Part shown: positions 1-64,000 of the stretch, piece after piece
Numbering within the stretch: the first letter of the stretch is position 1
How the letters are laid out: each line of letters opens with the position of its first letter
Source: a virus
Length of the DNA stretch: 64,000 nucleotides
IMG/VR virus record: IMGVR_UViG_3300043446_003158
Coordinates: 113,188-177,187 of that record
Strand: one strand, 5' to 3'
Translations under genes and position numbers: made by a program
Notes under the pieces: model-generated
Seen by the model: the letters and a program-made list of their open reading frames with translations, nothing else
Databases searched by the model: none
Told to the model about the DNA's origin: nothing

Positions 1-117
1 AGGAATCTCACCCTTCTCCACAAACTCCTTGAATGTTTTTTTAGTATCATCGGGAAGAATACAATCCTCAATCACTTGAGGGCGGTACTTCTCCACAAAA
101 AGAAATTCACTTGTCAT
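1..117 (-). CDS. gp44: Clamp loader subunit gp44, N-terminal part (runs off the left edge)
   Basis: Hand translation MTSEFLFVEKYRPQVIEDCILPDDTKKTFKEFVEKGEIP has the RFC/gp44 N-terminal (W/F)VEKYRP motif; it lies two genes downstream of gp45. Confidence 0.9.
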   Translation of the reverse strand, partial: MTSEFLFVEKYRPQVIEDCILPDDTKKTFKEFVEKGEIP

Positions 118-120
118 AAT

Positions 121-633
121 TTAGATCCAATCAGGTTTTCGTTGCGGCATACGAAGATAATTAGATGCAACCCAAGGTTTGGATGCGATATACATCTTGT
201 AAGCAGTAAAAGTGTCAATGCTTGTGTCAAGTTTATACTCATCTGGCATAGCACGGGCAAATGGACTTACTTCTGTAATCTTCCCCTTAGGAAACAAATA
301 ATATGCTTGCAACAAAGTATTATAACATGAGTGTTGTTTACCATATCGCAAATTATATTCATCGGCAAGATTCATACCATGTTTAATTAACCAATAGGCA
401 TTATGAATACTATCCAGCGCCCATTTAGTACAAGGATGATTGCGAAATGCACCTTTTTCAGTTTTATAAGGAGTGCCATCACTCTTGTGTAGAGGACCAT
501 ATCCATGACCCCATTTGTCAGATGCCACAATAGAAAGCATTTGGCAGCACTCTAGAGGCATCTTAACGATGTGTTTGTCAGGAAGGCAAATGGCACTTTC
601 AGCAGGCCAAGGGGAAGTTACAAAAATGTTCAT
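121..633 (-). CDS. denV: Pyrimidine-dimer DNA glycosylase / endonuclease V-like protein
   Basis: N-terminus MNIFVT...LPDKHIVKMPLECCQML and the NHPCTKW motif are typical of DenV-like phage glycosylases. Confidence 0.7.
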   Translation of the reverse strand: MNIFVTSPWPAESAICLPDKHIVKMPLECCQMLSIVASDKWGHGYGPLHKSDGTPYKTEKGAFRNHPCTKWALDSIHNAYWLIKHGMNLADEYNLRYGKQHSCYNTLLQAYYLFPKGKITEVSPFARAMPDEYKLDTSIDTFTAYKMYIASKPWVASNYLRMPQRKPDWI

Positions 634-1316
634 CCGAAGGTTGAATCAGGTTCCAGAGCAATATAATACTTCAGATTGTACTTGGTGTTCGTGAATTGTG
701 ACAAAAGTTTAGAAGACACCACAACGTCATACGCACCAGGAATAATCTTGATGTTTTCTACTTTAAAGTTAAAGGTAAACTCGGTATCAGTTTCACCAAC
801 AACGATAGCATATTCATTAGAAGTATCATTTTTCTTATCACGAACCACAAGTTTAATGACACCCGCCTCACCAATGGCAGAAAAATCTGGAAGTTGATAA
901 ACTGCTGCTGCCTTTACCAGTTTTTCAAGAGATGTGCTATCAAGTTGAAAGCAAACATCTTTTGAAGGTAATTGAATATCCTTTTCAGGAGGAGAAACAA
1001 TTACGTTAGGATCTGCGAAGAAATACTTTACTCGCCTCTTACCTTCACGAATGCTCAAATAAGATTCTTCCTTAAAGTCCAGATCTGGATCTTGGTGAAG
1101 TCCAAGTCCATTCAAGAACTGATTAAGATCATAAATGGCAAAATCACGAGGAAACTCTTCAGTAATCTCTGCTTCTGCCAGGATATTTTTTGCCACGGAA
1201 ATAGTACGAAGGCGATTTCCTCCTTTTACAAGAATTGAATTGTTAATACTTGCAAAATTCTTAAGGATAGTCAACGTGTTATCGGAAAGTTTCATAGTTT
1301 CTGGTTTTAGTTTCAC
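630..1316 (-). CDS. gp45: DNA polymerase sliding clamp gp45
   Basis: MKLSDNTLTILKNFASINNSILVK...FAIYDLNQFL...KYYIALEPDS matches T4-like gp45; gp44 is nearby. Confidence 0.95.
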   Translation of the reverse strand: MKLKPETMKLSDNTLTILKNFASINNSILVKGGNRLRTISVAKNILAEAEITEEFPRDFAIYDLNQFLNGLGLHQDPDLDFKEESYLSIREGKRRVKYFFADPNVIVSPPEKDIQLPSKDVCFQLDSTSLEKLVKAAAVYQLPDFSAIGEAGVIKLVVRDKKNDTSNEYAIVVGETDTEFTFNFKVENIKIIPGAYDVVVSSKLLSQFTNTKYNLKYYIALEPDSTFG

Positions 1317-1840
1317 TTGTTTTCAATAAGATTAAGGTGATTAATTAGAAGAATAGTATAGTGTAAAACCTTGAACAAATCAGCACGAGGAGTGCCCTTG
1401 GTGTCATAGCGATCAATATACTTGGTTACATTACCTGCACAGAATCCTTCGCGGCGATTATGTTTGATTTTGTCAAGAGTTTGCTCCTTTCCACCACCAG
1501 TGCGATCCACATAATGCTGCCTATATGTGCTAGCAATATATTCTTCAAGTTGTTTAAGAATTTTATCTTCGTTGTATTTCCAAAAACCGTTTTTGTTAGT
1601 ATCTTCAGGCATTTTAATATTATAAGAATTTAAAGAAAAAGTATCAGAAGACGCAAAAGGATTACCAGTCAAACTAATACCATCATAATTCCAAAAATCT
1701 TGGGAATGGTCTACCATTCCACCAGGAAGATGAGATCCAGAAAAAGAAATGGTATCTGATCCACTTGCACCAAAAATGGTTGATTTTCCAGTGGAAATGT
1801 AGTCTGAATAGTTTGTTTCAAAATTTTGAGAGGCGGTCAT
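1313..1840 (-). CDS. Conserved phage protein with a C-terminal DUF3310-like region
   Basis: C-terminal YIASTYRQHY...FCAGNVTKYIDRYDTKGTPRADLFKVLHY resembles DUF3310-type proteins. Start moved to the ATG at 1840, which has a GGAGA SD. Confidence 0.55.
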   Translation of the reverse strand: MTASQNFETNYSDYISTGKSTIFGASGSDTISFSGSHLPGGMVDHSQDFWNYDGISLTGNPFASSDTFSLNSYNIKMPEDTNKNGFWKYNEDKILKQLEEYIASTYRQHYVDRTGGGKEQTLDKIKHNRREGFCAGNVTKYIDRYDTKGTPRADLFKVLHYTILLINHLNLIENK

Positions 1841-1896
1841 AATTCTCCATAGTAAAAAAACAAAGGGAAGGCATATCTTTACCTTCCCCAATTATA

Positions 1897-3027
1897 TCAG
1901 AACGGAGCAGGTTGGTCAATATATTCAACCGTCAATTCAGGTTGAGTAGGCATCTGGAAATCAGCATCAACCTTGTCGTAAAGTTCAAGAAAAGATTGCT
2001 TAGTTGCATCATCAAAACGATTGATGCAAACTTGAATTGCTTTTGCCTTGTCATTAAAGATGCTGTAAGCACGGATAATATGAGTCAGGCGGCGGGTGCT
2101 GATAATTTCTTCAATGGCACCTTCATAGAAGGTTTTACGAATTACATCTGCCCAATCCACCAGACGCTTGCAGAAATCACGGTCTTCCACGCCAAGGTCT
2201 AGAGCGATGCCTTCCAGGATCTTCTGCTCGGTTGCAGGAGCAGGATAGGACTGTTCAAAAGTCACAGGGAAACGCTCCAGGAATGCCTCATTGAGCACGT
2301 TGGTGCCGATGAAGCGCCCATCATCAGAACCCTTACCCTTGGTGTTGGCGGTGGCGAACACGTTGAACCCAGCAGCAGGTTTTACGAACTTACCAATCTT
2401 CTTCAGGAATACACCCTTGCCTTCCAGAACGGATTGAAGACAGAGGATTTTGTTAGAGGCAAGGTCAATCTCATCCAGCAGAAGAATTGCACCACGCTCA
2501 AGTGCCTCAATCACAGGACCATTGTGCCATGCAGTGTTCCCATCAACAAGCCTAAAACCACCAATAAGGTCATCTTCATCAGTCTCAATCGTAATATTTA
2601 CACGAATCAATTCACGCTTAAGTTGAGCACAAGCTTGCTCAACACTGAACGTTTTGCCATTACCCGAAAGACCCGTAATGAACGTAGGATAAAAAAGATT
2701 GGACTGAATAATCTTTTTAAGATCGTTAAAATTACCAAACTTGACGAAGGTATCATCTTTATCTGGAATGAGGTTTTGTTCCACAGAAGGAAGGGCAGCA
2801 GGAGCACTAAAAGAACGTTCAATTTCTTCTACACGTTCTTGAGTTACTTCAAGATTCCAGCGCCCACGATCAGTTTTAAATTGTTCCAAACGGCGTGTCA
2901 CAGTAGGATAAGAAAGGTTGCGAGAAGCACAGAAACCACGGATGTCTCCCGCAGAAAGTTCGGTGCCGTAAAGAGTTTTGAGTGATTCAATCAGTTGTTC
3001 GTCGCTCACAGAAATTTTACGAGGCAT
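1897..3027 (-). CDS. cobS: CobS-like MoxR-family AAA+ ATPase
   Basis: Walker A GLSGNGKT, Walker B LLLDEID, ATANTKGKG and FLERF motifs; a standard gene of T4-like cyanophages. Confidence 0.85.
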   Translation of the reverse strand: MPRKISVSDEQLIESLKTLYGTELSAGDIRGFCASRNLSYPTVTRRLEQFKTDRGRWNLEVTQERVEEIERSFSAPAALPSVEQNLIPDKDDTFVKFGNFNDLKKIIQSNLFYPTFITGLSGNGKTFSVEQACAQLKRELIRVNITIETDEDDLIGGFRLVDGNTAWHNGPVIEALERGAILLLDEIDLASNKILCLQSVLEGKGVFLKKIGKFVKPAAGFNVFATANTKGKGSDDGRFIGTNVLNEAFLERFPVTFEQSYPAPATEQKILEGIALDLGVEDRDFCKRLVDWADVIRKTFYEGAIEEIISTRRLTHIIRAYSIFNDKAKAIQVCINRFDDATKQSFLELYDKVDADFQMPTQPELTVEYIDQPAPF

Positions 3028-3059
3028 GATTTAGTTGGGTGATTTGTTTCAACAAAGTA

Positions 3060-3117
3060 ATTATACAAGCAAAAAGGGGGCAGGTAAGTGCCCCCTGTGA
3101 CAGTTTAGAAATTGGTC
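3060..3117 (-). promoter_or_regulatory. Early-type promoter of cobS: TATAAT -10, hairpin and upstream pseudo-palindrome
   Basis: Minus-strand TATAAT at 3060-3065; stem GGGGGCA/TGCCCCC at 3076-3095 followed by a T-run on the minus strand (also a likely terminator); motif TGTGACAGTTTAGAAATTGGTC at 3096-3117. Confidence 0.6.
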
Positions 3118-3118
3118 G

Positions 3119-3292
3119 TCAGTCCATAGTAAACTTCTTTTTTGGAAGTGGTTTTTTAGGAGCAGGAACTGCTTCAACAACAGGTGCTGGTTCTACTACA
3201 GAAACTGCTTCAACAACAGGTGCTGGTTCTACTACAGGTGCTGATTCTACTACAGGTGCTGGTTCTTGAAAAAAATCTGTAAATCTACTCAT
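3119..3292 (-). CDS. 57-aa protein with (E/A)PAPVVE repeats
   Basis: Hand translation MSRFTDFFQEPAPVVESAPVVEPAPVVEAVSVVEPAPVVEAVPAPKKPLPKKKFTMD; a late-promoter-like ATAAATA lies upstream near 3318. Confidence 0.7.
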   Translation of the reverse strand: MSRFTDFFQEPAPVVESAPVVEPAPVVEAVSVVEPAPVVEAVPAPKKPLPKKKFTMD

Positions 3293-3322
3293 TAGATGCG
3301 ATAGAATTCTATAAATTATTTA

Positions 3323-5476
3323 TCAAGCAACAAGTTCTACAAACTCACCAAGAATTTTCTTATTCATTTTTTTAGTCTTCAAACTTTTCACAAATGCACT
3401 TTTAATCTGTGCTTTTGTAGCATCTTCAGCAACAGAAAATTCAGATTCTTGAGAAAGAGCACTAGAAGAAAGACCAAAATAAGAATGATATCCTGAACTT
3501 TTGATGGAAAATGCTTTTTCCTTTTTCCAAGAAGTCATTACTTTATCATACTCACTTCCATAATAACCACAATAACGGCGAATAAAATTACCAGCATCAC
3601 GAGATTCAAGAACACGAATTCCAATAAAATTAATATCCGCAAATTTATCCCTCAAGTTGCGAAGAAGAATATTAGTAAATTCATGCCATTCACAATCACA
3701 CGAATAAGTCATTCCAGTTTTACGATCACGAAGGAATGCACTAGGTCCGATATGAGAAGTTCCAATATAAGGTTCATCTTCCCAACGGCGATGAACTTCA
3801 CGGTGATACTTAACAGGGCAAGCTTCACCATCGGTTAGAACAACACACTGAACCTTCTGTAGTTTGTTTTCTTTTTGAAATTTAGGAAGAATTTGGTGCA
3901 TGGAAATAAGCGCCTCATTCAAAGGAGTTCCAGAAAGACTCATACCAGTAGGAACATTATACCTGGTATAAGATTTATAACCAAAACTTGCAGCAAGACG
4001 AAAGACGTTTTTCATCTGTTCCTCAAGTACTTTACCATTTACTTTACTAGTAAACAGATTCATCATGGAGAACCATTCACCAACTTGAACAAGTCCATCT
4101 TTTTTCTTGTAGGCAAGTTGCCGAATGTTTGCCTTCCCATTTTCATCATAGGACCAAAGAGGATAATCTGTCGTAAACGCATAGACATCAAAAGGAATAG
4201 AAACTTTTTTACAGAACCAAATCAAGTTAAAAAGTTGTTTGACAGTATCCATCATAACTTCTTGCATGGATCCAGACCAGTCAAGAATAAAAATCAGACC
4301 ATGGTTCTTACCATCGGCAAGTGTTGTAACCTTTTTAAAAATATCTTCGTTATATTTGTAGGTATGAAGTTTGGAGCAGTCCAGAACACCCGTGCGGGCA
4401 GTAGAAGCACGAGCATAGGAGTCTGCTGCTTTACGGCATTCAAACTCTTTTACCAGATAGTTGACTTCCTTTTGAGCAGAACGCTTGAATTCAACAAACT
4501 GTTTGTCAACTTCTCCAAAAAGATCTTCATGAGTGTACCCAACATTCTCTGCATAGTCTGACCAACTTTTTTTGCAATTAGAATGAATCTCCTCATTTGG
4601 AACAATAACCTTATTCAAATCAAGTTGAGGAAGTTCAAGATAAACATTCTCGTAACCATCAGAATTTACAAGATCCTTAAGTGCATCTTCAAGTGATTCC
4701 ATCGTTTTTACTTCAGGATCACTTTCTTCACCACCTTCAATAGATGAAGAAGGTTTTTTCTCTTGCTCTGGAGTTTTTTCGTTTGAGGCAGAACCTTGCG
4801 ATCCTTCAGAAGAAGGTTGGTCGTTTTCACCTTCTTGTTGATCCGTAAAATCAGATGCAGGTTGTTGACTTGCCCCACCCTGTTGAGATTCCAGATTATC
4901 AATCTGAATTTTAGTTTCTTCTTGTTGCTTTTGCTTACAATATTTGTACAGTTCTTCTGCCGCAATCAAAACATCGGCAAACGTTTCAGTTTCTGCAATC
5001 AAATTAATGATTTCAGTTTCTTGCCCACGCTCAATCGGAACATTTACATAATTACCAATCTTAAACCACAGGTTTGCACGGTCGGCAAGAGTATAAGTTT
5101 CCAGATTATCATCTTTAATTTGAAAGAAATCTTCGTCACAGAATTCCTTATAACCGTTATAAAAGGTCTTGGAAAGACCAGGATAACGGCGCTTCATCAT
5201 CTTCTCAATACGTGCATCTTCTACGATGTTCACAAATTGGGGAGGAACTTTTACGTTTTTAGTCCAATCCTCATCAGGAGTATAGAGAGCATGTCCAACT
5301 TCGTGACCCACCAGAAGATCATACACGGTGTTGCTTGCCTTCTCCCACATAGGAAGTGTAAGAACACGGGTGTGAACGTTAAAGCAGGCAGTTTCTACCT
5401 TCTTGTGCTCAACCACAAGGTCTTCGGTGGCAAGCAGTTTGGCAAGTTGAGACTTGATTTCGTGGCGAACGGTCAT
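3323..5476 (-). CDS. Metallopeptidase-like + vWA domain protein (CobT-like partner of the MoxR ATPase)
   Basis: HEVGH zincin motif, vWA MIDAS DWSGS, GTPL and LTDGE motifs; adjacent to cobS. Start set at MTVRHEIK (5476). Confidence 0.8.
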   Translation of the reverse strand: MTVRHEIKSQLAKLLATEDLVVEHKKVETACFNVHTRVLTLPMWEKASNTVYDLLVGHEVGHALYTPDEDWTKNVKVPPQFVNIVEDARIEKMMKRRYPGLSKTFYNGYKEFCDEDFFQIKDDNLETYTLADRANLWFKIGNYVNVPIERGQETEIINLIAETETFADVLIAAEELYKYCKQKQQEETKIQIDNLESQQGGASQQPASDFTDQQEGENDQPSSEGSQGSASNEKTPEQEKKPSSSIEGGEESDPEVKTMESLEDALKDLVNSDGYENVYLELPQLDLNKVIVPNEEIHSNCKKSWSDYAENVGYTHEDLFGEVDKQFVEFKRSAQKEVNYLVKEFECRKAADSYARASTARTGVLDCSKLHTYKYNEDIFKKVTTLADGKNHGLIFILDWSGSMQEVMMDTVKQLFNLIWFCKKVSIPFDVYAFTTDYPLWSYDENGKANIRQLAYKKKDGLVQVGEWFSMMNLFTSKVNGKVLEEQMKNVFRLAASFGYKSYTRYNVPTGMSLSGTPLNEALISMHQILPKFQKENKLQKVQCVVLTDGEACPVKYHREVHRRWEDEPYIGTSHIGPSAFLRDRKTGMTYSCDCEWHEFTNILLRNLRDKFADINFIGIRVLESRDAGNFIRRYCGYYGSEYDKVMTSWKKEKAFSIKSSGYHSYFGLSSSALSQESEFSVAEDATKAQIKSAFVKSLKTKKMNKKILGEFVELVA

Positions 5477-5496
5477 GGGTTTGTTGCGTATGGACC

Positions 5497-5554
5497 CATA
5501 ATACAAAAAAAGAGGGTGGTAAAACCCTCCAGTGTGCCAGTTTGAAAAGTGGTC
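5497..5554 (-). promoter_or_regulatory. Early-type promoter with hairpin and upstream pseudo-palindrome
   Basis: Minus-strand TATTAT -10-like box near 5497; GAGGGT/ACCCTC stem; motif TGTGCCAGTTTGAAAAGTGGTC at 5533-5554. Confidence 0.55.
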
Positions 5555-5563
5555 CCAATATTT

Positions 5564-6520
5564 TTACATAAAGTTTTTTCTACCACCATGAGCAGCCATT
5601 ACTGAAGCAATTGCTTGGCGAGAAACTTCTCTACGTCTCTCATCAGCGGCTTTACGTTCAGCATCACTCATGGGTTTTGCTGGTTTTTGTGGTTTTGTAG
5701 ATCCTCTACCAGCACCAACTCCACCTCTCTCAAGTCTTCTATCATTTGCTCTATCAGACTCTTCCTCACTAATCATAATATTTTGTTTCCATTCTCTACT
5801 CATGTTTTCTAGAATTGCAAGTGCTGCTTCTTCAGTATCTGCATAACCTTCATCAATTAAATATGCCATAATATACTCATCATTTAAACCTTTCCTTGCT
5901 ACATGACCAGCAAGTTTAGCAGCACCAGATGCTCCCTTTCCAACTTCTTTTGCAACTCCACCAACATGCCCTGCTGCTTTTTTAATAGTTTTTCCAGTTT
6001 CTTTTGCAGCATTCATAGCAGCATTATGTCTTGCAATTCCTCTATTAATTGCACCAGCAACACGATCTAATACACCTGGTTTTTTAGGCTGTTTCTTTGC
6101 AGCAGCAGAAACGGCAGATTGTCTCTGTAAAGATGCCTTCATTCCTGATGGTTTTGCTGCAGATGCTTTTGATTCTGCATCTCTTCTTGCTGCCTTTTGA
6201 GCACGAAGTCTTTCAAGAGACTTACCAGTTGGTTTACCAGATTTGAACTTTTGCCCCTTTGCAGTCACAGGTTCAATTCTAGTACCACCTGCTCTTGCCT
6301 CACTCAAAACATATTCTTCAGCAATATCATAAACAAACTCGGTAAATTCTTCATCACCAAGTTCTTCAATCAAAATATCAATACCTTCTTCGTTTAAACC
6401 CATCTCATAGAAATATTGTGCAGCAATTTCTACTTCTTCTGAAAATTCTTGCGTTACATCTTCCTGGGCATATACATTTTCATATGCCTCAAATAAGGAT
6501 TGCATTTCCGTTGCTTTCAT
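5564..6520 (-). CDS. Hypothetical late protein with acidic ends and an Ala/Lys-rich middle
   Basis: 318-aa ORF with two related YFYEMGLNEEG / YLIDEGYADTEE segments; TATAAATA upstream. Confidence 0.7.
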   Translation of the reverse strand: MKATEMQSLFEAYENVYAQEDVTQEFSEEVEIAAQYFYEMGLNEEGIDILIEELGDEEFTEFVYDIAEEYVLSEARAGGTRIEPVTAKGQKFKSGKPTGKSLERLRAQKAARRDAESKASAAKPSGMKASLQRQSAVSAAAKKQPKKPGVLDRVAGAINRGIARHNAAMNAAKETGKTIKKAAGHVGGVAKEVGKGASGAAKLAGHVARKGLNDEYIMAYLIDEGYADTEEAALAILENMSREWKQNIMISEEESDRANDRRLERGGVGAGRGSTKPQKPAKPMSDAERKAADERRREVSRQAIASVMAAHGGRKNFM

Positions 6521-6541
6521 TTTTATAAAAACGTTTTTAGT

Positions 6542-6549
6542 TATTTATA
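6542..6549 (-). promoter_or_regulatory. T4-type late promoter TATAAATA
   Basis: Exact gp55 consensus on the minus strand, 22 nt before the ATG at 6520. Confidence 0.8.
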
Positions 6550-6556
6550 AAAAGAC

Positions 6557-6775
6557 TCATTCTTCATCCGCATGAGGATTTGCTTTTTTATCAGTTTTTA
6601 CTGTATTTCTATACTTGTTAATTGCGGTAGATAGTTTATCAAAATGTGATCTAGCTTGAGATGCTGTTTGTTGTGCGGCAGCATCTGTAGCATCACTCCT
6701 TTTTTTCAAATTTTCTAATCTATCTTTAAATTGTTGAGATTTACTTTCAATTTGAAATTCTTGAAAGGTTTTCAT
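6557..6775 (-). CDS. Hypothetical protein (MKTFQEF-type start)
   Basis: 72-aa ORF preceded by TATAAATA at 6794-6801. Confidence 0.65.
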   Translation of the reverse strand: MKTFQEFQIESKSQQFKDRLENLKKRSDATDAAAQQTASQARSHFDKLSTAINKYRNTVKTDKKANPHADEE

Positions 6776-6788
6776 TTTAATTAATTTT

Positions 6789-6932
6789 TTAGATATTTAT
6801 AAATGAAGAAGCGCCCCCTTGGAGGCGCTTCTTGAGTGCTTGGCGTCGTGCCTTTGCTTGTCGGAGTGCTTGAGGTTTAAGTTTCCTCTTCTGTTCCTTT
6901 TTGGAGTGGTGTTGCCAGTTGGGGGTGTTCAT
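6789..6932 (-). CDS. Small basic protein (47 aa)
   Basis: Hand translation MNTPNWQHHSKKEQKRKLKPQALRQAKARRQALKKRLQGGASSFINI; starts 1 nt after the ugd stop. Confidence 0.65.
   Translation of the reverse strand: MNTPNWQHHSKKEQKRKLKPQALRQAKARRQALKKRLQGGASSFINI
6794..6801 (-). promoter_or_regulatory. T4-type late promoter TATAAATA
   Basis: Exact consensus upstream of the ORF starting at 6775. Confidence 0.75.
6806..6833 (-). terminator. Stem-loop, probable terminator of the gp55/47/46/ugd transcript
   Basis: 10-bp inverted repeat AAGAAGCGCC / GGCGCTTCTT. Confidence 0.55.
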
Positions 6933-6933
6933 T

Positions 6934-7722
6934 TTAGGTTACGGCCCAGTCTATGACCGTGCGAATTTGTTGGTTGTAAGACCATACAGACTTTAGCATA
7001 TCAGCATCCACTCCGTGGGTTTCCATTTGAACTATGAGGGAATTCAGATCTTTAGGGAAGCAGGTGCCACCAAATCCACGATCATTATCAAATCCAGGAA
7101 CTTGAGTATGAGATTGCCCAATTCTACTATCGGAAGTTACACCAGAACACACCGTATCATAATTCATCCCTACTGCTTCGCAGAGATCATACATTTTATT
7201 AAAGTATGCAACCTTCAGTGCTAGGAAACTATTGGCAAAATATTTAATTGCCTCACTTTCATCAGAAGTAGTTATAACACTTGGAATTTCTGGAAATATA
7301 GTTTTAAAGAAATTTACAAATTGCTGACAAATATTTTTGTCTCCACCAACAACATTTCTTTCAGAATTTCTAAAATCCTCAACAGCATTTCTTGCAGTTA
7401 AAAATTCTGGATTATGAATAACTTTATATTTTTTAGAATATTTTTTAGTAGTTCCAATAGGTACAGTTGATTTAATTACAAAAATACCATCAACAGTTTT
7501 TGGAAGATCTTTAAAAAAATTATCTAAAATTGAAAGATCACATTCTCCAGTACTTTTCATGGGAGTGGGGAGACAAACAAAAATAAATGCTTGTCTTAAA
7601 ACTTCATCTAATGTATTGAAAGATTTATTTTTATCTACATCAAAAACTTTACAAGTTACTTTATCTCTTAAATTTTGATATACTGCATTTCCAACAAATC
7701 CATTTCCAATAATTCCAATCAT
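6934..7722 (-). CDS. ugd: UDP-glucose/GDP-mannose 6-dehydrogenase family protein (lacks the C-terminal domain)
   Basis: Rossmann GNGFVG, FICLPTP, IKSTVPIGT, HNPEFL, KYFANSFLA and the catalytic GFGGTCFPKD; only 262 aa. Confidence 0.8.
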   Translation of the reverse strand: MIGIIGNGFVGNAVYQNLRDKVTCKVFDVDKNKSFNTLDEVLRQAFIFVCLPTPMKSTGECDLSILDNFFKDLPKTVDGIFVIKSTVPIGTTKKYSKKYKVIHNPEFLTARNAVEDFRNSERNVVGGDKNICQQFVNFFKTIFPEIPSVITTSDESEAIKYFANSFLALKVAYFNKMYDLCEAVGMNYDTVCSGVTSDSRIGQSHTQVPGFDNDRGFGGTCFPKDLNSLIVQMETHGVDADMLKSVWSYNQQIRTVIDWAVT

Positions 7723-9431
7723 ACACTAATCCTACTAAATCCTTTTACTTTATCAAATTTTATCACATTTTCAAATTTATCGTGCAAATCTGTTTTATGA
7801 GAGATCACAAAGATATTAGCATCTTTGATCACATAACGGATAATCTTAAGAAACTCATCAGTTCCGAATCCATCAAGCGATGAATCAAAGACCTCATCCA
7901 TAATCAGCAGATTGGTATTGACGGAGTTTTTGACTCGGGCGACTTCTCTCCAAGTGAAGAGAAGGGCAAGGTCGATTCTCATTTTCTCACCCTCACTAAA
8001 GGAACTATAAGAAAAGTCTTCGTGAATGGGTGATTTTACTGTTTCATTAAATTCTTCATCCAGATGAAAATTAATATAAAAGTCCATCATCTGAAGATAA
8101 CGATTCACCTGCTGATTTATGAACGGAAGATACTTCTTAATGATCTTCGTTTTAACGCCATCGTCCTTGAGTAAGGAATAGGCAAAATCGTAATAAACGA
8201 TTTTTTGTTTTTTGTTTGAAAGGTCTTCTATTGTGTTTTGGAGATTAGTTTGAAATTCTTCTAGCTTCTCATGTTCAGTATTTCTGTTTGCAAGGTTTTT
8301 GGTAATAGTTTGAATTTCAGATTCAAGTTCTCGTATTTGTCTCTGGTTGAGTGAAATGCGAGTATTGTTTTGAGAAATCTCATGGTTGAGTTTTGTAATC
8401 TCCTTGGAAAGAACTGTAAATTGACGCTCTCGTTCTTTTTCTAATTCTATTGCCTCCTCAAGTTCTTGAAAACCTTTCTGGAGTTCCTTTGCTTTATTTT
8501 GAGCATCTACAATTCTATTTAACCGAAATTCTTCTTCTATAGTTTGAGTGCAAGTAGGGCATACCGTATTTTCAGTAAAAAACTTATGCTCTTTGGTAAT
8601 AGTAAATACTTTTTGAGATAATTTCCCCTTTAAATTGTTAAGCTTTACTAACTTTTCTTCTGCACCAATAACTTCTTCTTGCTCTTTAATGTACTTAAAA
8701 ATACTTTCTTCAATAACAGAATTATCTGTCATATAAACACCAACTTCATTATCTAAATTGGCAATCTTTTCTTTATTGGCATTTATATTGGCATTTCCAC
8801 GATTCTCAAGTTCTTCAATAAAATCTTGTTGCATTTTAATTTTGTCTTTAAAATTTTCTTTTGCAACATTTAAAGATTTAATTTCATCCTTTTGAGCACG
8901 AATTTTATCTTTGACAATATTATTCATCGCAGAAAAAATACGAATATCTAAAAGATCTTCAATTACCTCACGTCGATTTGCAGAAGTCAACTGCATAAAA
9001 GGAACAAATGCACTACTTCCCAAAATTACAATCTGGGTAAAAGATTTATAATTTACTTTAAGAATATTCTCTTCAAGAATTCTTTGATTAGCACGATCAT
9101 CCGCTTCTTTGTGAAGAGGTTGACCATTTACTTCAATATCAAAAACATTTGGTTTAATTCCACGGCGAACCAAATAATCTCTACCATTAACAGAAAATTC
9201 AATTTCAACTAAACAATCTTTTTCGTTTACAGTATTGACTAACTGTGGTTTATTAATTTTACGAAAAGGTTTATTAAAAAGAACAAACGTAAGAGCATCA
9301 AGGATTGTAGACTTTCCTGCTCCGTTTGTTCCAATAATTAAATTTGTATTGTTTGATTCTAAATTAACTTCAGTAAATTGATTTCCAGTTGAAAGAAAAT
9401 TTTTCCACTTGATTTTATGAAATACTAACAT
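7719..9431 (-). CDS. gp46: Recombination endonuclease ATPase subunit gp46 (SbcC/Rad50-like)
   Basis: Walker A GTNGAGKST, CPTC zinc hook, FSEGEKMRIDLA signature, LLIMDEVFD. Confidence 0.95.
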   Translation of the reverse strand: MLVFHKIKWKNFLSTGNQFTEVNLESNNTNLIIGTNGAGKSTILDALTFVLFNKPFRKINKPQLVNTVNEKDCLVEIEFSVNGRDYLVRRGIKPNVFDIEVNGQPLHKEADDRANQRILEENILKVNYKSFTQIVILGSSAFVPFMQLTSANRREVIEDLLDIRIFSAMNNIVKDKIRAQKDEIKSLNVAKENFKDKIKMQQDFIEELENRGNANINANKEKIANLDNEVGVYMTDNSVIEESIFKYIKEQEEVIGAEEKLVKLNNLKGKLSQKVFTITKEHKFFTENTVCPTCTQTIEEEFRLNRIVDAQNKAKELQKGFQELEEAIELEKERERQFTVLSKEITKLNHEISQNNTRISLNQRQIRELESEIQTITKNLANRNTEHEKLEEFQTNLQNTIEDLSNKKQKIVYYDFAYSLLKDDGVKTKIIKKYLPFINQQVNRYLQMMDFYINFHLDEEFNETVKSPIHEDFSYSSFSEGEKMRIDLALLFTWREVARVKNSVNTNLLIMDEVFDSSLDGFGTDEFLKIIRYVIKDANIFVISHKTDLHDKFENVIKFDKVKGFSRISV

Positions 9432-9684
9432 TTTTAGGGGGAATTACGATATCGTCAGGAGTAATTACAGCGTATTTGTAATTATACATCTTGCAAGTTT
9501 TTATTGCAAGTTCGTCGTCAACCTCAACAACGTCCATCTCTGTTTCTTCTTGATCTTCAAGCATCAAAGCATAACGTGTTGCATCATCCTCTTCTTCAAA
9601 AAGAAATAAAACTTTTTGACCGTACTGATCTTGTACGGCATATGCTCCGTCGTCTTTTTTATCTTTTAGAGTTAAAAGAAACAT
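9415..9684 (-). CDS. Conserved hypothetical protein between gp47 and gp46
   Basis: 89-aa ORF tightly coupled to both neighbours. Confidence 0.7.
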   Translation of the reverse strand: MFLLTLKDKKDDGAYAVQDQYGQKVLFLFEEEDDATRYALMLEDQEETEMDVVEVDDELAIKTCKMYNYKYAVITPDDIVIPPKNVSIS

Positions 9685-10722
9685 TTACTCTACTTCGCAA
9701 GCTTGCTGGTATAAATCTTGAAAAATTTCTTTAATAATTGTTTTATCAAATTGAAATTCAGATTCATCAATATACCGATTAAGAATTGAAATTGTACTTT
9801 CTTCTTCTTCAATTTGAAAATCTTCATTTTCTATAATATCAAAGTTTTCTACAATTTTAAGTTCTTGAACTTTTGCAGAATAAAGTTTATCAATAAATTT
9901 TTCAAAATCTTTTGGTTTAGATTTTTTACGAACAATCACTTTAACAATTTTATCTTCATACTCCGTAGCATCAAATAATTGATAAGGAGTATCTTCATAA
10001 TAAATGTTATAAAATAATTTATAAGGATTGTTAATTGGAGTATGAGTAAGGGTTTCCGTATCAAAAATATGAAATCCTCGCGTATCGTTTACATCCGTCC
10101 AATACATTTCATAAGGATTACCGAGATAGAAGATACTTCCATTATCAGAACGAGTGTGGTAATGACCAGAAAATACCTTTTTGAACTTTGAAAAAATAGT
10201 CGAGTCCAGTCCATGATCCTCCATAACAAGATTGCGATTTACCCGAAAACCTTGAAACTCAAGGTGTCCCATAGCAATTTTTGCTCTTGTTTTTTCAATA
10301 TGATTTAAAGTTTCGTCATAGTTTTCACTACAAATCCAGGGAACCATCATGATGTTTAGACCACCAACATTAATGGTTTGAGGAGAACTATAAGTTTTAA
10401 TATTTGGATAAGTTTGAAGAAGCAAACTTGGAGAATTGACAGTATTCGTATTTTTATAGTAACAATCATGATTACCAATAATCATGTGAACCTCATAGTT
10501 CCGCAGAGGTTCAAATACAACTCTCTTTGCCCATTCAAGACTTTGGTAATCAATTGATTTGCGACTATCAAAAGCATCACCCATATGAATGACTGCTTCT
10601 ACCCCGTGTTCTTTTAAAGCAGGGAAAAATACATTCTTATAAAAGAGTTCAAAATAATCGTGGAGATATTTTGACCCTTTACGAGCACCATAATGGGTAT
10701 CTGTAATGATGGCAACCTTCAT
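9685..10722 (-). CDS. gp47: Recombination endonuclease nuclease subunit gp47 (SbcD/Mre11-like)
   Basis: Metallophosphoesterase motifs DTHYG, GDAFD, GNHD and SGHYH. Confidence 0.95.
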   Translation of the reverse strand: MKVAIITDTHYGARKGSKYLHDYFELFYKNVFFPALKEHGVEAVIHMGDAFDSRKSIDYQSLEWAKRVVFEPLRNYEVHMIIGNHDCYYKNTNTVNSPSLLLQTYPNIKTYSSPQTINVGGLNIMMVPWICSENYDETLNHIEKTRAKIAMGHLEFQGFRVNRNLVMEDHGLDSTIFSKFKKVFSGHYHTRSDNGSIFYLGNPYEMYWTDVNDTRGFHIFDTETLTHTPINNPYKLFYNIYYEDTPYQLFDATEYEDKIVKVIVRKKSKPKDFEKFIDKLYSAKVQELKIVENFDIIENEDFQIEEEESTISILNRYIDESEFQFDKTIIKEIFQDLYQQACEVE

Positions 10723-11192
10723 CGGGTTTTATATTGGATGTTGTCTTTGATGGTATTATAGTCACTGCTGGTACCAAAAAGCAAGCCCTCATCCACCATC
10801 ATCACTTCATCAAAACCACTTCTCTCAATAATTTTAGATTTTATTTCTAATTGCTTCTTTTCTTTTTGAATTCTTCTCAAAAAAGCATAATGAATGATTT
10901 GGGTAAAGTAGGCAAATGGATTACTACTTTTATTTGGATCAAAATTATGAATATACTGAATACAATTTTCTACGCCATCCGAAATCATATCCTCACGAAA
11001 CATATAATTCACAAAATTTGGTTTATATGATAAGTGGGTTGCAATTTTCAAAAAGCAATCTCCCAAATAATTTGATATTTGAGGTTTTGCCATTCCATTT
11101 TCTTTGGACTTAATATATTTTTGACGATAAACAATAAGTTCTTCTAATAATTGCTTATTATTTACATAATGCTCTGATTTCTTTTTGGACAT
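10719..11192 (-). CDS. gp55: Late transcription sigma factor gp55
   Basis: HYVNNK...YKPNFVNYMFREDMISDGVENCIQYIHNFDP...NPFAYFTQIIHYAFLRRIQKEKKQ. Confidence 0.95.
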   Translation of the reverse strand: MSKKKSEHYVNNKQLLEELIVYRQKYIKSKENGMAKPQISNYLGDCFLKIATHLSYKPNFVNYMFREDMISDGVENCIQYIHNFDPNKSSNPFAYFTQIIHYAFLRRIQKEKKQLEIKSKIIERSGFDEVMMVDEGLLFGTSSDYNTIKDNIQYKTR

Positions 11193-11259
11193 AACATTGC
11201 TTTTTTAAATTAAAAATATTAATTACTATTATATCATCATTTTTAAATATTTTAAACTC

Positions 11260-11311
11260 TTGACAAATCTCTTGAAAATGAGTAGAATGCCTTTGTTAGG
11301 TTTGAAGATGA
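11260..11311 (+). promoter_or_regulatory. Plus-strand sigma70-type promoter (TTGACA-17-TAGAAT) with a conserved downstream element
   Basis: TTGACA 11260-11265 and TAGAAT 11283-11288, followed by GCCTTTGTTAGGTTTGAAGATGA; a near-identical element lies at 63417-63445. Confidence 0.65.
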
Positions 11312-11314
11312 GAT

Positions 11315-11734
11315 CTAGCTTTCTTTATGATCTTTATTATTTTTAAATATATTTTCTAGTTTTTTACGAGCTTCTTCTACTGACGAAAGATATCCCATTC
11401 TGTCGGATAGTTTAACTTTACCACTTTGAGTGGTTACTGGCATTTCTTCATCATCACTTTCAATATAATTATTATAACAATTTATTACTAGTTGATTATT
11501 AACTTCTGTCATAGTAATAATTTTATCTAATCTAATAATAAAAAAATCATCAGATGGTATTTCCATCCATGGTTTTATTTTTATCATTTGACCAGAATGA
11601 TTTGTAATAACTTTAATTACAACTGGATTTTGCAACACTACAATAGGATCTCCATCATTTTCATCAATTGATACTAATGAAAATATTTCTTCTCCACTAA
11701 CTAATTTAATGCTGCTATAGAACTCTTCTCCCAT
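11315..11734 (-). CDS. Conserved hypothetical protein downstream of uvsW
   Basis: IKLVSGEEI...NPV...KPW pattern; this position is conserved in T4-like cyanophages. Confidence 0.7.
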   Translation of the reverse strand: MGEEFYSSIKLVSGEEIFSLVSIDENDGDPIVVLQNPVVIKVITNHSGQMIKIKPWMEIPSDDFFIIRLDKIITMTEVNNQLVINCYNNYIESDDEEMPVTTQSGKVKLSDRMGYLSSVEEARKKLENIFKNNKDHKES

Positions 11735-13197
11735 TAGTTTTTAATCGGTATGTTTACAATATCGTAGTTAAAATTTTCTTCGTTATAAACTTTAATTCTT
11801 TCTATTAAATGATTGAGTGTATAATTTTTTCTTGATTTATAACTGATATCATCAGCAATATCATATAAAGTTGCTTTTGTTTTGTTGTCGCTTTTTCTTA
11901 AGACTCTTCCGATTGATTGGAGGTTTCTGATTCTTGATTTACTAGGGGAAGCAAAGATAACATTATGTAGATTTCTGATGTTAATACCAGTAGAAAAAGT
12001 ACCGTAAGAAGCAACGATGATTGCATTATTTTCCTTTTCAGTAATTTCTCTGACTTGTTCTCGGTCTTCAGTATCCACACCACCATGAACAAAAAATACA
12101 TGGCGATTATCTGTGATGCTACTATTTATGAGTTCGTATAATGGTTGTCCATGACCTTCAACTCTTGAAAAAAGAATTAAAGTATTACCCTTAAGATCAA
12201 GAGCAAGATTGCGAATAAACTTGTTTCTACGTTCATGATTAATAATATATTGAACTTCTTCTTCAAAAGTTTCAAATTTATTTGGTGGGTGTTTCAATAG
12301 AAGAATATTAATATCTAACTTTGCAACGTGACCTTTCTGCATCAACTCATCAGTACGAATAATTTTATAAGAAGGTCCAAATAATCCTTCTAAAACCCAT
12401 TTATGAGTTTGAGATCCATCAAGAGTTCCAGTAAAACCGTAACGATATTTTGCATCAGAAAGTTTTGTCATTATAGATACTAATGACTTTGATTTAAACT
12501 GGTGTGCTTCATCTCCAACAACCACATTAAATCTTGAAAAGTATTGACGGGGAAGTTTGTAGATAGACTGCCAGGTTGTAATGATGACCTGTGAGTCTGT
12601 TTCTCTTTCTTTACCCGCATATATCTTGTGGCAAAATGAACCAACATCCCACCCATAATCTGCAAAATCTTTATACATCTGCTCTACAAGGGATGTCGTT
12701 GGAACGACTATCAACGTATTTTGCCCTTTCTCAACGTAATATCTCACAATTGAGTATATCATCAGAGACTTTCCAGAAGCAGTTGGAGATATCAACAACT
12801 TTCTATTATGTCTTAAAGCGTCGTATACTCCCTCAACTTGGTACTCGCGGGGAGAATACTTGCAGATAGAATTCATGTAATCTTTGACACCTTCCTTTGA
12901 AATCATGTCATTAATTTCAAAAGGAAGACCATAGAATTTATTGTTTATAAATTCATAAGTATAATTATGATTTTCACAAAATCTTATCAGTTTATCTAAT
13001 AACCCAACATATATTTCTCCAGTTTGGGTATTAAATAAACGAATTTTTCCATCCCAGTATTTGTTGCGAAACTGGGGCATAAACTTTGCGCCTGGTACAT
13101 CAAAGGTAAACTGATCTTGAAGTTCGTAATAAACGTGAGGTTCTGCCTTTACCTGAAGATATACTTCATTCTTTTTTGAGATAATCAAATGAGTCAT
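11734..13197 (-). CDS. uvsW: UvsW SF2 DNA helicase
   Basis: PREYQ, SPTASGKS, GDEAH, GFTGT and QSIGRVLR helicase motifs. Confidence 0.95.
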   Translation of the reverse strand: MTHLIISKKNEVYLQVKAEPHVYYELQDQFTFDVPGAKFMPQFRNKYWDGKIRLFNTQTGEIYVGLLDKLIRFCENHNYTYEFINNKFYGLPFEINDMISKEGVKDYMNSICKYSPREYQVEGVYDALRHNRKLLISPTASGKSLMIYSIVRYYVEKGQNTLIVVPTTSLVEQMYKDFADYGWDVGSFCHKIYAGKERETDSQVIITTWQSIYKLPRQYFSRFNVVVGDEAHQFKSKSLVSIMTKLSDAKYRYGFTGTLDGSQTHKWVLEGLFGPSYKIIRTDELMQKGHVAKLDINILLLKHPPNKFETFEEEVQYIINHERRNKFIRNLALDLKGNTLILFSRVEGHGQPLYELINSSITDNRHVFFVHGGVDTEDREQVREITEKENNAIIVASYGTFSTGINIRNLHNVIFASPSKSRIRNLQSIGRVLRKSDNKTKATLYDIADDISYKSRKNYTLNHLIERIKVYNEENFNYDIVNIPIKN

Positions 13198-13231
13198 ATA
13201 CCCATAATATTACTTATGAGTATTTATTTGC

Positions 13232-13663
13232 TTAATTAAAACCTGCTTGGAACCTGTGCCATTCAATTGCGTTCTTGATTTGGAAAGTTCTATTTGAAAT
13301 TGTTTTTATAATTTCTTCAAGAAACTTAAGCATAATATCATAATATCTAATTTTAAGATCTATTTTATTTAATCTTTCGTCGGCATCCATATGCCTCTGT
13401 AATGCTTCTTTTTCTCTAACCTTATATGGGAAAGGATCTTCCACGTAAACCTCTGCTGGTGCCTTTCCTGTGTAGTAATTGTAGCGTTCTAAACGGACTT
13501 TATTATAAGTTTCTCTTGCTTTTTCTCTCAAAAGAGTTATTGTATTATAAACTGTATAATATTTTGAATGTAGTTGGGGAATTTTTAAAGATTCGTCGTG
13601 TAAATTATCAGGATCAATTACAGAATCTTTTTCCCACATTTCCTGAATTTGTTCAAGATTCAT
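13232..13663 (-). CDS. uvsY: Recombination mediator UvsY
   Basis: ESLKIPQLHSKY...RTFQIKNAIEW; sits between gp3 and uvsW as in T4-like phages. Confidence 0.85.
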   Translation of the reverse strand: MNLEQIQEMWEKDSVIDPDNLHDESLKIPQLHSKYYTVYNTITLLREKARETYNKVRLERYNYYTGKAPAEVYVEDPFPYKVREKEALQRHMDADERLNKIDLKIRYYDIMLKFLEEIIKTISNRTFQIKNAIEWHRFQAGFN

Positions 13664-14208
13664 AATAGTTTATTATCTTTATCAAATATATTGTACATAG
13701 TATACTTGAAAGTTGCTTCTGCTGTAAAGTAATTAATATCATTATCAGTTGCCTCAAATTCTAACGAAGTTAAAGAAACTGGATATAAACCTCTAAAAAC
13801 AACATTTGCAGTTGTTCTATAGTTGCTGTTTAGTATCTGTAAAGTTCCATTACTAAATTGTAATTTTGGATCTTCCATTCCATTTTCATCTGTGATTAAT
13901 TTTTTAAATTGTTCATGATTTTCTGGAAATCCTAATCCAGTTATCCAATTATGAATCGCCATATAATTGGACATATCTTCATCAACAAGAAATCTTAAAT
14001 AAAAATCACCATATTCAATTTGATCACCTGGAATATCAATAGATTTAAAATAATTACTTTGTACTGCTGTATTTAATGTAATATCTGGAATTCTGCAACC
14101 ATTAGAGAAAAAAGAAACTTTTTGATATTTTTGTAGAGTAAATTTAAATCCTACTGGTGATAAAAAGTTTCTATTTTGTATCTGATTACTAAAAACAGTA
14201 TTCGCCAT
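13660..14208 (-). CDS. gp3: Tail tube terminator / completion protein gp3
   Basis: NFLSPVGFKF...FLVDEDMSNY...LYPVSLTSLEF; follows gp23. Confidence 0.75.
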   Translation of the reverse strand: MANTVFSNQIQNRNFLSPVGFKFTLQKYQKVSFFSNGCRIPDITLNTAVQSNYFKSIDIPGDQIEYGDFYLRFLVDEDMSNYMAIHNWITGLGFPENHEQFKKLITDENGMEDPKLQFSNGTLQILNSNYRTTANVVFRGLYPVSLTSLEFEATDNDINYFTAEATFKYTMYNIFDKDNKLL

Positions 14209-14226
14209 TTTTATTTTTATTTAGAT

Positions 14227-14252
14227 AAAAAAAGAGGGTCCGAAGACCCTCT
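14227..14252 (-). terminator. Rho-independent terminator after the major capsid gene
   Basis: Minus strand AGAGGGTC-TTCG-GACCCTCT followed by a T-run (UUCG tetraloop). Confidence 0.9.
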
Positions 14253-14271
14253 GGAAATATGTGGCAATTGC

Positions 14272-15711
14272 TCACATGAGGTTGAGAACCTGTACTCTTC
14301 TGTAGTAGCGGTTGCTATTAACAGTAAGTCTACCAAGACCCTGGGTTGTTCCTTCAGCAAATGGGTTAGCAACAAGACCGTAACGGGTTTTAAAGCCAAT
14401 CTTGGGCTGGAAGGTGTTCTCACCAACGGCACGAACCATTTGGAGAGGAACATATGGGCAATAGAAGAGACCAGCGTCATAAGGTGAAGAACCCTTATAA
14501 CCAACAACGTAATACTGACCACCAGAAGCACCTGGGTTTGAACCACCCGAATATGGGTCAATATATACGCGATACTTACCTTGGAGAACACCAGCGAAGG
14601 TGTTGCCAGTGTCATCAACCTGAAGGTTAGCGTTAAGAGCTGGGGTGTAATCAAGAACGCCTGCCATGGTGAGTGCCGAAGCAACGTCAGCAGAGCAAAG
14701 GATCATGTTACCCTTTCCTCTACGAGTCTCAACTGCGATTGCGTTAGCATCACGCTCGATTTGGAAGATAAGACCCTTAAACTTCTCAACAGACCAACGA
14801 CCGTTTGAGTCAACATCGAGGTCAAACTTACCAGCAGTTGCAACGTTGTGCTGAGCACCAGACTTAGCAACCTTATAGATGGTACGAATAACTTCGCGGT
14901 TGATTTCAGCAAGAATTTCGCTAGAAAGAATATTAGCGAGTTCTGCTTCTGCATTTAGACCGTGGATTGCCTTCAGGTCTTGAGCAAGCTCAAGGCTGTA
15001 TTCAGCTTTCAGAGCACGTGATTTTGCAGTAACAGTGATCTTCTCGATTGAGAAGCCCATCTGATTGAACTGGGCACCACCGCTTTCACCGAGTGATTCT
15101 GCATCTTCGGTGTCCATACCACGCCCAAGTGTATAAGCAGCTTGGGTAGTATTGCTATCTGGGCTTAAGAGACCAGGATTGGTTCCACCATGTGCAGCAG
15201 TTGTACCAAAACCAACAGAAGAACCATCGGAGTTTGCTACATATGGATTTCCAAGACCAGCTTCTGTACGAGTGCTTCCCTGAGCAGAGAAAGCAGTATC
15301 AGGCTCGTTGAAGAATGCTTCATCATTAGCAACGGCAGGACCGTTGTATCTTGAACGCATTGCAAAGATAAGTCCAGTGGGACCGTTCATTGGTTGAACG
15401 CCAGCAAGGTCATAAGCGACCAAGTTAGGCATTGAACGGCGGATAAGGCTGATTAAAACAGGATCGAAACCTGCAACAGGACCTGCTGCAGTTGCATTAG
15501 CACTGAAACCAGCAGTTGCACCAGATGAACCAGTGTTCATGGTTGGTGATTCGGAAAGGAACTCACGCTCTTCGCGGAGTGCTTTCTCTTGGTTTTCTAG
15601 CAGGATGGCAGTTACGGCTCTTCTGTGCGAATCTTTGATCGAATCCATTCCTTGATAATCAAGGATGGGAGCCCACTTCTCCTGCAGGTATTCGGAATTG
15701 AACCCTTGCAT
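14272..15711 (-). CDS. gp23: Major capsid protein gp23
   Basis: AGFDPVLISLIRRSMPNL, GVQPMNGPTGLIFAMR, KSRALKAEYSLELAQDLKAIHGL, QPKIGFKTRYG. Confidence 0.98.
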   Translation of the reverse strand: MQGFNSEYLQEKWAPILDYQGMDSIKDSHRRAVTAILLENQEKALREEREFLSESPTMNTGSSGATAGFSANATAAGPVAGFDPVLISLIRRSMPNLVAYDLAGVQPMNGPTGLIFAMRSRYNGPAVANDEAFFNEPDTAFSAQGSTRTEAGLGNPYVANSDGSSVGFGTTAAHGGTNPGLLSPDSNTTQAAYTLGRGMDTEDAESLGESGGAQFNQMGFSIEKITVTAKSRALKAEYSLELAQDLKAIHGLNAEAELANILSSEILAEINREVIRTIYKVAKSGAQHNVATAGKFDLDVDSNGRWSVEKFKGLIFQIERDANAIAVETRRGKGNMILCSADVASALTMAGVLDYTPALNANLQVDDTGNTFAGVLQGKYRVYIDPYSGGSNPGASGGQYYVVGYKGSSPYDAGLFYCPYVPLQMVRAVGENTFQPKIGFKTRYGLVANPFAEGTTQGLGRLTVNSNRYYRRVQVLNLM

Positions 15712-15762
15712 TTGTGTTACCTCTTTTTAAAATTGTTAGTTTGAATTTTTATAATTTAAAAA

Positions 15763-16989
15763 TCACTTTTTGGCAACTCTGCCAAGAGTCTGAAGATATG
15801 CTTCCATAATTCCACCTACTTGAGGTTGAATATTTTGCACATCTGTACTTTCAGACAAGTTCTCAGAGTCATCTCTTTGAGCACTAGCGATTCTTGAAGG
15901 GAAATAAGATTCTCTTAAAGTAACTAGTTTCTCACGATAGTTTTCTTCACTTTCAAACTCAACATTTTCAGCAAGAGAAGCGAGTTTATCTTTCTGAGAA
16001 AGTGCTAGACCCTCAGATACTTCTGCAAAAATTACATCAGCAACTGACTCTGCTAATCTTTTCTTTAGAGCAACGTTTCTTTCGATTTGCTCGTTGAGTT
16101 TCGTCTCCATTTCATCAAGTTTATCTACCATACTCTCGATTACATCATATCTATCTTCAGGGATTGTTACATAATGATCTTCAAAAAGACCCTTCATTCC
16201 TTGAAGGAATGATTCGGTCATTTCAGTCTTAAGACCGTGCTCGACTGCAAGTGCATTCTCTTGAATCCACTCGTCGGCAACATACTCAAGGTATGCATCA
16301 ACACGATCTGTAAGTTCTTCTTTAATTAGTTGAACTTCTTCAACTAGTGCATCTTCATACGATGCACGTAATTCTTCTTTAATTTCTGAAACTTTTGATC
16401 TAATCGCAGCTTCAAAAATAACACGTGCCTTTTCTTGGAATTCTTCTGAAAGATCTTCACCTTCCAAAAGTGCTTTGACATCTTCTTCGATGTCAATTTC
16501 TTCTTCCTCTTCCTCTTCTTCTACATCCTCACCTTCTTCTTCAACCTCTTCCTTCATTTCATCTTCATCATTTTTCTCATCATTTTTTTCTTTCTTTTCT
16601 TTCTTCTTAGATGATTTGCCATTATTAGTATTATCATCTGATTCAGCATCATCTTCTTCAGTTTCTTCTTCTGAAATTAACTCTTCTTCAGTTTCAGTCT
16701 CTTCACCATAACTGGCTTTTTTACCAACAATTGCCGCTGGCATAGGGTCGGCACCTTTTGCACCTTTGTTAACCACATTTTTAACCTGAGCTAAAGGAGA
16801 TGATGCATCCTTTAGTTTTGCTGAATCGTCGTCTGAACGATAATTTTCTGGAGTAGGACCACCTAAATCTTCCCAACTACCTGTTTGACCATCGGGAATA
16901 CCCTTGGTTAACTTAGGCATTGGTTCAGCAGGTTTTGCTCCTTTGGTTACTACGTTTTCCATTTCTTGTAAATTTCTACCAACGGACAT
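15763..16989 (-). CDS. gp22: Prohead core scaffold protein gp22
   Basis: Acidic coiled-coil with LSEEFQEKARVIFEAA and YLEYVADEW; lies between gp21 and gp23. Confidence 0.9.
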   Translation of the reverse strand: MSVGRNLQEMENVVTKGAKPAEPMPKLTKGIPDGQTGSWEDLGGPTPENYRSDDDSAKLKDASSPLAQVKNVVNKGAKGADPMPAAIVGKKASYGEETETEEELISEEETEEDDAESDDNTNNGKSSKKKEKKEKNDEKNDEDEMKEEVEEEGEDVEEEEEEEEIDIEEDVKALLEGEDLSEEFQEKARVIFEAAIRSKVSEIKEELRASYEDALVEEVQLIKEELTDRVDAYLEYVADEWIQENALAVEHGLKTEMTESFLQGMKGLFEDHYVTIPEDRYDVIESMVDKLDEMETKLNEQIERNVALKKRLAESVADVIFAEVSEGLALSQKDKLASLAENVEFESEENYREKLVTLRESYFPSRIASAQRDDSENLSESTDVQNIQPQVGGIMEAYLQTLGRVAKK

Positions 16990-17030
16990 TTGTTTAGATT
17001 TCTGTATATAATCTATATTTATTTATTAAT

Positions 17031-17681
17031 TTATAAATTTGACAGAAACTCTTGGAATAAACCAAGTTTATGTTCCTCAAGTCTTTGTTGATCAACTAAT
17101 GTATTAATTCTACGCTTTGTTGATTCTGCAAGTTTTTCACGAAGAATTCCACCATCCCAAACCCATTCTTTACCTTCCATAATTCCCTGAACAAAAGCAT
17201 CAGGTGCAGAAGGATCGGCAACAATATCAGCAGCAGTTGCAAGCATGAAATCTTCACCAACAACTTTATGCCCTTCATTGGTCATTTTTAATGAACCGAC
17301 ACCACGAGAAGAAACGCCCAGACAAACACCATCATCAATTAAAGCTTTTGCAATTTTACCCATTGGGGTTTCAAGAAGTTGTGCCTTACCTCTAAAATTT
17401 GTTCCTTCTTGAGTAAGAGAAACAATTTTGTGAGATACACGATCAAGATTCACAGTAGGACCATCTGGGTGACCGAGTTCTCCAAGAGCACGACCTTTTG
17501 AAACAAAATTTTCGGTATATCTTCTTACTTCACGTGAAAGAGTTTCCATAGGATACATTCTTCCATTACGATTGCAAATATCACCCTGAAGGAAAATACC
17601 TTCAATATACAGTTTCTTTTGGGATCCTTTTCCTTCGGTAATAAACTTTACCTTTGATACTTCTTCTGTGATGAGTTTCAT
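17031..17681 (-). CDS. gp21: Prohead protease gp21
   Basis: GIFLQGDICNRNGRMYP, ALGELGHP, GVSSRGVGS, DIVADPSAPDAFV. Confidence 0.95.
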   Translation of the reverse strand: MKLITEEVSKVKFITEGKGSQKKLYIEGIFLQGDICNRNGRMYPMETLSREVRRYTENFVSKGRALGELGHPDGPTVNLDRVSHKIVSLTQEGTNFRGKAQLLETPMGKIAKALIDDGVCLGVSSRGVGSLKMTNEGHKVVGEDFMLATAADIVADPSAPDAFVQGIMEGKEWVWDGGILREKLAESTKRRINTLVDQQRLEEHKLGLFQEFLSNL

Positions 17682-17685
17682 TTTT

Positions 17686-17952
17686 TTAATTTGTAAAACC
17701 TACTTTTGTTCCTTTAACTAAAGCACTATCTGCATAAACACAATGATTTGGTGATTTAACAATCTGCTCAACTGTTCCTGCTGGCATAGTCATAGATCCA
17801 ACGCCAGCACCAGATTGAGTTTCTACAACAGTTACAATGTGTGCAGAAGTATCAGTATTTACAAGTCGTACAACTGTGGCTGCAGTAAAACTTGTAGCTG
17901 TTCCTGTTGTAGTTGGTAAATTTATTTCACCTGCTAAAATTTTTGTTGTCAT
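17686..17952 (-). CDS. Small hypothetical virion-associated protein
   Basis: 88-aa beta-rich ORF between the portal and protease genes. Confidence 0.65.
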   Translation of the reverse strand: MTTKILAGEINLPTTTGTATSFTAATVVRLVNTDTSAHIVTVVETQSGAGVGSMTMPAGTVEQIVKSPNHCVYADSALVKGTKVGFTN

Positions 17953-18113
17953 TCTTCTTCCCCTACGCTATTAAATCCAAATAAAGAACTAGCTACCTCT
18001 GGACGAATTGAATTAATTTTTTCGGCAGATTTTGCAAAAAGAGCATCCTTTATCAAATCTGAAATATCAGAAGCAGAAGAATCAGTGGCAATCAAATCGA
18101 CAATGTTATCCAT
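17949..18113 (-). CDS. Small prohead core-like protein (gp67/68 position)
   Basis: Hand translation MDNIVDLIATDSSASDISDLIKDALFAKSAEKINSIRPEVASSLFGFNSVGEEE; TATAAATA at 18126-18133. Confidence 0.7.
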   Translation of the reverse strand: MDNIVDLIATDSSASDISDLIKDALFAKSAEKINSIRPEVASSLFGFNSVGEEE

Positions 18114-18125
18114 AAAAATTTAGTG

Positions 18126-18133
18126 TATTTATA
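18126..18133 (-). promoter_or_regulatory. T4-type late promoter TATAAATA
   Basis: Exact consensus 13 nt upstream of the ATG at 18113. Confidence 0.75.
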
Positions 18134-18140
18134 TGATTAT

Positions 18141-19820
18141 TTATATTTGGGTTTTTTTAACGTCTTTTTGGGATTGTGCATTAGTAACCGCACCTTGCTT
18201 TTCTGTATCTGGTTCAGTAGGAACATCTCCTAAAGGACCAATTGGCAAAGGTTCTCCAGTTATTGGATCAATTGAATCTGGATCTGGAATAATTCCATCC
18301 TTTATTTCCTTATCAATTTGTTTGTCTAGTTCTACAATATCACCATCTGTTTGGCGAAGAATTTTAGATCTTACATACTGAACTGAAAAATATTTGCCAA
18401 TATATGGTTCCATCATTGCAACTAAATTGAGACGTTCTGTCATCAATTCAGTTTCTTTTAATTCCGAAAATTGATTATCATAAACAAAATCAAACTGAAT
18501 ATGATCCGACATTTTTTCCCAATCTTCTAGGGAAACAATATTTTTTAATATTAATTGTGTCCGTAACATATCGGTAAACATGTTGGCAAATCTTTTACGC
18601 AGTCTGCCAACAAATTTAGTAAATTTTAATTCATCTCTTAAAATTTCTGATGATCTTCCTAAATTGAAACCACCATCATTTGCAATTCTTGATTCTGGAA
18701 CACCAAGTGATCTGTAAAGTTTTTTCTGAAAATATTCAATATCTGCAAGTTCTCCAAGATTTTGACCACCTGGAAGAGTTGTGATTTCTGTTCCTCTACC
18801 ACCTTCACGGCGAGGAAGCCAGAAATCCTCAAGCATACTCATGAACTTTCTATCATCACGAATTTCTCCATTATTGGAGTCATACACCATTTTATTTCTA
18901 TAGCGCATCATCACATCACGAAGATATTGTTCTGCCTTTACTTTTGGTAAATTGCCAACATCAATATAAAAAATTCTTCTTTCTGGTGCTCTTGATAGTC
19001 TATAGATAACCAAAGAATCTTCAATCATGCGAAGTTGATTGAGAGATTTAATTGCTTTATGAAGATATGAAAGAACCGTTCCTTTATTTCTGTCAACTAA
19101 TCCAGAAGTGCAATAAGTAACAGAATCTTTAGCAATTTTAACTCCTTTCTGTGCTCCAGAACTGGATACCATTCCAGTTGGATAATTTGGAGAAGGTGTG
19201 TATATGAAATATTCTTCTATCTCTGGAGAATATACATTTCTATCATCACCTCTACCATTCATAGGATTAATCATTTCAGCAGACATAGGGATTCTAGGAT
19301 CTCCCTTTTTCTTTTCTTGCCTAACATGACGCATTTTCATAGGATCAACATATCTGATCTCTTTTATACCATCAGATACATTTTTTGGATCTATAACTTT
19401 TAGATAATAAAGTCTTCCATCAACATACCAATTCCTAAAAATTTCATGAGACTTTTTATCAAAATCCATCAATTCTTTAATATATTTAAATTCTTCTCTT
19501 ATTTTTTCTTTTACTTTATCACTTGCGTTTAAATTAGAAAGTTCAATTTCAACAGGCGAATCGTACAAATCACTAACAATTGCTTCATTTACTACATCTT
19601 CAATAGCGGCATCACACTCTGGGTGTAATGCCATTTCTCTATATCTTCGTATTAAATCGTTTTCAGTTCTAAAAACACCTTCAATATCTAAATATTGACC
19701 ATAAAAACCACTTGCAATATAATTATCAACCCCGTCCTCATTATTTTGAGGGACGGGGGAGACAATTTTAGATTTTTTATTATCAGGATCTTCAATAGAA
19801 AAACCAAAAAGTCTTGGCAT
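18141..19820 (-). CDS. gp20: Portal protein gp20
   Basis: LHKAIKSLNQLRMIEDSLVIYRLSRAPERRIFYIDVGNLPK, EDFWLPRREGGRGTEITTLPGGQNLG. Confidence 0.98.
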   Translation of the reverse strand: MPRLFGFSIEDPDNKKSKIVSPVPQNNEDGVDNYIASGFYGQYLDIEGVFRTENDLIRRYREMALHPECDAAIEDVVNEAIVSDLYDSPVEIELSNLNASDKVKEKIREEFKYIKELMDFDKKSHEIFRNWYVDGRLYYLKVIDPKNVSDGIKEIRYVDPMKMRHVRQEKKKGDPRIPMSAEMINPMNGRGDDRNVYSPEIEEYFIYTPSPNYPTGMVSSSGAQKGVKIAKDSVTYCTSGLVDRNKGTVLSYLHKAIKSLNQLRMIEDSLVIYRLSRAPERRIFYIDVGNLPKVKAEQYLRDVMMRYRNKMVYDSNNGEIRDDRKFMSMLEDFWLPRREGGRGTEITTLPGGQNLGELADIEYFQKKLYRSLGVPESRIANDGGFNLGRSSEILRDELKFTKFVGRLRKRFANMFTDMLRTQLILKNIVSLEDWEKMSDHIQFDFVYDNQFSELKETELMTERLNLVAMMEPYIGKYFSVQYVRSKILRQTDGDIVELDKQIDKEIKDGIIPDPDSIDPITGEPLPIGPLGDVPTEPDTEKQGAVTNAQSQKDVKKTQI

Positions 19821-19856
19821 CGTATAAAATTAAAATAAATTTGTTATATCTATTTA

Positions 19857-20462
19857 TTATTTAATTTCTGGCTTAGTTGTATCAGATGCAGCAGCAACAG
19901 CTTGCCAATATTGAACTTGGAATTCCACAGTATATTCTTCAATTGTATCAGTTGAATCCATAGAAAGATCAATTTGTGAAATATTCGTTGGGAATATTCC
20001 AACAAATTTATATTCTCTCATAGTATCACCGACGCGATTAAGTTGTCTAACAAATGCGTCTTGTTGATAATTGGAAGGATTTACATCTCCGCTTGCGTCT
20101 GAAATTCTACTAATTCCATTCATCCACTGCTCAAAGGATGTTCTAATTTTAAAATCAGTATCATTTAAAACTGTAATTGTCCAAGTATCAAAGGTTCTTT
20201 CTCCAGCAACTTTTAATGTTCTTCCTCTAAAAGGAATTTCAATAGGAGTAATATTGGATGCTGGAAGAGCAGCAGCTTTTACCATAAAAGTAAGCATACT
20301 TTCTGCAGCACCAGCAGTACCTGTTTCTGGTTTAGTAATTGGTTGTTTTCCACCAGCAATATTTAATTCAGTTGGAAAAGATATAGAGACTTCAAATAGA
20401 TTAGGTCTTGCACCACCACCAGTTAATTGAGATTTAAAGCTATCGAGAGTTTTTAATGCCAT
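19857..20462 (-). CDS. gp19: Tail tube protein gp19
   Basis: GGARPNLFEV, FRGRTLKVAGERTFDTWTITVLND, IEEYTVEFQVQYW. Confidence 0.95.
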   Translation of the reverse strand: MALKTLDSFKSQLTGGGARPNLFEVSISFPTELNIAGGKQPITKPETGTAGAAESMLTFMVKAAALPASNITPIEIPFRGRTLKVAGERTFDTWTITVLNDTDFKIRTSFEQWMNGISRISDASGDVNPSNYQQDAFVRQLNRVGDTMREYKFVGIFPTNISQIDLSMDSTDTIEEYTVEFQVQYWQAVAAASDTTKPEIK

Positions 20463-20505
20463 TTTTTTTACCTCTAATAAGTAATTTTTAGATTATGATG
20501 AAAGA

Positions 20506-22683
20506 TTAAACATTACCTACGATTTCTTCAAAAGAAACACCACTTCTCGTAGCTACAAAAGTCAGACCAATATAATTGATAGAACGTGATGGTTTTACAT
20601 AGATATCGGCAATAAACTCATTATTGTCAATTACTGCGGCAGTATTATTACTTGCATCACAAATAACTCTGTAATCTAATAATCCTCTTTTTGCTTGAAT
20701 ATCTCTTAAGAAAGGATCAACTGAATTTACAAAATTACTTCTTGTTGTTTCATCATTAAATTCAAACAATTGATCATCAGCAGCTGCTTTTATTGCATTT
20801 TCAATGTAAATCATTAATCTGCGAACGTTAATTCTATCAAATGCTGATGATTTTGCTAAACCTGTTTTATCACCAAATAAAATTATTCCAGATCCTGAAG
20901 AGAAAATAACTGGATTTACTCTATTAGAGTAAAGTCTATCTCTTTGTACTTTTGATGGATTATATGCAAGTTTAACTGCATTTAAAACTGAACCTCTTGA
21001 TGTTCCAGCAGGTGAAACCCAAGGAGCATTTGCTATCTCAGCTCTTGCACAAATTCCAGCAATATCTCCATTTAATGGTACATATCTAAATGTTTGTGCA
21101 AATTTATCGTACATGTACTTATAACCACTATCAAAAATTGCATAAGATGAAGATGGTATTGATGCATAGAAACTAATAACATTATCTGTTATTGTTGATG
21201 CATTTATAGGAACAAATTGGGATGTACCACTTAAATTCAACATTGAATTTCTATATGGAGAAATACATGCGATGGCATCTTGTCTTTGTTCTGCAACTGA
21301 AATAATTTTAGATGCTAATGCCTGGGCAGTCTCTTTATCATAAGCTGCCGATCCCATTAGTATAAAATCAGTATCATATTGTTCGGTATTTGTTAATAAA
21401 TCATATCCACTTGATAAATCTGCCAATGATGACACTAAGGATGCATTATTGTCTAAACTTGTTTGACCATCATAATTTTTTCCTCCAGATAATGAATAGG
21501 TTTCTGCACCTAAACATTTAAATACTGTATTATTTTCAGTAACAGTATTCCAGTTCTTAGTTGTACCTAATGAAAAAGATGAAGAAGTTGTAAATCCACA
21601 AGTTACAACACCAGTTGGCTGAGAACCTGCAAAAATTAATGAAGATCCTTCAGAAACATACTTATTCCAATAAGAAGAACTTCCTGCAGCATAAACTGCA
21701 TTTTTGGCTTTAGATAAGGATAAATGTTTCTCTAAAACAGTACCAGAATTTCCAGTAATTCCTCCATCTCCATCAATAACAACGACGTGAAGTTCATCAA
21801 ATCTACTTCCTCTAGAAGATGCAAATCTTGAAGTTCCTGGTCTTGGTCCAAGAGTATTCCATGCAATTGAACCATTGTCTAAAGTTATGGATTGTGAATC
21901 ATACCAGTCTGGTGCCGATGAAAAAGTAACAGTTGATAATGCTACTGCGCTACCATTTTGGTGAATTCTAACAGTTCCTACACCTACAGAAAATCTGTAA
22001 ACACCTTGTGGTTCGTAGTCAATTTGAGATTCTGTTCCAGATGCTGAAACATAACTCAATATTTTCACATCTAAAGTGCTAGCACCAATTCCAGTAATAA
22101 TTCCTTTGATATAACCATCTAAAACTGTAGTTGTTCCAATACCAGCATTAACAGTTCCACTAATAGATTGAGTTATTCCATAACCAACAACTACACTGCT
22201 TGTTGTTATTCCACTTAAAATTTGATCAGCTTTACCATCAATGATTGCAACTTTTAATCCATTACCCCAAGATCCTGGATTTCTTGCTACAGCAACGTGA
22301 CCAGAAATTGCAGTTTCATCGTATCCTTTATTTACATAATCATCATAACTTTTGATCTTTATACTTGTTCCTGCACCAGCAGATGTTCCAACTGCTGCAT
22401 TATATAAACTTGTTCCATCAGATCTTAAAACTAGTAAATTTCCACCATATGCCAAGAACGATGAAGCGGTAAACCAAGTTTCATAATGAGTTGCTGAATT
22501 GCGTGGTTGTCCAAAATTTGCCAATAATTCTTGTTCGTTTTGAATCAAAACTGAACTCTCAACTGGACCTTTTTCAAAAGGCGCAACAATTGCGGCTACA
22601 GTGCTTGATGATGGGTCAACTCTTCCAACTGTTACATCAACTTCTCTTACAATAACTCCAGGAGATGCTAAATTTAAAGGCAT
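20506..22683 (-). CDS. gp18: Tail sheath protein gp18
   Basis: SPGVIVREVD, WVSPAGTSRG, LFGDKT, FDRINVRRL, FEFNDETTR, KPSRSINYI. Confidence 0.97.
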   Translation of the reverse strand: MPLNLASPGVIVREVDVTVGRVDPSSSTVAAIVAPFEKGPVESSVLIQNEQELLANFGQPRNSATHYETWFTASSFLAYGGNLLVLRSDGTSLYNAAVGTSAGAGTSIKIKSYDDYVNKGYDETAISGHVAVARNPGSWGNGLKVAIIDGKADQILSGITTSSVVVGYGITQSISGTVNAGIGTTTVLDGYIKGIITGIGASTLDVKILSYVSASGTESQIDYEPQGVYRFSVGVGTVRIHQNGSAVALSTVTFSSAPDWYDSQSITLDNGSIAWNTLGPRPGTSRFASSRGSRFDELHVVVIDGDGGITGNSGTVLEKHLSLSKAKNAVYAAGSSSYWNKYVSEGSSLIFAGSQPTGVVTCGFTTSSSFSLGTTKNWNTVTENNTVFKCLGAETYSLSGGKNYDGQTSLDNNASLVSSLADLSSGYDLLTNTEQYDTDFILMGSAAYDKETAQALASKIISVAEQRQDAIACISPYRNSMLNLSGTSQFVPINASTITDNVISFYASIPSSSYAIFDSGYKYMYDKFAQTFRYVPLNGDIAGICARAEIANAPWVSPAGTSRGSVLNAVKLAYNPSKVQRDRLYSNRVNPVIFSSGSGIILFGDKTGLAKSSAFDRINVRRLMIYIENAIKAAADDQLFEFNDETTRSNFVNSVDPFLRDIQAKRGLLDYRVICDASNNTAAVIDNNEFIADIYVKPSRSINYIGLTFVATRSGVSFEEIVGNV

Positions 22684-22764
22684 CTTCTTGTCTCCTTTTC
22701 CAGAAATATTCTAAAATTATTTATTAAAAAGACTATTTCTGATGGGGAAATAACCCACGAACAA

Positions 22765-23007
22765 TTACCAGTCTGGATATTCTATAAAATCTGATATAAT
22801 TTCTTTTTTGGGGCATATTAATCTAGATTTTTTTATTCTTTGTATCGTACATTCTTTACATTCATAAGAATATGATGATGGTAAAGATCCTCTGTCTCTG
22901 TATGATAAATAAAAATCGTCCAATAAATTTTTTATTTGACCACAAGATCTACATTTTCGTTCCAAAAATAAAAGATGTTCTAAATCTACTTGATCATCTA
23001 AATCCAT
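22765..23007 (-). CDS. Small zinc-ribbon protein (CxxC...CxxC)
   Basis: CRSC and CKEC; lies between terminase and sheath genes. Confidence 0.65.
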   Translation of the reverse strand: MDLDDQVDLEHLLFLERKCRSCGQIKNLLDDFYLSYRDRGSLPSSYSYECKECTIQRIKKSRLICPKKEIISDFIEYPDW

Positions 23008-24681
23008 TTAAATATAATCCCACATATAACTTCTATCACCATATTCGTCAAAATGCCAAGTATCACCATCACTATCTGTAAATGATGGTCCAGATTCTAA
23101 TCCCGTAGATATAAAACCAAAAGGAGACATATCTGCTTCTATTTGTTCTTCTTGTTCTTCATATATTCTTTTACGAATATCATCATTTGTCATTTCTTTG
23201 AAATATGGTTGTGCAACTAACCAAGCAAAGATAACTAAACACATCATTAAATCATCATTACAACCTTCTTCTGCCATAAAAGTATTACTTTTTTGAATAA
23301 AGGTTGTCATCTCACTAATAATATCATAATCATTAGTTAATAACTTATCATCTTCTATAAGAGTTCTTAAATTAGAACAACCTAGCTTTTTAACTGCAGC
23401 AGTCATTCTAATTCCAAGATAGGATTTTTTACCACTAAATCCTGTTCCTACTATTTGTCCTGCTCTACCTCTTTGAGAGCACATTAAAATGTTATCATAC
23501 TCCAAATCATAGTGTAATATATTTGCTATTTGATCTCCAATATCATTAATCTCAACTAAAATCCAAGCATGATTGTATGCCTTTGCCAAAGGTTCTATGA
23601 CGCTTGGGAAAAGCATGGGCTTTATTTCATTATTTCTATATTTTGCAACTACTTTATATGGAAAAGAAGTTATGTCTACAACAACAAATGCAGAGTAATC
23701 ATTTCCTATTCCTCTTGCAACATCAACTGTAATCATATAATTGTGTCCATCTATTGGATCTTCGTAAACATCCAATCCTTTATGTTTTTTTATTGGATCT
23801 TCATATACTAAATTTCTTAATTTAGAAGGATTGATTAAAGTATCAACGGATCCTAAAAATTCACATTCAAACTCAACTTTAAATTGCTGTTCAGAAGTGT
23901 TTGCAATTGTAGATGCTTTCCATTTTTCGTCTCTTCCAGGAACTTCGGACCAGTGAACATCAGTTGGTACATATTCATTTTTACCTCTTTCAGAATCATG
24001 CCACTTTCTGTAAAAATGATTCATTCCACGTGGGGTGGAAACGATGATTACTTTTGTTGATGTTCCAGATGAAATAGTCGGATAAGTTGATGCGAAAAAA
24101 TCATCTGCAATATGGTTTGGGATAAACGCAAATTCGTCCAAAAATATAATGTTATATGATCCACCACGAACTGCAGATGCAGATGTTGATGCTGCGATGA
24201 TTTTAGATCCATTCTCTAACTCCAGAGAACCTCTATTCCACTGCAAAACCCCTTGTTGCATCCATTTGGGTAAATTCTCATAAGCGAGTTGTAGGCGCTG
24301 TAAAAGATCTCTGGCAGTTGATGCTTTGTTTGCCAAGATTGCAATATTTACATTATCATTAAAAACAGCATAATGTAAAAGATATGAAACGCACGTTGTA
24401 GATTTTCCCGTTTGACGGGGCATCTTACAAATATTAAATCTGTGCTTATGGAAATTATTAATTAATTTTTCTTGAAATGGGTATAGATCAAATGGGACTA
24501 AACCATGATCAAGAGAAACAATCTTAATGTAATTTTTTGCAAAATAAACAGGGTCTTCTTTACACTTAAAAAATTCTATAATTTGCTCTTGTGTCCATGA
24601 AAATGATGTATTTGCCCTTTTTAAATTTGGATTTGATAAGTAAGCATCAGATTGCTTAAGTTGAATATCTTGAATTGTCAT
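23008..24681 (-). CDS. gp17: Terminase large subunit gp17
   Basis: PRQTGKST Walker A, FLDEFAF Walker B, STPRG and DVARG nuclease motif. Confidence 0.97.
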   Translation of the reverse strand: MTIQDIQLKQSDAYLSNPNLKRANTSFSWTQEQIIEFFKCKEDPVYFAKNYIKIVSLDHGLVPFDLYPFQEKLINNFHKHRFNICKMPRQTGKSTTCVSYLLHYAVFNDNVNIAILANKASTARDLLQRLQLAYENLPKWMQQGVLQWNRGSLELENGSKIIAASTSASAVRGGSYNIIFLDEFAFIPNHIADDFFASTYPTISSGTSTKVIIVSTPRGMNHFYRKWHDSERGKNEYVPTDVHWSEVPGRDEKWKASTIANTSEQQFKVEFECEFLGSVDTLINPSKLRNLVYEDPIKKHKGLDVYEDPIDGHNYMITVDVARGIGNDYSAFVVVDITSFPYKVVAKYRNNEIKPMLFPSVIEPLAKAYNHAWILVEINDIGDQIANILHYDLEYDNILMCSQRGRAGQIVGTGFSGKKSYLGIRMTAAVKKLGCSNLRTLIEDDKLLTNDYDIISEMTTFIQKSNTFMAEEGCNDDLMMCLVIFAWLVAQPYFKEMTNDDIRKRIYEEQEEQIEADMSPFGFISTGLESGPSFTDSDGDTWHFDEYGDRSYMWDYI

Positions 24682-25415
24682 AATTCGTTCTTAATCAATA
24701 AAATATCAAAAGCAGCAGTATATCTACCATTATTACTTCTTGATGTTAACCTGACATCAATATCAGTTTTTTCTGGCATTTGTATTGGGAACGCAAATTT
24801 ATAAAAATACTCTCCACCATCTCCAGACACTTCAAAAGTATGACCAACTCTAAATGCGGTTTCATCTGCAAAACGAAACTTCATATATCCAGTAGCATCT
24901 GCACCTGCCTGGGCACTACAAACACCTTGGTATAAGTATCCAGTGTATCCTGCAGGAACAGTATAAACTGCCATCAGGGTTTGTCCAAGTCCTGCAGTAA
25001 TTCTAAGAACTTCTGTTCCATTCCTAGAAAAACTAACTTGTGCAACATTCTCTGCACCAGAAGAAATATATGCACGAAAAACTCTTTTGAATACTTGTGT
25101 TCCAGTTACTGTTCCAGAACTTGATAAAGTAAAAACTTCAGAAACTTGATTCCAATTTGCATCAAGTCCAATCAGTGTAACTTGTTTGCCATTGTCTGAT
25201 GCATTTGCTTGTGCTGCTACAAGAACTCCTGCAGTATTAAATGCACTCCAGGGATACAAAGTATCTGGTTTATCCCAAACTGATGCTGTAGTGTTTGTTG
25301 CTTGTCCTGGTGTTGCACCAAATTTATGAAGTGTTGATGCACCACGAGTCTTGCCCCTCGCAACATTCAATTCAAAATTTTCATCCCAAATATAATTTTT
25401 AAAACTCATAATCAC
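24678..25415 (-). CDS. Hypothetical protein, probably virion-associated
   Basis: 245-aa beta-rich ORF inside the late cluster. Confidence 0.6.
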   Translation of the reverse strand: MIMSFKNYIWDENFELNVARGKTRGASTLHKFGATPGQATNTTASVWDKPDTLYPWSAFNTAGVLVAAQANASDNGKQVTLIGLDANWNQVSEVFTLSSSGTVTGTQVFKRVFRAYISSGAENVAQVSFSRNGTEVLRITAGLGQTLMAVYTVPAGYTGYLYQGVCSAQAGADATGYMKFRFADETAFRVGHTFEVSGDGGEYFYKFAFPIQMPEKTDIDVRLTSRSNNGRYTAAFDILLIKNEL

Positions 25416-25732
25416 TCACCCCATGATAATCTTTCTGGTTGATATCTTTGTGCGTTTTTAATTCTTGAGGTATTTACTTGAGCAGGATAAACATTATGAA
25501 CGATTGCGCCAGGATATTCTCCTTGAATTTGTTCAGTAAGTTCATTTTTAGAAAGCATCTTGCCTTCTACTTCTAAACGATAAAGTTTTCCTTCCCAGAC
25601 TATATCAGCAAAAAATGACTCACTTGCTTGTTCTGGTTGAGAACCACCAACATTTAAAGTACCATTAAAATCGCCATTAATTGTGATTGATTCGTTTAAA
25701 AATTGTTTGAAAGATTTCATTTTTATCACCAC
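25412..25732 (-). CDS. Conserved hypothetical protein
   Basis: 106-aa ORF starting MKSFKQFLNES. Confidence 0.65.
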   Translation of the reverse strand: MVIKMKSFKQFLNESITINGDFNGTLNVGGSQPEQASESFFADIVWEGKLYRLEVEGKMLSKNELTEQIQGEYPGAIVHNVYPAQVNTSRIKNAQRYQPERLSWGE

Positions 25733-27066
25733 TTAACTTTATTTGCCCAATACGCTGCAGACATTGGTCCTCTAGCAATATTTTTGGCATGTCTTGTTTT
25801 AAATCTATGGCGACGACTTGCATATGCTTTTGATTCTCCTTCTTTTTTTGGAGATCCCTTAACTCCTCTTTGACCAAAACGAATGATCTTTTCGGTTCCT
25901 CCAGAACATGCTTTTACGACATGAGATTTACCCGTGAGAGAATCACCCACAGGATCAGACTTTGGGGAATTGCATTTCATTTTTGACTTTTCAACTTTTT
26001 CCATAAAATAATGAAATGTTTTTTGTTCTGAAACAGTTTGTTGCTTACTTCCTTTCCAAACTCCATTATTATCAACAATTGGTTTCATATGATCTGGACC
26101 AATTATATCAACAACGTTTGCAAAAGTATTTCCGTTTGCATCTTCAATAGATACTGATTCCTTACGAATATCTGGAAGTTTTGCACCCGTTGCTCTTGGT
26201 TCTTTTCCTTTTGGAAAAACTCTTTTTCCTTTTTCTTTGGGTAAAATTGGACCAGATTCGACACTTTCCGACTTCATTTCTCCACTATCTACATAATCTG
26301 CTGCAGTATCCAAATAATCTGCCGCCTTTGTAATTTTAGATTGAACCCATGCTTCTATATTTCCCTCACCTTTCATTTTTTTCTTGAGTCTATTTGCAGC
26401 AGAAATAATGGTTGAAATTTCCGAACGTGCCATAGAATGCTCATGATCTCTTTCTTCATTTGCTGGATGAGGAGAATTAGGATCATATGAATTTGATCCT
26501 AATGCAACAGGAGATGAGAACATGTCCCAATATTTTGGACCATATTTACATTCATTTCTAGTTTCTTCTTTTTGGCATCTAGGGCAATATCTAACCATCT
26601 CTACTTGTTCTGGAACACAATTTGGAACTTCACGTCCATTTTTGATTTTTGTTCCTTTGGCAACTTTACCAGGCCAACACCTACTGGCACCAACATTTTT
26701 ACGAGCTTGCTTAAGACCTTCTTCAATATCTAAAGTTTTTGGATATCCTTTCTCTCCTGGTTTTTTGGGTGGTTTTCCTGCTTTTCTACGAGCATGAATA
26801 TTTGCCCAAAGACCTTTTCCTTCAGTAACATCTTTAAATTTTTGATGTTCTTTTTTTGCAGATGTTTCCATTTTTTTAAGTCTTGTGTAGTAATCTGGTA
26901 TTTCGTCCAAATGTTGAAGTGCTATCTCTTTAGCAAGTTCATGATCTTTTGTATGCTCATGTTCTATGGGTTCTCCCATATCCAACTGTTTTTGTATAAA
27001 CGAAACATCAAGACGATGCTTTTTAGCAATCGCTTCAACAGTTTTAAATGGTTTTATTTTACCCAC
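25726..27066 (-). CDS. Mosaic hypothetical late protein
   Basis: 446 aa of short modules: EHEHT..IALQHLDEIPDYYTRL, CWPG...VPNCVP, EAWVQSKITKAADYL, and KIIRFG...YWANKVKW at the C-terminus. Confidence 0.7.
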   Translation of the reverse strand: MGKIKPFKTVEAIAKKHRLDVSFIQKQLDMGEPIEHEHTKDHELAKEIALQHLDEIPDYYTRLKKMETSAKKEHQKFKDVTEGKGLWANIHARRKAGKPPKKPGEKGYPKTLDIEEGLKQARKNVGASRCWPGKVAKGTKIKNGREVPNCVPEQVEMVRYCPRCQKEETRNECKYGPKYWDMFSSPVALGSNSYDPNSPHPANEERDHEHSMARSEISTIISAANRLKKKMKGEGNIEAWVQSKITKAADYLDTAADYVDSGEMKSESVESGPILPKEKGKRVFPKGKEPRATGAKLPDIRKESVSIEDANGNTFANVVDIIGPDHMKPIVDNNGVWKGSKQQTVSEQKTFHYFMEKVEKSKMKCNSPKSDPVGDSLTGKSHVVKACSGGTEKIIRFGQRGVKGSPKKEGESKAYASRRHRFKTRHAKNIARGPMSAAYWANKVKW

Positions 27067-27079
27067 AGATAAATTTATG

Positions 27080-27502
27080 TTACTCTTTATTATTTAGAAA
27101 ACCTTGTTTTAGTAATTTAGATAATTCCGCAGTAGATCCAACAAAGAGAGCATTATTTGTTACATTATTTGTAGTTCTTGTCGTTTCTTCTTCAACATCT
27201 TTCAATTTCTTTTGTAAATCTATCAACTTATCAGTTGTATCGGCAACATTTTTGATAAGTTGACCAGCAACTTCATATGCTCTTGGACTTCCACCCTCAC
27301 CAGCAAGTTCCATTATTCCATTAATTGCTTCTTGTCCTTTTTCAATTAATGAATATAAATTTGCTCTGGTATATTCATAATCTTTTTTAATATCATCTTG
27401 CTCTGGTTTAATAATTTCAATATCACAATTTTTAGAATCACTCTCAATAATTTCACTACTAATGTTTAATGCTTTATCCAATTTATCGTAATTATTTTTC
27501 AT
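27080..27502 (-). CDS. gp16: Terminase small subunit gp16
   Basis: DYEYTRANLYSLIEKGQEAI...PRAYEVAGQLIK...FVGSTAELSKLL. Confidence 0.85.
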   Translation of the reverse strand: MKNNYDKLDKALNISSEIIESDSKNCDIEIIKPEQDDIKKDYEYTRANLYSLIEKGQEAINGIMELAGEGGSPRAYEVAGQLIKNVADTTDKLIDLQKKLKDVEEETTRTTNNVTNNALFVGSTAELSKLLKQGFLNNKE

Positions 27503-27507
27503 ATGAT

Positions 27508-28305
27508 TTAAATATCAGTTTGCTGTGTTGGACTATAAGTTTTAGAATCATCAAAGTATTCCCAAGAACCGTCAAATCCAAAATCATCATCTGGTTCAGC
27601 ATTTATCGGATCTGGTTGAACAGTGTATCTCATTTCACGTTTTGCTGAAACTATATCAGTATTTGTATGAATATCAACTTGAACTTTACGAATTAATCCA
27701 TCAGTTGTAGAAGCAACAGGACCAAATAGATATGTTTTTGCAGTAAATTGTAATGTATAAATTAAAGCCCGTCTTGAAGAAAAATCTCCCTCATAATCAT
27801 CTTGAAAAGATATATTATCCAGAACAATAGGTATATCTCTTTTTTCTCCTATAGAATCAACTAAATCTACTGTTAAATTAAATGATGGTTGAAAATAGGG
27901 CAAAATTTGTTCTATAATCTGTAAAGCATCATCATTTAATTTGCATAAAATATTTAATTCAAAACCAATATTGTAAGGAACTGGTAAATAAACTTTTTTT
28001 AAATTTTGTCCATCAGATGCTTTAAATGTTTGAGTAACTCCGGATTTTCTTGAAGAATCATATTGAATAGAGTTCATTTCAAATGACATTCTTGGTAATG
28101 TAATTTGAACTGGTTTATTTAAATTTGCCTGTTGCTCTATTCTTGCTAGAAACTTTTGAGATGGACCATAAGAAATAGGAACTCTTATTTCACTATAAGT
28201 ATCTCCATCAGCATCTTTATGCTTTATATACATTTGATTAAACAAAGTTCCAAATGAAACTATTGTTTTTCTAATAATTTCGTGATAGTAATAAGTTCCT
28301 AACAT
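27508..28305 (-). CDS. gp15: Tail sheath stabilizer / completion protein gp15
   Basis: YYHEIIRKTIVSFGTLFN, LPRMSFE, QIIEQILPYFQP, YTLQFTAKTYLFGP. Confidence 0.93.
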   Translation of the reverse strand: MLGTYYYHEIIRKTIVSFGTLFNQMYIKHKDADGDTYSEIRVPISYGPSQKFLARIEQQANLNKPVQITLPRMSFEMNSIQYDSSRKSGVTQTFKASDGQNLKKVYLPVPYNIGFELNILCKLNDDALQIIEQILPYFQPSFNLTVDLVDSIGEKRDIPIVLDNISFQDDYEGDFSSRRALIYTLQFTAKTYLFGPVASTTDGLIRKVQVDIHTNTDIVSAKREMRYTVQPDPINAEPDDDFGFDGSWEYFDDSKTYSPTQQTDI

Positions 28306-29705
28306 TAGTAATTACCGAACGGATTTGATTCTGTGAAATCTAGAATTAGATCTGCCTCTTCTTCTATTTCATCGTTTTGTTCATATTTATCAGAAAATTG
28401 TGTTCCTGACGTTACTTTTAATGTATATCTTGCAGAAGAAGAAGTTCCAACTATTGTTTCTCCTGCTATAAACGTTCCATCAATTACACCAACCGTTAAA
28501 ATGTTGGTATCTTTATCCCATGATTTAACTCTAGAAGTTGTTCCTGATTCTAATCCACGTATAACTTCATTAAAAGAATAAGTTCCTATTCCAGTTAATA
28601 AAGGTGGTGGAGCAATTGTTACTGTTGGTGTAGTTGTATAACCAATTCCAGCATCACGAATTAATATTTGAGTTATAGATCCAGAAGAACCAACAACAGA
28701 AATACCGGTAGCAGTAACTCCAGATCCAACAGGAGGACTACTAAAAGTTACTAAAGGAGGTTTTACATATCCTTCACCATACGTAGTAATACCAACAACT
28801 TTTGCACCATAAGATCCTTCTACTATTTCTGCAGTTGCCGCAGCACCAACACCACTTCCGTTAGAATATATGGTTACAGATGGTATAGAAGTATATCCTG
28901 CTCCTGGATTTATTAATAATATTTCTTTAATTGAACAAACTCCACCTTTACATGTTGTAATTGCAACCGCAGAAGCATTTACTCCGCCTGCTGGAGCTGA
29001 AGAAAATCCAACAGTAGGAATTCCAGTATATCCATTACCGTCGTTGTTTATAAACACTCTACGAACATATCCACTAGAAATTCCAGCAGTTGCTGTTGTG
29101 GTTTGCCCAAATGAGAATAATTGTAAAGATGTAATATACCCTTGTTGTTGTAAAGTTCCGTCTATTTCATCGACCGCAGTACTAACATCAGAAAATCCTC
29201 CAATTTCATCTTCATATTCAAATAGTTCACACTTTAATTCATAGACATAATTTTTTCCCAATTGATAAAAAGGTTGTTCGTGCTCAACAAATTTAACTTC
29301 AAAAAGTCTTTGACCTAGTGGAAAATATATAATATCTCCTTCTCTAGGACGTGTAGACAAGACTATTTCATTATCATCCATCCCTTCTAAAAATGGAGAT
29401 ATAAAATCTTCAAAGCGTTCTTTTGAAATAATTAATACCAATTCATCACGTAAACTCATTCCAAATTTAGTTAAAATATCTCCAGATCCACCATACCCTT
29501 CAAAGTTACTTACATAAGCTTCTATTGAAAAATTATCATCAAATCTAGATGAACTAACTTCCCTAAAAATAGTATCTTTTCTAACAAATTTTCTTGGTAT
29601 GTACAAAACTTCAACACCATATATTTTTAGGTGTTCATTTATAAGTTCTTGTATTAATCTCTGTTCACCAGGAGATCCTTGCAGAAAAAAGGGATTTAGT
29701 GCCAT
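28305..29705 (-). CDS. gp14: Neck protein gp14 with inserted beta-repeats
   Basis: IYGVEVLYIPRKFV, KFGMSLRDE, RPREGDIIYFPL, PFYQLGK, DFTESNPFG. Confidence 0.92.
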   Translation of the reverse strand: MALNPFFLQGSPGEQRLIQELINEHLKIYGVEVLYIPRKFVRKDTIFREVSSSRFDDNFSIEAYVSNFEGYGGSGDILTKFGMSLRDELVLIISKERFEDFISPFLEGMDDNEIVLSTRPREGDIIYFPLGQRLFEVKFVEHEQPFYQLGKNYVYELKCELFEYEDEIGGFSDVSTAVDEIDGTLQQQGYITSLQLFSFGQTTTATAGISSGYVRRVFINNDGNGYTGIPTVGFSSAPAGGVNASAVAITTCKGGVCSIKEILLINPGAGYTSIPSVTIYSNGSGVGAAATAEIVEGSYGAKVVGITTYGEGYVKPPLVTFSSPPVGSGVTATGISVVGSSGSITQILIRDAGIGYTTTPTVTIAPPPLLTGIGTYSFNEVIRGLESGTTSRVKSWDKDTNILTVGVIDGTFIAGETIVGTSSSARYTLKVTSGTQFSDKYEQNDEIEEEADLILDFTESNPFGNY

Positions 29706-29706
29706 A

Positions 29707-30552
29707 TTATCCGATCATATCTAACGGTGGAAGTTCATACTCTAAACTCATCCTTTGTTTAATATCTTCAAGTTCTCTTTCCGCATCCTCATATATTTCT
29801 CTACCATTTAATTCTATTCCACCAGGAAGTTTTACACCTCTAAATTTAATTAAATTTTGTCCCCACTGTCTTTTAATTAAAGCGGTTAAATATTTTTTAA
29901 GAAAACTATCATTATATACTTTAGTAAAATCATTCGGGTCTAATATTCTATAACAATCTATAACAAGAAAATCCCCCACATTATTTCCTTCCCAACTAAA
30001 ATCTAAATATAATCTATTTTGTCTTTTATTAAATCTAACTTGCTTATCCGTTGTAAGTAAAAAATCAATATCTTCCAAATAAGATTTTACCATCGCATAT
30101 TGAAGAAGTTGTATTGAATTAAAATAATATAAGTCGTTTAAAAACAATTGATATTTAATACTAAACATGCCAGAAGATATTGTACTGGCATTGAATTTAA
30201 ATATTTTTTCAACACCAATTACCGAATCTGGAATTTGTATGTAATTTGAAGATTCGTAAAAATTAAATGTTTTAGAAACTCCATTAATATTTGAAGATGC
30301 TGTTGTCGTAACTATTCCAGATCCAACTGGAGATTTTGCATTTGCAGATCCTCTATCAATATCTTCCTGTGTTAGTTGATATTTTAGATACATTCTTTCG
30401 ACACCATCAAAGTGCCTTTCATGAAAATATTGAAGTGCATCATCCACTGCATCGTCTATTTGGTCATCATCTACATTTATTTCTAAAATCGGTGCGCCAA
30501 GTTTTCTTAAACAATAATCTATTAATTGTTGTCTAGATGCTGGTTTAGCCAT
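29707..30552 (-). CDS. gp13: Neck protein gp13
   Basis: LIDYCLRKLGAPILEINV, KRQWGQNLIKF, LPGGIELNG. Confidence 0.93.
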   Translation of the reverse strand: MAKPASRQQLIDYCLRKLGAPILEINVDDDQIDDAVDDALQYFHERHFDGVERMYLKYQLTQEDIDRGSANAKSPVGSGIVTTTASSNINGVSKTFNFYESSNYIQIPDSVIGVEKIFKFNASTISSGMFSIKYQLFLNDLYYFNSIQLLQYAMVKSYLEDIDFLLTTDKQVRFNKRQNRLYLDFSWEGNNVGDFLVIDCYRILDPNDFTKVYNDSFLKKYLTALIKRQWGQNLIKFRGVKLPGGIELNGREIYEDAERELEDIKQRMSLEYELPPLDMIG

Positions 30553-30558
30553 ATTAAT

Positions 30559-30897
30559 TTACCTAGTAACTCCTTCTCTAACTAAAGCCATACCTTCAAC
30601 AACTCTTGAAGTTGAACTATTGTTTGTTAATAAAACATCATAGACATATCTTCCAGGTTTTAATGTAGAAGTTATGCTAGATCCTAAACTAATTCTAATT
30701 TGTCCAGATTGGGCATTAACAATAGATGTTGTAAAAGTAGTTACACCAGTACTTCCTGCCCATTTTCTCATTTGGGATGCAACACTTGCAGAATTTAAAT
30801 TCATTGCAGAATTAGTTGCACTATCTTCTAGAAAAAAATCTTGAGAAAAGGATGTTCCAGAATTAATAATAAGATTACTTACATATATTGATGCCAT
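30559..30897 (-). CDS. Small virion structural protein (beta-sandwich-like)
   Basis: NLIINSGTSF...LKPGRYVYDVLL...RVVEG...GVT pattern. Confidence 0.6.
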   Translation of the reverse strand: MASIYVSNLIINSGTSFSQDFFLEDSATNSAMNLNSASVASQMRKWAGSTGVTTFTTSIVNAQSGQIRISLGSSITSTLKPGRYVYDVLLTNNSSTSRVVEGMALVREGVTR

Positions 30898-30927
30898 TAT
30901 TGTAATGCCAAGTAATATATTAAGTAT

Positions 30928-31116
30928 TTATGTTTCATTACCATGTATAAAAGACAAAGAAGATAAAACTTCTTGCTGTTTTAGATAAAGTTTATAGTAA
31001 GATTTTGCTATATTTTTTAATTGTTCAATATCATCTATACTATCAATTTCAGAAGCATATTTGAAGTATTCAAAACTTTTACTTAAATTTTCAAGTTGAA
31101 TTTTATCAGGATCCAT
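30928..31116 (-). CDS. Hypothetical protein
   Basis: 62-aa helical ORF coupled to its neighbours. Confidence 0.6.
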   Translation of the reverse strand: MDPDKIQLENLSKSFEYFKYASEIDSIDDIEQLKNIAKSYYKLYLKQQEVLSSLSFIHGNET

Positions 31117-31306
31117 TAAGCAACTCCTTTAATAAAGATTTAATTTCATATAACTCTTTTTTCATTTCATCTAATTCATTTTTTTGTTTAATTTTTTCAT
31201 TTCTCATTCTAATATAATTGTTATATTCTATTGTGTCTGTATTCAATATTGCTCCAGTTTCTTCATCTCTATATAAATTTTTATGTCCTTCTATTGGTAT
31301 CATCAT
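31106..31306 (-). CDS. Hypothetical coiled-coil protein
   Basis: IEGHKNLYRDEETGAILN followed by a heptad-rich tail. Confidence 0.65.
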   Translation of the reverse strand: MMIPIEGHKNLYRDEETGAILNTDTIEYNNYIRMRNEKIKQKNELDEMKKELYEIKSLLKELLNGS

Positions 31307-34300
31307 GCTAATGCAATTGCTCTAATATCTTTAAATTTTAATGGTTTTGCTTCGTTTGAACCACTCATAACTATTTTAATAACAAATCCCACAAATTGAC
31401 CCAAATTATCTGCAGTAAATTCATATTCTGAATATTCGCCTTCGGCAGATGATCCGACAAAAAAGTCTGGTGTACCATCATTTAAAGATTCATTGATAAT
31501 AGTGTCACCAATACCATCTCCATTTATGTCCTTCAAATTACTATATCCTGGGAAAAATTCATACGATTGTTTAACTCCACTAGAATCTGGTCTTATTAAT
31601 TTATACAACACTCTAAAATCACTAGAAGATGATTTATAACAATTTGTTATAACTTTAAGAGATGATGCAGGTTTTAATAAATTAATCTGTTTAGAAATGT
31701 ATATTGAAGAATGTGGATCATTTAATAAAATATTTGATCTATCATCTGTAACATAATTTGAAATTGGACTATTTAATTTATTTCTAATCAATGCTACAGT
31801 AGAACCTTCTACCAAATCTATCACTGGAGAAACATTTACATCAACTGTTCTTAAAGTTAATGATATTAACATTGATTTTAATCTAGGTGTAGATTGAACA
31901 TTATTAATTTCATTAATTCTGGATGATATTAATCTTGTCGAATCAAAATCATTTTTTGCATTTAATAAAATAGGAGAAAGACCTTGATCTACAAAAGATA
32001 CTTCTGATCCAGATGCGCTAGTTCCCGATATTGTTCTAATAGAACTGTTTATTGAAGTTCCTCCTGGAGTAAGAGTATTGAATTTAGGAATAATTGAATT
32101 ATATTGGTAATTTTGTGACGCTTTACAATTAGATCCACCAAAAGTTTTTTCTTCAATAAAACAAGAATTTGGATAATATTCTCTTGGGAATTGTAGATAA
32201 TAACAATCAGATGTTTCTAATGATTTTAAGTAAGAAGAATTTGGTTTTGTATGAGTAGTGTTAATTCTTACTAATCCAACATTATTACATTCATATTTGT
32301 AAACCATATCACCAGCACTATGATTCCTAATAGTGCTTCCATTTACACCTCTAGCAGATATTTGTAAATATCCAGTATTTACTGAACTATATGACATAAT
32401 TTCATTATTAATTAATACATAACCAGTGTTAAATCCAACAACTGCCGAGTTATCATATGTATAGAAGGATGAAGTGTTTGCTATTGATATTTGATTAGAT
32501 GCTGATGTAATGTTAGATATTAATGGTTCAGGAGAAGTATCTGGAAAAACTCCTCCTATTGTTATATAATTATTATTTGCATGATTTCCATGATTATAGT
32601 GCTCAACTTTAAAAGTGTTTCCGCTATATAAATCATTGTAGATTACTGGAGTTCTTATAACAGTTGTTCCTGCCAAAGAAACTGCAATATTATTTTCATA
32701 ATGAATTAAGTTATTACCTAAAGGAACATCACCACCTGGAAGATTTGTTAATAATAAAGTATCAGTTCCATTTATATCAGAAACTGATATAAGTGCTCCA
32801 AAACCTTGTGGATTATAACCTGTAGATATTCCAAGTAAATCTCCTGGAGAATATCCACTTCCACCTTGAACTATAACTGTATTAGAAAGTTTATTATCAG
32901 TAAAAGTTAAATTTGCAGTAGCATTAAATACATTTGGACCAAATCCAGATATGGTATATAATGGAACATTTAAATAAGTTCCATTTGAATATCCAGCCCC
33001 AACATTAGTTGTTGTTACTCCTGATATTTTTCCACCAGATTTTTCAATAAATCCATAATTTCCACCAGTAAAGTTAATTCTTTTACCAAAATTATAAAAA
33101 TTATTTAAATATGAAGTGGTAATACCAATAATAAGTTTTCTAGGAAATCCTGTTATTGGATTATCAACTAAAGTTTCAATATTTTGATCATAAAATTCTT
33201 CTACAGAAGTGTTAGATAAAATTGGATTAGTAAAAAATGCTGTTCCAGAAGAAACAAACTGCGCTTTGTATAATTTAAATTTTAAATCTTGGAGTAAAGA
33301 TGGAACTGGAGAATTTCCATTTTGTGGTTTGTATAAACTTCCGCCTACAAATTGATTTGAATATATGACTTGTTCAGATTGTGGATAATTTTGAGTTGTA
33401 ACTGTTGGATTATTAGATATTGCAGTCCAAACAGAATATGATGAAGAAGATGGAGAATATACTGATAAACAATATTGTTTATTTCTTTCCAAATATAATG
33501 GTGAAGATAATTTAAAATTAGTTGCAACTGAACCATCTGGAGAAATATTAATTTTATTTGGAGGTAACTGAACTCGTGCAAAATCCTGCAATAGTTTATT
33601 TGTTGGAGATCCCCCAAGATCGACCTCCCTAATTTCTACTGTTACTTTTTCAGAAGCATCTTTTTCTTTAAAATACAAATCAATAGAAGTTAAAAATCCT
33701 CCAGTATTATCAACTTTAAAAGTTTGAGATAAATAACTTCTTGAAGATGCAGAAGAATTTATCAAAACAGGTCTTCTAATAATACTATTGTTAGAAAAAT
33801 TAGAATTTTCTGATAAGTAAAGAACAGATTCGCATGTACTTTTATTTAATTGTGTATATGATGATTCTAATTTAAACGTCTTATCACCTACATTAAAAGT
33901 AGAAGATGGTTCTGGTTGAGAAAATGGATTGCTAACAAAGAAACAACCAATCAAATCTCCAAAATTATCTGTAACTAAAGATTGGGAACTAACAACGCAC
34001 TGTGCCCCACTTGTTTTTCCGACTATCAATAATCCACTTCTAACATAACCATAAAATCTTCCATCAGCATTGTCTGATAAAGAATATGTATCTATATTTA
34101 AAACTGTTGTTGATTGTGAATAATCAGATAAAATTTCTGTTTGTTGATATGGGTTTAAAGTATAAGTTTCTGAAGGACTATTATAAGGACCATACTTATG
34201 ATTTGGTGAGCACAAACGTGCCGAAAAAACTTTTACATTGCCTTCATATCCTTCTATAGTTTCTCCAATATTAAAAATTCCAGTTGTCATTGATATTTTT

Positions 34301-37300
34301 AATAATTTTGGGATTATGTTAATATAACTAGAACCATCAAAAGATGAAGTATAATTAGTTAATGGAAATAAATTAGATGCTAAAAATTCAACATTTCTAG
34401 ATCTCATTTTTTTACTATATTCACCATTTAAAAATAAATTAGAAAGATAATTATTAGTCCATTCACTTTGAGATCTTATAAATGAACCTTTGTATGGATT
34501 TAAAGTTTTAACCCATAAATCTACAGATGGACGAAGTTTTAAGTATCCATTGTGATTTGATAATCCGTTTGGATTAATATTTTCGGAATTTGTTGCAAAA
34601 GGTTGCGATAAATCTCCCCACTCAAGTTCGGAATAATTCAATGTAATTAAATCTCCGCTTTTTTTAATGTTAGAATCAACTAAATTTAAATCAGAAGAGT
34701 AATCTGCAGTTTCTAAGTTAATGTTTTGTGCTGGTAGTATTTGAGTTTTTAAAGAATGAATAGAAACATCTGTACTCATTTCACCTAGTTCAGAATTTAT
34801 AGAAACTTTTGCATCTTTATTGTTATAATCTACCATGGTAGAATTCGCAAAACTATCTGCAAAAAACCCGCACTTATATTTGGATAATCCTAATCCTTGA
34901 GTATCCGTAATTTGTAAAGATTTGACATCCAATTCTAATAAACTTAATGAAGCAAAATTTTCTAATTTTTGAATTCTATCTTCTAATCTGGTAATATCTT
35001 TCATAGTATATCTTTTATTTTCAATTAAAGATACTTTAATATCTTCTATTTTATAAACATATGCTGGAATTTCTATTTTAGCAATATCCATAGCATCATC
35101 TACCGATGCTGGTTCTTGTGGATTTAAAGATGCAAAACCAGTTATTAATTGAAAATTTCCATTTTTATTTAAAATAAGTTTATCTATCCTGGGAACATAG
35201 TACGAATAGGAAACTGTAGTGGATTCATTTGGAGCAACAACTATCTGTGATGATTGATTAGACGAAAAAATTCTACTAGAAAAATCAAATGGTGAAGAAG
35301 ATAATGATGTAAACTTTGATACTCTTGGTCTAAAATCTAAAACATCAGAAGATCTAACAGAATCTTTTAATGAGGAAATATCATTTTTAAAATTATTTGT
35401 ATTATAACTATTTGCAGTATATAAATCTCCAGAATCAGATTCAGAAACTTCAAAAGAATTATAAATTATTAGTAATTTTTTTGACGGGGAATTTGTTCCT
35501 ACATTTCTTATTATTTTTGAATAATCATAATATTGATCTTTTTGCCCTTTATCCAAAATAAAATCATTTGTTTTATCTATATACGAACCTTTATAAACAT
35601 TCAATAAAGAAACCGATATTTTAGATTCTTCAAATGAAATAGTATCGTTAGTTTGAAATTTATTAGAATTTAAATATACAAAATTTATTTCTGAACTTTG
35701 AATACTAACTATTTGACCAACAGCATCACTAACAGATCCATATATTTTTTCTCCAATAATTGCATTTGTTACAGATTCTGTTGGAAAAATTAATTTATCT
35801 AATACTGGTACGCCTGAATTTGTGGATTCATAAATACATACAATTTTAGAAACATCTGGAACATTTAAACATATTTCATTATCTTCAACTCTAGTTCCGT
35901 AATAATTACTAGTAGTTAATCCACTAATACCATTAGAAATTTGTAAAGAAGTTTTATCTATTAATAATTGTTGACTTCTTTTATAAATTTTTGACTTGCT
36001 TCTAATTAAATTTTTAGTTATTGTACATACAACAGTTACGTTTGCTGATTGTGATGCTTTTAAACCATAAAAAGTAATATCAGATCCATTGTTTGTAATC
36101 TCAACTTTTTCAGAATTTAATTTTTCTACTGATCCGTCGCTATAAAAAATAGAATACCTACCAGGAGAAAAAGGTTCAAAATATCCGTTAGTTATTGAAA
36201 AATCTCCAGAAACTCCTAAAGATAATTGTCCTAAAGAAGACGTACTTTTTTGGGACACTTGTTTAACTAACGTTATTTTTGAAGAAGATAAATCAACATT
36301 TGATATATTTTTATTAGTTAAATTGACGTATAAATTTGATTTTTCTTTATTTTTAATTGTAGATTCGCCCAAAGAAAATGTAGAGGTAACTGAACTTCCT
36401 GTCGGCAAAGAACCTACACATACATTATTTACAGTTGGAATTGCTTCAACGTGCATTTTTAATCCATCTTCACTAACATACACAACCCTATTATAAGTTT
36501 CGGTTGATAAACCAGAAACTTGATATCTAATAATAGATTCTGTTTTTATACCAACAAAACTAAGTCCAGATGAGGAAGTAACAGTACTAATTCCAGATAA
36601 ATTTGGATTAATTGTTATAGTGTCTGATGGATTAAAATTTTGAGAAATAGATTTTTGTAAAAATATGTCGGCAGAAAAATCTGTGCTTAATCCACTTGCA
36701 GATAAAATAGATGAATCTTGATATACTGATTTTATATCTTGGGGTCCATAAACTTTAATATCTGATACAGTTCTAATTAAATCTTTATTTGAATCAATAA
36801 TTATTTGTTCATTTTTTATAAAAGAACCAGATGTTTGATAAATGTATAAAATATTACTATTATTTGGAGATTCTGCTACATATCCAGAAGCTCCACTACT
36901 TAATCCTCTAACATATGAAGATACATTTACTGTATTATTAGTAGATGTATTTAATAATAATTTAGTATACGTTTGTACATCGTATGCATATAAATTCCAT
37001 CTGGAAGATTCATTTTTATATGTATCATCACTCAATGAAAAAGAGTATACTCTTGCTTTCCCTATAGTAGTTCCGGATCCTGCAGTATTGCTTGATTTTC
37101 TTTTATTAAAAAATGAAACAGTATAAGTATTTCCAACTCCTATTGCAGGACATCCAGATACATTATTTAAAACTATCAAATTTCCCATTTCAAATAAAAT
37201 GGGAGATTGTGGAGAAACATTTAAAGATCTAGTTTTTCTTGAATCTAAAATTGTTGTTGATGATTTTTCTATATCATTTCCATTAACGTATGCTTTACCT

Positions 37301-38361
37301 GAAGAAATTTTTACACAAAATATATCTTCTCTTGGAGTATTATTTTGCTCAGTTTTTTCATTACTAGTAAATAAACCTTTTTGATCTGTTAAATTATTTA
37401 AAGAATCTGCAACATCCACAAAAAATGGACTTAATGAAAAATTACCAGATTGTTCATATGTTCTTTTAGAAATATATTCTTTTATTAAAGAATAATCTGT
37501 AGAGTCTTTTATTTTTTTGACTACACCATTAGTAATTCTAAGAATTTCAATAAAATTAGTATCATCATAATCATTTAAAAGTTGTTTTGATAATTTAACT
37601 TTTAGTTTAAATCTGTCTGCTCCAGGAGCTGAGTAATTAGTAAATCCTTTAGCATTATCATATAGTGTATTATCATCATAAGCACTTATAAATTCTTCAG
37701 AAATACTTAATCCAACTCTGTATGAAGGTGTATTTGAATATTGATCTAAAATTATAGTATCTTTATCTACAGTTACAAAAAAATCTCTTATATAATAAAT
37801 TCCAGGAGATATAGATACTGCTGATCCTGTAGAAGTTGAATTTGATTCAATTAAAGATGCTATTGTATTTCCAGATGTAATAGTAGTATTTCCGTATTTA
37901 ATATTATCTAATAAAGTTAAGGTCTCACCATCAGAGAATCCAGAATTATTAAAAGATGAATCTGATTTTAAATACTTGACATATAAAGTAGTAACATTTT
38001 CTATAGAATCATTCCTAGATAAAACGTTTTGAACTACACAAGTAACTTGAGATACATCTCCCAATAATCTTTTACCTATTAATTCTTTATAATAAAATTC
38101 TACATCTAATCCCAAATGAATAGGGTTTATTTTAACGGCATAATAATTTGAATCATAAGAAACATCTCCAGGAACTACAACAGATCCATCTTTGAATAAG
38201 TTTTTTCCTATTGCAGAAATTTGATCTTGAAGTATAGACTGTAAAGTTGTTAATTCTCTGGCTTGAACTGGATATCCAGGCTTAAATAAAACCTTATAAA
38301 AATTTTTTGTTGCATCAAAATCATCAAAATATGGTGATAGGTTTAAATTTGTTTTTGCCAT
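31303..38361 (-). CDS. Large virion structural protein (DUF4815/VrlC-like)
   Basis: 2352 aa starting TNLNLSPYFDDF...KVLFKPGYPVQARELTTLQSILQ, YSAPGADRFK, RYTMKDI, QTFKV; follows gp8. Confidence 0.8.
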   Translation of the reverse strand: MAKTNLNLSPYFDDFDATKNFYKVLFKPGYPVQARELTTLQSILQDQISAIGKNLFKDGSVVVPGDVSYDSNYYAVKINPIHLGLDVEFYYKELIGKRLLGDVSQVTCVVQNVLSRNDSIENVTTLYVKYLKSDSSFNNSGFSDGETLTLLDNIKYGNTTITSGNTIASLIESNSTSTGSAVSISPGIYYIRDFFVTVDKDTIILDQYSNTPSYRVGLSISEEFISAYDDNTLYDNAKGFTNYSAPGADRFKLKVKLSKQLLNDYDDTNFIEILRITNGVVKKIKDSTDYSLIKEYISKRTYEQSGNFSLSPFFVDVADSLNNLTDQKGLFTSNEKTEQNNTPREDIFCVKISSGKAYVNGNDIEKSSTTILDSRKTRSLNVSPQSPILFEMGNLIVLNNVSGCPAIGVGNTYTVSFFNKRKSSNTAGSGTTIGKARVYSFSLSDDTYKNESSRWNLYAYDVQTYTKLLLNTSTNNTVNVSSYVRGLSSGASGYVAESPNNSNILYIYQTSGSFIKNEQIIIDSNKDLIRTVSDIKVYGPQDIKSVYQDSSILSASGLSTDFSADIFLQKSISQNFNPSDTITINPNLSGISTVTSSSGLSFVGIKTESIIRYQVSGLSTETYNRVVYVSEDGLKMHVEAIPTVNNVCVGSLPTGSSVTSTFSLGESTIKNKEKSNLYVNLTNKNISNVDLSSSKITLVKQVSQKSTSSLGQLSLGVSGDFSITNGYFEPFSPGRYSIFYSDGSVEKLNSEKVEITNNGSDITFYGLKASQSANVTVVCTITKNLIRSKSKIYKRSQQLLIDKTSLQISNGISGLTTSNYYGTRVEDNEICLNVPDVSKIVCIYESTNSGVPVLDKLIFPTESVTNAIIGEKIYGSVSDAVGQIVSIQSSEINFVYLNSNKFQTNDTISFEESKISVSLLNVYKGSYIDKTNDFILDKGQKDQYYDYSKIIRNVGTNSPSKKLLIIYNSFEVSESDSGDLYTANSYNTNNFKNDISSLKDSVRSSDVLDFRPRVSKFTSLSSSPFDFSSRIFSSNQSSQIVVAPNESTTVSYSYYVPRIDKLILNKNGNFQLITGFASLNPQEPASVDDAMDIAKIEIPAYVYKIEDIKVSLIENKRYTMKDITRLEDRIQKLENFASLSLLELDVKSLQITDTQGLGLSKYKCGFFADSFANSTMVDYNNKDAKVSINSELGEMSTDVSIHSLKTQILPAQNINLETADYSSDLNLVDSNIKKSGDLITLNYSELEWGDLSQPFATNSENINPNGLSNHNGYLKLRPSVDLWVKTLNPYKGSFIRSQSEWTNNYLSNLFLNGEYSKKMRSRNVEFLASNLFPLTNYTSSFDGSSYINIIPKLLKISMTTGIFNIGETIEGYEGNVKVFSARLCSPNHKYGPYNSPSETYTLNPYQQTEILSDYSQSTTVLNIDTYSLSDNADGRFYGYVRSGLLIVGKTSGAQCVVSSQSLVTDNFGDLIGCFFVSNPFSQPEPSSTFNVGDKTFKLESSYTQLNKSTCESVLYLSENSNFSNNSIIRRPVLINSSASSRSYLSQTFKVDNTGGFLTSIDLYFKEKDASEKVTVEIREVDLGGSPTNKLLQDFARVQLPPNKINISPDGSVATNFKLSSPLYLERNKQYCLSVYSPSSSSYSVWTAISNNPTVTTQNYPQSEQVIYSNQFVGGSLYKPQNGNSPVPSLLQDLKFKLYKAQFVSSGTAFFTNPILSNTSVEEFYDQNIETLVDNPITGFPRKLIIGITTSYLNNFYNFGKRINFTGGNYGFIEKSGGKISGVTTTNVGAGYSNGTYLNVPLYTISGFGPNVFNATANLTFTDNKLSNTVIVQGGSGYSPGDLLGISTGYNPQGFGALISVSDINGTDTLLLTNLPGGDVPLGNNLIHYENNIAVSLAGTTVIRTPVIYNDLYSGNTFKVEHYNHGNHANNNYITIGGVFPDTSPEPLISNITSASNQISIANTSSFYTYDNSAVVGFNTGYVLINNEIMSYSSVNTGYLQISARGVNGSTIRNHSAGDMVYKYECNNVGLVRINTTHTKPNSSYLKSLETSDCYYLQFPREYYPNSCFIEEKTFGGSNCKASQNYQYNSIIPKFNTLTPGGTSINSSIRTISGTSASGSEVSFVDQGLSPILLNAKNDFDSTRLISSRINEINNVQSTPRLKSMLISLTLRTVDVNVSPVIDLVEGSTVALIRNKLNSPISNYVTDDRSNILLNDPHSSIYISKQINLLKPASSLKVITNCYKSSSSDFRVLYKLIRPDSSGVKQSYEFFPGYSNLKDINGDGIGDTIINESLNDGTPDFFVGSSAEGEYSEYEFTADNLGQFVGFVIKIVMSGSNEAKPLKFKDIRAIALA

Positions 38362-38367
38362 TTTAAT

Positions 38368-39930
38368 TTAAAATTCCAGTACGATTTTAATGTCTTCTTT
38401 TTGTTTTGGATTTCTATTAACAACAGGTCTGTTGTCAATATAAATTAGTTCTCCAGATCTTCTATTTATTTCTGGTGAAGCAATTCCATTTACAAAATTT
38501 GTGTTTAAATCAATTGATTTTGAATTTGAGACGAATAAATCACTTTCTTGAAATGATGCATCAATAGCAGCACTAAAACCTTCTTGTGTTGTTATTAATC
38601 CCCCAGATGTGGAAAATCCAATAGCAGAAGATTGTGTAAATACACTCTTAGAATCTTTTTGGTCATAAGATAAATCATTAAAATATAAAGATCTATCTGT
38701 AAAATATTTTAAAACTTTTGTTTCGGAATCATAAGAAGCAATATAACCAACTGCAGTACCAACTCCAGATATTGATTGAAATATTTTTGCTCCTGGAATT
38801 GCTAATTGAGGAGATGCTACAGTAGATTCATTTAATTTCAGCGCATATAAATTTGAAAATGTAGTATCATAGTATATTGATGATGCAGATCCAGCTATGG
38901 TTGGATTTTTAAGAATCCCTATTTGTGCAAATTTAATATCAGAAGGAAAATCTTTCGTAGAGTCATCAAATCTTGCATATATTAAAACTCTTTCACATCC
39001 TAATTCAGTATATATGTCATGCCCATGCCCTCTTGATGGTGGTATTATTGGTATTAAATGTGCAAATGAAGTAGCACCTTGATTTATTGGAGATAAATCA
39101 ACTCTACCATAAGTATAATTTTTTCCACCATTAGAAACTAAAACATTATCTATTTTTCCACCAATAACATCAACAATAACTTTTGCCCCAGTTCCATCAC
39201 CTATTATGTCTAAAGATTCTGTTGAAGAATTGTAACCAGTTCCTGGATTTTCTATATAAACTTTTTTTATTTGGTTTTCATTTATTAAAGAATCTCCACT
39301 ACTTCTAATTGCCTTAATATCGGCATCGGTTGTGGTGGCCCAATTTTCCGGAACTGGTATATATTCAATAGAATCAAATTTAACTATATCACTAGGAGAA
39401 ACAGTAAACAAATATTTCCATAAATATCCGTCACCACTTTCTCCTGCTCTAGATGGTTCTAAATCAACAAATAAAGGTTCATCTTGAGAAGGATTTCCTA
39501 ATCTATTTGTTGATTTAGATCCATTATCTACACACAAATAAACTCTATAGTCTTTATTAACTACGTAATAATTTGCATCATATAATCTATATGAACTTGT
39601 TTTTGGAGATGGATTTTGTACTGAATAGTCATGGCGATACATTTCATAAATTGAATTTTTTGTCCACTGAACTTTTCTTACTAATCTTCTAACATTATCA
39701 CTTGTTATTCTTTTTCCAAAAAGAATAGTATCTTTTACATGATTTAAATAATTAAAATTATCAGTTGGTGAAGGAATACTTGAATCCCAATTAGAAGTTC
39801 TACCAAAACCTACCGAAGATGGATTTGACAAACCTAAAAATACATAGTAAGAATTATTTGGGTCTTGTACAGACTTTACAAAATTTTCAGAATTTAAAAC
39901 TCTAAATTGATCAGTAACTATTGCCGACAT
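38368..39930 (-). CDS. gp8: Baseplate wedge subunit gp8
   Basis: YEMYRHDYS, YRVYLCVDNG, DGYLWKYLFTV, SGELIYIDNR. Confidence 0.9.
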   Translation of the reverse strand: MSAIVTDQFRVLNSENFVKSVQDPNNSYYVFLGLSNPSSVGFGRTSNWDSSIPSPTDNFNYLNHVKDTILFGKRITSDNVRRLVRKVQWTKNSIYEMYRHDYSVQNPSPKTSSYRLYDANYYVVNKDYRVYLCVDNGSKSTNRLGNPSQDEPLFVDLEPSRAGESGDGYLWKYLFTVSPSDIVKFDSIEYIPVPENWATTTDADIKAIRSSGDSLINENQIKKVYIENPGTGYNSSTESLDIIGDGTGAKVIVDVIGGKIDNVLVSNGGKNYTYGRVDLSPINQGATSFAHLIPIIPPSRGHGHDIYTELGCERVLIYARFDDSTKDFPSDIKFAQIGILKNPTIAGSASSIYYDTTFSNLYALKLNESTVASPQLAIPGAKIFQSISGVGTAVGYIASYDSETKVLKYFTDRSLYFNDLSYDQKDSKSVFTQSSAIGFSTSGGLITTQEGFSAAIDASFQESDLFVSNSKSIDLNTNFVNGIASPEINRRSGELIYIDNRPVVNRNPKQKEDIKIVLEF

Positions 39931-39953
39931 TTATAATTCGTTTATGTTATCTT

Positions 39954-39961
39954 TATTTATA
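39954..39961 (-). promoter_or_regulatory. T4-type late promoter TATAAATA
   Basis: Exact consensus in the gp7-gp8 gap. Confidence 0.75.
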
Positions 39962-39963
39962 AT

Positions 39964-42900
39964 TTAATCCAAGAATATTTTTACCAATCCTCCCAATTCT
40001 CTTAACCCATAACCTCTTCTTTGGATTGTTGGGAATGAAGACAACCCAGAAGATGCAGTATAATTAGATAAATCTATAGATAATGGATTAGTTTCTGATC
40101 TTTTCACAGAACTAAATTTACCCCAAGAAAATCTTCCTTTTAAAGAAGATCCAGTTGTTTTGAGACCTATTACTGAAGTTTTATCTGATATATTGCATAT
40201 TATTTCTCCTTTAAGATTCAAATTTGTTATTTGATGAACTTGGTATATATTATCGCAATAAGTATTACCAATTGAAACAATTTGCAATTCATTTGAATTG
40301 ATTGAAGTTATTCCATTTCCAATAGAAGTATCAAATACATATATTGGATATCCAACAATTAAATTACTTACATTTATGTTTTGATCATACGAAGTAAATA
40401 ACTTAAGTGCCAAGTTTGTCCCTATACCTGGGCAAGTTGTTATTCCAGTAATTATTCCAGAAAAACCTTGTACAAAATTAATATCAGTAACTAACTCGTT
40501 TGGTATTGCGGAAATGGGTGCAATAACTTCTGGTGGATTTGAATATGTATATCCATATCCAGAATTTGAAATATAAATTGGTGTAGTAATTGTTCCAGCT
40601 GCTGATACTGTTGCAGATATTATTGCATCTGTACCTCCTATGGAAGAAACGGATCTTAATTTTAATAAAATACTATTTCCAATACCAAGACCAGCATATC
40701 CACTTCCACCACTATTTACTGTAATTTTAGAAATAGTAGAAGATAAAGAGACCGTTGCAGTTAATGCTGCAGAAATTGGAGATCCGTTTTGAACTATTAA
40801 TCCATTAAAGTTTGGAATACTAAGATCAAATTGATTTTCTTCATATTTAAAAAATTGAGCGTTATCAACAAATATTTCAGTATCAGAATTTGAAACTGAT
40901 TTTATTATTTTTGCAGTTGGAAAAATTTGACTCTCTAAACTATCTCTGTCTTTATATTGAGTAATTAAATTTGTAACAAGATCTGTTTTTTGTGGAATTA
41001 AATCCATTGGCTTTGGATTTAATTCGTCAACGCCTTCTCCTAAATAAATTCCAGTTTCAAAAGAATCTGAAGAAGTTATAAAAGAAATTACTCTTGGGTC
41101 TTGACCAATAGTAAATGGTAAACCTTCATTTTTATTAATTTGTATAGAATCTCCTGGTTTAATAGTTGGATATACATTTATTTCAACACTATCAATTCCA
41201 GCAGTTCCTCTATAGAAAAATATTGATACATTGTCTTCATATTTTGGAGCTTCAAAAAACTTAAATGTTGTCCCTCCATTATATTCATAAGAAACTCCAG
41301 GTTCCTGTAAAACACCATTGATAAAAATTAATAATATTGTTGAAAAATCAATTATTGCTGCTGCAGGATCTGTTTTACTACGTTCAAAACTTAATAGTTT
41401 GTTATTTTTTATAAGGGGAAATCTTGTTCTAACTCCATTTTGTAAAGGTTTTGTTGTATCCACAAAATCAAATTCTCCAACTTGCCAAGCACCAAAAGTA
41501 TCTGCTTTAACTTCAGTAACAGTAAATGTTAATGGTTCTAATGGTTTGCTAATTCCAGCAGCAGTTGTTAATCCATTTAATTCAAATACATCTCCAAGTT
41601 CAAAAGAATACCCTGGTTTTGTGATTATAAAATCACTAATATAAGAATATGAAGAACCAATTCCAACTCTTTCTGATGGAGAAGCAACTACAGTTATTGA
41701 AAGACCTATTCCAGTTTTTGTTGTGCTTCCAATAGATGGTCTAAACAAACCTTTAATAGAAAGATTTTGATAAGATGGATCCGAAATAACTGGGATTGGA
41801 TTAGAATATCCAGTTCCACCATTAATAATTGTAAAACTAGTTATTGATCCCCCAGAACCAACATTAGCAGTTATTGTTGCTGATAATCCAACATGAGAAG
41901 TATCTGCAATAGATACTGATACTGAACTATAATATCCAGATCCTCTAAATTCATCTCCAAAATCAAATCCAAATGAAGTTGTTAAAGAAGATGTATTAGT
42001 TGTTAGTTTTGATAATGTTATCGAATTGATACCAACTGATGACACTAAAGTATCAAATTGTAAAATATTAGTTATGTTTGGTACTTTTAAATTTACATAT
42101 TGAGGGACAAATTTTATTTCATCAACATACTTATTTAAAATATTCATAACTTTTTGATTGACTTTAATACTATCAGTATTAATTCCAGTTACAATGTTTG
42201 TTGTTACTCCAATATTACCAGTTACTGCTAAACCAACTATTATTGAAGTTGTAAATCCAATAGATTTAATTGATCCTCCAGCACCGACTTTAACATCTAA
42301 GACATCAGATGGAACTCCTATTAATGGAGCATATCCATGTCCACCAGTGAAAGCTAAAGATACTAATACACCTCCTTTTGGTAAATCATTTTGATTTATA
42401 TCATAATCCACAGTAAATGACTCTGATGTATTTGGTAAAGTTATTCCTTTAAACCTTACACTAGAAATACCACCAGAAGTTAATATTTCATAATTATTAT
42501 TTGTGTTATTTGTAGTATCTGGAGTTTGATATATATCATTTAAAATTAAAATATTATTTCCGGGAACAGCATCTGATACTACTTTACCGCCAGAGTATAA
42601 ACTAAATGTTCTTCCAACTCCAGTAAAATTTAAAGATATATCATCATAAATTCTATTTGTTGTATAATCTTTTCTTAAATATACTCTACCATTAAATGTT
42701 GATTTTGGTAATGGTAAATAGTTATCACCAAATAAAGCATTATTTCCTTTACCATCTGGTGCTTCAGAGAACCATATTTTATTTCCAACAATATTATAAG
42801 ATCCTTTATATATTCTAATATCAGTATTATCAGTATGAGTAGTAGATATACTTCCTAAAGATCCTCTATTGACGTTACATAATGCAAATGTTCCTAATCC

Positions 42901-45900
42901 ACTTATTGGTCCAACCACTGTAGTTCCAAATCCAACATTAATAACAGTCATATATTCATCATCAACTTTAAGTATATCAACAGGTTGAATAGAAGATATA
43001 CCAGATAATGAAATAAATGAAGTTCCAGCACTAACTAATCCACCAAGGTTATTGGATAAAGTTTTTGACAACGGAGTATAACTTAATGGTGTTTGTAAAA
43101 CACCATTAACAGTTAGTACTGTTTTTTCTAATTTTTTCTTCATTTCAAATTTATGATAATTTCCACCCCCGAAATTAGTAAATGTAAATCCTATACCGTT
43201 TTTAACACCAGTTATTGAAAAATTATTTTCATCTATTTTTTTGGCATATACTGTTGAGGGGCAAATAGTTGTTATAATACCAACTTGAAAATTATTTCTA
43301 AAAGAAGTTCCTGTTGAAACATTTGATAATGTAGCAGAATAATTTAAATTTGAAGAATAATAAACTTTTTCTGATCCTGATGGTAGACTTGCTAATGACG
43401 AAGTTATTGAATTTATTCCAATAGAAATTATTGTCCCATATTGAGTATTGTCGTCAGAATATATTCCAGAACCAACTTTTAATATGGATGTATTTGCAAC
43501 TCCAGTAATAACTGAAGATCCAGAAGAAACATTTCCCACAAAATAACTGTATGTTATTCCTATACTAATAACACTTGTATTGTTAGGTATATCTAAACCT
43601 TGAATAATATTATTTGCAGTCGTAATAATTCCATCAGTTGAAGCAATTCCTGTTATAGTTTTGAATCCAACTATAGTATCTCCAGTAAAAATAGTTCCTC
43701 CAACTAAAGTGGATCCTATTCCTATAGCAGTTGCAGAAACACCAACTAAAGTCGAAGATGGTGTATATATTAATTCTTCATTATCTTCAAAAAAATGATT
43801 TTTTATTGTAATGACACCTGTCTCTAAATTTAATTGCTTTGTATTTTTAGGATTAAATACTTTTTCAAATATTGGTGTTCTATTCCAATTTAAATCAAAA
43901 TCTAATCTATCTTTTCCGTAATTATTAATAGAACCATATTTATTAACATAGATTCTTTCTCTAGAAGCACCATATGAAAGTATCTCTGGAATATTAAATT
44001 CATCATATTCTGCGTAAATATATTGATCAACTGATTGAATAGTTATCGCGGACTCTAAAAATTTATTATGTGGATGAAATACAAGATTAACCAAAGAACC
44101 ATCGTTATTTGTTGAAAATGTTCCAATACCGCTAGATTCGCCAACTGTTATAAAAGGATCACTTTGCAGTTTAGTGTAAGTTTGATCTGAAATTACAATA
44201 ACTTGATAAATTGCTATAGTTGAACCAATAGAAACTCTTATTAAAGATTTTAATAATGATTCTGTTGCACTATCAAATGATGTAATAGTAGAAATACCAG
44301 TAGTAAGATTATAATTACTTTCAATTCTTGAAGTTCTTTCTGATCCAGGAATTTGATCCTCCACTAAAAATCTATGAATTCCTTCTCCCAATTCTGGTTT
44401 CCCAATAGCAACAGTTTTATTTTTAATAATTAATTTATCGCTAGTATTGTTGAAAAATGATAAACTAATCACTCCAGAATTAACTGTTAATCCAAAAGTT
44501 CCAATATAACCAGATGAATATCCTCCAAAATATTGTGAAGAATCAAAATAATATTCTGCTAAATGAGTATTCGTTCCGTCATAAGTTCCAACTACTTCAT
44601 AATAATTTAATGAATAATCTTTAGTATTAATTATTAATGAAGATGATTGTATAGTATGGTAATCTGCAGATAAAGCTCTAAAAACTGATGTACTAAATCC
44701 TACTTCTCCTTTTACTTCTCTAGATTCACTAAACAATCTAAGAAATCCATAGTTTGTAATTCCAAATCCAGTTATATTTGGTTGTGAAAAATACTCCCTA
44801 TAAATTTTTATATTATAACTAGTTTCATAAGGATCTGTTGGATTAAATACTAATGCAGGATCTCCAACGTTATTAAGTTTACCTTCAAAATACCCAAGAT
44901 CAAAATTTGTAAATATATTAGATTTATTTAAAGTATAAGTATTTTTAAAATCATTAAGAACAACTAAATCAGAAACTTGATATGATACCTTATCGGATTC
45001 TAAATTTTTAATATTTGAGACTTGAACTAAAAATTTGGAATAAAAATCAGTTATATCATAAGTAACAGAATCTAAAAATTCATCTTTGTTAAATTCAGAG
45101 CTTGAAAAACTATTACTTATATCATCTATCTGCAAAACTCTATTAGATTTGCATTCAATGTAGTTTGAAAGTTTTTTATTAAGTAATCTGACATTTGAGG
45201 AAAAATATTGTGTTGCTTCATAATCAAAAGCAATATCATAGTTTTTAATAATATCTACTCGTTTTTGATTATCTAAATTTAAAACTGTTGAAAGAGATGA
45301 AGTTCCTGCTATTGAAGTTTTTCCTCCAGAACTAAATCCAATTTCTCCAAAACTTTTAGTTCCTACAGGATGAACTAATTTATTTAAAGCTTCAGAATAT
45401 CTATCATATTCTACATCACTTTTAATAGAATAAGATAAATTTTGATAATAATCATTATCTGGTAATGCTTGTGTATCTAAATTTAATTTTCCAACATCAG
45501 TAATCCATCCAGATTTAGATTTACTTGAAGATGAATAATTAAATCTAGCATCATATGTAAATATATCAGTTACAGTTGCTTGAGAATTTGAAAAAGTTCC
45601 CTTTACTTTATCAAATATTTTAATTTCTTGAGATGTCTTTGAAACATTGAGTGAATCACTGGATGCGTTTCTTATTTCAATATTTGATGGAATATTATTA
45701 ATATATAAAGATTCTCCATCAGAAAATTTACTTTTTATTTGAACTATATCAAAAATTGGATAAGATTTTTCATTAATTGCAGAACTATATGTAGATTGAC
45801 TTAAAACTGAAACTCCAGGATTTAAAGTATATGGAGATATGTCATATTTTAAAACGGCATTTCCTGGGTCATTTATAAAATCAGTTACTTTAAAAAAGTT

Positions 45901-48900
45901 GTATCCGTGATCTGATGAATTATAACCATCTCCGGGAAATGAAATATTACCAAATTCGTCTTCTACTGCTCCTTTTTGAACATTTTCTACAAAAACATAA
46001 TCCCCAACATTAAATGGTGGTGTTACAAATCCATAAATTGGAGGTGTTCTTACTAAAGCATGTACTATACCATCAATACAAGTTGTAACACCAATAATTG
46101 TAACACCATTGCTGTTATTTACAGTATATAATCTATGAACAGCAGATCTTAGTCCTTTTGGTCTAGATATTATTTTGACAGAACCTATAGAACTTCCATT
46201 TAAAGATAATTCTAGTATTCCAGAATTTACAGGTTGTCTTGTTAAAGTATCAACTAAAACTAAATTTGGTTTAGATAAAAAGTTTTTACCTCCAGAAACA
46301 ACATTAATTTCTGAAATTTCTTCATTGTCACTTAGTATTAGTAAATTATTTAAATTTGCTGATGGGCGTAAAGTTTTGTCAGAAGGGTAATCAAACCCAT
46401 CATTAGAAATTTCTATAGATTTATATTTTCCAATACTTTTCGTAGTTGCATTAATGTAGGCATTTTTTCCTGGAATTCTTCCAGAAAAAGAAGTATCTAC
46501 TCCTACTATTCTTGGTATTTTTTTATATCCAGATCCTCCACTTAATAATTTTACCGATGCAATTGGACCAGTTGTATTTTTTGAAGAAGTTGTATACTCA
46601 ATCTTAGAATTTTGGTTTGTATATTCCAAAGATTCTGGTATTTTTTTTAAAGAAATTGAAAAACTTGTATTTGAAGATTGATAAACTACAGAATTTTGTT
46701 GATTATAAAAACTATCAACAAAAATTACTTGATATTCAGATTCTTTTTCATTTGAAAAAATAGGTTTATGATCTTTAATCAAAGAATAATAAAATGATGG
46801 AATTTTATCATCATAGTTAACTATAAGTTCTCCATTTACTCCAATAGTTCCACTTCTAGATACATTAAATTGAGATGTTGATGCAGTTGAAACAAAATTT
46901 TTATTGAAATTTTTATCATAAAAAAGATCAAATTCATATCCATTTAAAGATGAGTCTGAAAGATCAAATATCACATCATTATTTCTAATTGATAATATTT
47001 GTGGATTAACTTTGCTTATTTCTTGAGAAGATCCCCCAGAATTTTGAATATTAATTTCATTTACTGGAAAAGAAATAGCATCTAAATTAGTTTCGCATAG
47101 TTTTATTTTATTGCTATCTACTTTATTAATATAATAAATTCCAGTTGAAATTCCACCACTATTGTAACTTGAAGTATTGTAAAAAACTTTTTGACCAGTT
47201 TCAAATCTATGCGAAGGTATTGTAATTGTGTTTTTACTTATATCAACAGAAGAAGATCCAAAAACTTCTGGATTAACTAATAAAACATTAAAATCTGGAT
47301 TATATTTTAATGTACTTATTCCACTTAAATTTGGATTTATTTTAAGATCAATAAATTCTCCATTTTGTATATTATGATTAGTATAAGTATTAATCGTTGC
47401 TTTTATTTTAGATACTGTACCAGTTAAAATTTCATCAGAATTTAATACAGATTCAATTTTGTAATCATATTTATTAGATCCATTTGATGCAAAATATAAA
47501 CCTGATGTTGTTGTTGTAAGACCAATTTGTGTTACTATTCCAATAAAATCTTTTGATTTATTAATTACATAAAGATAAGAATCTTCATTAATTTCTGGTG
47601 GTAATCCAAATTCAAATCCAGATGACGTATTAGAAACTAAAATAGAAGCACTTCCTACTGATTGACTTGATGATAATTTTATAAGATCATTTGTATTAAA
47701 TGGATGATTTGGAATGTAAATACTTCTAGTTGGAATAGAAACTTTCTTAGAAAAATCTCCATAATATTGTGTTATCAATGTTTCTTTACCCTCTAAAGTA
47801 CCAACACCCACAGAATCATTCGGATTAAAATAAACTATAGATTTATTTTTAGATTTAAAATATTTTGAATCTAAATTTATTTTAAATATGCAAGGAATTT
47901 CTTCAACTAAAGATGATATACTATGAGATATTCCAGTTTGAGATCTCATACATCTTAAAATATTATTTTCAAAAATATTTAAAATCATAAATTTTTCACT
48001 ATTAATTAAAACACTACTACCAACACTTACGTTTGATAATCTTCTATCTAAATAAATATCTGTCACCACACCGACATTTGGTGCTGAATTTAATTCTCTT
48101 AATAAAACAGCACTTTGCTTAGTTACTTCAATTTTATGATTTCCTGCAAGATTTTTGACAGAAGAAGTACTTAAACCAGTAATTTGAATACTTTCTTGAT
48201 CTAAAAGATTGTGTGATGGTAAAATTTTAGCAATAACAGTGTTAGAATTTTCCCAAGTAAATTCTACATTTTCATATAAATTATACGTTGTATTTACAGA
48301 TTCAATTTCAGATCTATTAAATACTTTTTCTATTACAGCTAGAGCCCCTACCCCGCTTGTTCCTTGATTTTCAAAAATAAGTTTATCTCCATTACTATAT
48401 CCCTCTCCGGGAACTTGTATTATTAAACCATCTACAGATCCAGTTTCAACAGATTTAATTTCTGACCTTTGCTTTAATCCAAAGTTTTTAGGTAAAAAAT
48501 AATTACTAGAAAATTCTCTATTTACTCTATACGGAAATGTATTTCTTAGTAAATTTTCATCATCTAAATCTGCATTTTGATCTAAAATAAAGTTACTCTC
48601 TGGATCTGATCTATAAGAATTTCCTATAAAATATGGAAATTCTGGAACTATTTCAGTTTTTGCAGCAGTACTAACATCTAACTTAGTGCTAGAATAATAT
48701 GCATATACACCATTCGGAAATTCTGGTGTTTTTGAAAATCTACCATTATGAATATCAAGATTTCCAGAATTTGTAAATGAATAATCTTCCACAAAAAATC
48801 CAGATGGTAAATCTTGGAGTGGAGGTCTATTATAAACTTTTTCTGGATTTAAAGTATATCCACTTTTTAAACGAACAATTTGTGATGAAAAGTTTGAAGG

Positions 48901-51900
48901 ATCTTCATATCCATATGGACCATATATTGGAATTCCGTCTCTGGACCATCCTATTATTTTAGAATGTAATGTATTTTCATCAGGATCTTTGAATTCCAAA
49001 CCCTCTCTATTTGAATAATATCCATTAATTGCATAAGTTAATCCTGTTTTTTCTTTATTTTCTAAATAAAACTCTCCAGGATATCTGTAATAATCATTAA
49101 CAGTTAATGATCTTATAGATGGAACAAGAACTGCACCTTGTCCTGGAGTTGAAACAATAATATTAGTATTATTGTCATATCCCGCACCTTCATTTAAAAC
49201 AATTATAGATTCTATTAAACCATTATTTACTTCTGCTCTTAATTTGCATCCCAATCCAGATCCAATAATTTCTAAATCTACATTTTTGTCATAATCCGTT
49301 CCTTTATTTTGAACTTGAACTGATACAATTTTTCCATTAATTATTAATGGTTTTAATTGAGCTCCAAATCCTTTTTTAATAGATACAATTGGATTTATAT
49401 TTAAATTTAATGCTGTTGAACCATAATCACTCCCAGGTTCATACAAATATGCACCAACAACATTTCCCCTAACAATAGGAGTTAATTTTACTTCAGAAGT
49501 AATTCCAATATATTCAGCAGTTAAACTTAATTCTATAGGAGGATATGAAAAAATTTGATATCCATCTCCGGTTGAATTAATATTAACAGATTTTCTTTTT
49601 ATATAATTTAATTTATCATTTTCATTTTCATTTTGTTCCTTTAAACCACCGTCTGATAATTTAAAATTATCGGAATCAACTTTTAAAACATAATATTTTT
49701 TACTAACATCTAATCCATTAATTTGTTGTCCCTCAAATGAATAATTAATTAAATCTCCATCATTAAAAGTGTGATTTTTAAATGTTATAGTATCAGTTTG
49801 AGTTATTATTCCAACTGGTTTAATTTTTAAAACTTTATTTGTATATCCTTCTCCAGGATTTACAATTCTTACATAAGATAAAACTTTAATAGGATCATAT
49901 AATCTAAACTTATGAATTCCATAAGTATTCATTGTTGTTAAACCAACAGTATTAATACCGCTAGTTAAATCATCTAAACTTGTATAAATTTGAATACTGT
50001 TTGAATTTATAACTTTTGGATAATAAATTCCACCATTTATTAAATATTTTCCACTATCTAAGTTTGATCCTCCAAAAGACCCTATACCAATACCTAAATT
50101 TCCATTAGTATTGTATACTATTTTTTGTCCGTCTAATAAAGCATGGGGACTATTAAAAGAAAAAGTATCATTTGATGGATTTATTGCTCCACCAAAATCT
50201 GTTGTTTGGGCACTAAAAATTATTTCTCTATACTGTTTTTTTATAATTGGATCAAAAACTGCACCTTTTCCATTTCCCCCTTTTGCGGAAATTGAAATAA
50301 CTCGTTCAATTCCAAATTGTTGAGGATCTACAAAAACATCTTTAAAGTTTCCTGAAACTATTAAATTTAATAATGCAGTTGTTCCAATACCAGTATTTGG
50401 ACTTGTTAGTTCTGCTTTTGGAGGACTAATAACATCATAATTAAATCCTTGATTTGAAACATCAACTTTTTCTATTGGACCATAAAAAACTTTATCAGTA
50501 GATTTATAATTTATAATATCAACTCCATTAATTAAAGTACCAACAACTCCAGGCAAAGTTTCAATATTTTTTTCCAATAAATTAAAATTTTTGTTTATTG
50601 AAAACTTTTTAAGTGAATTTGATGGTAATAAAATTTGAGAAGAATGTTGAACAAGAACAAATCTATGTGTTCCAAAAGAAGTGTTTTTATCAAAACGTAA
50701 AAAATCTTTTACCGGTAAAAATGATGCTGCGGAATACAATCGTATTTTATTTTTCTGAGGCAAAACTTCAACTATAAATTCTGAATAATTTAATAAACCA
50801 CTTATTGGTGAATTAGTTGTATAAAAGTATTTTACAATATCTCCAGTTAAAAATGGAACTTCATTATCAAAAGATAATATTGTATATTTTCCACCTAAAA
50901 GACCATCAAAAAACTCATCACTGTCTTTTAATGAATTAATTGTTTTTACCGATTGTTTAATATCTAATGTTATTTGTCTTGATGGTAAAGAATTTGATGC
51001 AACATACATTTCATTTTGTTTTGAAATGTATGTATTTTGCACATTTGAAATAACTTGAGGATATTTTATTGGTATATATTCACTAGATGAAAATTCATAA
51101 TTTCTTCTAATATCTATTTTTTGTTGTGGTAATATTCCAAATATTGGTGTATCTAAAGTTATTTTATTATTTTCTATAGCAGTGACAACAACATTATCCA
51201 GAACTTTTTGCTCAGTATCTCTAAGCAAAATATCAACAAAATCACCCACTTTTAAACTAGTGGGATGTGTATTTTCATAAAGAGTTATTACTGGATTTCC
51301 AACAGAAAATTTTTGTATATTATAACTAGATTTTATATTATAAATCCAAGAACTAAAAGCATATTCCTTTAAAGTTTTAGTATCTACATCATAACGAATA
51401 TCAGATCCAATTTCTCCAACTTCAACAACATCATTTTCTGATAATAAAATAGAATTTTCTATACCAGAAATGCTAGAAAGTGAACCAATTACTACAAATT
51501 CTATTTTTTTTGTTTCGTCACCATTTTCGTAACCATATACTATATAATCTTTAAAGTATAAATCTTTTCCGGGTTTTATTTCATTTAAAACTCCAGAACA
51601 ACCATAAAATTGATTTACACTTTTATTTTCATATGTAATTTCTTGCCCATCACAAACAAATTTCCCAGAATCTTTAAATCCTATTGTAGAATCTACAGTA
51701 ATTGTTGAAGATCCAATAGAAATATTGTTAGTTATTTTAGTTTTTGGTGTAATTTTAAAATTACCTTCTATCAAATTATCATCCGTGTATCCATAAAATA
51801 AATGAATTTTATAAACGGTTTTATTATTTTTTGTAGATATATCAATTTTAGATATTGGTCCAGAAAATGTCCCATCTACACTTTTGATTTGTTGACCAAC

Positions 51901-52677
51901 TAATTTAAAAGGATCGCAATTGTTTGTGATTAAATCACAAACTACAATATTTCTACGCAAATAATCTCCAGCAGAAGGCTTTATTAAAAAGTCCTCAAGA
52001 TTTACAATTTTTGGAGTTTGATTAAATAAAACTTTAAATAATATTTTTATTGACTCATCAGTTCCCTTTGATTGGTAAAAACTTTTTATGTTGGAAATAA
52101 AATTATTAATATCTAATTCTGGAGAAAATTCAAAATCTTCAAACCCTGGCGCAAAAAGATATTTTAATTTTTTATAAAATTCTTTTAAAAATAAAGAGCT
52201 TAAATTGGTTGCTTCTACTCCAGATTTATGAGAAGATGATTTTGATTTGGTAAAAACTAATTCTTCTTGATTTGACAAGTCATTAAGAGAAGATATTCCA
52301 GAAAATCCACGAGAACAACCTAAAAGTGTATTTCCACTAATACTTTCATATGTTATTATTTCATCTTCAATTTTTACTAATCCATATTTTTTTGGAAATC
52401 CTTTTATTGAAGAAAGATTTATTTCATCGGACGTAGATGTTATGTCTGAAGTAAGAGTTATTTTTTCTTGACTTATTTTATCATTTAAAAAGTCAAAATT
52501 TAGGTACTGATCTAAATTTTCTATAATATCTATTGGACCACCTTCAAATTCCTGAGAAATATAATATTGCTTTAAAAATTCTAAAAATTTTGGATTTTCA
52601 TCCAAAATAAATTCTGGTATCTGATTGCTGATAATTTCGTTTACCTTTATTCTACTCTCAAAATTTGTCGATATCAT
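39964..52677 (-). CDS. gp7: Baseplate wedge initiator gp7 (4237 aa)
   Basis: N-terminal NQIPEFILDENPKFLEFLKQYYISQE, FYQSKGT, DNDYYQNLSYSIKS, HPVGTKSFGE; lies between gp6 and gp8. Confidence 0.85.
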   Translation of the reverse strand: MISTNFESRIKVNEIISNQIPEFILDENPKFLEFLKQYYISQEFEGGPIDIIENLDQYLNFDFLNDKISQEKITLTSDITSTSDEINLSSIKGFPKKYGLVKIEDEIITYESISGNTLLGCSRGFSGISSLNDLSNQEELVFTKSKSSSHKSGVEATNLSSLFLKEFYKKLKYLFAPGFEDFEFSPELDINNFISNIKSFYQSKGTDESIKILFKVLFNQTPKIVNLEDFLIKPSAGDYLRRNIVVCDLITNNCDPFKLVGQQIKSVDGTFSGPISKIDISTKNNKTVYKIHLFYGYTDDNLIEGNFKITPKTKITNNISIGSSTITVDSTIGFKDSGKFVCDGQEITYENKSVNQFYGCSGVLNEIKPGKDLYFKDYIVYGYENGDETKKIEFVVIGSLSSISGIENSILLSENDVVEVGEIGSDIRYDVDTKTLKEYAFSSWIYNIKSSYNIQKFSVGNPVITLYENTHPTSLKVGDFVDILLRDTEQKVLDNVVVTAIENNKITLDTPIFGILPQQKIDIRRNYEFSSSEYIPIKYPQVISNVQNTYISKQNEMYVASNSLPSRQITLDIKQSVKTINSLKDSDEFFDGLLGGKYTILSFDNEVPFLTGDIVKYFYTTNSPISGLLNYSEFIVEVLPQKNKIRLYSAASFLPVKDFLRFDKNTSFGTHRFVLVQHSSQILLPSNSLKKFSINKNFNLLEKNIETLPGVVGTLINGVDIINYKSTDKVFYGPIEKVDVSNQGFNYDVISPPKAELTSPNTGIGTTALLNLIVSGNFKDVFVDPQQFGIERVISISAKGGNGKGAVFDPIIKKQYREIIFSAQTTDFGGAINPSNDTFSFNSPHALLDGQKIVYNTNGNLGIGIGSFGGSNLDSGKYLINGGIYYPKVINSNSIQIYTSLDDLTSGINTVGLTTMNTYGIHKFRLYDPIKVLSYVRIVNPGEGYTNKVLKIKPVGIITQTDTITFKNHTFNDGDLINYSFEGQQINGLDVSKKYYVLKVDSDNFKLSDGGLKEQNENENDKLNYIKRKSVNINSTGDGYQIFSYPPIELSLTAEYIGITSEVKLTPIVRGNVVGAYLYEPGSDYGSTALNLNINPIVSIKKGFGAQLKPLIINGKIVSVQVQNKGTDYDKNVDLEIIGSGLGCKLRAEVNNGLIESIIVLNEGAGYDNNTNIIVSTPGQGAVLVPSIRSLTVNDYYRYPGEFYLENKEKTGLTYAINGYYSNREGLEFKDPDENTLHSKIIGWSRDGIPIYGPYGYEDPSNFSSQIVRLKSGYTLNPEKVYNRPPLQDLPSGFFVEDYSFTNSGNLDIHNGRFSKTPEFPNGVYAYYSSTKLDVSTAAKTEIVPEFPYFIGNSYRSDPESNFILDQNADLDDENLLRNTFPYRVNREFSSNYFLPKNFGLKQRSEIKSVETGSVDGLIIQVPGEGYSNGDKLIFENQGTSGVGALAVIEKVFNRSEIESVNTTYNLYENVEFTWENSNTVIAKILPSHNLLDQESIQITGLSTSSVKNLAGNHKIEVTKQSAVLLRELNSAPNVGVVTDIYLDRRLSNVSVGSSVLINSEKFMILNIFENNILRCMRSQTGISHSISSLVEEIPCIFKINLDSKYFKSKNKSIVYFNPNDSVGVGTLEGKETLITQYYGDFSKKVSIPTRSIYIPNHPFNTNDLIKLSSSQSVGSASILVSNTSSGFEFGLPPEINEDSYLYVINKSKDFIGIVTQIGLTTTTSGLYFASNGSNKYDYKIESVLNSDEILTGTVSKIKATINTYTNHNIQNGEFIDLKINPNLSGISTLKYNPDFNVLLVNPEVFGSSSVDISKNTITIPSHRFETGQKVFYNTSSYNSGGISTGIYYINKVDSNKIKLCETNLDAISFPVNEINIQNSGGSSQEISKVNPQILSIRNNDVIFDLSDSSLNGYEFDLFYDKNFNKNFVSTASTSQFNVSRSGTIGVNGELIVNYDDKIPSFYYSLIKDHKPIFSNEKESEYQVIFVDSFYNQQNSVVYQSSNTSFSISLKKIPESLEYTNQNSKIEYTTSSKNTTGPIASVKLLSGGSGYKKIPRIVGVDTSFSGRIPGKNAYINATTKSIGKYKSIEISNDGFDYPSDKTLRPSANLNNLLILSDNEEISEINVVSGGKNFLSKPNLVLVDTLTRQPVNSGILELSLNGSSIGSVKIISRPKGLRSAVHRLYTVNNSNGVTIIGVTTCIDGIVHALVRTPPIYGFVTPPFNVGDYVFVENVQKGAVEDEFGNISFPGDGYNSSDHGYNFFKVTDFINDPGNAVLKYDISPYTLNPGVSVLSQSTYSSAINEKSYPIFDIVQIKSKFSDGESLYINNIPSNIEIRNASSDSLNVSKTSQEIKIFDKVKGTFSNSQATVTDIFTYDARFNYSSSSKSKSGWITDVGKLNLDTQALPDNDYYQNLSYSIKSDVEYDRYSEALNKLVHPVGTKSFGEIGFSSGGKTSIAGTSSLSTVLNLDNQKRVDIIKNYDIAFDYEATQYFSSNVRLLNKKLSNYIECKSNRVLQIDDISNSFSSSEFNKDEFLDSVTYDITDFYSKFLVQVSNIKNLESDKVSYQVSDLVVLNDFKNTYTLNKSNIFTNFDLGYFEGKLNNVGDPALVFNPTDPYETSYNIKIYREYFSQPNITGFGITNYGFLRLFSESREVKGEVGFSTSVFRALSADYHTIQSSSLIINTKDYSLNYYEVVGTYDGTNTHLAEYYFDSSQYFGGYSSGYIGTFGLTVNSGVISLSFFNNTSDKLIIKNKTVAIGKPELGEGIHRFLVEDQIPGSERTSRIESNYNLTTGISTITSFDSATESLLKSLIRVSIGSTIAIYQVIVISDQTYTKLQSDPFITVGESSGIGTFSTNNDGSLVNLVFHPHNKFLESAITIQSVDQYIYAEYDEFNIPEILSYGASRERIYVNKYGSINNYGKDRLDFDLNWNRTPIFEKVFNPKNTKQLNLETGVITIKNHFFEDNEELIYTPSSTLVGVSATAIGIGSTLVGGTIFTGDTIVGFKTITGIASTDGIITTANNIIQGLDIPNNTSVISIGITYSYFVGNVSSGSSVITGVANTSILKVGSGIYSDDNTQYGTIISIGINSITSSLASLPSGSEKVYYSSNLNYSATLSNVSTGTSFRNNFQVGIITTICPSTVYAKKIDENNFSITGVKNGIGFTFTNFGGGNYHKFEMKKKLEKTVLTVNGVLQTPLSYTPLSKTLSNNLGGLVSAGTSFISLSGISSIQPVDILKVDDEYMTVINVGFGTTVVGPISGLGTFALCNVNRGSLGSISTTHTDNTDIRIYKGSYNIVGNKIWFSEAPDGKGNNALFGDNYLPLPKSTFNGRVYLRKDYTTNRIYDDISLNFTGVGRTFSLYSGGKVVSDAVPGNNILILNDIYQTPDTTNNTNNNYEILTSGGISSVRFKGITLPNTSESFTVDYDINQNDLPKGGVLVSLAFTGGHGYAPLIGVPSDVLDVKVGAGGSIKSIGFTTSIIVGLAVTGNIGVTTNIVTGINTDSIKVNQKVMNILNKYVDEIKFVPQYVNLKVPNITNILQFDTLVSSVGINSITLSKLTTNTSSLTTSFGFDFGDEFRGSGYYSSVSVSIADTSHVGLSATITANVGSGGSITSFTIINGGTGYSNPIPVISDPSYQNLSIKGLFRPSIGSTTKTGIGLSITVVASPSERVGIGSSYSYISDFIITKPGYSFELGDVFELNGLTTAAGISKPLEPLTFTVTEVKADTFGAWQVGEFDFVDTTKPLQNGVRTRFPLIKNNKLLSFERSKTDPAAAIIDFSTILLIFINGVLQEPGVSYEYNGGTTFKFFEAPKYEDNVSIFFYRGTAGIDSVEINVYPTIKPGDSIQINKNEGLPFTIGQDPRVISFITSSDSFETGIYLGEGVDELNPKPMDLIPQKTDLVTNLITQYKDRDSLESQIFPTAKIIKSVSNSDTEIFVDNAQFFKYEENQFDLSIPNFNGLIVQNGSPISAALTATVSLSSTISKITVNSGGSGYAGLGIGNSILLKLRSVSSIGGTDAIISATVSAAGTITTPIYISNSGYGYTYSNPPEVIAPISAIPNELVTDINFVQGFSGIITGITTCPGIGTNLALKLFTSYDQNINVSNLIVGYPIYVFDTSIGNGITSINSNELQIVSIGNTYCDNIYQVHQITNLNLKGEIICNISDKTSVIGLKTTGSSLKGRFSWGKFSSVKRSETNPLSIDLSNYTASSGLSSFPTIQRRGYGLRELGGLVKIFLD

Positions 52678-52678
52678 A

Positions 52679-54559
52679 TTACCTCGTTATTTTACCGTTG
52701 GAATAACTTGAAGTTACTGGGAAATCAACTCCTGAAATCTGCTCACCAGAAACAATAGTATCTCTTAGCATATTTATGTTGTTTGCGCTAGTATTCACAT
52801 CAAAAATAACATACAAATCTTTTAATCCTATTACATCATTTGATTCTGGATATGCTTGAACTTCAATCATACCATTTGGCAATATTGTCGAAGAAATGTT
52901 GATGGTATTAATTAATATTTCTCCAGTTTTATAATTAACTGTTCCTACAGATTTTTTAACTATTTGATATGTTTTTAAATCTTCAAGTGGTTTAACAATA
53001 GTTAATTCTCCAATATCATTAGAAGATGCTACGTCAACAAAGAAACAAATTCCAGTTTCTCCTAAAACAGTAAATCCAGTACTTTTAATATTATATTTAC
53101 CTATCTCTTTATGGAACTGATTTCCAAAACATAATTCATATTGTGCAAAATTATTTAAAACGCAATTTAAATTACGTCTCATTTTAACTTTAGTAATATT
53201 AGATGTTATGGAAGGATCAACACTATCAATTAATTGAACAACTTTACTGTATCTAAATCTACCAGAAAATTTATTAGATTGTATAGATTTTGAATAATTC
53301 TCTAAGGATATAATTATTTTTTCTTTTATTTCTGAAGGATTTAAAATTCTATTTGAATTATAGTAAATTGAACTGTCAATTTCAACATATAGAACTTTAA
53401 GATCCATTATTTGGTGATTTATTCCTATTACTCCATATTTTTTTAATTTTTTAATAATATCTTGCTTCGTAAAATCTGATAATCTATAAGAATCTTTTGG
53501 TTTAATACTTATAAAAACGTTTCCATATTGAGGAGGACTCATAGTCTCACCACCAATAACAGTTACTGCTTCTGCTTCTGGATAAAGATATTTTACTATA
53601 GATTCATAGTCTACTGAGGTAACTGCTCTGTACTGAGAAGAATATAAACGAGGAGCAAAATATTTAATTGAATCTATAGATTCAATATCATTTCCTCCAA
53701 TTGCTGGAGATAATGTGGTTATAGAAATAGGTTGTGCTGGAGTTTGAATTTGATCTAAATTATTTGTTAAAATTCCAGCAAAGGAAAATAATGATGGACC
53801 GTCTCCGTTTTTTCCATCAGTAATAATATAACTAATCTCTACTGTAGATCCTCCTTCTAATTTTTTACCTAAAATACCATCACCAAATAAAACTTGATAT
53901 CTATTATCTTCTATTTCTTGTATTAAAAATATTTCCGAATCTTGATTAATTTCTGTTATGTTATCAACTAAACTATATTTTAATCCATTAACTTTTACAT
54001 TTAATGTGCTTGTATCTATATTTTGATTATCTAAAATAAATTTACGAGTTGATTCACTAACATTAGAAAATTTTTGAGTGATTAAATTTCCTTGATATAT
54101 TTCAACTTCTTCAAACGATGCTATTGCAGAATTTGCATTAACTGTAGCAATTACGTTAGAAGGTATTGAAAATACGTAATTGGTATTTTCTGATGCACCA
54201 ACACAAACTAATCCTGCTTTAAGTATGATTTGAGTTGGTGCAGTAACTACATTCCCTAAATTTACATTAAATGATATTTTTGCTTTTGAGCATATTTTTG
54301 ATCTAGGAACATATCCAACATTTCTTGCTAATGAAACTACATTTTCCCTAATTGTTGCAGAATCTAAAAAAGATTCATTAACTATCATGTTTGCATTAAA
54401 TGCCGTTATATAAGTGTTATATGCAAGAATGTCAATTAGCACAGAAAAATTAGAACCTTCAAAGTCAAAATCAGTAAAATTAGTATTTAACCGAAGATAA
54501 TCTTTTATTGAGGTTTTAATTTGATCGAAATCTAGATTTGCAAATTTAGTAAAAGGCAT
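52679..54559 (-). CDS. gp6: Baseplate wedge subunit gp6
   Basis: LDFDQIKTSIKDYL, FTDFDFEGSNFSVLIDILAYNT, NESFLDSA, RAVTSVDYE, GNVFISIKP. Confidence 0.95.
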   Translation of the reverse strand: MPFTKFANLDFDQIKTSIKDYLRLNTNFTDFDFEGSNFSVLIDILAYNTYITAFNANMIVNESFLDSATIRENVVSLARNVGYVPRSKICSKAKISFNVNLGNVVTAPTQIILKAGLVCVGASENTNYVFSIPSNVIATVNANSAIASFEEVEIYQGNLITQKFSNVSESTRKFILDNQNIDTSTLNVKVNGLKYSLVDNITEINQDSEIFLIQEIEDNRYQVLFGDGILGKKLEGGSTVEISYIITDGKNGDGPSLFSFAGILTNNLDQIQTPAQPISITTLSPAIGGNDIESIDSIKYFAPRLYSSQYRAVTSVDYESIVKYLYPEAEAVTVIGGETMSPPQYGNVFISIKPKDSYRLSDFTKQDIIKKLKKYGVIGINHQIMDLKVLYVEIDSSIYYNSNRILNPSEIKEKIIISLENYSKSIQSNKFSGRFRYSKVVQLIDSVDPSITSNITKVKMRRNLNCVLNNFAQYELCFGNQFHKEIGKYNIKSTGFTVLGETGICFFVDVASSNDIGELTIVKPLEDLKTYQIVKKSVGTVNYKTGEILINTINISSTILPNGMIEVQAYPESNDVIGLKDLYVIFDVNTSANNINMLRDTIVSGEQISGVDFPVTSSYSNGKITR

Positions 54560-54560
54560 T

Positions 54561-54962
54561 TTATCTTATTGCCTCTAAAATGTAGGTGAATGATTGTTTT
54601 GGTGTATTTTCACCAATAATATTAAAGTATATAACAATTTCAAAATAATTTAAATCGGGAAAAGGATTAACTTCAATTTCAACATCAGATACTCTTGGCT
54701 CAAAGTTTGATATGGCAACATCAATATAATTTTTTAATAATGAAGCTGTACCAAAATCTATAAATTCAAATAAAGTAGGTCTTACTTTAGAACCAAACAA
54801 AGGATTAAACAAACGTTCATTTGGAACAGTTTGAATAATATTTTTTATAGATTTTTTGATAGCAACTTCATTTTTTAAAACGAGAATATCTTTAGTAACT
54901 GGATGCATATCAAAAGATAAACTTATGTCTTTAAAAACTTTTGATATTCTCGTTGTTGCCAT
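54561..54962 (-). CDS. gp25: Baseplate wedge subunit gp25
   Basis: FKDISLSF..HPVTKDI, AIKKSIKNII.T..NERLFNP.FGS, NFEPRV. Confidence 0.92.
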   Translation of the reverse strand: MATTRISKVFKDISLSFDMHPVTKDILVLKNEVAIKKSIKNIIQTVPNERLFNPLFGSKVRPTLFEFIDFGTASLLKNYIDVAISNFEPRVSDVEIEVNPFPDLNYFEIVIYFNIIGENTPKQSFTYILEAIR

Positions 54963-54989
54963 TAAATTATTAAATGATGTACTTTTTTT

Positions 54990-54997
54990 TATTTATA
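54990..54997 (-). promoter_or_regulatory. T4-type late promoter TATAAATA for gp25/gp6/gp7
   Basis: Exact consensus 28 nt upstream of the gp25 ATG. Confidence 0.8.
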
Positions 54998-55243
54998 TTA
55001 GGACCATGGACGTCCATAAATTGGTTCAGTTCCATAATCCCAATCATCATAATCGGTATCATTCCTTATAGATTTGTGAGATGTTTCAGATAAATTAAAT
55101 TTGTTCTTTGCAATTTCATCATGCATAATTTCTTGGATCACTTTTTTCTTTTCTAAAGAGGAATTGTAATCGGTTACAAGTTTTGTGGTTCCCCACATAT
55201 GATACATGTAGTTTTGATCTCTATCTACTGGTAAATTGGACAT
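54998..55243 (-). CDS. Conserved hypothetical protein (MSNLPVD...)
   Basis: Start reassigned to 55243 because AGGAG lies just upstream. Confidence 0.65.
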   Translation of the reverse strand: MSNLPVDRDQNYMYHMWGTTKLVTDYNSSLEKKKVIQEIMHDEIAKNKFNLSETSHKSIRNDTDYDDWDYGTEPIYGRPWS

Positions 55244-55312
55244 TTTAGCTCCTGTTTTTTGGTAAAAACAGAACTTTTTTTGGAAGGAGGTTGCTATCTC
55301 CCCTACCACTAT

Positions 55313-55639
55313 TTAACGATTAACGTATCTTAGAGTGTAATTTTCGGAATTTAGGTATTTTAACAGTTCAAGAGCAATTAACTTAGGATTTCCTTCTCCA
55401 CAAGTATAAACATCTATTGCTAAACACCCATTTTCAGGCCATGTATGGCAAGAAACATGACTTTCCGAAAGGGCAATCACGATTGTACACCCCTGTGGTA
55501 TAAAACAATGTGAAAAAATGTTCAAAATAGTCATTTTTGCACGTTCAATACCTCTAATCATGACATTTTGAAGAGAATTTATGTCATTTATGAGGTCATA
55601 TTGAACATCATACACCTCTAAGAGGAGGTGATTACCCAT
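55313..55639 (-). CDS. speD: S-adenosylmethionine decarboxylase proenzyme (class 1b, pyruvoyl)
   Basis: MGNHLLLEVY, FIPQGCT and LSESHVSCHTWPENG (E|S autocleavage site), DVYTCG. Confidence 0.85.
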   Translation of the reverse strand: MGNHLLLEVYDVQYDLINDINSLQNVMIRGIERAKMTILNIFSHCFIPQGCTIVIALSESHVSCHTWPENGCLAIDVYTCGEGNPKLIALELLKYLNSENYTLRYVNR

Positions 55640-55681
55640 TGAAAACTGTTCCAATGCAAAAATAAGCAAAAATTTATTTAT

Positions 55682-55888
55682 TTACTGAAAATTTGCTATA
55701 TTTTTACGAGAAAAAGTTTGATTTTCTTGAATTCTGATGTCTTTATTGCGGAAAGTCCAACAAAAACCACCATCATCAAGAAAAACGACCCATTCAAGGT
55801 CGTGTTCTTGTGATCTATCAATTAAAAAAAATGCCCAACCACTACCTTTTGGGGTAATGACTGGGATTGTGGGGTTTAATTGAATCAT
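55682..55888 (-). CDS. Hypothetical protein
   Basis: 68-aa ORF in the same operon. Confidence 0.6.
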   Translation of the reverse strand: MIQLNPTIPVITPKGSGWAFFLIDRSQEHDLEWVVFLDDGGFCWTFRNKDIRIQENQTFSRKNIANFQ

Positions 55889-55894
55889 TTTGGA

Positions 55895-56047
55895 CTATTT
55901 TCCTTGTCCTCTATACTTTTTACGAGCCTTATTGCGAGACGTAGCAGCATACTTGGTGCCATCACCGTCTCCTTGCCTTGTTTTCTTCGGAGGTCCAGGA
56001 ATATAAGACGTGCGCTTATTCAGACCACCTTTTGCTTTTACTGCCAT
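55895..56047 (-). CDS. Small basic protein (50 aa)
   Basis: Hand translation MAVKAKGGLNKRTSYIPGPPKKTRQGDGDGTKYAATSRNKARKKYRGQGK; GGAG SD upstream. Confidence 0.7.
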   Translation of the reverse strand: MAVKAKGGLNKRTSYIPGPPKKTRQGDGDGTKYAATSRNKARKKYRGQGK

Positions 56048-56049
56048 GA

Positions 56050-56220
56050 TTAATCTCCTACTATTTCAGTTTGTATTTCAGAAGGGTTTGGAGAACCTGT
56101 CTTATAATACTGGAAGGACAGATCCTCCAAGATTTGAAAAAATTCATCCTCTGATAAATTAGTGTAAATTTTACGTCCTCTACAGAGAATATTGTATTTT
56201 TCGCCAGATTTGTTAGACAT
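56050..56220 (-). CDS. Hypothetical protein
   Basis: MSNKSGEKYNILCRGRKIY...; start coupled to the stop of the upstream gene. Confidence 0.6.
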   Translation of the reverse strand: MSNKSGEKYNILCRGRKIYTNLSEDEFFQILEDLSFQYYKTGSPNPSEIQTEIVGD

Positions 56221-56981
56221 CAAATAACTCTTGTTTTTTCGTGACCGACTCGTACACGTGGATCGCACCAAATTTCAAAGCCTGCTTCCTTTGCATCCAA
56301 ACAGAAACTGACATCTTCTCCACACATGTCTTGAACATCACCAGATTCAAAAACTTGCATCTTTGGAGCAAACCAAGGATATTTCATATCCGAATGCTCA
56401 AATACACCGTGCTTAATCAGCAACCAACCAAATCCAGTATAATCAACTGTAAATGGTTTGCGGCGCTTGGAGATTGTTTCAAGAGTTTCATGATTCATAA
56501 CTCCACCATTACTGCGGAAATCTTCTTCATCTAACCAGTGTGCAACGGAAGTAGTCATGCCGTCTTCGGTACAATACCAACCTGCTGCAATATCTTTATC
56601 CATCAAAACCAATTGTAAAAACTTTTCAGTGTTGAATACAATATCAGAGTCAATCCAAAGTTGATAATCATAATTAAGTTTTCCGTCCCAAGGAAGTTGA
56701 TCAGGTCCACGAAGAACGTTTGCCCCCAAACACTTACAGCGGGCAAAATTTACCATGGAACTGTAATCTTGAGAAATTTGAATACTTGCCCCGTTCTGCA
56801 CGAGGTCGAAGCACATTTGAATAAAACTCTTTAGAAATGTATACGAACAACCTCTTCCAGGTAAGCAAAAAACGATTGATTTTCCACGAATCATTTCTTT
56901 TGCTTTTTCAAAATCAAACTCTGGATCGGCTGAACTTGTGGCAACTGGTGCCTTTGCTTTTACGGTAAATCCTTTAGCCAT
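56220..56981 (-). CDS. GT-A fold glycosyltransferase-like protein
   Basis: ARCKCL, YDYQLWIDSDIVF (DxD), TGFGWLLIK, GEDVSFC, GHEK. Confidence 0.75.
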   Translation of the reverse strand: MAKGFTVKAKAPVATSSADPEFDFEKAKEMIRGKSIVFCLPGRGCSYTFLKSFIQMCFDLVQNGASIQISQDYSSMVNFARCKCLGANVLRGPDQLPWDGKLNYDYQLWIDSDIVFNTEKFLQLVLMDKDIAAGWYCTEDGMTTSVAHWLDEEDFRSNGGVMNHETLETISKRRKPFTVDYTGFGWLLIKHGVFEHSDMKYPWFAPKMQVFESGDVQDMCGEDVSFCLDAKEAGFEIWCDPRVRVGHEKTRVI

Positions 56982-57004
56982 AATAGGAATAATTTTACTT
57001 CAGT

Positions 57005-57033
57005 ATCATACAGTATTATGTATAAAATGTCAA
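57005..57033 (-). promoter_or_regulatory. Sigma70-type promoter TTGACA-17-TATGAT
   Basis: -35 at 57028-57033 contains the TGA stop of the upstream ORF; -10 at 57005-57010. Confidence 0.65.
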
Positions 57034-57203
57034 TTTTTGTTCTCTTTCAGAACTATTTCATCTCCGTCGACTTTTAATTTTATCTCAGTATCTTCGTACC
57101 ATGAAAATTCATTTACCACCCATTCAGGAATTGTAATATAATACTCACCACTTACTGGATCTACTTGCAATAGCTGGCAGCTTTCTTCAAAGTTCTTCTT
57201 CAT
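57030..57203 (-). CDS. AbrB/MazE-fold-like small protein (57 aa)
   Basis: Hand translation MKKNFEESCQLLQVDPVSGEYYITIPEWVVNEFSWYEDTEIKLKVDGDEIVLKENKN; the ITIP...W....I...DG..IVL pattern fits a swapped-hairpin fold. Confidence 0.6.
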   Translation of the reverse strand: MKKNFEESCQLLQVDPVSGEYYITIPEWVVNEFSWYEDTEIKLKVDGDEIVLKENKN

Positions 57204-57423
57204 TCCATTCTTGTTTTGTATTTTGTTTTATATAGTATATTTTGAAATTATAATCGACCTGTGGGGCGAATTTTTATGGGGGAAATTTTTTTAGGTTCAG
57301 AGAATTATAAGTCTCATTTGGGTAACACTTTATAGATTGAGGGATCCATCGTTTTTATAAACCACGCGCCCCGCCATCACGATACCGTTATACCATAATA
57401 CTGTGATTTTGCACGAACGAACA

Positions 57424-57444
57424 GGGGGGCGTGTGCCGCCCCCC
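57424..57444 (-). terminator. GC-rich stem-loop closing the early array
   Basis: GGGGGGCG-TGTGC-CGCCCCCC, 6 nt after the stop of the last array ORF. Confidence 0.6.
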
Positions 57445-57450
57445 GAACTG

Positions 57451-57642
57451 TCACTGCACGTCGCCCAGGGCGCTGTTCGTGGTGCTCATGCGGGTGCCGC
57501 GTGAACCAGCAGCGCCGCCATGGGTGCGAACGCGGGTGCTGCCGCCCTTGATCTGATTTGCCCAGCGGTTGGCACGGGTGCCATGGGCAACGGGCAGGCG
57601 GGTGATCGTGAACTGGATGCCGTCGATGGTGGTGGTGGTCAT
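57451..57642 (-). CDS. Array ORF1, basic 63-aa protein
   Basis: Has its own promoter module directly upstream; TGA stop. Confidence 0.7.
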   Translation of the reverse strand: MTTTTIDGIQFTITRLPVAHGTRANRWANQIKGGSTRVRTHGGAAGSRGTRMSTTNSALGDVQ

Positions 57643-57710
57643 CGGGTGTGGTGCGGTTTGCTCTGGAATTCTACAGGGTCAGGGGGCAGGGGTCAACCCA
57701 CCCCCTGTAG
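57643..57710 (-). promoter_or_regulatory. Promoter-stem-loop module P1 (type A)
   Basis: TTGACC (57691-57696)-17-TAGAAT (57668-57673); G/C inverted repeat around the -35; leader TCCAGAGCAAACCGCACCACACCCG-ATG. Confidence 0.85.
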
Positions 57711-57712
57711 GA

Positions 57713-57973
57713 TCAGATGCCTGCCATCGCGGCAACCAGGCGATCACGCTTGCGGATCGCGGTGGGCACGATGAACCAGAGGTCACGCTTGCCGCTGTCG
57801 GAGCGGGTGGCATCCAGGGTGCCGCCCTTCTCCATGTCAACCATGAGGGCGTGGATGGTGCCCTTATGGCGGCGGGGGTCCATGCCCATGGCGCGAACCA
57901 GGTCGCTGCAGGTCATCGGGCCGTCGTTGATCAGGCGGGTGCGGATCGCGGTGCGGATGATGGAGGTCAGCAT
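57713..57973 (-). CDS. Array ORF2, winged-helix-like protein (86 aa)
   Basis: Start reassigned to 57973 from the module geometry; GPMTCSDLVRAMG...TIHALMVDMEKGGTL...DLWF resembles a wHTH. Confidence 0.65.
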   Translation of the reverse strand: MLTSIIRTAIRTRLINDGPMTCSDLVRAMGMDPRRHKGTIHALMVDMEKGGTLDATRSDSGKRDLWFIVPTAIRKRDRLVAAMAGI

Positions 57974-58036
57974 CGGGTGCGTTGCGGTTTGCTCTGGAAT
58001 TCTACAGGGTGGGCGGGGCACCCGTCAAGGTGCCCC
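57974..58036 (-). promoter_or_regulatory. Module P2 (type A)
   Basis: TTGACG (58023-58028)-18-TAGAAT (57999-58004); the -35 is in the loop of GGGGCAC/GTGCCCC. Confidence 0.85.
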
Positions 58037-58043
58037 ATAGGGG

Positions 58044-58268
58044 TCAGTACCCCAACCAGGAGAGGAACTCACCGCAGTCGATGCGCTCACCCTGCAGGTG
58101 CCCGTACTCCTTGCGGAAGTCGTAGAGGCAGGAGTGCATCTCTGCAGACTCCAGGGCGATGTGCCAGGCGATGGTGTCGTCGGCGGGGTGAGAGCAATCC
58201 CACAGAATGTCGGAGAAGGTGGTGCCAGGGGCGTACACGTTGAGGCAGTCGCGGAGGGCGGTGGTCAT
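58044..58268 (-). CDS. Array ORF3, 74-aa hypothetical protein
   Basis: ATG follows the module leader; TGA stop. Confidence 0.7.
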   Translation of the reverse strand: MTTALRDCLNVYAPGTTFSDILWDCSHPADDTIAWHIALESAEMHSCLYDFRKEYGHLQGERIDCGEFLSWLGY

Positions 58269-58327
58269 CGGGTGCGATGCGTTTGCTCTGGAATTCTACA
58301 GGATGGGGGGTCGTTTGCCAACCCCCC
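58269..58327 (-). promoter_or_regulatory. Module P3 (type A)
   Basis: TTGGCA (58316-58321)-17-TAGAAT (58293-58298); G6/C6 stem with the -35 in the loop. Confidence 0.8.
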
Positions 58328-58334
58328 TGGGGGG

Positions 58335-58553
58335 TCAGATCTGCTCTGCCATCTGCTGCTCCATCTGCTCACGGATCATGGCACGGATGGCGAAGGCGCT
58401 CTCACGGATGCTGCGGCAGGAGTCGGCACTCAGGTCATTCTCACCAGCGCGGGCGGCCTCCTCATTCTCAAACCAGCGGATGCCTGCGTCGATCAGGGCA
58501 TGGCAGATCTCATCAGCGATGGCAGGGGTCACGGTCAGGGTGAGGGTGGTCAT
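58335..58553 (-). CDS. Array ORF4, 72-aa helical protein
   Basis: MTTLTLTVTPAIADEICHAL...; start set from the module geometry. Confidence 0.7.
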   Translation of the reverse strand: MTTLTLTVTPAIADEICHALIDAGIRWFENEEAARAGENDLSADSCRSIRESAFAIRAMIREQMEQQMAEQI

Positions 58554-58613
58554 CGGGTGTGGTGCGGTTTGCTTGAGAATTCTACAGGATGAAGGGGAGG
58601 GGGTCAACCCCTC
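58554..58613 (-). promoter_or_regulatory. Module P4 (type A)
   Basis: TTGACC (58602-58607)-17-TAGAAT (58579-58584); GAGGGG/CCCCTC stem. Confidence 0.85.
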
Positions 58614-58809
58614 ACACCCGCGTCACGGTCAGGCGCTTCCATCCTTCGATGCGGTAGTAGCGGATCTCCTCCAGGATGGAGTTGACCACGTTGTTGTGCT
58701 GGCGGTCAAACCCCTTGGGCGTGGTGGGACGGCGGCGGCGGCGGTACTCTACGGCAGTAGTGCCATCGGCACGGTCCAGTTCGATGCGGTAGAGGCAGGT
58801 GCTGGTCAT
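58612..58809 (-). CDS. Array ORF5, 65-aa Arg-rich protein
   Basis: MTSTCLYRIELDRADGTTAVEYRRRRRPTT...; start set from the module geometry. Confidence 0.7.
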   Translation of the reverse strand: MTSTCLYRIELDRADGTTAVEYRRRRRPTTPKGFDRQHNNVVNSILEEIRYYRIEGWKRLTVTRV

Positions 58810-58870
58810 CGGGTCCGTTGCGGTTTGCTCTGGAATTCTACAGGGTCGGCGGTGGGAGGTCAACCCTCCC
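58810..58870 (-). promoter_or_regulatory. Module P5 (type A)
   Basis: TTGACC (58858-58863)-17-TAGAAT (58835-58840); GGGAGG/CCTCCC stem. Confidence 0.85.
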
Positions 58871-59039
58871 AGGTCACCACGTCGGCGGCGTAGTGTTCGG
58901 CATACCGTGCTGCCCACCAGTACCCCTCAGCAGGGTTGATCTGTCCAGCGAAGCGATCCTGGGGGGCATCGTCAGTCTTACGGGTCACCCACATGGTTTC
59001 GCGGGTCTGCAGGTCGGAGCACTGGGAGAAGATTGCCAT
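58860..59039 (-). CDS. Array ORF6, 59-aa protein (not in the ORF track)
   Basis: Hand translation MAIFSQCSDLQTRETMWVTRKTDDAPQDRFAGQINPAEGYWWAARYAEHYAADVVTWEG; its TGA lies inside the -35 of P5. Confidence 0.7.
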   Translation of the reverse strand: MAIFSQCSDLQTRETMWVTRKTDDAPQDRFAGQINPAEGYWWAARYAEHYAADVVTWEG

Positions 59040-59075
59040 GGGTGCGGTTGCGGTTGCTTGGGTAGTGTAGCAGGT
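59040..59075 (-). promoter_or_regulatory. Module P6 (type B, extended -10)
   Basis: TGC-TACACT (59064-59069); leader ACCCAAGCAACCGCAACCGCACCC-ATG. Confidence 0.7.
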
Positions 59076-59245
59076 CAGCGGCGCTCACCGCACCAGGCGG
59101 GGTCGGCGGTGCAGAGGGCGTCTGCCATGCGCTCCTGGTGAGCGTCAACGGTTGCCGCGGCCTTCAGGGTCCAGGCACCTGCCACGATGCTCACAGAGCA
59201 GAAGAGCATGGCAGCGATGGCATTGTGGAGAGTGCGGTCGGTCAT
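59075..59245 (-). CDS. Array ORF7, 56-aa membrane-anchored protein with a C-terminal Cys pair
   Basis: Hand translation MTDRTLHNAIAAMLFCSVSIVAGAWTLKAAATVDAHQERMADALCTADPAWCGERR. Confidence 0.7.
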   Translation of the reverse strand: MTDRTLHNAIAAMLFCSVSIVAGAWTLKAAATVDAHQERMADALCTADPAWCGERR

Positions 59246-59280
59246 GGTGGGGTTGCGGTTGCTTGGGTAGTGTAGCAGGT
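59246..59280 (-). promoter_or_regulatory. Module P7 (type B)
   Basis: Shares GGTTGCGGTTGCTTGGGTAGTGTAGCAGGTCAG with P6; TACACT at 59269-59274. Confidence 0.7.
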
Positions 59281-59465
59281 CAGAAGCGAACTGCCCAGTT
59301 CGGGTCGGTCAGGCAGTTGATCCAGGCGCACCAGTTGCCGTTGGTGCTCACGCAGAACAGGTCATTGCCCTGGCGCTGCTCAACCACCACCACGGGGTCG
59401 CCTGCCATCTGGTTTGCCAGGCGGTTCTTTGCCTTGGCGGAGATGGGGGTCAGGGTCACGGTCAT
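59280..59465 (-). CDS. Array ORF8, 61-aa hypothetical protein
   Basis: In the ORF track; ATG follows module P8. Confidence 0.7.
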   Translation of the reverse strand: MTVTLTPISAKAKNRLANQMAGDPVVVVEQRQGNDLFCVSTNGNWCAWINCLTDPNWAVRF

Positions 59466-59524
59466 CGGTCGGTTGCGGTTGAGAGAATTCTAGTCTATGG
59501 ATGGGGAGGGGGTCAACCCTCCCC
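59466..59524 (-). promoter_or_regulatory. Module P8 (type A)
   Basis: TTGACC (59511-59516)-18-TAGAAT (59487-59492); the -35 is exactly the loop of GGGGAGGG/CCCTCCCC. Confidence 0.85.
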
Positions 59525-59531
59525 GTAGGGG

Positions 59532-59696
59532 TCACCAGAGCAGGTCAGCGATTGCTTCCAGGCGCTGCTGGCGGGATGCCAGTTCCTTGAGGATTGCCCG
59601 CTGCTCCTTGGCGGTGGGGTTTCCTTCCCACAACCACTCCTCCAGTTGAAAGGAGGTCAGGTCGTCAAAGGCGGTGGCGATGGTTCCGTCCAGCAT
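59532..59696 (-). CDS. Array ORF9, 54-aa protein
   Basis: MLDGTIATAFDDLTSFQLEEWLWEG...; start set from the module geometry. Confidence 0.7.
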   Translation of the reverse strand: MLDGTIATAFDDLTSFQLEEWLWEGNPTAKEQRAILKELASRQQRLEAIADLLW

Positions 59697-59758
59697 GGGG
59701 TCGGTTGCGGTTTGCTCTGGAATTCTACAGGGTGAAGGGGAGGGCGTCAACCCTCCCC
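59697..59758 (-). promoter_or_regulatory. Module P9 (type A)
   Basis: TTGACG (59745-59750)-17-TAGAAT (59722-59727); the -35 is exactly the loop of GGGGAGGG/CCCTCCCC. Confidence 0.85.
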
Positions 59759-59765
59759 ATAGGGG

Positions 59766-59990
59766 TCAAACGGCAACCCAGTAGGATTTGCCGTTGCTCT
59801 CCTGCTGCTCTGCCATGATGTAGTCGGCGCTGCCATAGGCGCTGCGCCATCCCTGGACCTGGTAGTAGCAGTCCTCCAGGGTGGTGGCGTAGGCAAGGGT
59901 GCGGGCGATCTTACCGCCCTTCACGAACGCCACCGCGAACGGGTAGCGGGTGGGGGAGAGGATCGTCTGCAGGGGGGTGGGGTCGGTCAT
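59766..59990 (-). CDS. Array ORF10, 74-aa protein
   Basis: MTDPTPLQTILSPTRYPFAVAF...; start set from the module geometry. Confidence 0.7.
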   Translation of the reverse strand: MTDPTPLQTILSPTRYPFAVAFVKGGKIARTLAYATTLEDCYYQVQGWRSAYGSADYIMAEQQESNGKSYWVAV

Positions 59991-60068
59991 CGGTTCGGGT
60001 GGTGAACTTCGATCAGTATAGCAGGTCAGGAGGCAAAGGGGAGGGGGTGTGCCCCTCCGCTGTGCCAC
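59991..60068 (-). promoter_or_regulatory. Module P10 (type C)
   Basis: TGC-TATACT (60015-60020) followed by GATC; GGAGGGG/CCCCTCC stem; TGTGCCAC motif at 60061. Confidence 0.7.
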
Positions 60069-60090
60069 CTAGCGGGTGGGCGCAGCGTGA

Positions 60091-60240
60091 TCAGAAGTCG
60101 ATGGCATCAAGTGTAGGGTCTGCGCCATACTCATCACATTCGTCAACACTATCCCCCAGAACAAGAGTGTCAAGAATTTGCAGGATTTGTTCGCCGTTGT
60201 TACCAGAGCGGAGGAGAGAAAGCGCAAGGTCGCGGGTCAT
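60091..60240 (-). CDS. Array ORF11, 49-aa acidic protein
   Basis: Hand translation MTRDLALSLLRSGNNGEQILQILDTLVLGDSVDECDEYGADPTLDAIDF. Confidence 0.65.
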   Translation of the reverse strand: MTRDLALSLLRSGNNGEQILQILDTLVLGDSVDECDEYGADPTLDAIDF

Positions 60241-60298
60241 CGTAGAGTTTGCAATTGGGTGTAATTGGGTGTCTTTATGGGCGCACCCGTTCCCTGTA

Positions 60299-60460
60299 TC
60301 ATCGCTCTAGTTGTGCCAGCGATGAGGGGGCGATGTGAGAAGGCGAACCGCAGGAGCGGTAGAACTCTACCATGCGATCTGCCTCCTCCTTGGTTGTGAA
60401 CCACTGGGAGCGCCACTCACACTGGTTGTAGGGGGTCTGATAGCGAACTTCGAAGCGCAT
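60299..60460 (-). CDS. Array ORF12, 53-aa protein
   Basis: Hand translation MRFEVRYQTPYNQCEWRSQWFTTKEEADRMVEFYRSCGSPSHIAPSSLAQLER. Confidence 0.7.
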   Translation of the reverse strand: MRFEVRYQTPYNQCEWRSQWFTTKEEADRMVEFYRSCGSPSHIAPSSLAQLER

Positions 60461-60517
60461 GGGGTTGGTTGCGAACTTGATCAGTGTAGCATGGCGGAGG
60501 GGGTGCTGGGCACCCCC
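60461..60517 (-). promoter_or_regulatory. Module P12 (type C)
   Basis: TGC-TACACT (60483-60488)-GATC; GGGGGTGC/GCACCCCC stem at the -35 position. Confidence 0.75.
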
Positions 60518-60524
60518 GTGAGAT

Positions 60525-60791
60525 TCAGAAGTCGAACACGTCGCCGTTGATCTCTGCTCGGTTGATCTCTGGATCGTTCCACATCACACCGTCAGGGGTT
60601 TGAGTGCTGCCGTGATCATAGAACGCTTCCAGCAGTTCTTCATAGCAGCAAACGTCATTCTGCTGAATGAAGTCTTGGATGCTTTCGTCATTCTCAATCC
60701 ACAGAACAACGTTCCAGGTTTTGTAGTTTGTCCACCCGTTGTAGGTAACATCCAGCAGGTTGGTCTGGTGAGTGCGGGTTGCGGTTGCCAT
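60525..60791 (-). CDS. Array ORF13, 88-aa acidic protein with YNGWTNY.TWNV.LW motif
   Basis: In the ORF track; ATG follows module P13. Confidence 0.75.
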   Translation of the reverse strand: MATATRTHQTNLLDVTYNGWTNYKTWNVVLWIENDESIQDFIQQNDVCCYEELLEAFYDHGSTQTPDGVMWNDPEINRAEINGDVFDF

Positions 60792-60857
60792 GGGGTTGGT
60801 TGCGAACTTGATCAGTGTAGCACGGGAAGGGGGGCAGGAGCGCCCCCCAGGGCGCTC
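60792..60857 (-). promoter_or_regulatory. Module P13 (type C)
   Basis: First 33 nt upstream of the ATG are identical to P12; TACACT at 60814-60819; alternative stems G6/C6 and GAGCGCCC/GGGCGCTC. Confidence 0.75.
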
Positions 60858-61032
60858 AGATGGCGCTGGTGCCCTTGCTCACCCACAGTGCCAGGCGCAT
60901 GGTGCCTGCCTTGCTCACCTGCTGGGCGGTGCGCCCCTGGGCGATGGCAGCAGTCTTCAGGGAGTTGCGGTGAGCATCGGCACCGCACACCATCACGTCA
61001 CGTGCTTGCTGGAGGAGTTGCTGCTGGGTCAT
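60856..61032 (-). CDS. Array ORF14, 58-aa protein
   Basis: Hand translation MTQQQLLQQARDVMVCGADAHRNSLKTAAIAQGRTAQQVSKAGTMRLALWVSKGTSAI. Confidence 0.7.
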   Translation of the reverse strand: MTQQQLLQQARDVMVCGADAHRNSLKTAAIAQGRTAQQVSKAGTMRLALWVSKGTSAI

Positions 61033-61095
61033 GGTTGGTTCAGGTGTTGAACGTGTTCAGTATAGCATGGGGGTGGGGCACCCACACGGTGCCCC
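61033..61095 (-). promoter_or_regulatory. Module P14 (type C)
   Basis: TGC-TATACT (61059-61064); GGGGCAC/GTGCCCC stem whose loop lies 17 nt from the -10. Confidence 0.75.
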
Positions 61096-61102
61096 TGGGA
61101 GA

Positions 61103-61276
61103 TCAGGCAGTGATCTCCATCCACTCCTGCTCGTCGCGGTAGATCACCACGGGAGCACCACCGAGTTCGATGCTCCAGTCGAAGGCAACGTCCACGGCGT
61201 GCTCTTCGCTGGTGAAGAACTCTGCGTGATCCATGCCAGTGCCCTTGGGGGCGGCGCTCCAGGAAACGAAGGTCAT
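61103..61276 (-). CDS. Array ORF15, 57-aa acidic protein
   Basis: Hand translation MTFVSWSAAPKGTGMDHAEFFTSEEHAVDVAFDWSIELGGAPVVIYRDEQEWMEITA. Confidence 0.7.
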   Translation of the reverse strand: MTFVSWSAAPKGTGMDHAEFFTSEEHAVDVAFDWSIELGGAPVVIYRDEQEWMEITA

Positions 61277-61335
61277 CGGGTTCGGGCGTTGAACTTGATC
61301 AGTGTAGCACGGAAAGGGGGGCGTTGGTGCCCCCC
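61277..61335 (-). promoter_or_regulatory. Module P15 (type C)
   Basis: TGC-TACACT (61301-61306)-GATC; GGGGGGC/GCCCCCC stem. Confidence 0.75.
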
Positions 61336-61342
61336 GTAGGGT

Positions 61343-61567
61343 TCACACGGTGGCAGGCACCTGGGTGAGTTGATCGCCACGAATAGCGAGGTTGATGAAC
61401 TTACCCACGGAGTCTTCGTTTTCGATCACCAGGTTGAGATCGGCAACGAAACCAGCAGGATCAGTCACGTTGTAGGTGTAGTCACGCCCACCGTTGAAAG
61501 TAACAGTCACTTGACCGTTCTGCACCTCGGAGATGTTTTCGATGGCGCTGGATTGAAACTTGAACAT
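61343..61567 (-). CDS. Array ORF16, KTSC-domain-like protein (74 aa)
   Basis: FQSSAIENI...VTVTFNGGRDYTYNV...SVGKFIN..IR follows the KTSC pattern SS.I......L.V.F..G..Y.Y..V...S.G.F.N..I(K/R). Confidence 0.6.
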   Translation of the reverse strand: MFKFQSSAIENISEVQNGQVTVTFNGGRDYTYNVTDPAGFVADLNLVIENEDSVGKFINLAIRGDQLTQVPATV

Positions 61568-61637
61568 AATTAAGAAAAAAAGTAAAGGGTTGAGTGAAGT
61601 GTTTTGAGCGGGATGCTTCACCCCCGCTGATGTGATC

Positions 61638-61694
61638 AGTATGGCACGGATTGGGGGTGGGGTCAACCCCCTTGTGCCACTTGTCAGACTGTCA
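61638..61694 (-). promoter_or_regulatory. Module P16 with upstream pseudo-palindrome
   Basis: TTGACC (61661-61666)-17-CATACT (61638-61643)-GATC; GGGG/CCCC stem around TCAA; TGTGCCACTTGTCAGACTGTCA at 61673-61694. Confidence 0.7.
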
Positions 61695-61884
61695 CATCAG
61701 GAAGTGTAGAGAGCGTGGTGATACGGTTCAACTCATTTAGTGTGTCCACATTCCAGTTGTTTGTATCACCATAAGGAGGATACAGTTTGCTATACCATTC
61801 CCCATACAGTTCGGGGTTGATGTGTTGAACTTGCTCTAAAGTTTCAGCAATCTTAACAAGCATGGGGTGTTGATTAGTCATCAT
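61684..61884 (-). CDS. Array ORF17, 66-aa protein
   Basis: In the ORF track; ATGA overlap with the upstream ORF. Confidence 0.65.
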   Translation of the reverse strand: MMTNQHPMLVKIAETLEQVQHINPELYGEWYSKLYPPYGDTNNWNVDTLNELNRITTLSTLPDVTV

Positions 61885-62054
61885 TCCTCCAACAGTTCGG
61901 GGTAGTATTCTTCACACTCAGTGATCAATTCTTCGTCACTGTATTTGGCGTAACCTTCGTCCAGGTAGTCATAACATAGTTGAGTCATTGTCTTGAGATC
62001 CATGTCATCCAGCATCTGCTGAATGAGAGCATCTTGGAGTGCAGAACGGTTCAT
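61881..62054 (-). CDS. Array ORF18, 57-aa acidic helical protein
   Basis: Hand translation MNRSALQDALIQQMLDDMDLKTMTQLCYDYLDEGYAKYSDEELITECEEYYPELLEE (16 D/E, 3 K/R). Confidence 0.7.
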   Translation of the reverse strand: MNRSALQDALIQQMLDDMDLKTMTQLCYDYLDEGYAKYSDEELITECEEYYPELLEE

Positions 62055-62056
62055 GA

Positions 62057-62236
62057 TCAGAAACGAATGATAGGGTGGTCAAGATCGAGGACATCACATT
62101 CCTCGGTGGCAAACACTAACTCTACACCGTGTTGCCATACATCATCGGGTTCATCTTCAGAGCAAATGGCAACATCCTGGTTGAGTTGTTCTTCGGTGAG
62201 TTGTTGCAGTTGTTGCAGGAGTTCTTTGTAAGTCAT
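62057..62236 (-). CDS. Array ORF19, 59-aa acidic protein
   Basis: MTYKELLQQLQQLTEEQLNQDV... (15 D/E, 2 K/R); ATGA overlap with the upstream ORF. Confidence 0.7.
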   Translation of the reverse strand: MTYKELLQQLQQLTEEQLNQDVAICSEDEPDDVWQHGVELVFATEECDVLDLDHPIIRF

Positions 62237-62439
62237 GTCAGAACGTGGCGAAAGTCCAGGGATTTGATGCACCAACCAGTGGCACATGTGATCTCTTCAA
62301 CTAGATCGTCCTCATCATCTGCCTCCCAAATTGTACCTAGAACCTCATCGTAGATTTCATCTTGAGATTCAACATCAAGTGCCTCATCATCAAGATCATC
62401 AGTGAAATCAAACTCAATTTCAGTAACTTGGAATTGCAT
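62233..62439 (-). CDS. Array ORF20, 68-aa very acidic protein
   Basis: 23 D/E versus 2 K/R; WEADDEDDLVEEITCATGWCI. Confidence 0.75.
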   Translation of the reverse strand: MQFQVTEIEFDFTDDLDDEALDVESQDEIYDEVLGTIWEADDEDDLVEEITCATGWCIKSLDFRHVLT

Positions 62440-62585
62440 CAGACCTCATCACGCATTTCAGTGAGTTTGTCATACAGAAGCGGAATGTCCGCCTCTGTAA
62501 GTTCAGTCAGGTAGTGCCAATCGCTACTCTCAAGAATAGCGAGCAGGGCATCAATTTCCTGATAGTTGAGGTGTGTGAGTGTCAC
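62439..62585 (-). CDS. Array ORF21, 48-aa acidic protein (GTG start)
   Basis: Hand translation MTLTHLNYQEIDALLAILESSDWHYLTELTEADIPLLYDKLTEMRDEV; GTGA overlap with the upstream ORF. Confidence 0.65.
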   Translation of the reverse strand: MTLTHLNYQEIDALLAILESSDWHYLTELTEADIPLLYDKLTEMRDEV

Positions 62586-62710
62586 TTGCGTAGAGGAGAA
62601 TTGTAGTAGCGGCGGAAAGCAGTGAGAACGATAATGCCCGTCGAAACAACACCAACCAAACCAAGGAAGGTGACAGCATCGCCAGAGAATGTGTAGGTAT
62701 CAGGTGTCAT
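62582..62710 (-). CDS. Array ORF22, 42-aa single-pass membrane protein
   Basis: Hand translation MTPDTYTFSGDAVTFLGLVGVVSTGIIVLTAFRRYYNSPLRK. Confidence 0.7.
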   Translation of the reverse strand: MTPDTYTFSGDAVTFLGLVGVVSTGIIVLTAFRRYYNSPLRK

Positions 62711-62838
62711 CAGTAGTCGTAGTTGGAGTTCAGAAACTGGTTGAAGGTTTGCTCATCGGTGTCATCTTCCTCGTAAAGATCTTCCATGTCGAAGATCTCA
62801 CCAGGAGCATCTTGGATCTCAAAGAAGTAGGTGTCCAT
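62710..62838 (-). CDS. Array ORF23, 42-aa acidic peptide
   Basis: Hand translation MDTYFFEIQDAPGEIFDMEDLYEEDDTDEQTFNQFLNSNYDY (14 D/E, no K/R). Confidence 0.7.
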   Translation of the reverse strand: MDTYFFEIQDAPGEIFDMEDLYEEDDTDEQTFNQFLNSNYDY

Positions 62839-62861
62839 GGAGGTGTTTCAGGAACAAACGT

Positions 62862-62919
62862 AGTTTGGCATGGGTGAGGGGGGTTCACAACCCCCCGTGT
62901 GCCACTTGCTCAACTGTCC
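62862..62919 (-). promoter_or_regulatory. Module P23 with upstream pseudo-palindrome
   Basis: TTGTGA (62885-62890)-17-CAAACT (62862-62867); -35 in the loop of a G6/C6 stem; TGTGCCACTTGCTCAACTGTCC at 62898-62919. Confidence 0.6.
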
Positions 62920-63242
62920 AGGGCACCCTGCTCGTTGAGCACACCCCAGGCGATGCCAGAGTTGTACAAACCGATGTAACGGTTCTTGATGCTCAACCCA
63001 ACGATTTCATCGCCAGGTTCACCAATCATGTTCACACCGAAGTAGAAGTATTCGGTGAGGAATTGAGGCGTTTGGAACTTCATGGTTTGGAACTTCTCCC
63101 AGAGAAGAGTAGCAATCACGGCAACGATTGCCGCAACAGTGAGAACAAAACTCCGCACATCTTGGTAGAGTTTCTGATAGTCAACCTCTGCCAGAAAGGC
63201 AATCAGGTCATCAGTGGGGGGGAAGGATTTGGTGAGGTTCAT
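62910..63242 (-). CDS. Array ORF24, 110-aa protein with one predicted TM helix
   Basis: Hydrophobic stretch FVLTVAAIVAVIATLLW. Confidence 0.7.
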   Translation of the reverse strand: MNLTKSFPPTDDLIAFLAEVDYQKLYQDVRSFVLTVAAIVAVIATLLWEKFQTMKFQTPQFLTEYFYFGVNMIGEPGDEIVGLSIKNRYIGLYNSGIAWGVLNEQGALDS

Positions 63243-63295
63243 GTCAAGAATTGTGGGGTTGGGGGAATGTAGAGAGGTGTCCCAACCACGAGATC

Positions 63296-63324
63296 AGTAT
63301 GGCACACCAGGGGCACCACCGCAA
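63296..63324 (-). promoter_or_regulatory. Promoter P24
   Basis: TTGCGG (63319-63324)-17-CATACT (63296-63301)-GATC. Confidence 0.5.
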
Positions 63325-63393
63325 GGGGTTGAAACATTCCGTAACATCAGGGCATCTTATCAGACTCATCAGGTATTCTAATGTGCCAGGGGC

Positions 63394-63445
63394 TTGACAC
63401 ATCTTGTAATCTTGACTAGAATACCTTTGCTAGGTTTGAAGATGA
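63394..63445 (+). promoter_or_regulatory. Plus-strand sigma70 promoter; duplicate of the element upstream of gp55
   Basis: TTGACA (63394-63399)-17-TAGAAT (63417-63422)-ACCTTTGCTAGGTTTGAAGATGA. Confidence 0.65.
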
Positions 63446-63712
63446 TAATATAAGTCTTTATAATATACTTTAAAGAGATGCCGAAGGCATACCCCGAAGG
63501 GGTATGAGTTGATATACTATAAGCACGTCAGATGGTGTGGGAAGGGGTGAGTGGGGTGAAGCACGATTCTTGCACTATATTATAAGAATTGATTTTGTTG
63601 CAAAGAAAAAAGGCAGGGTCACCACTCCCTGCCTTCAGATCTCCACTCACCTATGTGTAAAAATATATCCACCTCGTGCATGTATGGGTGGCGATTGTCT
63701 CAAACCACCCAA

Positions 63713-63797
63713 TAGGAGTAGGGAGACTTGAACTCCCACGGGCGTTATGCCCAACAGATTTTAAGTCTGGTGTGTCTACCGATTCCACCATACTCCC
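63713..63797 (-). tRNA. trnL: tRNA-Leu, anticodon UAA (CCA not encoded)
   Basis: GGGAGTATGGTGGAATCGGTAGACACACCAGAC-TTAAAA-TCTGTTGGGCATAACGCCCGTGGGAGTTCAAGTCTCCCTACTCCTA: cloverleaf with long variable arm, TTC T-loop and A discriminator. Confidence 0.95.
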
Positions 63798-63806
63798 ATG
63801 TTGTAT

Positions 63807-63867
63807 AGTATATGATACATTATGTGTGATGTCAAGTGCTTGACAATCTCGTAATGTATGATATACT
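63807..63867. promoter_or_regulatory. Back-to-back divergent sigma70 promoters
   Basis: Minus: TTGACA (63830-63835)-17-TATACT (63807-63812), driving the tRNA. Plus: TTGACA (63840-63845)-16-TGn-TATACT (63862-63867). Confidence 0.75.
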
Positions 63868-63937
63868 ATGTGTATGATCTCGTAGAGATGTGTATAAGAT
63901 ACGTGTGCATCTCGTACACATCTCGCACGATCTCGTA
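63846..63937. repeat. Five ATCTCG(T/C)A direct repeats
   Basis: Copies start at 63846, 63877, 63909, 63920 and 63930. Confidence 0.7.
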
Positions 63938-63939
63938 CC

Positions 63940-63999
63940 TTACCAGGCGTTAGAGAACACGAATCCGTCTACGAATTCGTAGTCATAACGCAATCCCTG
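63940..63999 (-). CDS. C-terminus of a gene entering from the right edge
   Basis: Frame reads ...QGLRYDYEFVDGFVFSNAW-stop. Confidence 0.5.
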   Translation of the reverse strand, partial: QGLRYDYEFVDGFVFSNAW

Positions 64000-64000
64000 A

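Follow-up and report, generated by a model that had tools for sequence, protein, structure and literature searches.

A GC-rich array of small genes in a T4-like cyanomyovirus, probably an early region built from promoter-stem-loop cassettes

Why would an AT-rich phage retain one GC-rich compartment filled with small genes? The locus described here bears on this question, on how large lytic phages exchange small early genes, and on the roles of ORFans in host takeover and anti-defence. It is also relevant for annotation, as many of its cassette genes are below ORF cut-offs. The locus is found in the window, a stretch of 64,000 nucleotides (IMGVR_UViG_3300043446_003158:113188-177187) from a 177-kb viral contig. 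Portal, sheath, terminase, gp6 and UvsW genes identified the genome as that of a T4-like cyanomyovirus, and T4-like core genes are present in the window.

The array occupies window positions 57451-63242. An earlier note on this DNA had reported 24 minus-strand ORFs of 42-110 aa; all were present, and two of the starts were corrected (59993, 58809). In the mechanical ORF list, seven entries extend upstream of the likely ATG. About 17 repeated modules had also been claimed, and we counted 17 intergenic modules of three related types, with 16-17 of the 24 genes having their own promoter-like module. The plus-strand core that the note had quoted recurs at 57656, 57987, 58281, 58567, 58823 and 59710 (repeat family D2). 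The description of the genes as mini-gene cassettes was right for the single-gene units, but not for the first eight genes, which form an overlapping operon. The features are, in window positions and in the direction of transcription:

63835-63807, predicted near-consensus promoter of tRNA-Leu(TAA)
63712..63798, minus strand, tRNA-Leu (anticodon TAA), just upstream of the array
63636-63609, predicted terminator-like hairpin at tRNA-Leu(TAA)
63243..63330, minus strand, module before gene 1: extended -10 (TGCCATACT), then a long leader (repeat family D11)
61684..63242, minus strand, genes 1-8, 45-50% GC
62839-62909, minus strand, weak module of gene 2, the only own module among genes 2-8
59994..61683, minus strand, genes 9-14 with type-B modules
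61568-61683, 61277-61342, 61033-61102, 60792-60855, 60461-60524 and 59994-60090, minus strand, type-B modules
57643..59993, minus strand, genes 15-23, with the gene 24 module at the low end, 62-63% GC
59697-59765, 59466-59531, 58810-58876, 58554-58620, 58269-58334, 57974-58043 and 57643-57712, minus strand, type-A modules
59246-59279 and 59040-59074, minus strand, type-C modules
57713..57973, minus strand, gene 23, 86 aa, winged-helix protein according to a predicted model
57451..57642, minus strand, gene 24, the final cassette (63 aa, pI 12), whose type-A module is the one at 57643-57712
57414..57444, minus strand, predicted end-of-array terminator: 8-bp all-GC stem, T-rich tail, z = -3.3

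Genes 2-8 overlap or abut via ATGA/GTGA junctions, as one operon, and the products of genes 1-8 are mostly very acidic (pI about 4.1); in the whole array, very acidic products come from genes 2 and 4-10. The element in the module of gene 1 was also found in the related loci L003-L005. The spacer between genes 13 and 14 (60241-60298) is the only one of its kind, containing no module. Past the end-of-array terminator, the GC content drops abruptly to about 35-38%.

The modules, 35-115 bp long, follow a common plan: a stop codon, a hairpin made of a G-run and a C-run, a sigma70-type -10 box, a C/A-rich leader and the ATG. In the types with a hairpin, the latter is centred on the -35 position. Type A (n = 7, before genes 16, 17 and 20-24) has TTGACN or TTGGCA in the hairpin loop, a 17-18 nt spacer, TAGAAT and a conserved leader. 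Type B/B' (n = 8, before genes 1, 2, 9-13 and 15) combines a hairpin with an extended -10 (TGnTAYACT or TGCCATACT); in the block of genes 9-14, a 7-8 bp GC hairpin lies ~7 nt past the stop codon and the leader contains GTTCA. Type C (n = 2, before genes 18 and 19) has an extended -10 immediately past the stop codon, without a hairpin. The stop codon of gene 19 sits within a TTGACC -35 box. A scan found 25 promoter-like sites in the array, compared with 4.4 ± 2.4 in shuffled sequences, and thus the array modules exceed chance. A Shine-Dalgarno-like motif was seen in one of the 24 leaders. No module has an AT-rich tract upstream of the -35; the hairpin occupies its place.

Stable stems, with 7-11 bp of GC and -17 to -24 kcal/mol, were found in 14 of the 17 modules, mostly beginning about 7 nt past the stop codon. 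Native hairpin arms pair better than swapped arms (-17.2 vs -14.6 kcal/mol, p = 2e-7). Stem covariation is modest (0.214 vs 0.144 in shuffles) and the homopolymeric arms leave its register ill-defined. In a folding comparison, the sense and antisense strands of the module hairpins folded equally well, which fits a function as RNA and a function as DNA alike. A U-tract is absent from all hairpins of the array except the last one, which means that they are not canonical intrinsic terminators.

Complete modules are confined to the array, with all 17 copies within 5.9 kb and none elsewhere in the 177-kb genome. Outside the array, a strict regular expression for type A (TTG[AG]C, 18-19 nt, TAGAAT) had three matches, all isolated and promoter-like, at genome positions 92766, 124447 and 176581, all without the hairpin and the conserved leader. 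The corresponding type-B expression gave one match and the type-C expression none.

The strongest feature of the array is that it forms a GC island within an AT-rich genome. Its GC content is about 47-63%, compared with 34% in the whole contig, and GC3 reaches 0.89 in the array vs 0.22 in the genome. Frame-specific GC3 is 0.65-0.89 for most of genes 9-24, and the high GC extends to codon positions 1 and 2. The 11 tRNAs of the phage all read codons ending in A or U, and the codons they read make up 7.5-8.7% in the array vs 22.7% elsewhere.

It is possible, although rather doubtful, that the array serves as a 'host-mimic' compartment, set apart by its composition. Having ~60-65% GC and avoiding phage-tRNA codons, its interchangeable immediate-early genes could then be translated by host tRNAs before phage tRNAs exist, and the GC would be kept by intense recombination (GC-biased conversion) or by selection. 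The hairpin over the -35 would act as a bifunctional terminator/promoter, common to marine and freshwater cyanomyoviruses that would share one cassette gene pool.

The cassette ORFs are real genes under purifying selection, with dN/dS values of 0.08-0.68 in 20 of 21 cassette families. Searches against Pfam and PHROGs assigned a function to no cassette. Genes 6 and 7 match PHROG and Pfam families of unknown function, gene 9 matches phrog_4357, and gene 12 matches DUF7249 and phrog_871. The region of genes 1-8 has partial DNA matches in phages DSL-LC02 and S-SZBM1, and the relatives of the gene 22 family are all close and metagenomic. The sole cassette with a recognisable fold is gene 23, predicted to be a winged-helix protein. 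Its AlphaFold model (pLDDT 85) retrieved MarR/ArsR and Z-alpha winged helices in Foldseek (best E 1.3e-3, TM up to 0.68), and a family profile search found no solved relative by sequence. Gene 23 is present in only 16 of the arrays; many complete arrays lack it, which rules it out as an obligatory reader of the modules. The cassette products may be host-takeover or anti-defence effectors.

In IMG/VR, 53 loci contain the type-A core, and the layout of the island is the same in each; about 50 contigs from about 48 samples carry the same island at the same place. A conserved host-like GC island at this fixed genome position is present in the model phage S-PM2, which is in culture, and the number of viral contigs with it is well above 100. 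Locus L016 was discarded as a chance match without an island, and the matches of a 15-mer scan were mostly due to chance, apart from S-PM2 (L228). The isolates DSL-LC02, S-RIM32 and S-CREM1 have single-cassette homologues, in surroundings that contain neither a module array nor an island. The source genome and all its close relatives are metagenome assemblies, in which repeats could create some chimeras.

The earlier note had predicted that cassette order and content would vary among relatives, with breakpoints in the modules, and this was borne out in the about 50 contigs. They have at least 30 different terminal cassette arrangements, of which ten were each recovered from 2-3 independent metagenomes. 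Upstream of the gene 22 family, 12 different neighbours occur, and the terminal gene belongs to family w21, f14, f23, f60, f67 or f72, depending on the relative. Homology blocks end in module zones in 203 of 230 cases (88%), with these zones making up 35% of the array; under any mechanism, selection that removes broken genes would also enrich breakpoints at gene borders. At the junctions, neighbouring modules form chimeras, with the same coding 5' arm joined to different 3' arms. One hairpin is attached to promoters of type A and type B, respectively, in two closely related phages whose flank is 98% identical. Exchange at one single site was not upheld, since the exchange points are spread over the whole module: loop/-35, spacer, leader and first codons.

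Taken together, the array is probably a hyperplastic region of early genes in a T4-like cyanomyovirus and made up of cassettes of the promoter-early stem-loop (PeSL) type. The host's unmodified sigma70-type RNA polymerase would read each small gene from its own promoter, presumably immediately after infection. Translation would begin at a leader that is rich in C and A, unstructured and devoid of a Shine-Dalgarno sequence, on codons that appear to suit the GC-rich host tRNA pool and not the phage's own tRNAs; the likely hosts are freshwater Cyanobium/Synechococcus of subcluster 5.2. The G-run/C-run hairpin straddling the -35 could insulate or stabilise the upstream transcript, and the hairpins may terminate transcription. 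UvsX is present in the genome. Similarity between modules begins around the stop codon (TGA + CC) and runs into the first codons (ATG ACC), and the UvsX system of homologous recombination could therefore cross over between them. Such crossovers would delete, insert, swap and reorder cassettes, while every gene would remain expressed.

Alternatively, this could be an ordinary early region, in which promoters are conserved as promoters, and generic illegitimate recombination plus selection do the rest, with the modules being no preferred substrate. Selection alone would place breakpoints at gene borders, and the linkage of module halves to their flanking genes, when averaged, is weak (0.69 vs 0.62; 0.77 vs 0.73). 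Crossovers are also not finely placeable, because the leaders are so uniform. However, the junctions contain no foreign filler, and the hybrid modules consist of recognisable halves of other modules. In one lineage, the same base of the -10 was altered in nine of ten modules (TAGAAT to TATAAT). Furthermore, the sharing exceeds what promoters need, reaching into the stop context and the second codon: TGA makes up 91% of the stops in arrays vs 48% elsewhere, and the second codon is ACC in 177 of 592 ORFs. We therefore consider an ordinary early region unlikely.

An integron-like, site-specific system, in which the cassettes are moved by a dedicated recombinase that recognises the hairpins like attC sites, would fit single-gene cassettes lying between imperfect hairpins that vary in sequence and keep their shape. 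We searched the genome for such an enzyme. The tyrosine integrase profile PF00589 had no match, with positive controls, and no credible resolvase was found, the sole resolvase-like match having 17.5 bits and an internal stop. The contig is about 90% complete, which leaves a little room for a recombinase gene in the missing part. On the other hand, the cassettes carry their own promoters, unlike integron cassettes, and exchange is spread over the module instead of occurring at one site. This explanation was rejected as very improbable.

A recent GC-rich insert from a host or a GC-rich phage, or an assembly chimera with shuffling as an artefact at repeats, is scarcely credible: it would account for the extreme compositional jump and for close relatives being metagenome contigs, many of which end inside the array, but the island is fixed in place in the contigs described above and in S-PM2, the recurring arrangements come from independent assemblies, no exact repeat is longer than about 45 bp, a length exceeded by the k-mers that current assemblers commonly reach, and a scan of 185,579 prokaryote species genomes with one degenerate 21-mer of the type-A core gave 14 scattered single matches, none of them cyanobacterial, which, within the reach of this pattern, led us to reject the host as the source of the modules.

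The reading as PeSL-type cassettes can be set against published systems. PeSLs are known from the T4-type phages RB49/phi1, T4/PST and KVP40/nt-1 (Arbiol et al. 2010, PMC2839356; Comeau et al. 2014, PMC4122927), and the parallel drawn in the earlier note holds against these descriptions, in both architecture and comparative behaviour. Common to both are a T4-like genome, a hyperplastic region of small ORFans, and a G-run/C-run stem-loop with a sigma70-like early promoter, filling the space between the stop codon of one gene and the ATG of the next. In both, indels, swaps and displacements between relatives sit at the units. Crossovers in RB49 were mapped in or near the loop, and the chimeric loops found here suggest the same. 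There are also differences. The hairpin here is centred on the -35, with the hexamer in its loop, whereas the PeSL hairpin lies upstream of an AT-rich tract. The RB49/PST layout has an AT-rich UP-like tract and a Shine-Dalgarno sequence, and the array modules have neither. Here there are three module types, including extended -10 forms without a -35, and the array in its entirety stands out as a 60-65% GC island against a genome of 34% GC, with codons avoiding the phage tRNAs. Promoter and terminator activity, as well as mini-circles arising from recombination of neighbouring units, were demonstrated in RB49 by means such as reporter fusions and inverse PCR (PMC2839356); in the present array, promoters and terminators are predicted. 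Shuffling mediated by PeSLs has so far been described for enterobacteria and vibrio phages; here it would extend to cyanomyoviruses, in a sharper form. We found no description of PeSLs in cyanophages in the accessible literature.

With integrons, the array has in common a one-directional series of small genes, imperfect hairpin repeats, and an order and content that vary between relatives. It differs by lacking an integrase and attC R/L boxes, by its promoter in each cassette and by its spread exchange points. The host-takeover module of SPO1 and the immediate-early regions of T4 are clusters of small early genes of unknown function, with repeated strong host-type promoters. The likeness is that of small genes behind repeated host-type promoters, and no homology is claimed; neither is known as a compositional island.

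A counterpart in culture is the marine Synechococcus phage S-PM2, which carries the same architecture at 22.0-25.1 kb (AJ630128.1). In one example, TTGACG occupies the hairpin loop and is followed, after a 17-nt spacer, by TATACT, then by a leader rich in C and A and by ATGACC. The region has a GC content of 50-60% vs about 38%, and the order of tRNA-Leu(TAA), array and gp25/gp6 is identical. At least eight cassette families are common with the freshwater loci, at 42-89% amino-acid identity. The S-PM2 array differs in being shorter, with about 9 modules, in its leader variant of the TCAGTTCAAAC type, and in belonging to a marine phage. It is only partly annotated, with several genes missing or on the wrong strand in the record, and no description of it as a cassette system was found in the accessible literature. 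Puxty et al. (2015, PMC4503421) examined another region of S-PM2 and found few PeSLs. With S-PM2 growing on Synechococcus WH7803, the array is available as a defined, experimentally reachable locus.

All ORFs described in the earlier note were present: the array runs on the minus strand from window 63242 to 57451 and comprises 24 ORFs, each encoding 42-110 aa and numbered here 1-24 in the direction of transcription. ORF starts were corrected at two genes (now 59993 and 58809), and in the mechanical ORF list seven entries ran 5' of the likely ATG. Genes 2-8 formed one operon, with overlapping or abutting ORFs. From gene 9 onward, a module of 35-115 bp was found 5' of nearly each gene. In total, 17 modules of three related types were counted in the array.

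Module types and closing hairpin of the minus-strand array
Type A, genes 16, 17 and 20-24: stop codon and G-run/C-run hairpin with the -35 hexamer TTGACN (TTGGCA once) as its loop, followed by a 17-18 nt spacer, TAGAAT, a conserved C/A-rich leader and ATG
Type B, genes 1, 2, 9-13 and 15: hairpin placed as in type A, extended -10 (TGnTAYACT or TGCCATACT), GTTCA-type leader
Type C, genes 18 and 19: extended -10 alone, immediately 3' of the stop
57444-57414, minus strand: hairpin closing the array, with an 8-bp all-GC stem and a T-rich tail

The type-A core, a plus-strand repeat said earlier to recur at six places, was recovered by a repeat finder at all six. A promoter scan gave 25 promoter-like sites, versus 4.4 ± 2.4 in shuffled sequence. 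An SD-like motif was present in 1 of the 24 leaders. Outside the array, the genome contained no complete module, and strict regexes matched only a small number of isolated promoter-like sites. Two near-consensus promoter sequences lie back to back at window 63807-63867: the minus-strand one is predicted to serve tRNA-Leu and the array, and the plus-strand one faces the contig end.

Folding predicted a GC stem of 7-11 bp in 14 of the 17 modules, starting in most ~7 nt 3' of the stop, and open module leaders. Native arm pairs folded better than swapped arms. The stem register was loose, because the hairpin arms are homopolymeric. Stem covariation was modest in a formal test, sense and antisense strands folded equally well, and a U-tract was found only at the last hairpin of the array. 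By analogy with RB49, in which stem-loops of this kind terminated transcription in reporter assays (PMC2839356), the hairpins may act as terminators or RNA stabilisers.

The mini-ORFs are most likely real genes, because their GC3 peak was specific to the coding frame and dN/dS was 0.08-0.68 in 20 of the 21 families tested with orthologues from related contigs. Comparison with Pfam and PHROGs assigned no function to almost all cassettes; gene 12 matched DUF7249, gene 7 matched DUF7326, and five further genes matched PHROGs of unknown function. The products of genes 2 and 4-10 (window 61103-62838; 42-74 aa) were Asp/Glu-rich, with a pI of about 4.1-4.5. They resemble DNA-mimic anti-restriction proteins in composition, with no homology found. 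Gene 23 had a predicted winged helix (pLDDT 85), with MarR/ArsR and Z-alpha structural matches. It was missing from many complete arrays, which rules it out as an obligatory reader of the modules. Directly downstream of the array, a 253-aa ORF (window 56220-56981) had no Pfam match, and its region showed 77-88% DNA identity across related contigs.

The window represents the final 64 kb of a linear viral contig of 177,187 bp, ~90% complete, with T4-type genes for portal, scaffold, sheath, neck, terminase, gp6 and UvsW. Its structural genes were 76-81% identical to those of the Synechococcus myoviruses S-SRM01, S-SKS1 and DSL-LC02. The genome had a GC content of 34.2%; in the array it climbed from 47% to 63% and then dropped sharply to ~38%. 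GC3 was 0.65-0.89 in most of genes 9-24, versus 0.22 in long ORFs elsewhere. GC1 and GC2 were also raised, so more than codon choice is involved in the array composition. The contig encoded 11 tRNAs (contig positions 83755-102305 and 176899-176985), all for A/U-ending codons, ten with a wobble U and the remaining one being Asn-GTT. Their cognate codons made up 7.5-8.7% in the array, its lower-GC first part included, versus 22.7% in long ORFs elsewhere. This codon pattern is compatible with an immediate-early compartment whose genes would be translated with the tRNAs of a GC-rich host.

A scan of IMG/VR with the type-A core gave 53 loci, including one chance match and three pairs each on one contig. 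All real loci were one-strand islands of 58-66% GC, followed abruptly by AT-rich DNA. ORFs were called in all loci and clustered, and the cassette orders were written out. The prediction that relatives would vary in order and content, with breakpoints in the modules, was borne out. At least 30 distinct terminal arrangements were seen, and ten of these each occurred in two or three independent metagenomes, evidence against assembly chimeras. Directly 5' of the gene 22 family, 12 different neighbours were seen, and ten 5' of the gene 19 family; the gene 16 family could precede or follow the gene 19 family, and the position of gene 20 varied. Two arrangements (L015 and L044) came from one sample. 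The changes in cassette order are real. Homology blocks of ≥150 nt shared with the window had 230 ends, of which 203 (88 of 104 distinct positions) fell in module zones, which make up 35% of the array.

Individual junctions were chimeric. Loci L029 and L019 had 98% identical flanks and differed in one cassette, where one locus combined the upstream gene's hairpin with a type-B promoter and the other combined it with a type-A promoter. The coding 5' arm that ends the gene 19 family occurred with four or more different 3' arms, which places crossovers in the -35 loop, similar to the mapped joint of one RB49 mini-circle. In a single lineage (L004/L017), TATAAT replaced TAGAAT in nine of ten type-A modules, indicating a concerted change. 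Many metagenomic contigs (L004, L007, L008, L010, L029 and others) stopped inside the array or at its edge, the pattern expected of assemblies broken by repeats and strain variation.

The sequence common to the modules extends past the promoter. All 24 window genes ended in TGA, as did 91% of array ORFs over all loci (window 57451-63242 and loci L003-L055), versus 48% elsewhere. The array TGA was mostly followed by C/T and then CC, similar to the TTGACC -35 box, and in 33 array ORFs the stop codon lay within the -35 box. The second codon was ACC in 177 of 592 array ORFs. Some relatives had half-modules, which lacked the 5' hairpin arm and in which the ORF stopped within the -35 box.

A DNA match revealed the same units in phage S-PM2 (AJ630128.1), in the region 22.0-25.1 kb: TTGACG in a hairpin loop, followed after a 17-nt spacer by TATACT, then a C/A-rich leader and ATGACC. 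This region had a GC content of 50-60%, versus about 38%. Its neighbours, as for the window array, were tRNA-Leu(TAA) on one side and gp25/gp6 on the other. At least eight S-PM2 ORFs belonged to the freshwater cassette families (42-89% amino-acid identity). Several cassette ORFs were missing or misplaced in the S-PM2 record (21900-25300).

Cassette ORFs in S-PM2
22955-23215, 23263-23466 and 23503-23718, plus strand: unannotated ORFs
23789-24058: DUF7249 homologue, overlaid by the opposite-strand CDS p074
24102-24299: ORF with GC3 0.77, competing with the annotated p240

Scanning again with a 17-mer of the type-b -10/leader gave at least 120 loci; among the matches listed, 66 of 105 new loci had a GC island adjoining AT-rich DNA. 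The isolates DSL-LC02, S-RIM32 and S-CREM1 carried single homologous genes, with the array absent at those places.

In prokaryotes (185,579 species, one genome each), the type-A core, searched as one degenerate 21-mer, had 14 scattered single matches and none in cyanobacteria; judged by this 21-mer, the module seems to be an element of phages rather than a repeat of the host. A UvsX/RecA homologue was present in the genome, and no tyrosine integrase was found on the ~90% complete contig. The single resolvase-like match (contig 93221-93379, outside the window) scored 17.5 bits, below the cut-off, and had an internal TAA; it is probably a chance match or a gene remnant.

No description of the present array was found in the literature searched. 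A review of cyanomyovirus transcription mentioned only sigma70-like motifs 5' of early-gene homologues, and Puxty et al. (PMC4503421) found few promoter-early stem-loops (PeSLs) in the different S-PM2 region that they examined. PeSLs combine a stem-loop with a sigma70-like early promoter in hyperplastic regions of RB49/phi1, T4/PST and KVP40/nt-1, and recombination between them generates indels, swaps and mini-circles (PMC2839356; PMC4122927). The array agrees with PeSLs both in architecture and in the comparison of relatives, which supports the earlier note's reading; it is very likely a PeSL-type cassette system, with putative promoter and terminator roles. It differs from PeSLs in four respects: its hairpin overlies the -35, it lacks the AT-rich tract and the SD, it has several module types, and the entire array is a GC island.

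Follow-up and report, generated by a model that had tools for sequence, protein, structure and literature searches.

A GC-rich array of small genes separated by promoter and stem-loop modules in a T4-like cyanomyovirus

The GC-rich island and its intergenic modules

The window (the whole stretch of DNA analysed, 64,000 nucleotides) comes from a T4-like cyanomyovirus with a genome of 177 kb and about 33% GC. The genome carries the T4-like core genes gp23, gp20, gp18, gp17 and gp6, as well as gp46-like and CobS-like genes; the capsid protein is 74-79% identical to its cyanomyovirus counterparts. An SbcC-like gene lies at 7719-9431. Positions 57400-63350 form an island of 52-63% GC, compared with about 33% for the genome, containing about 24 small ORFan genes. 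All the genes and modules of the island lie on the minus strand, and its sense strand is rich in C and A. The island proteins belong to no family or only to families of unknown function, and no phage homologues were found for them.

The usual intergenic module consists of a TGA stop codon, 7 nt, a hairpin formed by a G-run and a C-run, a -10 box, a leader without Shine-Dalgarno sequence and an ATG, in this order. The individual sites are as follows.

63296-63335, minus strand: TGcCATACT, the predicted promoter that opens the array, -10 box 63301-63296; neither an upstream gene nor a G/C hairpin, fold of only -5.4 kcal/mol
62878-62896, minus strand: hairpin GGGGGGTT-gtg-AACCCCCC containing TTGTGA; -10 box CAAACT at 62867-62862
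61653-61671, minus strand: hairpin GGGGG-TTGA-CCCC(A)CCCCC inside an outer repeat TGGCAC/GTGCCA; -35 TTGACC at 61666-61661, -10 box CATACT at 61643-61638
61316-61335, minus strand: hairpin of 7 bp with a 6-nt loop, starting 7 nt past the TGA at 61345-61343; no -35, extended -10 TGcTACACT with -10 box 61306-61301
61075-61095, minus strand: hairpin GGGGCACC/GGTGCCCC; no -35, -10 box TATACT at 61064-61059
60829-60848, minus strand: hairpin GGGGGGC/GCCCCCC; no -35, -10 box TACACT at 60819-60814; overlapped by an alternative repeat (60838-60857) that the relatives do not conserve
60499-60517, minus strand: hairpin GGGGGTGC-cca-GCACCCCC; no -35, -10 box TACACT at 60488-60483
60040-60058, minus strand: hairpin GGAGGGG/CCCCTCC, a positional outlier with a more distant -10 box TATACT at 60020-60015
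59737-59758, minus strand: hairpin of 8 bp, GGGGAGGG-TTGACG-CCCTCCCC, whose loop is exactly the -35; -10 box TAGAAT at 59727-59722
59503-59524, minus strand: hairpin of 8 bp, the -35 TTGACC making up its entire loop; -10 box TAGAAT at 59492-59487
59264-59282, minus strand: promoter without hairpin, TGA stop codon abutting the extended -10 TGcTACACT, -10 box 59274-59269; second copy at 59077-59064
58853-58871, minus strand: hairpin TGGGAGG/CCTCCCA; -10 box at 58840-58835; the stop codon of the upstream gene is the TGA within the -35 TTGAcc, so that the 5' arm is coding
58597-58613, minus strand: hairpin GAGGGG-ttgac-CCCCTC, 5' arm overlapping the stop codon 58614-58612; -10 box at 58584-58579
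58305-58327, minus strand: hairpin GGGGGGUUG/CGACCCCCC, one of its internal pairs being U·G; -35 TTGGCA, -10 box at 58298-58293
58015-58036, minus strand: hairpin GGGGCACC/GGTGCCCC around the -35 TTGACG; -10 box at 58004-57999
57680-57707, minus strand: hairpin CAGGGGGUGGG/CCUGCCCCCUG enclosing the -35 TTGACC, imperfect and including U·G and G·U pairs in tandem; -10 box at 57673-57668
57412-57444, minus strand: array-terminal hairpin GGGGGGCG/CGCCCCCC with the T-rich tail TGTTCGTTCGTG, 6 nt past the last stop codon; no promoter follows, and its appearance is that of a terminator-like end of the array

On the basis of consensus matches only, the island has 27 promoter-like sites, against 4.9±2.6 in shuffled sequences. 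Seven of the predicted promoters have the form TTGACN-17/18-TAGAAT; a second class, with an extended -10 (TGnTAnACT) and no -35, keeps the hairpin at the same place. From these motifs we infer both promoter activity and early timing, the modules being predicted host SigA/sigma-70-type early promoters.

The sequence-only reading of this DNA had placed the -35 hexamer in the hairpin loops, which is confirmed. The loop is exactly the hexamer at 59737-59758 and 59503-59524, and the hexamer lies in or across the loop at 62878-62896 (TTGTGA), 61653-61671, 58853-58871, 58597-58613, 58305-58327 (TTGGCA), 58015-58036 and 57680-57707. The same reading had noted that modules devoid of a -35 retain the hairpin position, as is indeed seen at 61316-61335, 61075-61095, 60829-60848 and 60499-60517: the loop centre lies 20.0±2.4 nt upstream of the -10 box in the extended -10 class and 20.4±1.2 nt in the TAGAAT class, and hairpin starts are spread from -29 to -32 relative to this box. 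Such a constant distance in modules without any -35 could point to a role at the level of the promoter, or the modules may simply have inherited a fixed length from a common ancestor. Hairpins and promoters are separable; the array-terminal hairpin has no promoter, and the first and two internal promoters have no hairpin.

Covariation and strand bias of the hairpins

Perfect inverted repeats (stem of at least 7 bp, loop of 3-10 nt) are abundant in region 57400-63400: 17 were counted, compared with 2.8±1.7 (maximum 7) in 100 dinucleotide shuffles. Twelve are located wholly in the non-coding part, which represents 23% of the region, and two straddle stop codons. Over the entire 177 kb genome, 12 of the 14 G/C-rich hairpins fall in the 6-kb island. 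The hairpins are stable (-16 to -22 kcal/mol) and 18 to 31 nt long overall, mostly 19-25 nt, with variable stem sequence, stem length and loop length. The z scores of single hairpins are only -1.6 to -3.2, so the signal is collective rather than carried by each hairpin. In an Rfam search of 56500-64000 (E<=1), a tRNA was the sole match, and the hairpins correspond to no curated covariance model.

The covariation analysis covered 40 distinct modules, taken from the window and from IMG/VR relatives. Paired cells amount to 88.9% (72.2±1.5% in shuffles), and 47 double-sided changes are found in the stems (14.7±4.2 in shuffles). The covariation score is 0.381 against 0.124, a value reached by 0 of 500 shuffles, with slid controls at 0.19 or less; these shuffle counts are not probabilities, since the modules share descent. 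The covariation of the stems noticed in the sequence-only reading is confirmed.

The deviations from perfect pairing are strongly strand-biased. Stems contain 38 G·U pairs (22 of them internal) in the sense orientation and one in the antisense, perhaps representing only 6-7 independent events because many of these pairs stem from related hairpin families. Counted by fixed alignment columns, there are 19 sense and two antisense G·U pairs. This bias goes against the base composition, as the sense strand is rich in C and A. The more stable fold is the sense one in 34 hairpins and the antisense one in 11 (Wilcoxon p=1e-4). The position relative to the upstream gene is also constrained: of 72 modules, 40 have precisely 7 nt between stop codon and hairpin and 51 have 6-8 nt, and the spacers show 22 different sequences. 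The sequences indicate that selection acts on the sense-strand RNA of the hairpins.

Few hairpin tails are T-rich. At least four T in 8 nt are present in 5 of the 49 unique tails, and tail positions 2-6 are 53-65% C, in agreement with the earlier observation that U-tracts are lacking; they are absent although the promoter spacer has room for one. Terminators of the phage outside the array do carry U-tracts. A terminator scan flagged no internal array hairpin, only the array-terminal one (57444-57424). The T-rich tails of the latter and of the terminators elsewhere suggest that U-tracts are used where a full stop is expected.

Gene shuffling and interpretation of the modules

Gene order and content vary among at least 20 related IMG/VR arrays, whose proteins are 75-100% identical. 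One and the same gene end is found joined to different hairpins and to different downstream genes, A-type hairpins are fused to B-type -10 boxes, and chimeric hairpins are joined within the loop. Even among module pairs sharing both flanking genes, the hairpin differs in 13 of 17. Hairpins co-travel with the upstream gene in 33% of pairs and with the downstream gene in 18%, a difference that is not significant (p=0.17). This shuffling of genes and hairpins is probably the result of recombination.

The modules of this T4-like cyanomyovirus are probably cassettes of the PeSL type (promoter-early stem-loop), with the hairpin serving the upstream gene as a 3' element of its RNA. Each module would overlay two separable elements, the 3' RNA stem-loop of the upstream cistron and the promoter of the next gene. 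The stem-loop would form in read-through transcripts started at upstream promoters, and its location 7 nt past the stop codon may be the nearest position that a terminating ribosome permits. Its role is most likely that of a barrier against 3' exonucleases and a weak attenuator or insulator, not a full intrinsic terminator. The next gene would be driven by its host SigA/sigma-70-type early promoter, with either -35 and -10 boxes or an extended -10. The -35 would lie in the loop because a promoter leaves only two sequence-free parts to the arms, one upstream of the -35 and the other in the 17-nt spacer; the looped hexamer would be free of pairing constraint while stems drift with compensation. 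The conserved modules may double as short homologies for exchanging single-gene cassettes and hairpins, both between and within phage genomes.

It is unlikely, in our opinion, that the hairpins are true, efficient U-tract-free terminators for the host RNA polymerase, making each gene its own insulated transcription unit. Such a role would fit their stability and their location, since termination directly before the next promoter would keep the latter from being occluded. The PeSL211/210 stem-loop (phi1/RB49) cut lacZ expression in E. coli about as much as the very strong terminator rrnB T1 (PMC2839356). Cyanobacteria lack Rho. Of the transcription units of S. elongatus, 22% have a defined end that lacks a U-tract, and 46% of these ends are structured (PMC12642595). 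However, the array tails are C-rich though the promoter spacer could be T-rich, unlike those of the array-terminal hairpin and of the phage terminators elsewhere, and termination strength in S. elongatus follows the U-tract, a weaker one giving more readthrough (PMC12642595). It also seems distinctly unlikely that the hairpins are real stop or insulator signals without U-tract for the RNA polymerase of Rho-less cyanobacteria, with the -35 placement coupling the arrival of read-through polymerase to the firing of the next promoter and the palindromes possibly doubling as hairpin targets that drive cassette exchange. If this were true, the array would offer a compact natural model of the non-canonical termination that S. 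elongatus was recently reported to use.

The remaining explanations place the function in DNA. The sequence-only reading had proposed supercoil-extruded cruciforms gating the -35, as in N4, or sites for a dimeric or structure-specific regulator; cruciforms or regulator-bound palindromes at the -35 would then switch all the array promoters together. In either promoter class the loop centre keeps a distance of about 20 nt from the -10 box, on its upstream side, and the -35 hexamer lies in the loop; both facts are compatible with this idea. N4 provides a precedent for short promoter hairpins that function in DNA: its early promoters depend on the phage's own virion RNA polymerase and on a DNA hairpin whose sequence is conserved. 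A DNA palindrome should nevertheless give strand-symmetric mismatches, whereas the 38:1 asymmetry between G·U and A·C is in favour of the mRNA strand alone. Stems can be bulged or chimeric, hairpins and promoters occur apart, and the variable stem length, loop length and sequence leave no fixed protein site; with hairpins of 18 to 31 nt, G4/C4 half-sites would change helical phase. No single-subunit, phage-type RNA polymerase was found in the phage, a weak negative as the control genomes likewise gave no match. A DNA-level switch is consequently very improbable.

Equally hard to believe is that the palindromes have no role in expression and are recombinogenic or selfish DNA, for example targets of an SbcCD-like gp46/47 nuclease, spread by gene conversion. 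The exchange of hairpins relative to both flanking genes (13 of 17 pairs) and the SbcC-like gene would agree with this, as would the chimeric hairpins joined in the loop, a type of joint also described for RB49 mini-circles (PMC2839356). However, pairing is kept by compensatory changes, mismatches are biased to the RNA strand and the stop-codon spacing is strict despite varied spacer sequences, which together argue for selection on transcript structure and not on DNA homology alone. Of the earlier proposals, neither the cruciform nor the regulator site is supported, and the 3' stabilising loop for the upstream mRNA gives the best fit, in view of the 7-nt spacing, the sense G·U bias, the hairpin past the last gene and the absence of one before the first promoter.

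Comparison with known systems

Like intrinsic terminators, the array hairpins are stable, GC-rich and located shortly past a stop codon, and the array-terminal copy (57412-57444) fits this description; the internal ones differ by the absence of the U-tract, a defining feature of Rho-independent terminators. The REP hairpins of E. coli are also intergenic and GC-rich, and without U-tracts they do not terminate transcription but stabilize the upstream mRNA, protecting its 3' end from 3' exonucleases (summarized in PMC12642595). In contrast to REP, with which they have no sequence relation, the array hairpins are phage-borne, fused to promoters and restricted to one array; the array motif has no exact match among 185,579 bacterial and archaeal genomes. 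A short hairpin inside the promoter region is shared with the N4 early promoters, whereas the array promoters are host-type, no phage RNA polymerase was found and selection appears to be on the RNA strand.

PeSLs are known from the T4-like phages RB49/phi1, T4/PST and KVP40/nt-1 (Arbiol et al. 2010, PMC2839356; Comeau et al. 2014, PMC4122927). They combine sigma-70-like promoters with stems of the form G(n)-loop-C(n), which can overlap the -35; they lie after the stop codon of one ORFan and before the start codon of the next, and recombine inside the loop. The one cyanophage paper found to discuss PeSLs reports that S-PM2 lacks dense PeSLs (PMC4503421), and we found no description of a PeSL-type array at such density for cyanophages in the literature searched. 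The sequence-only reading had recognized neither the PeSL parallel (PMC2839356, PMC4122927) nor the gene shuffling at the modules.

Several features distinguish the present array from the published PeSLs. Its host is a cyanobacterium, it lies wholly in a 52-63% GC island of a 33% GC genome, its hairpins have no U-tracts and its modules have neither an AT-rich upstream region nor a Shine-Dalgarno sequence. The -35 in the loop is dominant here, whereas the commonest phi1 arrangement has the stem-loop between the boxes or over the -10. The 7-nt stop spacing and the RNA-strand G·U bias were not found reported in the passages on PeSLs that were consulted. Terminator activity and mini-circles are described for the published PeSLs; in the present array the stem-loops may attenuate or terminate upstream transcription, and recombination between neighbouring cassettes may excise mini-circles, for which the chimeric loop-joined hairpins are indirect support.

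The likeness to the published PeSLs concerns the whole organization. In both cases a T4-like myovirus has, in a plastic region, repeated cassettes separating the stop codon of one small ORFan from the start codon of the next; a sigma-70-like promoter is combined with a G(n)-loop-C(n) stem-loop, which overlaps the -35 in one PeSL subclass; recombinant joints occur within the loop; and the cassettes mark where close relatives differ by single genes inserted, deleted, replaced or displaced. The array matches this known kind and calls for no new promoter mechanism.

A GC-rich gene array and its modules

The viral record is 177,187 bp long, and the window is its final 64 kb. Its T4-type core genes are those for the major head, portal, sheath, large terminase and baseplate wedge, together with an SbcC-like nuclease and a CobS-like gene; the capsid protein is 74–79% identical to cyanomyovirus capsid proteins. 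The GC content is 52–63% at 57.4–63.4 kb of the window, compared with about 33% genome-wide. This island is an array of 24 small ORFs (42–110 aa, GC3 up to 0.89), all on the minus strand and mostly ORFans. The genes at 62838–61684 overlap one another and have no modules between them. An assembly chimera can be ruled out as the source of the island, because the same GC-rich arrays are found within AT-rich flanks in several independent IMG/VR contigs; the island may reflect a host-like base composition of the earliest genes. The array appears as a host-like GC island of putative early ORFans inside an AT-rich phage, and these ORFans are natural candidates for host-takeover functions.

A typical module, read on the minus strand, consists of a TGA stop codon, 7 nt, a G-run/C-run hairpin of 6–9 bp, a further 6–13 nt, a -10 box, a CA-rich leader lacking a Shine–Dalgarno sequence (at 59694–57640, for example AGAGCAAACCGCAACGCACCCG-ATG) and the ATG. 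There are 27 promoter-like sites in the array against 4.9 ± 2.6 in shuffled sequences; these are consensus matches, with predicted activity, and fall into three classes.

Promoters and terminators of the array and related elements in the window
63835–63807, minus strand: consensus promoter of the tRNA-Leu(TAA) gene
63712–63798, minus strand: tRNA-Leu(TAA) gene, just upstream of the array
63636–63609, minus strand: U-tract terminator of the tRNA-Leu gene, with a T-rich tail
61345–59988, minus strand: class B promoter, extended -10 TGcTA(C/T)ACT without a -35, five copies with a hairpin
59282 and 59077, minus strand: two class B copies without a hairpin
59768 to 57640, minus strand: class A promoter, TTGAC(C/G), spacer of 17–18 nt, TAGAAT, leader TCCAGAGCAAACCGCA…, seven copies
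Minus strand: class C promoter, TGcCA(T/A)ACT with the outer repeat TGGCAC/GTGCCA
3075–3096, minus strand: canonical terminator, AGGGGGCA/TGCCCCCT then UUUUGCUUGUAU

The outer inverted repeat TGGCAC…GTGCCA surrounds the G/C hairpin at 62912–62836 and 61686–61565, and the extended -10 box TGcCATACT forms its 3' half; among related loci it is intact in L001, L014 and L020 but disrupted in L013 and L031. A further perfect repeat of 8 bp, GGAGATCA…TGATCTCC at 61098–61118, spans the stop of a gene that ends at 61103, directly upstream of the main hairpin, and is also found in L020. A near-consensus promoter (TTGACA-17-TAGAAT) is predicted on the plus strand at 63394–63422, directed away from the array. 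No obvious ORF is present 3' of it, only a small structured stretch at about 63480–63500, and it may drive a small RNA.

The only Rfam match in the array region is the tRNA, and a known RNA family was therefore rejected. The 22-nt promoter/leader motif was found at 31 IMG/VR loci. An exact-match search of 185,579 bacterial and archaeal genomes gave no cellular hit, and an origin of the promoter in the host was likewise rejected on this ground.

Conservation and exchange of the hairpins

There are 17 perfect inverted repeats of at least 7 bp in the array, compared with 2.8 ± 1.7 in dinucleotide shuffles, and 12 perfect repeats lie wholly within the non-coding part, which makes up 23% of the array. 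Genome-wide, 12 of the 14 G/C-rich hairpins are located in the island. The folding scores of single hairpins are modest (z = -1.6 to -3.2) since shuffled G/C-run sequences also fold well, and the case for the hairpins rests on their number, placement and covariation.

The window and the 31 IMG/VR loci yield 103 distinct modules between them; in 72, the hairpin folds at -13 kcal/mol or lower. In class A, the middle of the loop is 20.4 ± 1.2 nt from the -10 box on its upstream side; in class B the distance is 20.0 ± 2.4 nt. Covariation was analysed after aligning 40 distinct modules of class A.

Covariation in 40 distinct class A modules
Cells paired: 88.9% observed; 72.2 ± 1.5% shuffled
Double-sided changes: 47 observed; 14.7 ± 4.2 shuffled
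Covariation score: 0.381 observed; 0.124 shuffled (observed value reached in 0 of 500)

Covariation in slid controls does not exceed 0.19, and the inner four stem pairs occur as CG, AU, GC and GU. The sequence-only reading had proposed hairpins centred on the -35 whose stems differ while pairing is preserved; the hairpins are real, and compensatory pairing is kept across homologous modules of the window and its IMG/VR relatives. An alternative anti-hairpin switch was rejected: the overlapping repeat at 60838–60857 is not conserved in relatives, and competitors from the C-rich spacer are limited to 4 bp.

Related arrays encoding proteins 75–100% identical differ in gene presence and order, with many gains and losses besides changes of order (g16 after g19, g20 after g22, g11 and g12 swapped, g18 before g17; g numbers denote array genes). 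For the gene end …LTDPNWAVRF there are three different downstream hairpins, the downstream gene MLDGTIATAF… is preceded by at least four different genes and hairpins, and in L020 window hairpins of one gene are found behind another. The gene that ends on the TGA of TTGAcc has five different 3' arms, some of them non-complementary; these are joints in the loop. These patterns describe a reshuffling of single-gene cassettes among uncultured cyanophages, probably from freshwater or estuaries.

Related modules are present in the cultured cyanophage S-SZBM1 (OL473597) at 2784–2865 and 6447–6532, offering a bench route to test these ideas. In one, a GGGGGC/GCCCCC hairpin precedes CTGACCCTGTAGGAT; in the other, the hairpin contains TTGACA and its U-tract extends into the -10 box. 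Phage DSL-LC02 (OR032571) shares some genes with the array but was rejected as a carrier, having a different promoter module without a G/C hairpin. Its region 4908–6242 contains a repeated module, …AAATCCGCCGA.CCCC…TGTATT.TTAAAGAGTCAAAG…, between small genes, some of which are homologous to window genes.

The hairpin as a probable 3' element of the upstream gene

Among 51 distinct hairpins, there are 38 G·U pairs (22 internal) in the fold of the mRNA strand and one in that of the opposite strand, many of the 38 coming from related hairpins and representing maybe only six or seven independent events. Folding is more stable in the sense orientation for 34 hairpins and in the antisense for 11, and fixed alignment columns contain 19 G·U-type against two A·C-type cells. 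The sense strand is C- and A-rich, so composition alone would favour the opposite bias. Since a cruciform or a double-stranded operator is indifferent to the strand of a G·T, selection acts on the transcript. Two earlier proposals, supercoiling-extruded cruciforms and a site for a phage regulator, find no support, and the third, a stabilising 3' loop for the upstream mRNA, is supported by the strand bias, the spacing from the stop codon and the separability of hairpin and promoter.

Taking the nearest stop codon before each hairpin, TGA is used in 65 of 70 modules. In 40 of 72 modules exactly 7 nt separate the stop from the first paired base, and in 51 the distance is 6–8 nt, across 22 different spacer sequences; relative to the -10 box, hairpin starts are spread evenly from -29 to -32. 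The last array gene is followed, 6 nt past its stop, by a hairpin (57412–57444), and no promoter lies beyond it; a search for orthologues of this hairpin gave one relative only. The first array promoter, with no gene before it, has no G/C hairpin in the window, nor is one present in two of the three relatives, and two internal promoters adjoin the stop codon directly, without a hairpin. The hairpin can thus occur without the promoter and the promoter without the hairpin, and the hairpin behaves like a 3'-end element of the cistron before it. Hairpins are shared with the upstream gene in 33% of pairs and with the downstream gene in 18%, a non-significant difference (p = 0.17). The mRNA entry/helicase site of the ribosome lies about 11–13 nt from the first P-site base, and 7 nt would be roughly the shortest distance at which a helix stays folded when the stop codon occupies the A site. 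Stop-codon readthrough or recoding stimulated by a hairpin 7 nt after UGA was rejected, the next ATG being in frame with the stop in only 4 of 17 modules, about as expected by chance.

A helix that overlaps a promoter is confined to the parts without sequence constraint, which are the region before the -35 and the 17-nt spacer, and the -35 then comes to lie within the loop or across it. There the hexamer escapes the pairing constraint while the stems drift with compensation, a simple reason for its position. Class B hairpins occupy the same place in a module of equal overall length (39–42 nt from stop codon to -10 box). Mixed modules in the related loci L028 and L001, with an A-type hairpin and TTGAC fused to a B-type -10 box, indicate that common descent and exchange of parts explain the position common to both classes.

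The main rival to a stabilising role is efficient termination. One phi1/RB49 stem-loop of the promoter-early stem-loop (PeSL) type reduced lacZ expression in E. coli about as much as a very strong terminator (PMC2839356). However, as the sequence-only reading had noted, the array hairpins are not followed by U-tracts: at least four T occur within 8 nt after the stem in only 5 of 49 distinct tails, and tail positions 2–6 are 53–65% C. These positions lie in the sequence-free promoter spacer, so there was room for a U-tract. The phage does place T-rich tails where a full stop is expected, namely at the array end, in the tRNA-Leu terminator (63636–63609) and at 3075–3096, one of the two G/C-rich hairpins outside the island. 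In S. elongatus, stronger U-tracts give less readthrough, and the REP elements of E. coli, GC hairpins without U-tracts, stabilize 3' ends and do not terminate transcription (PMC12642595). On these grounds we favour an exonuclease barrier combined with weak attenuation as the probable role of the hairpins, over efficient termination.

Comparison with promoter-early stem-loop cassettes

The array modules match the PeSLs known from T4-like phages in a number of respects. Both are composite cassettes of a sigma-70-like promoter and a G(n)-loop-C(n) stem-loop, located between ORFans in hyperplastic regions, and both are associated with indels and with recombination in the loop, which for the array is deduced from the joints. 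Five PeSL subclasses are distinguished by stem-loop position, one of them over the -35 (PMC2839356; PMC4122927). The array differs in its host group (cyanobacterial), in being a GC island, in lacking an AT-rich upstream region, a Shine–Dalgarno sequence and a U-tract, and in the dominance of the -35-in-loop layout. The sole cyanophage paper found on PeSLs reports that dense PeSLs are absent from S-PM2 (PMC4503421), and such cassettes are not mentioned in the S-SZBM1 paper or in a survey of 16 cyanomyovirus genomes. The array is a further member of the already known PeSL class and extends cassettes of this type to cyanomyoviruses. What it adds, relative to the portions of the PeSL literature available, is sequence evidence for a stem-loop selected as coding-strand RNA and placed relative to the stop codon.
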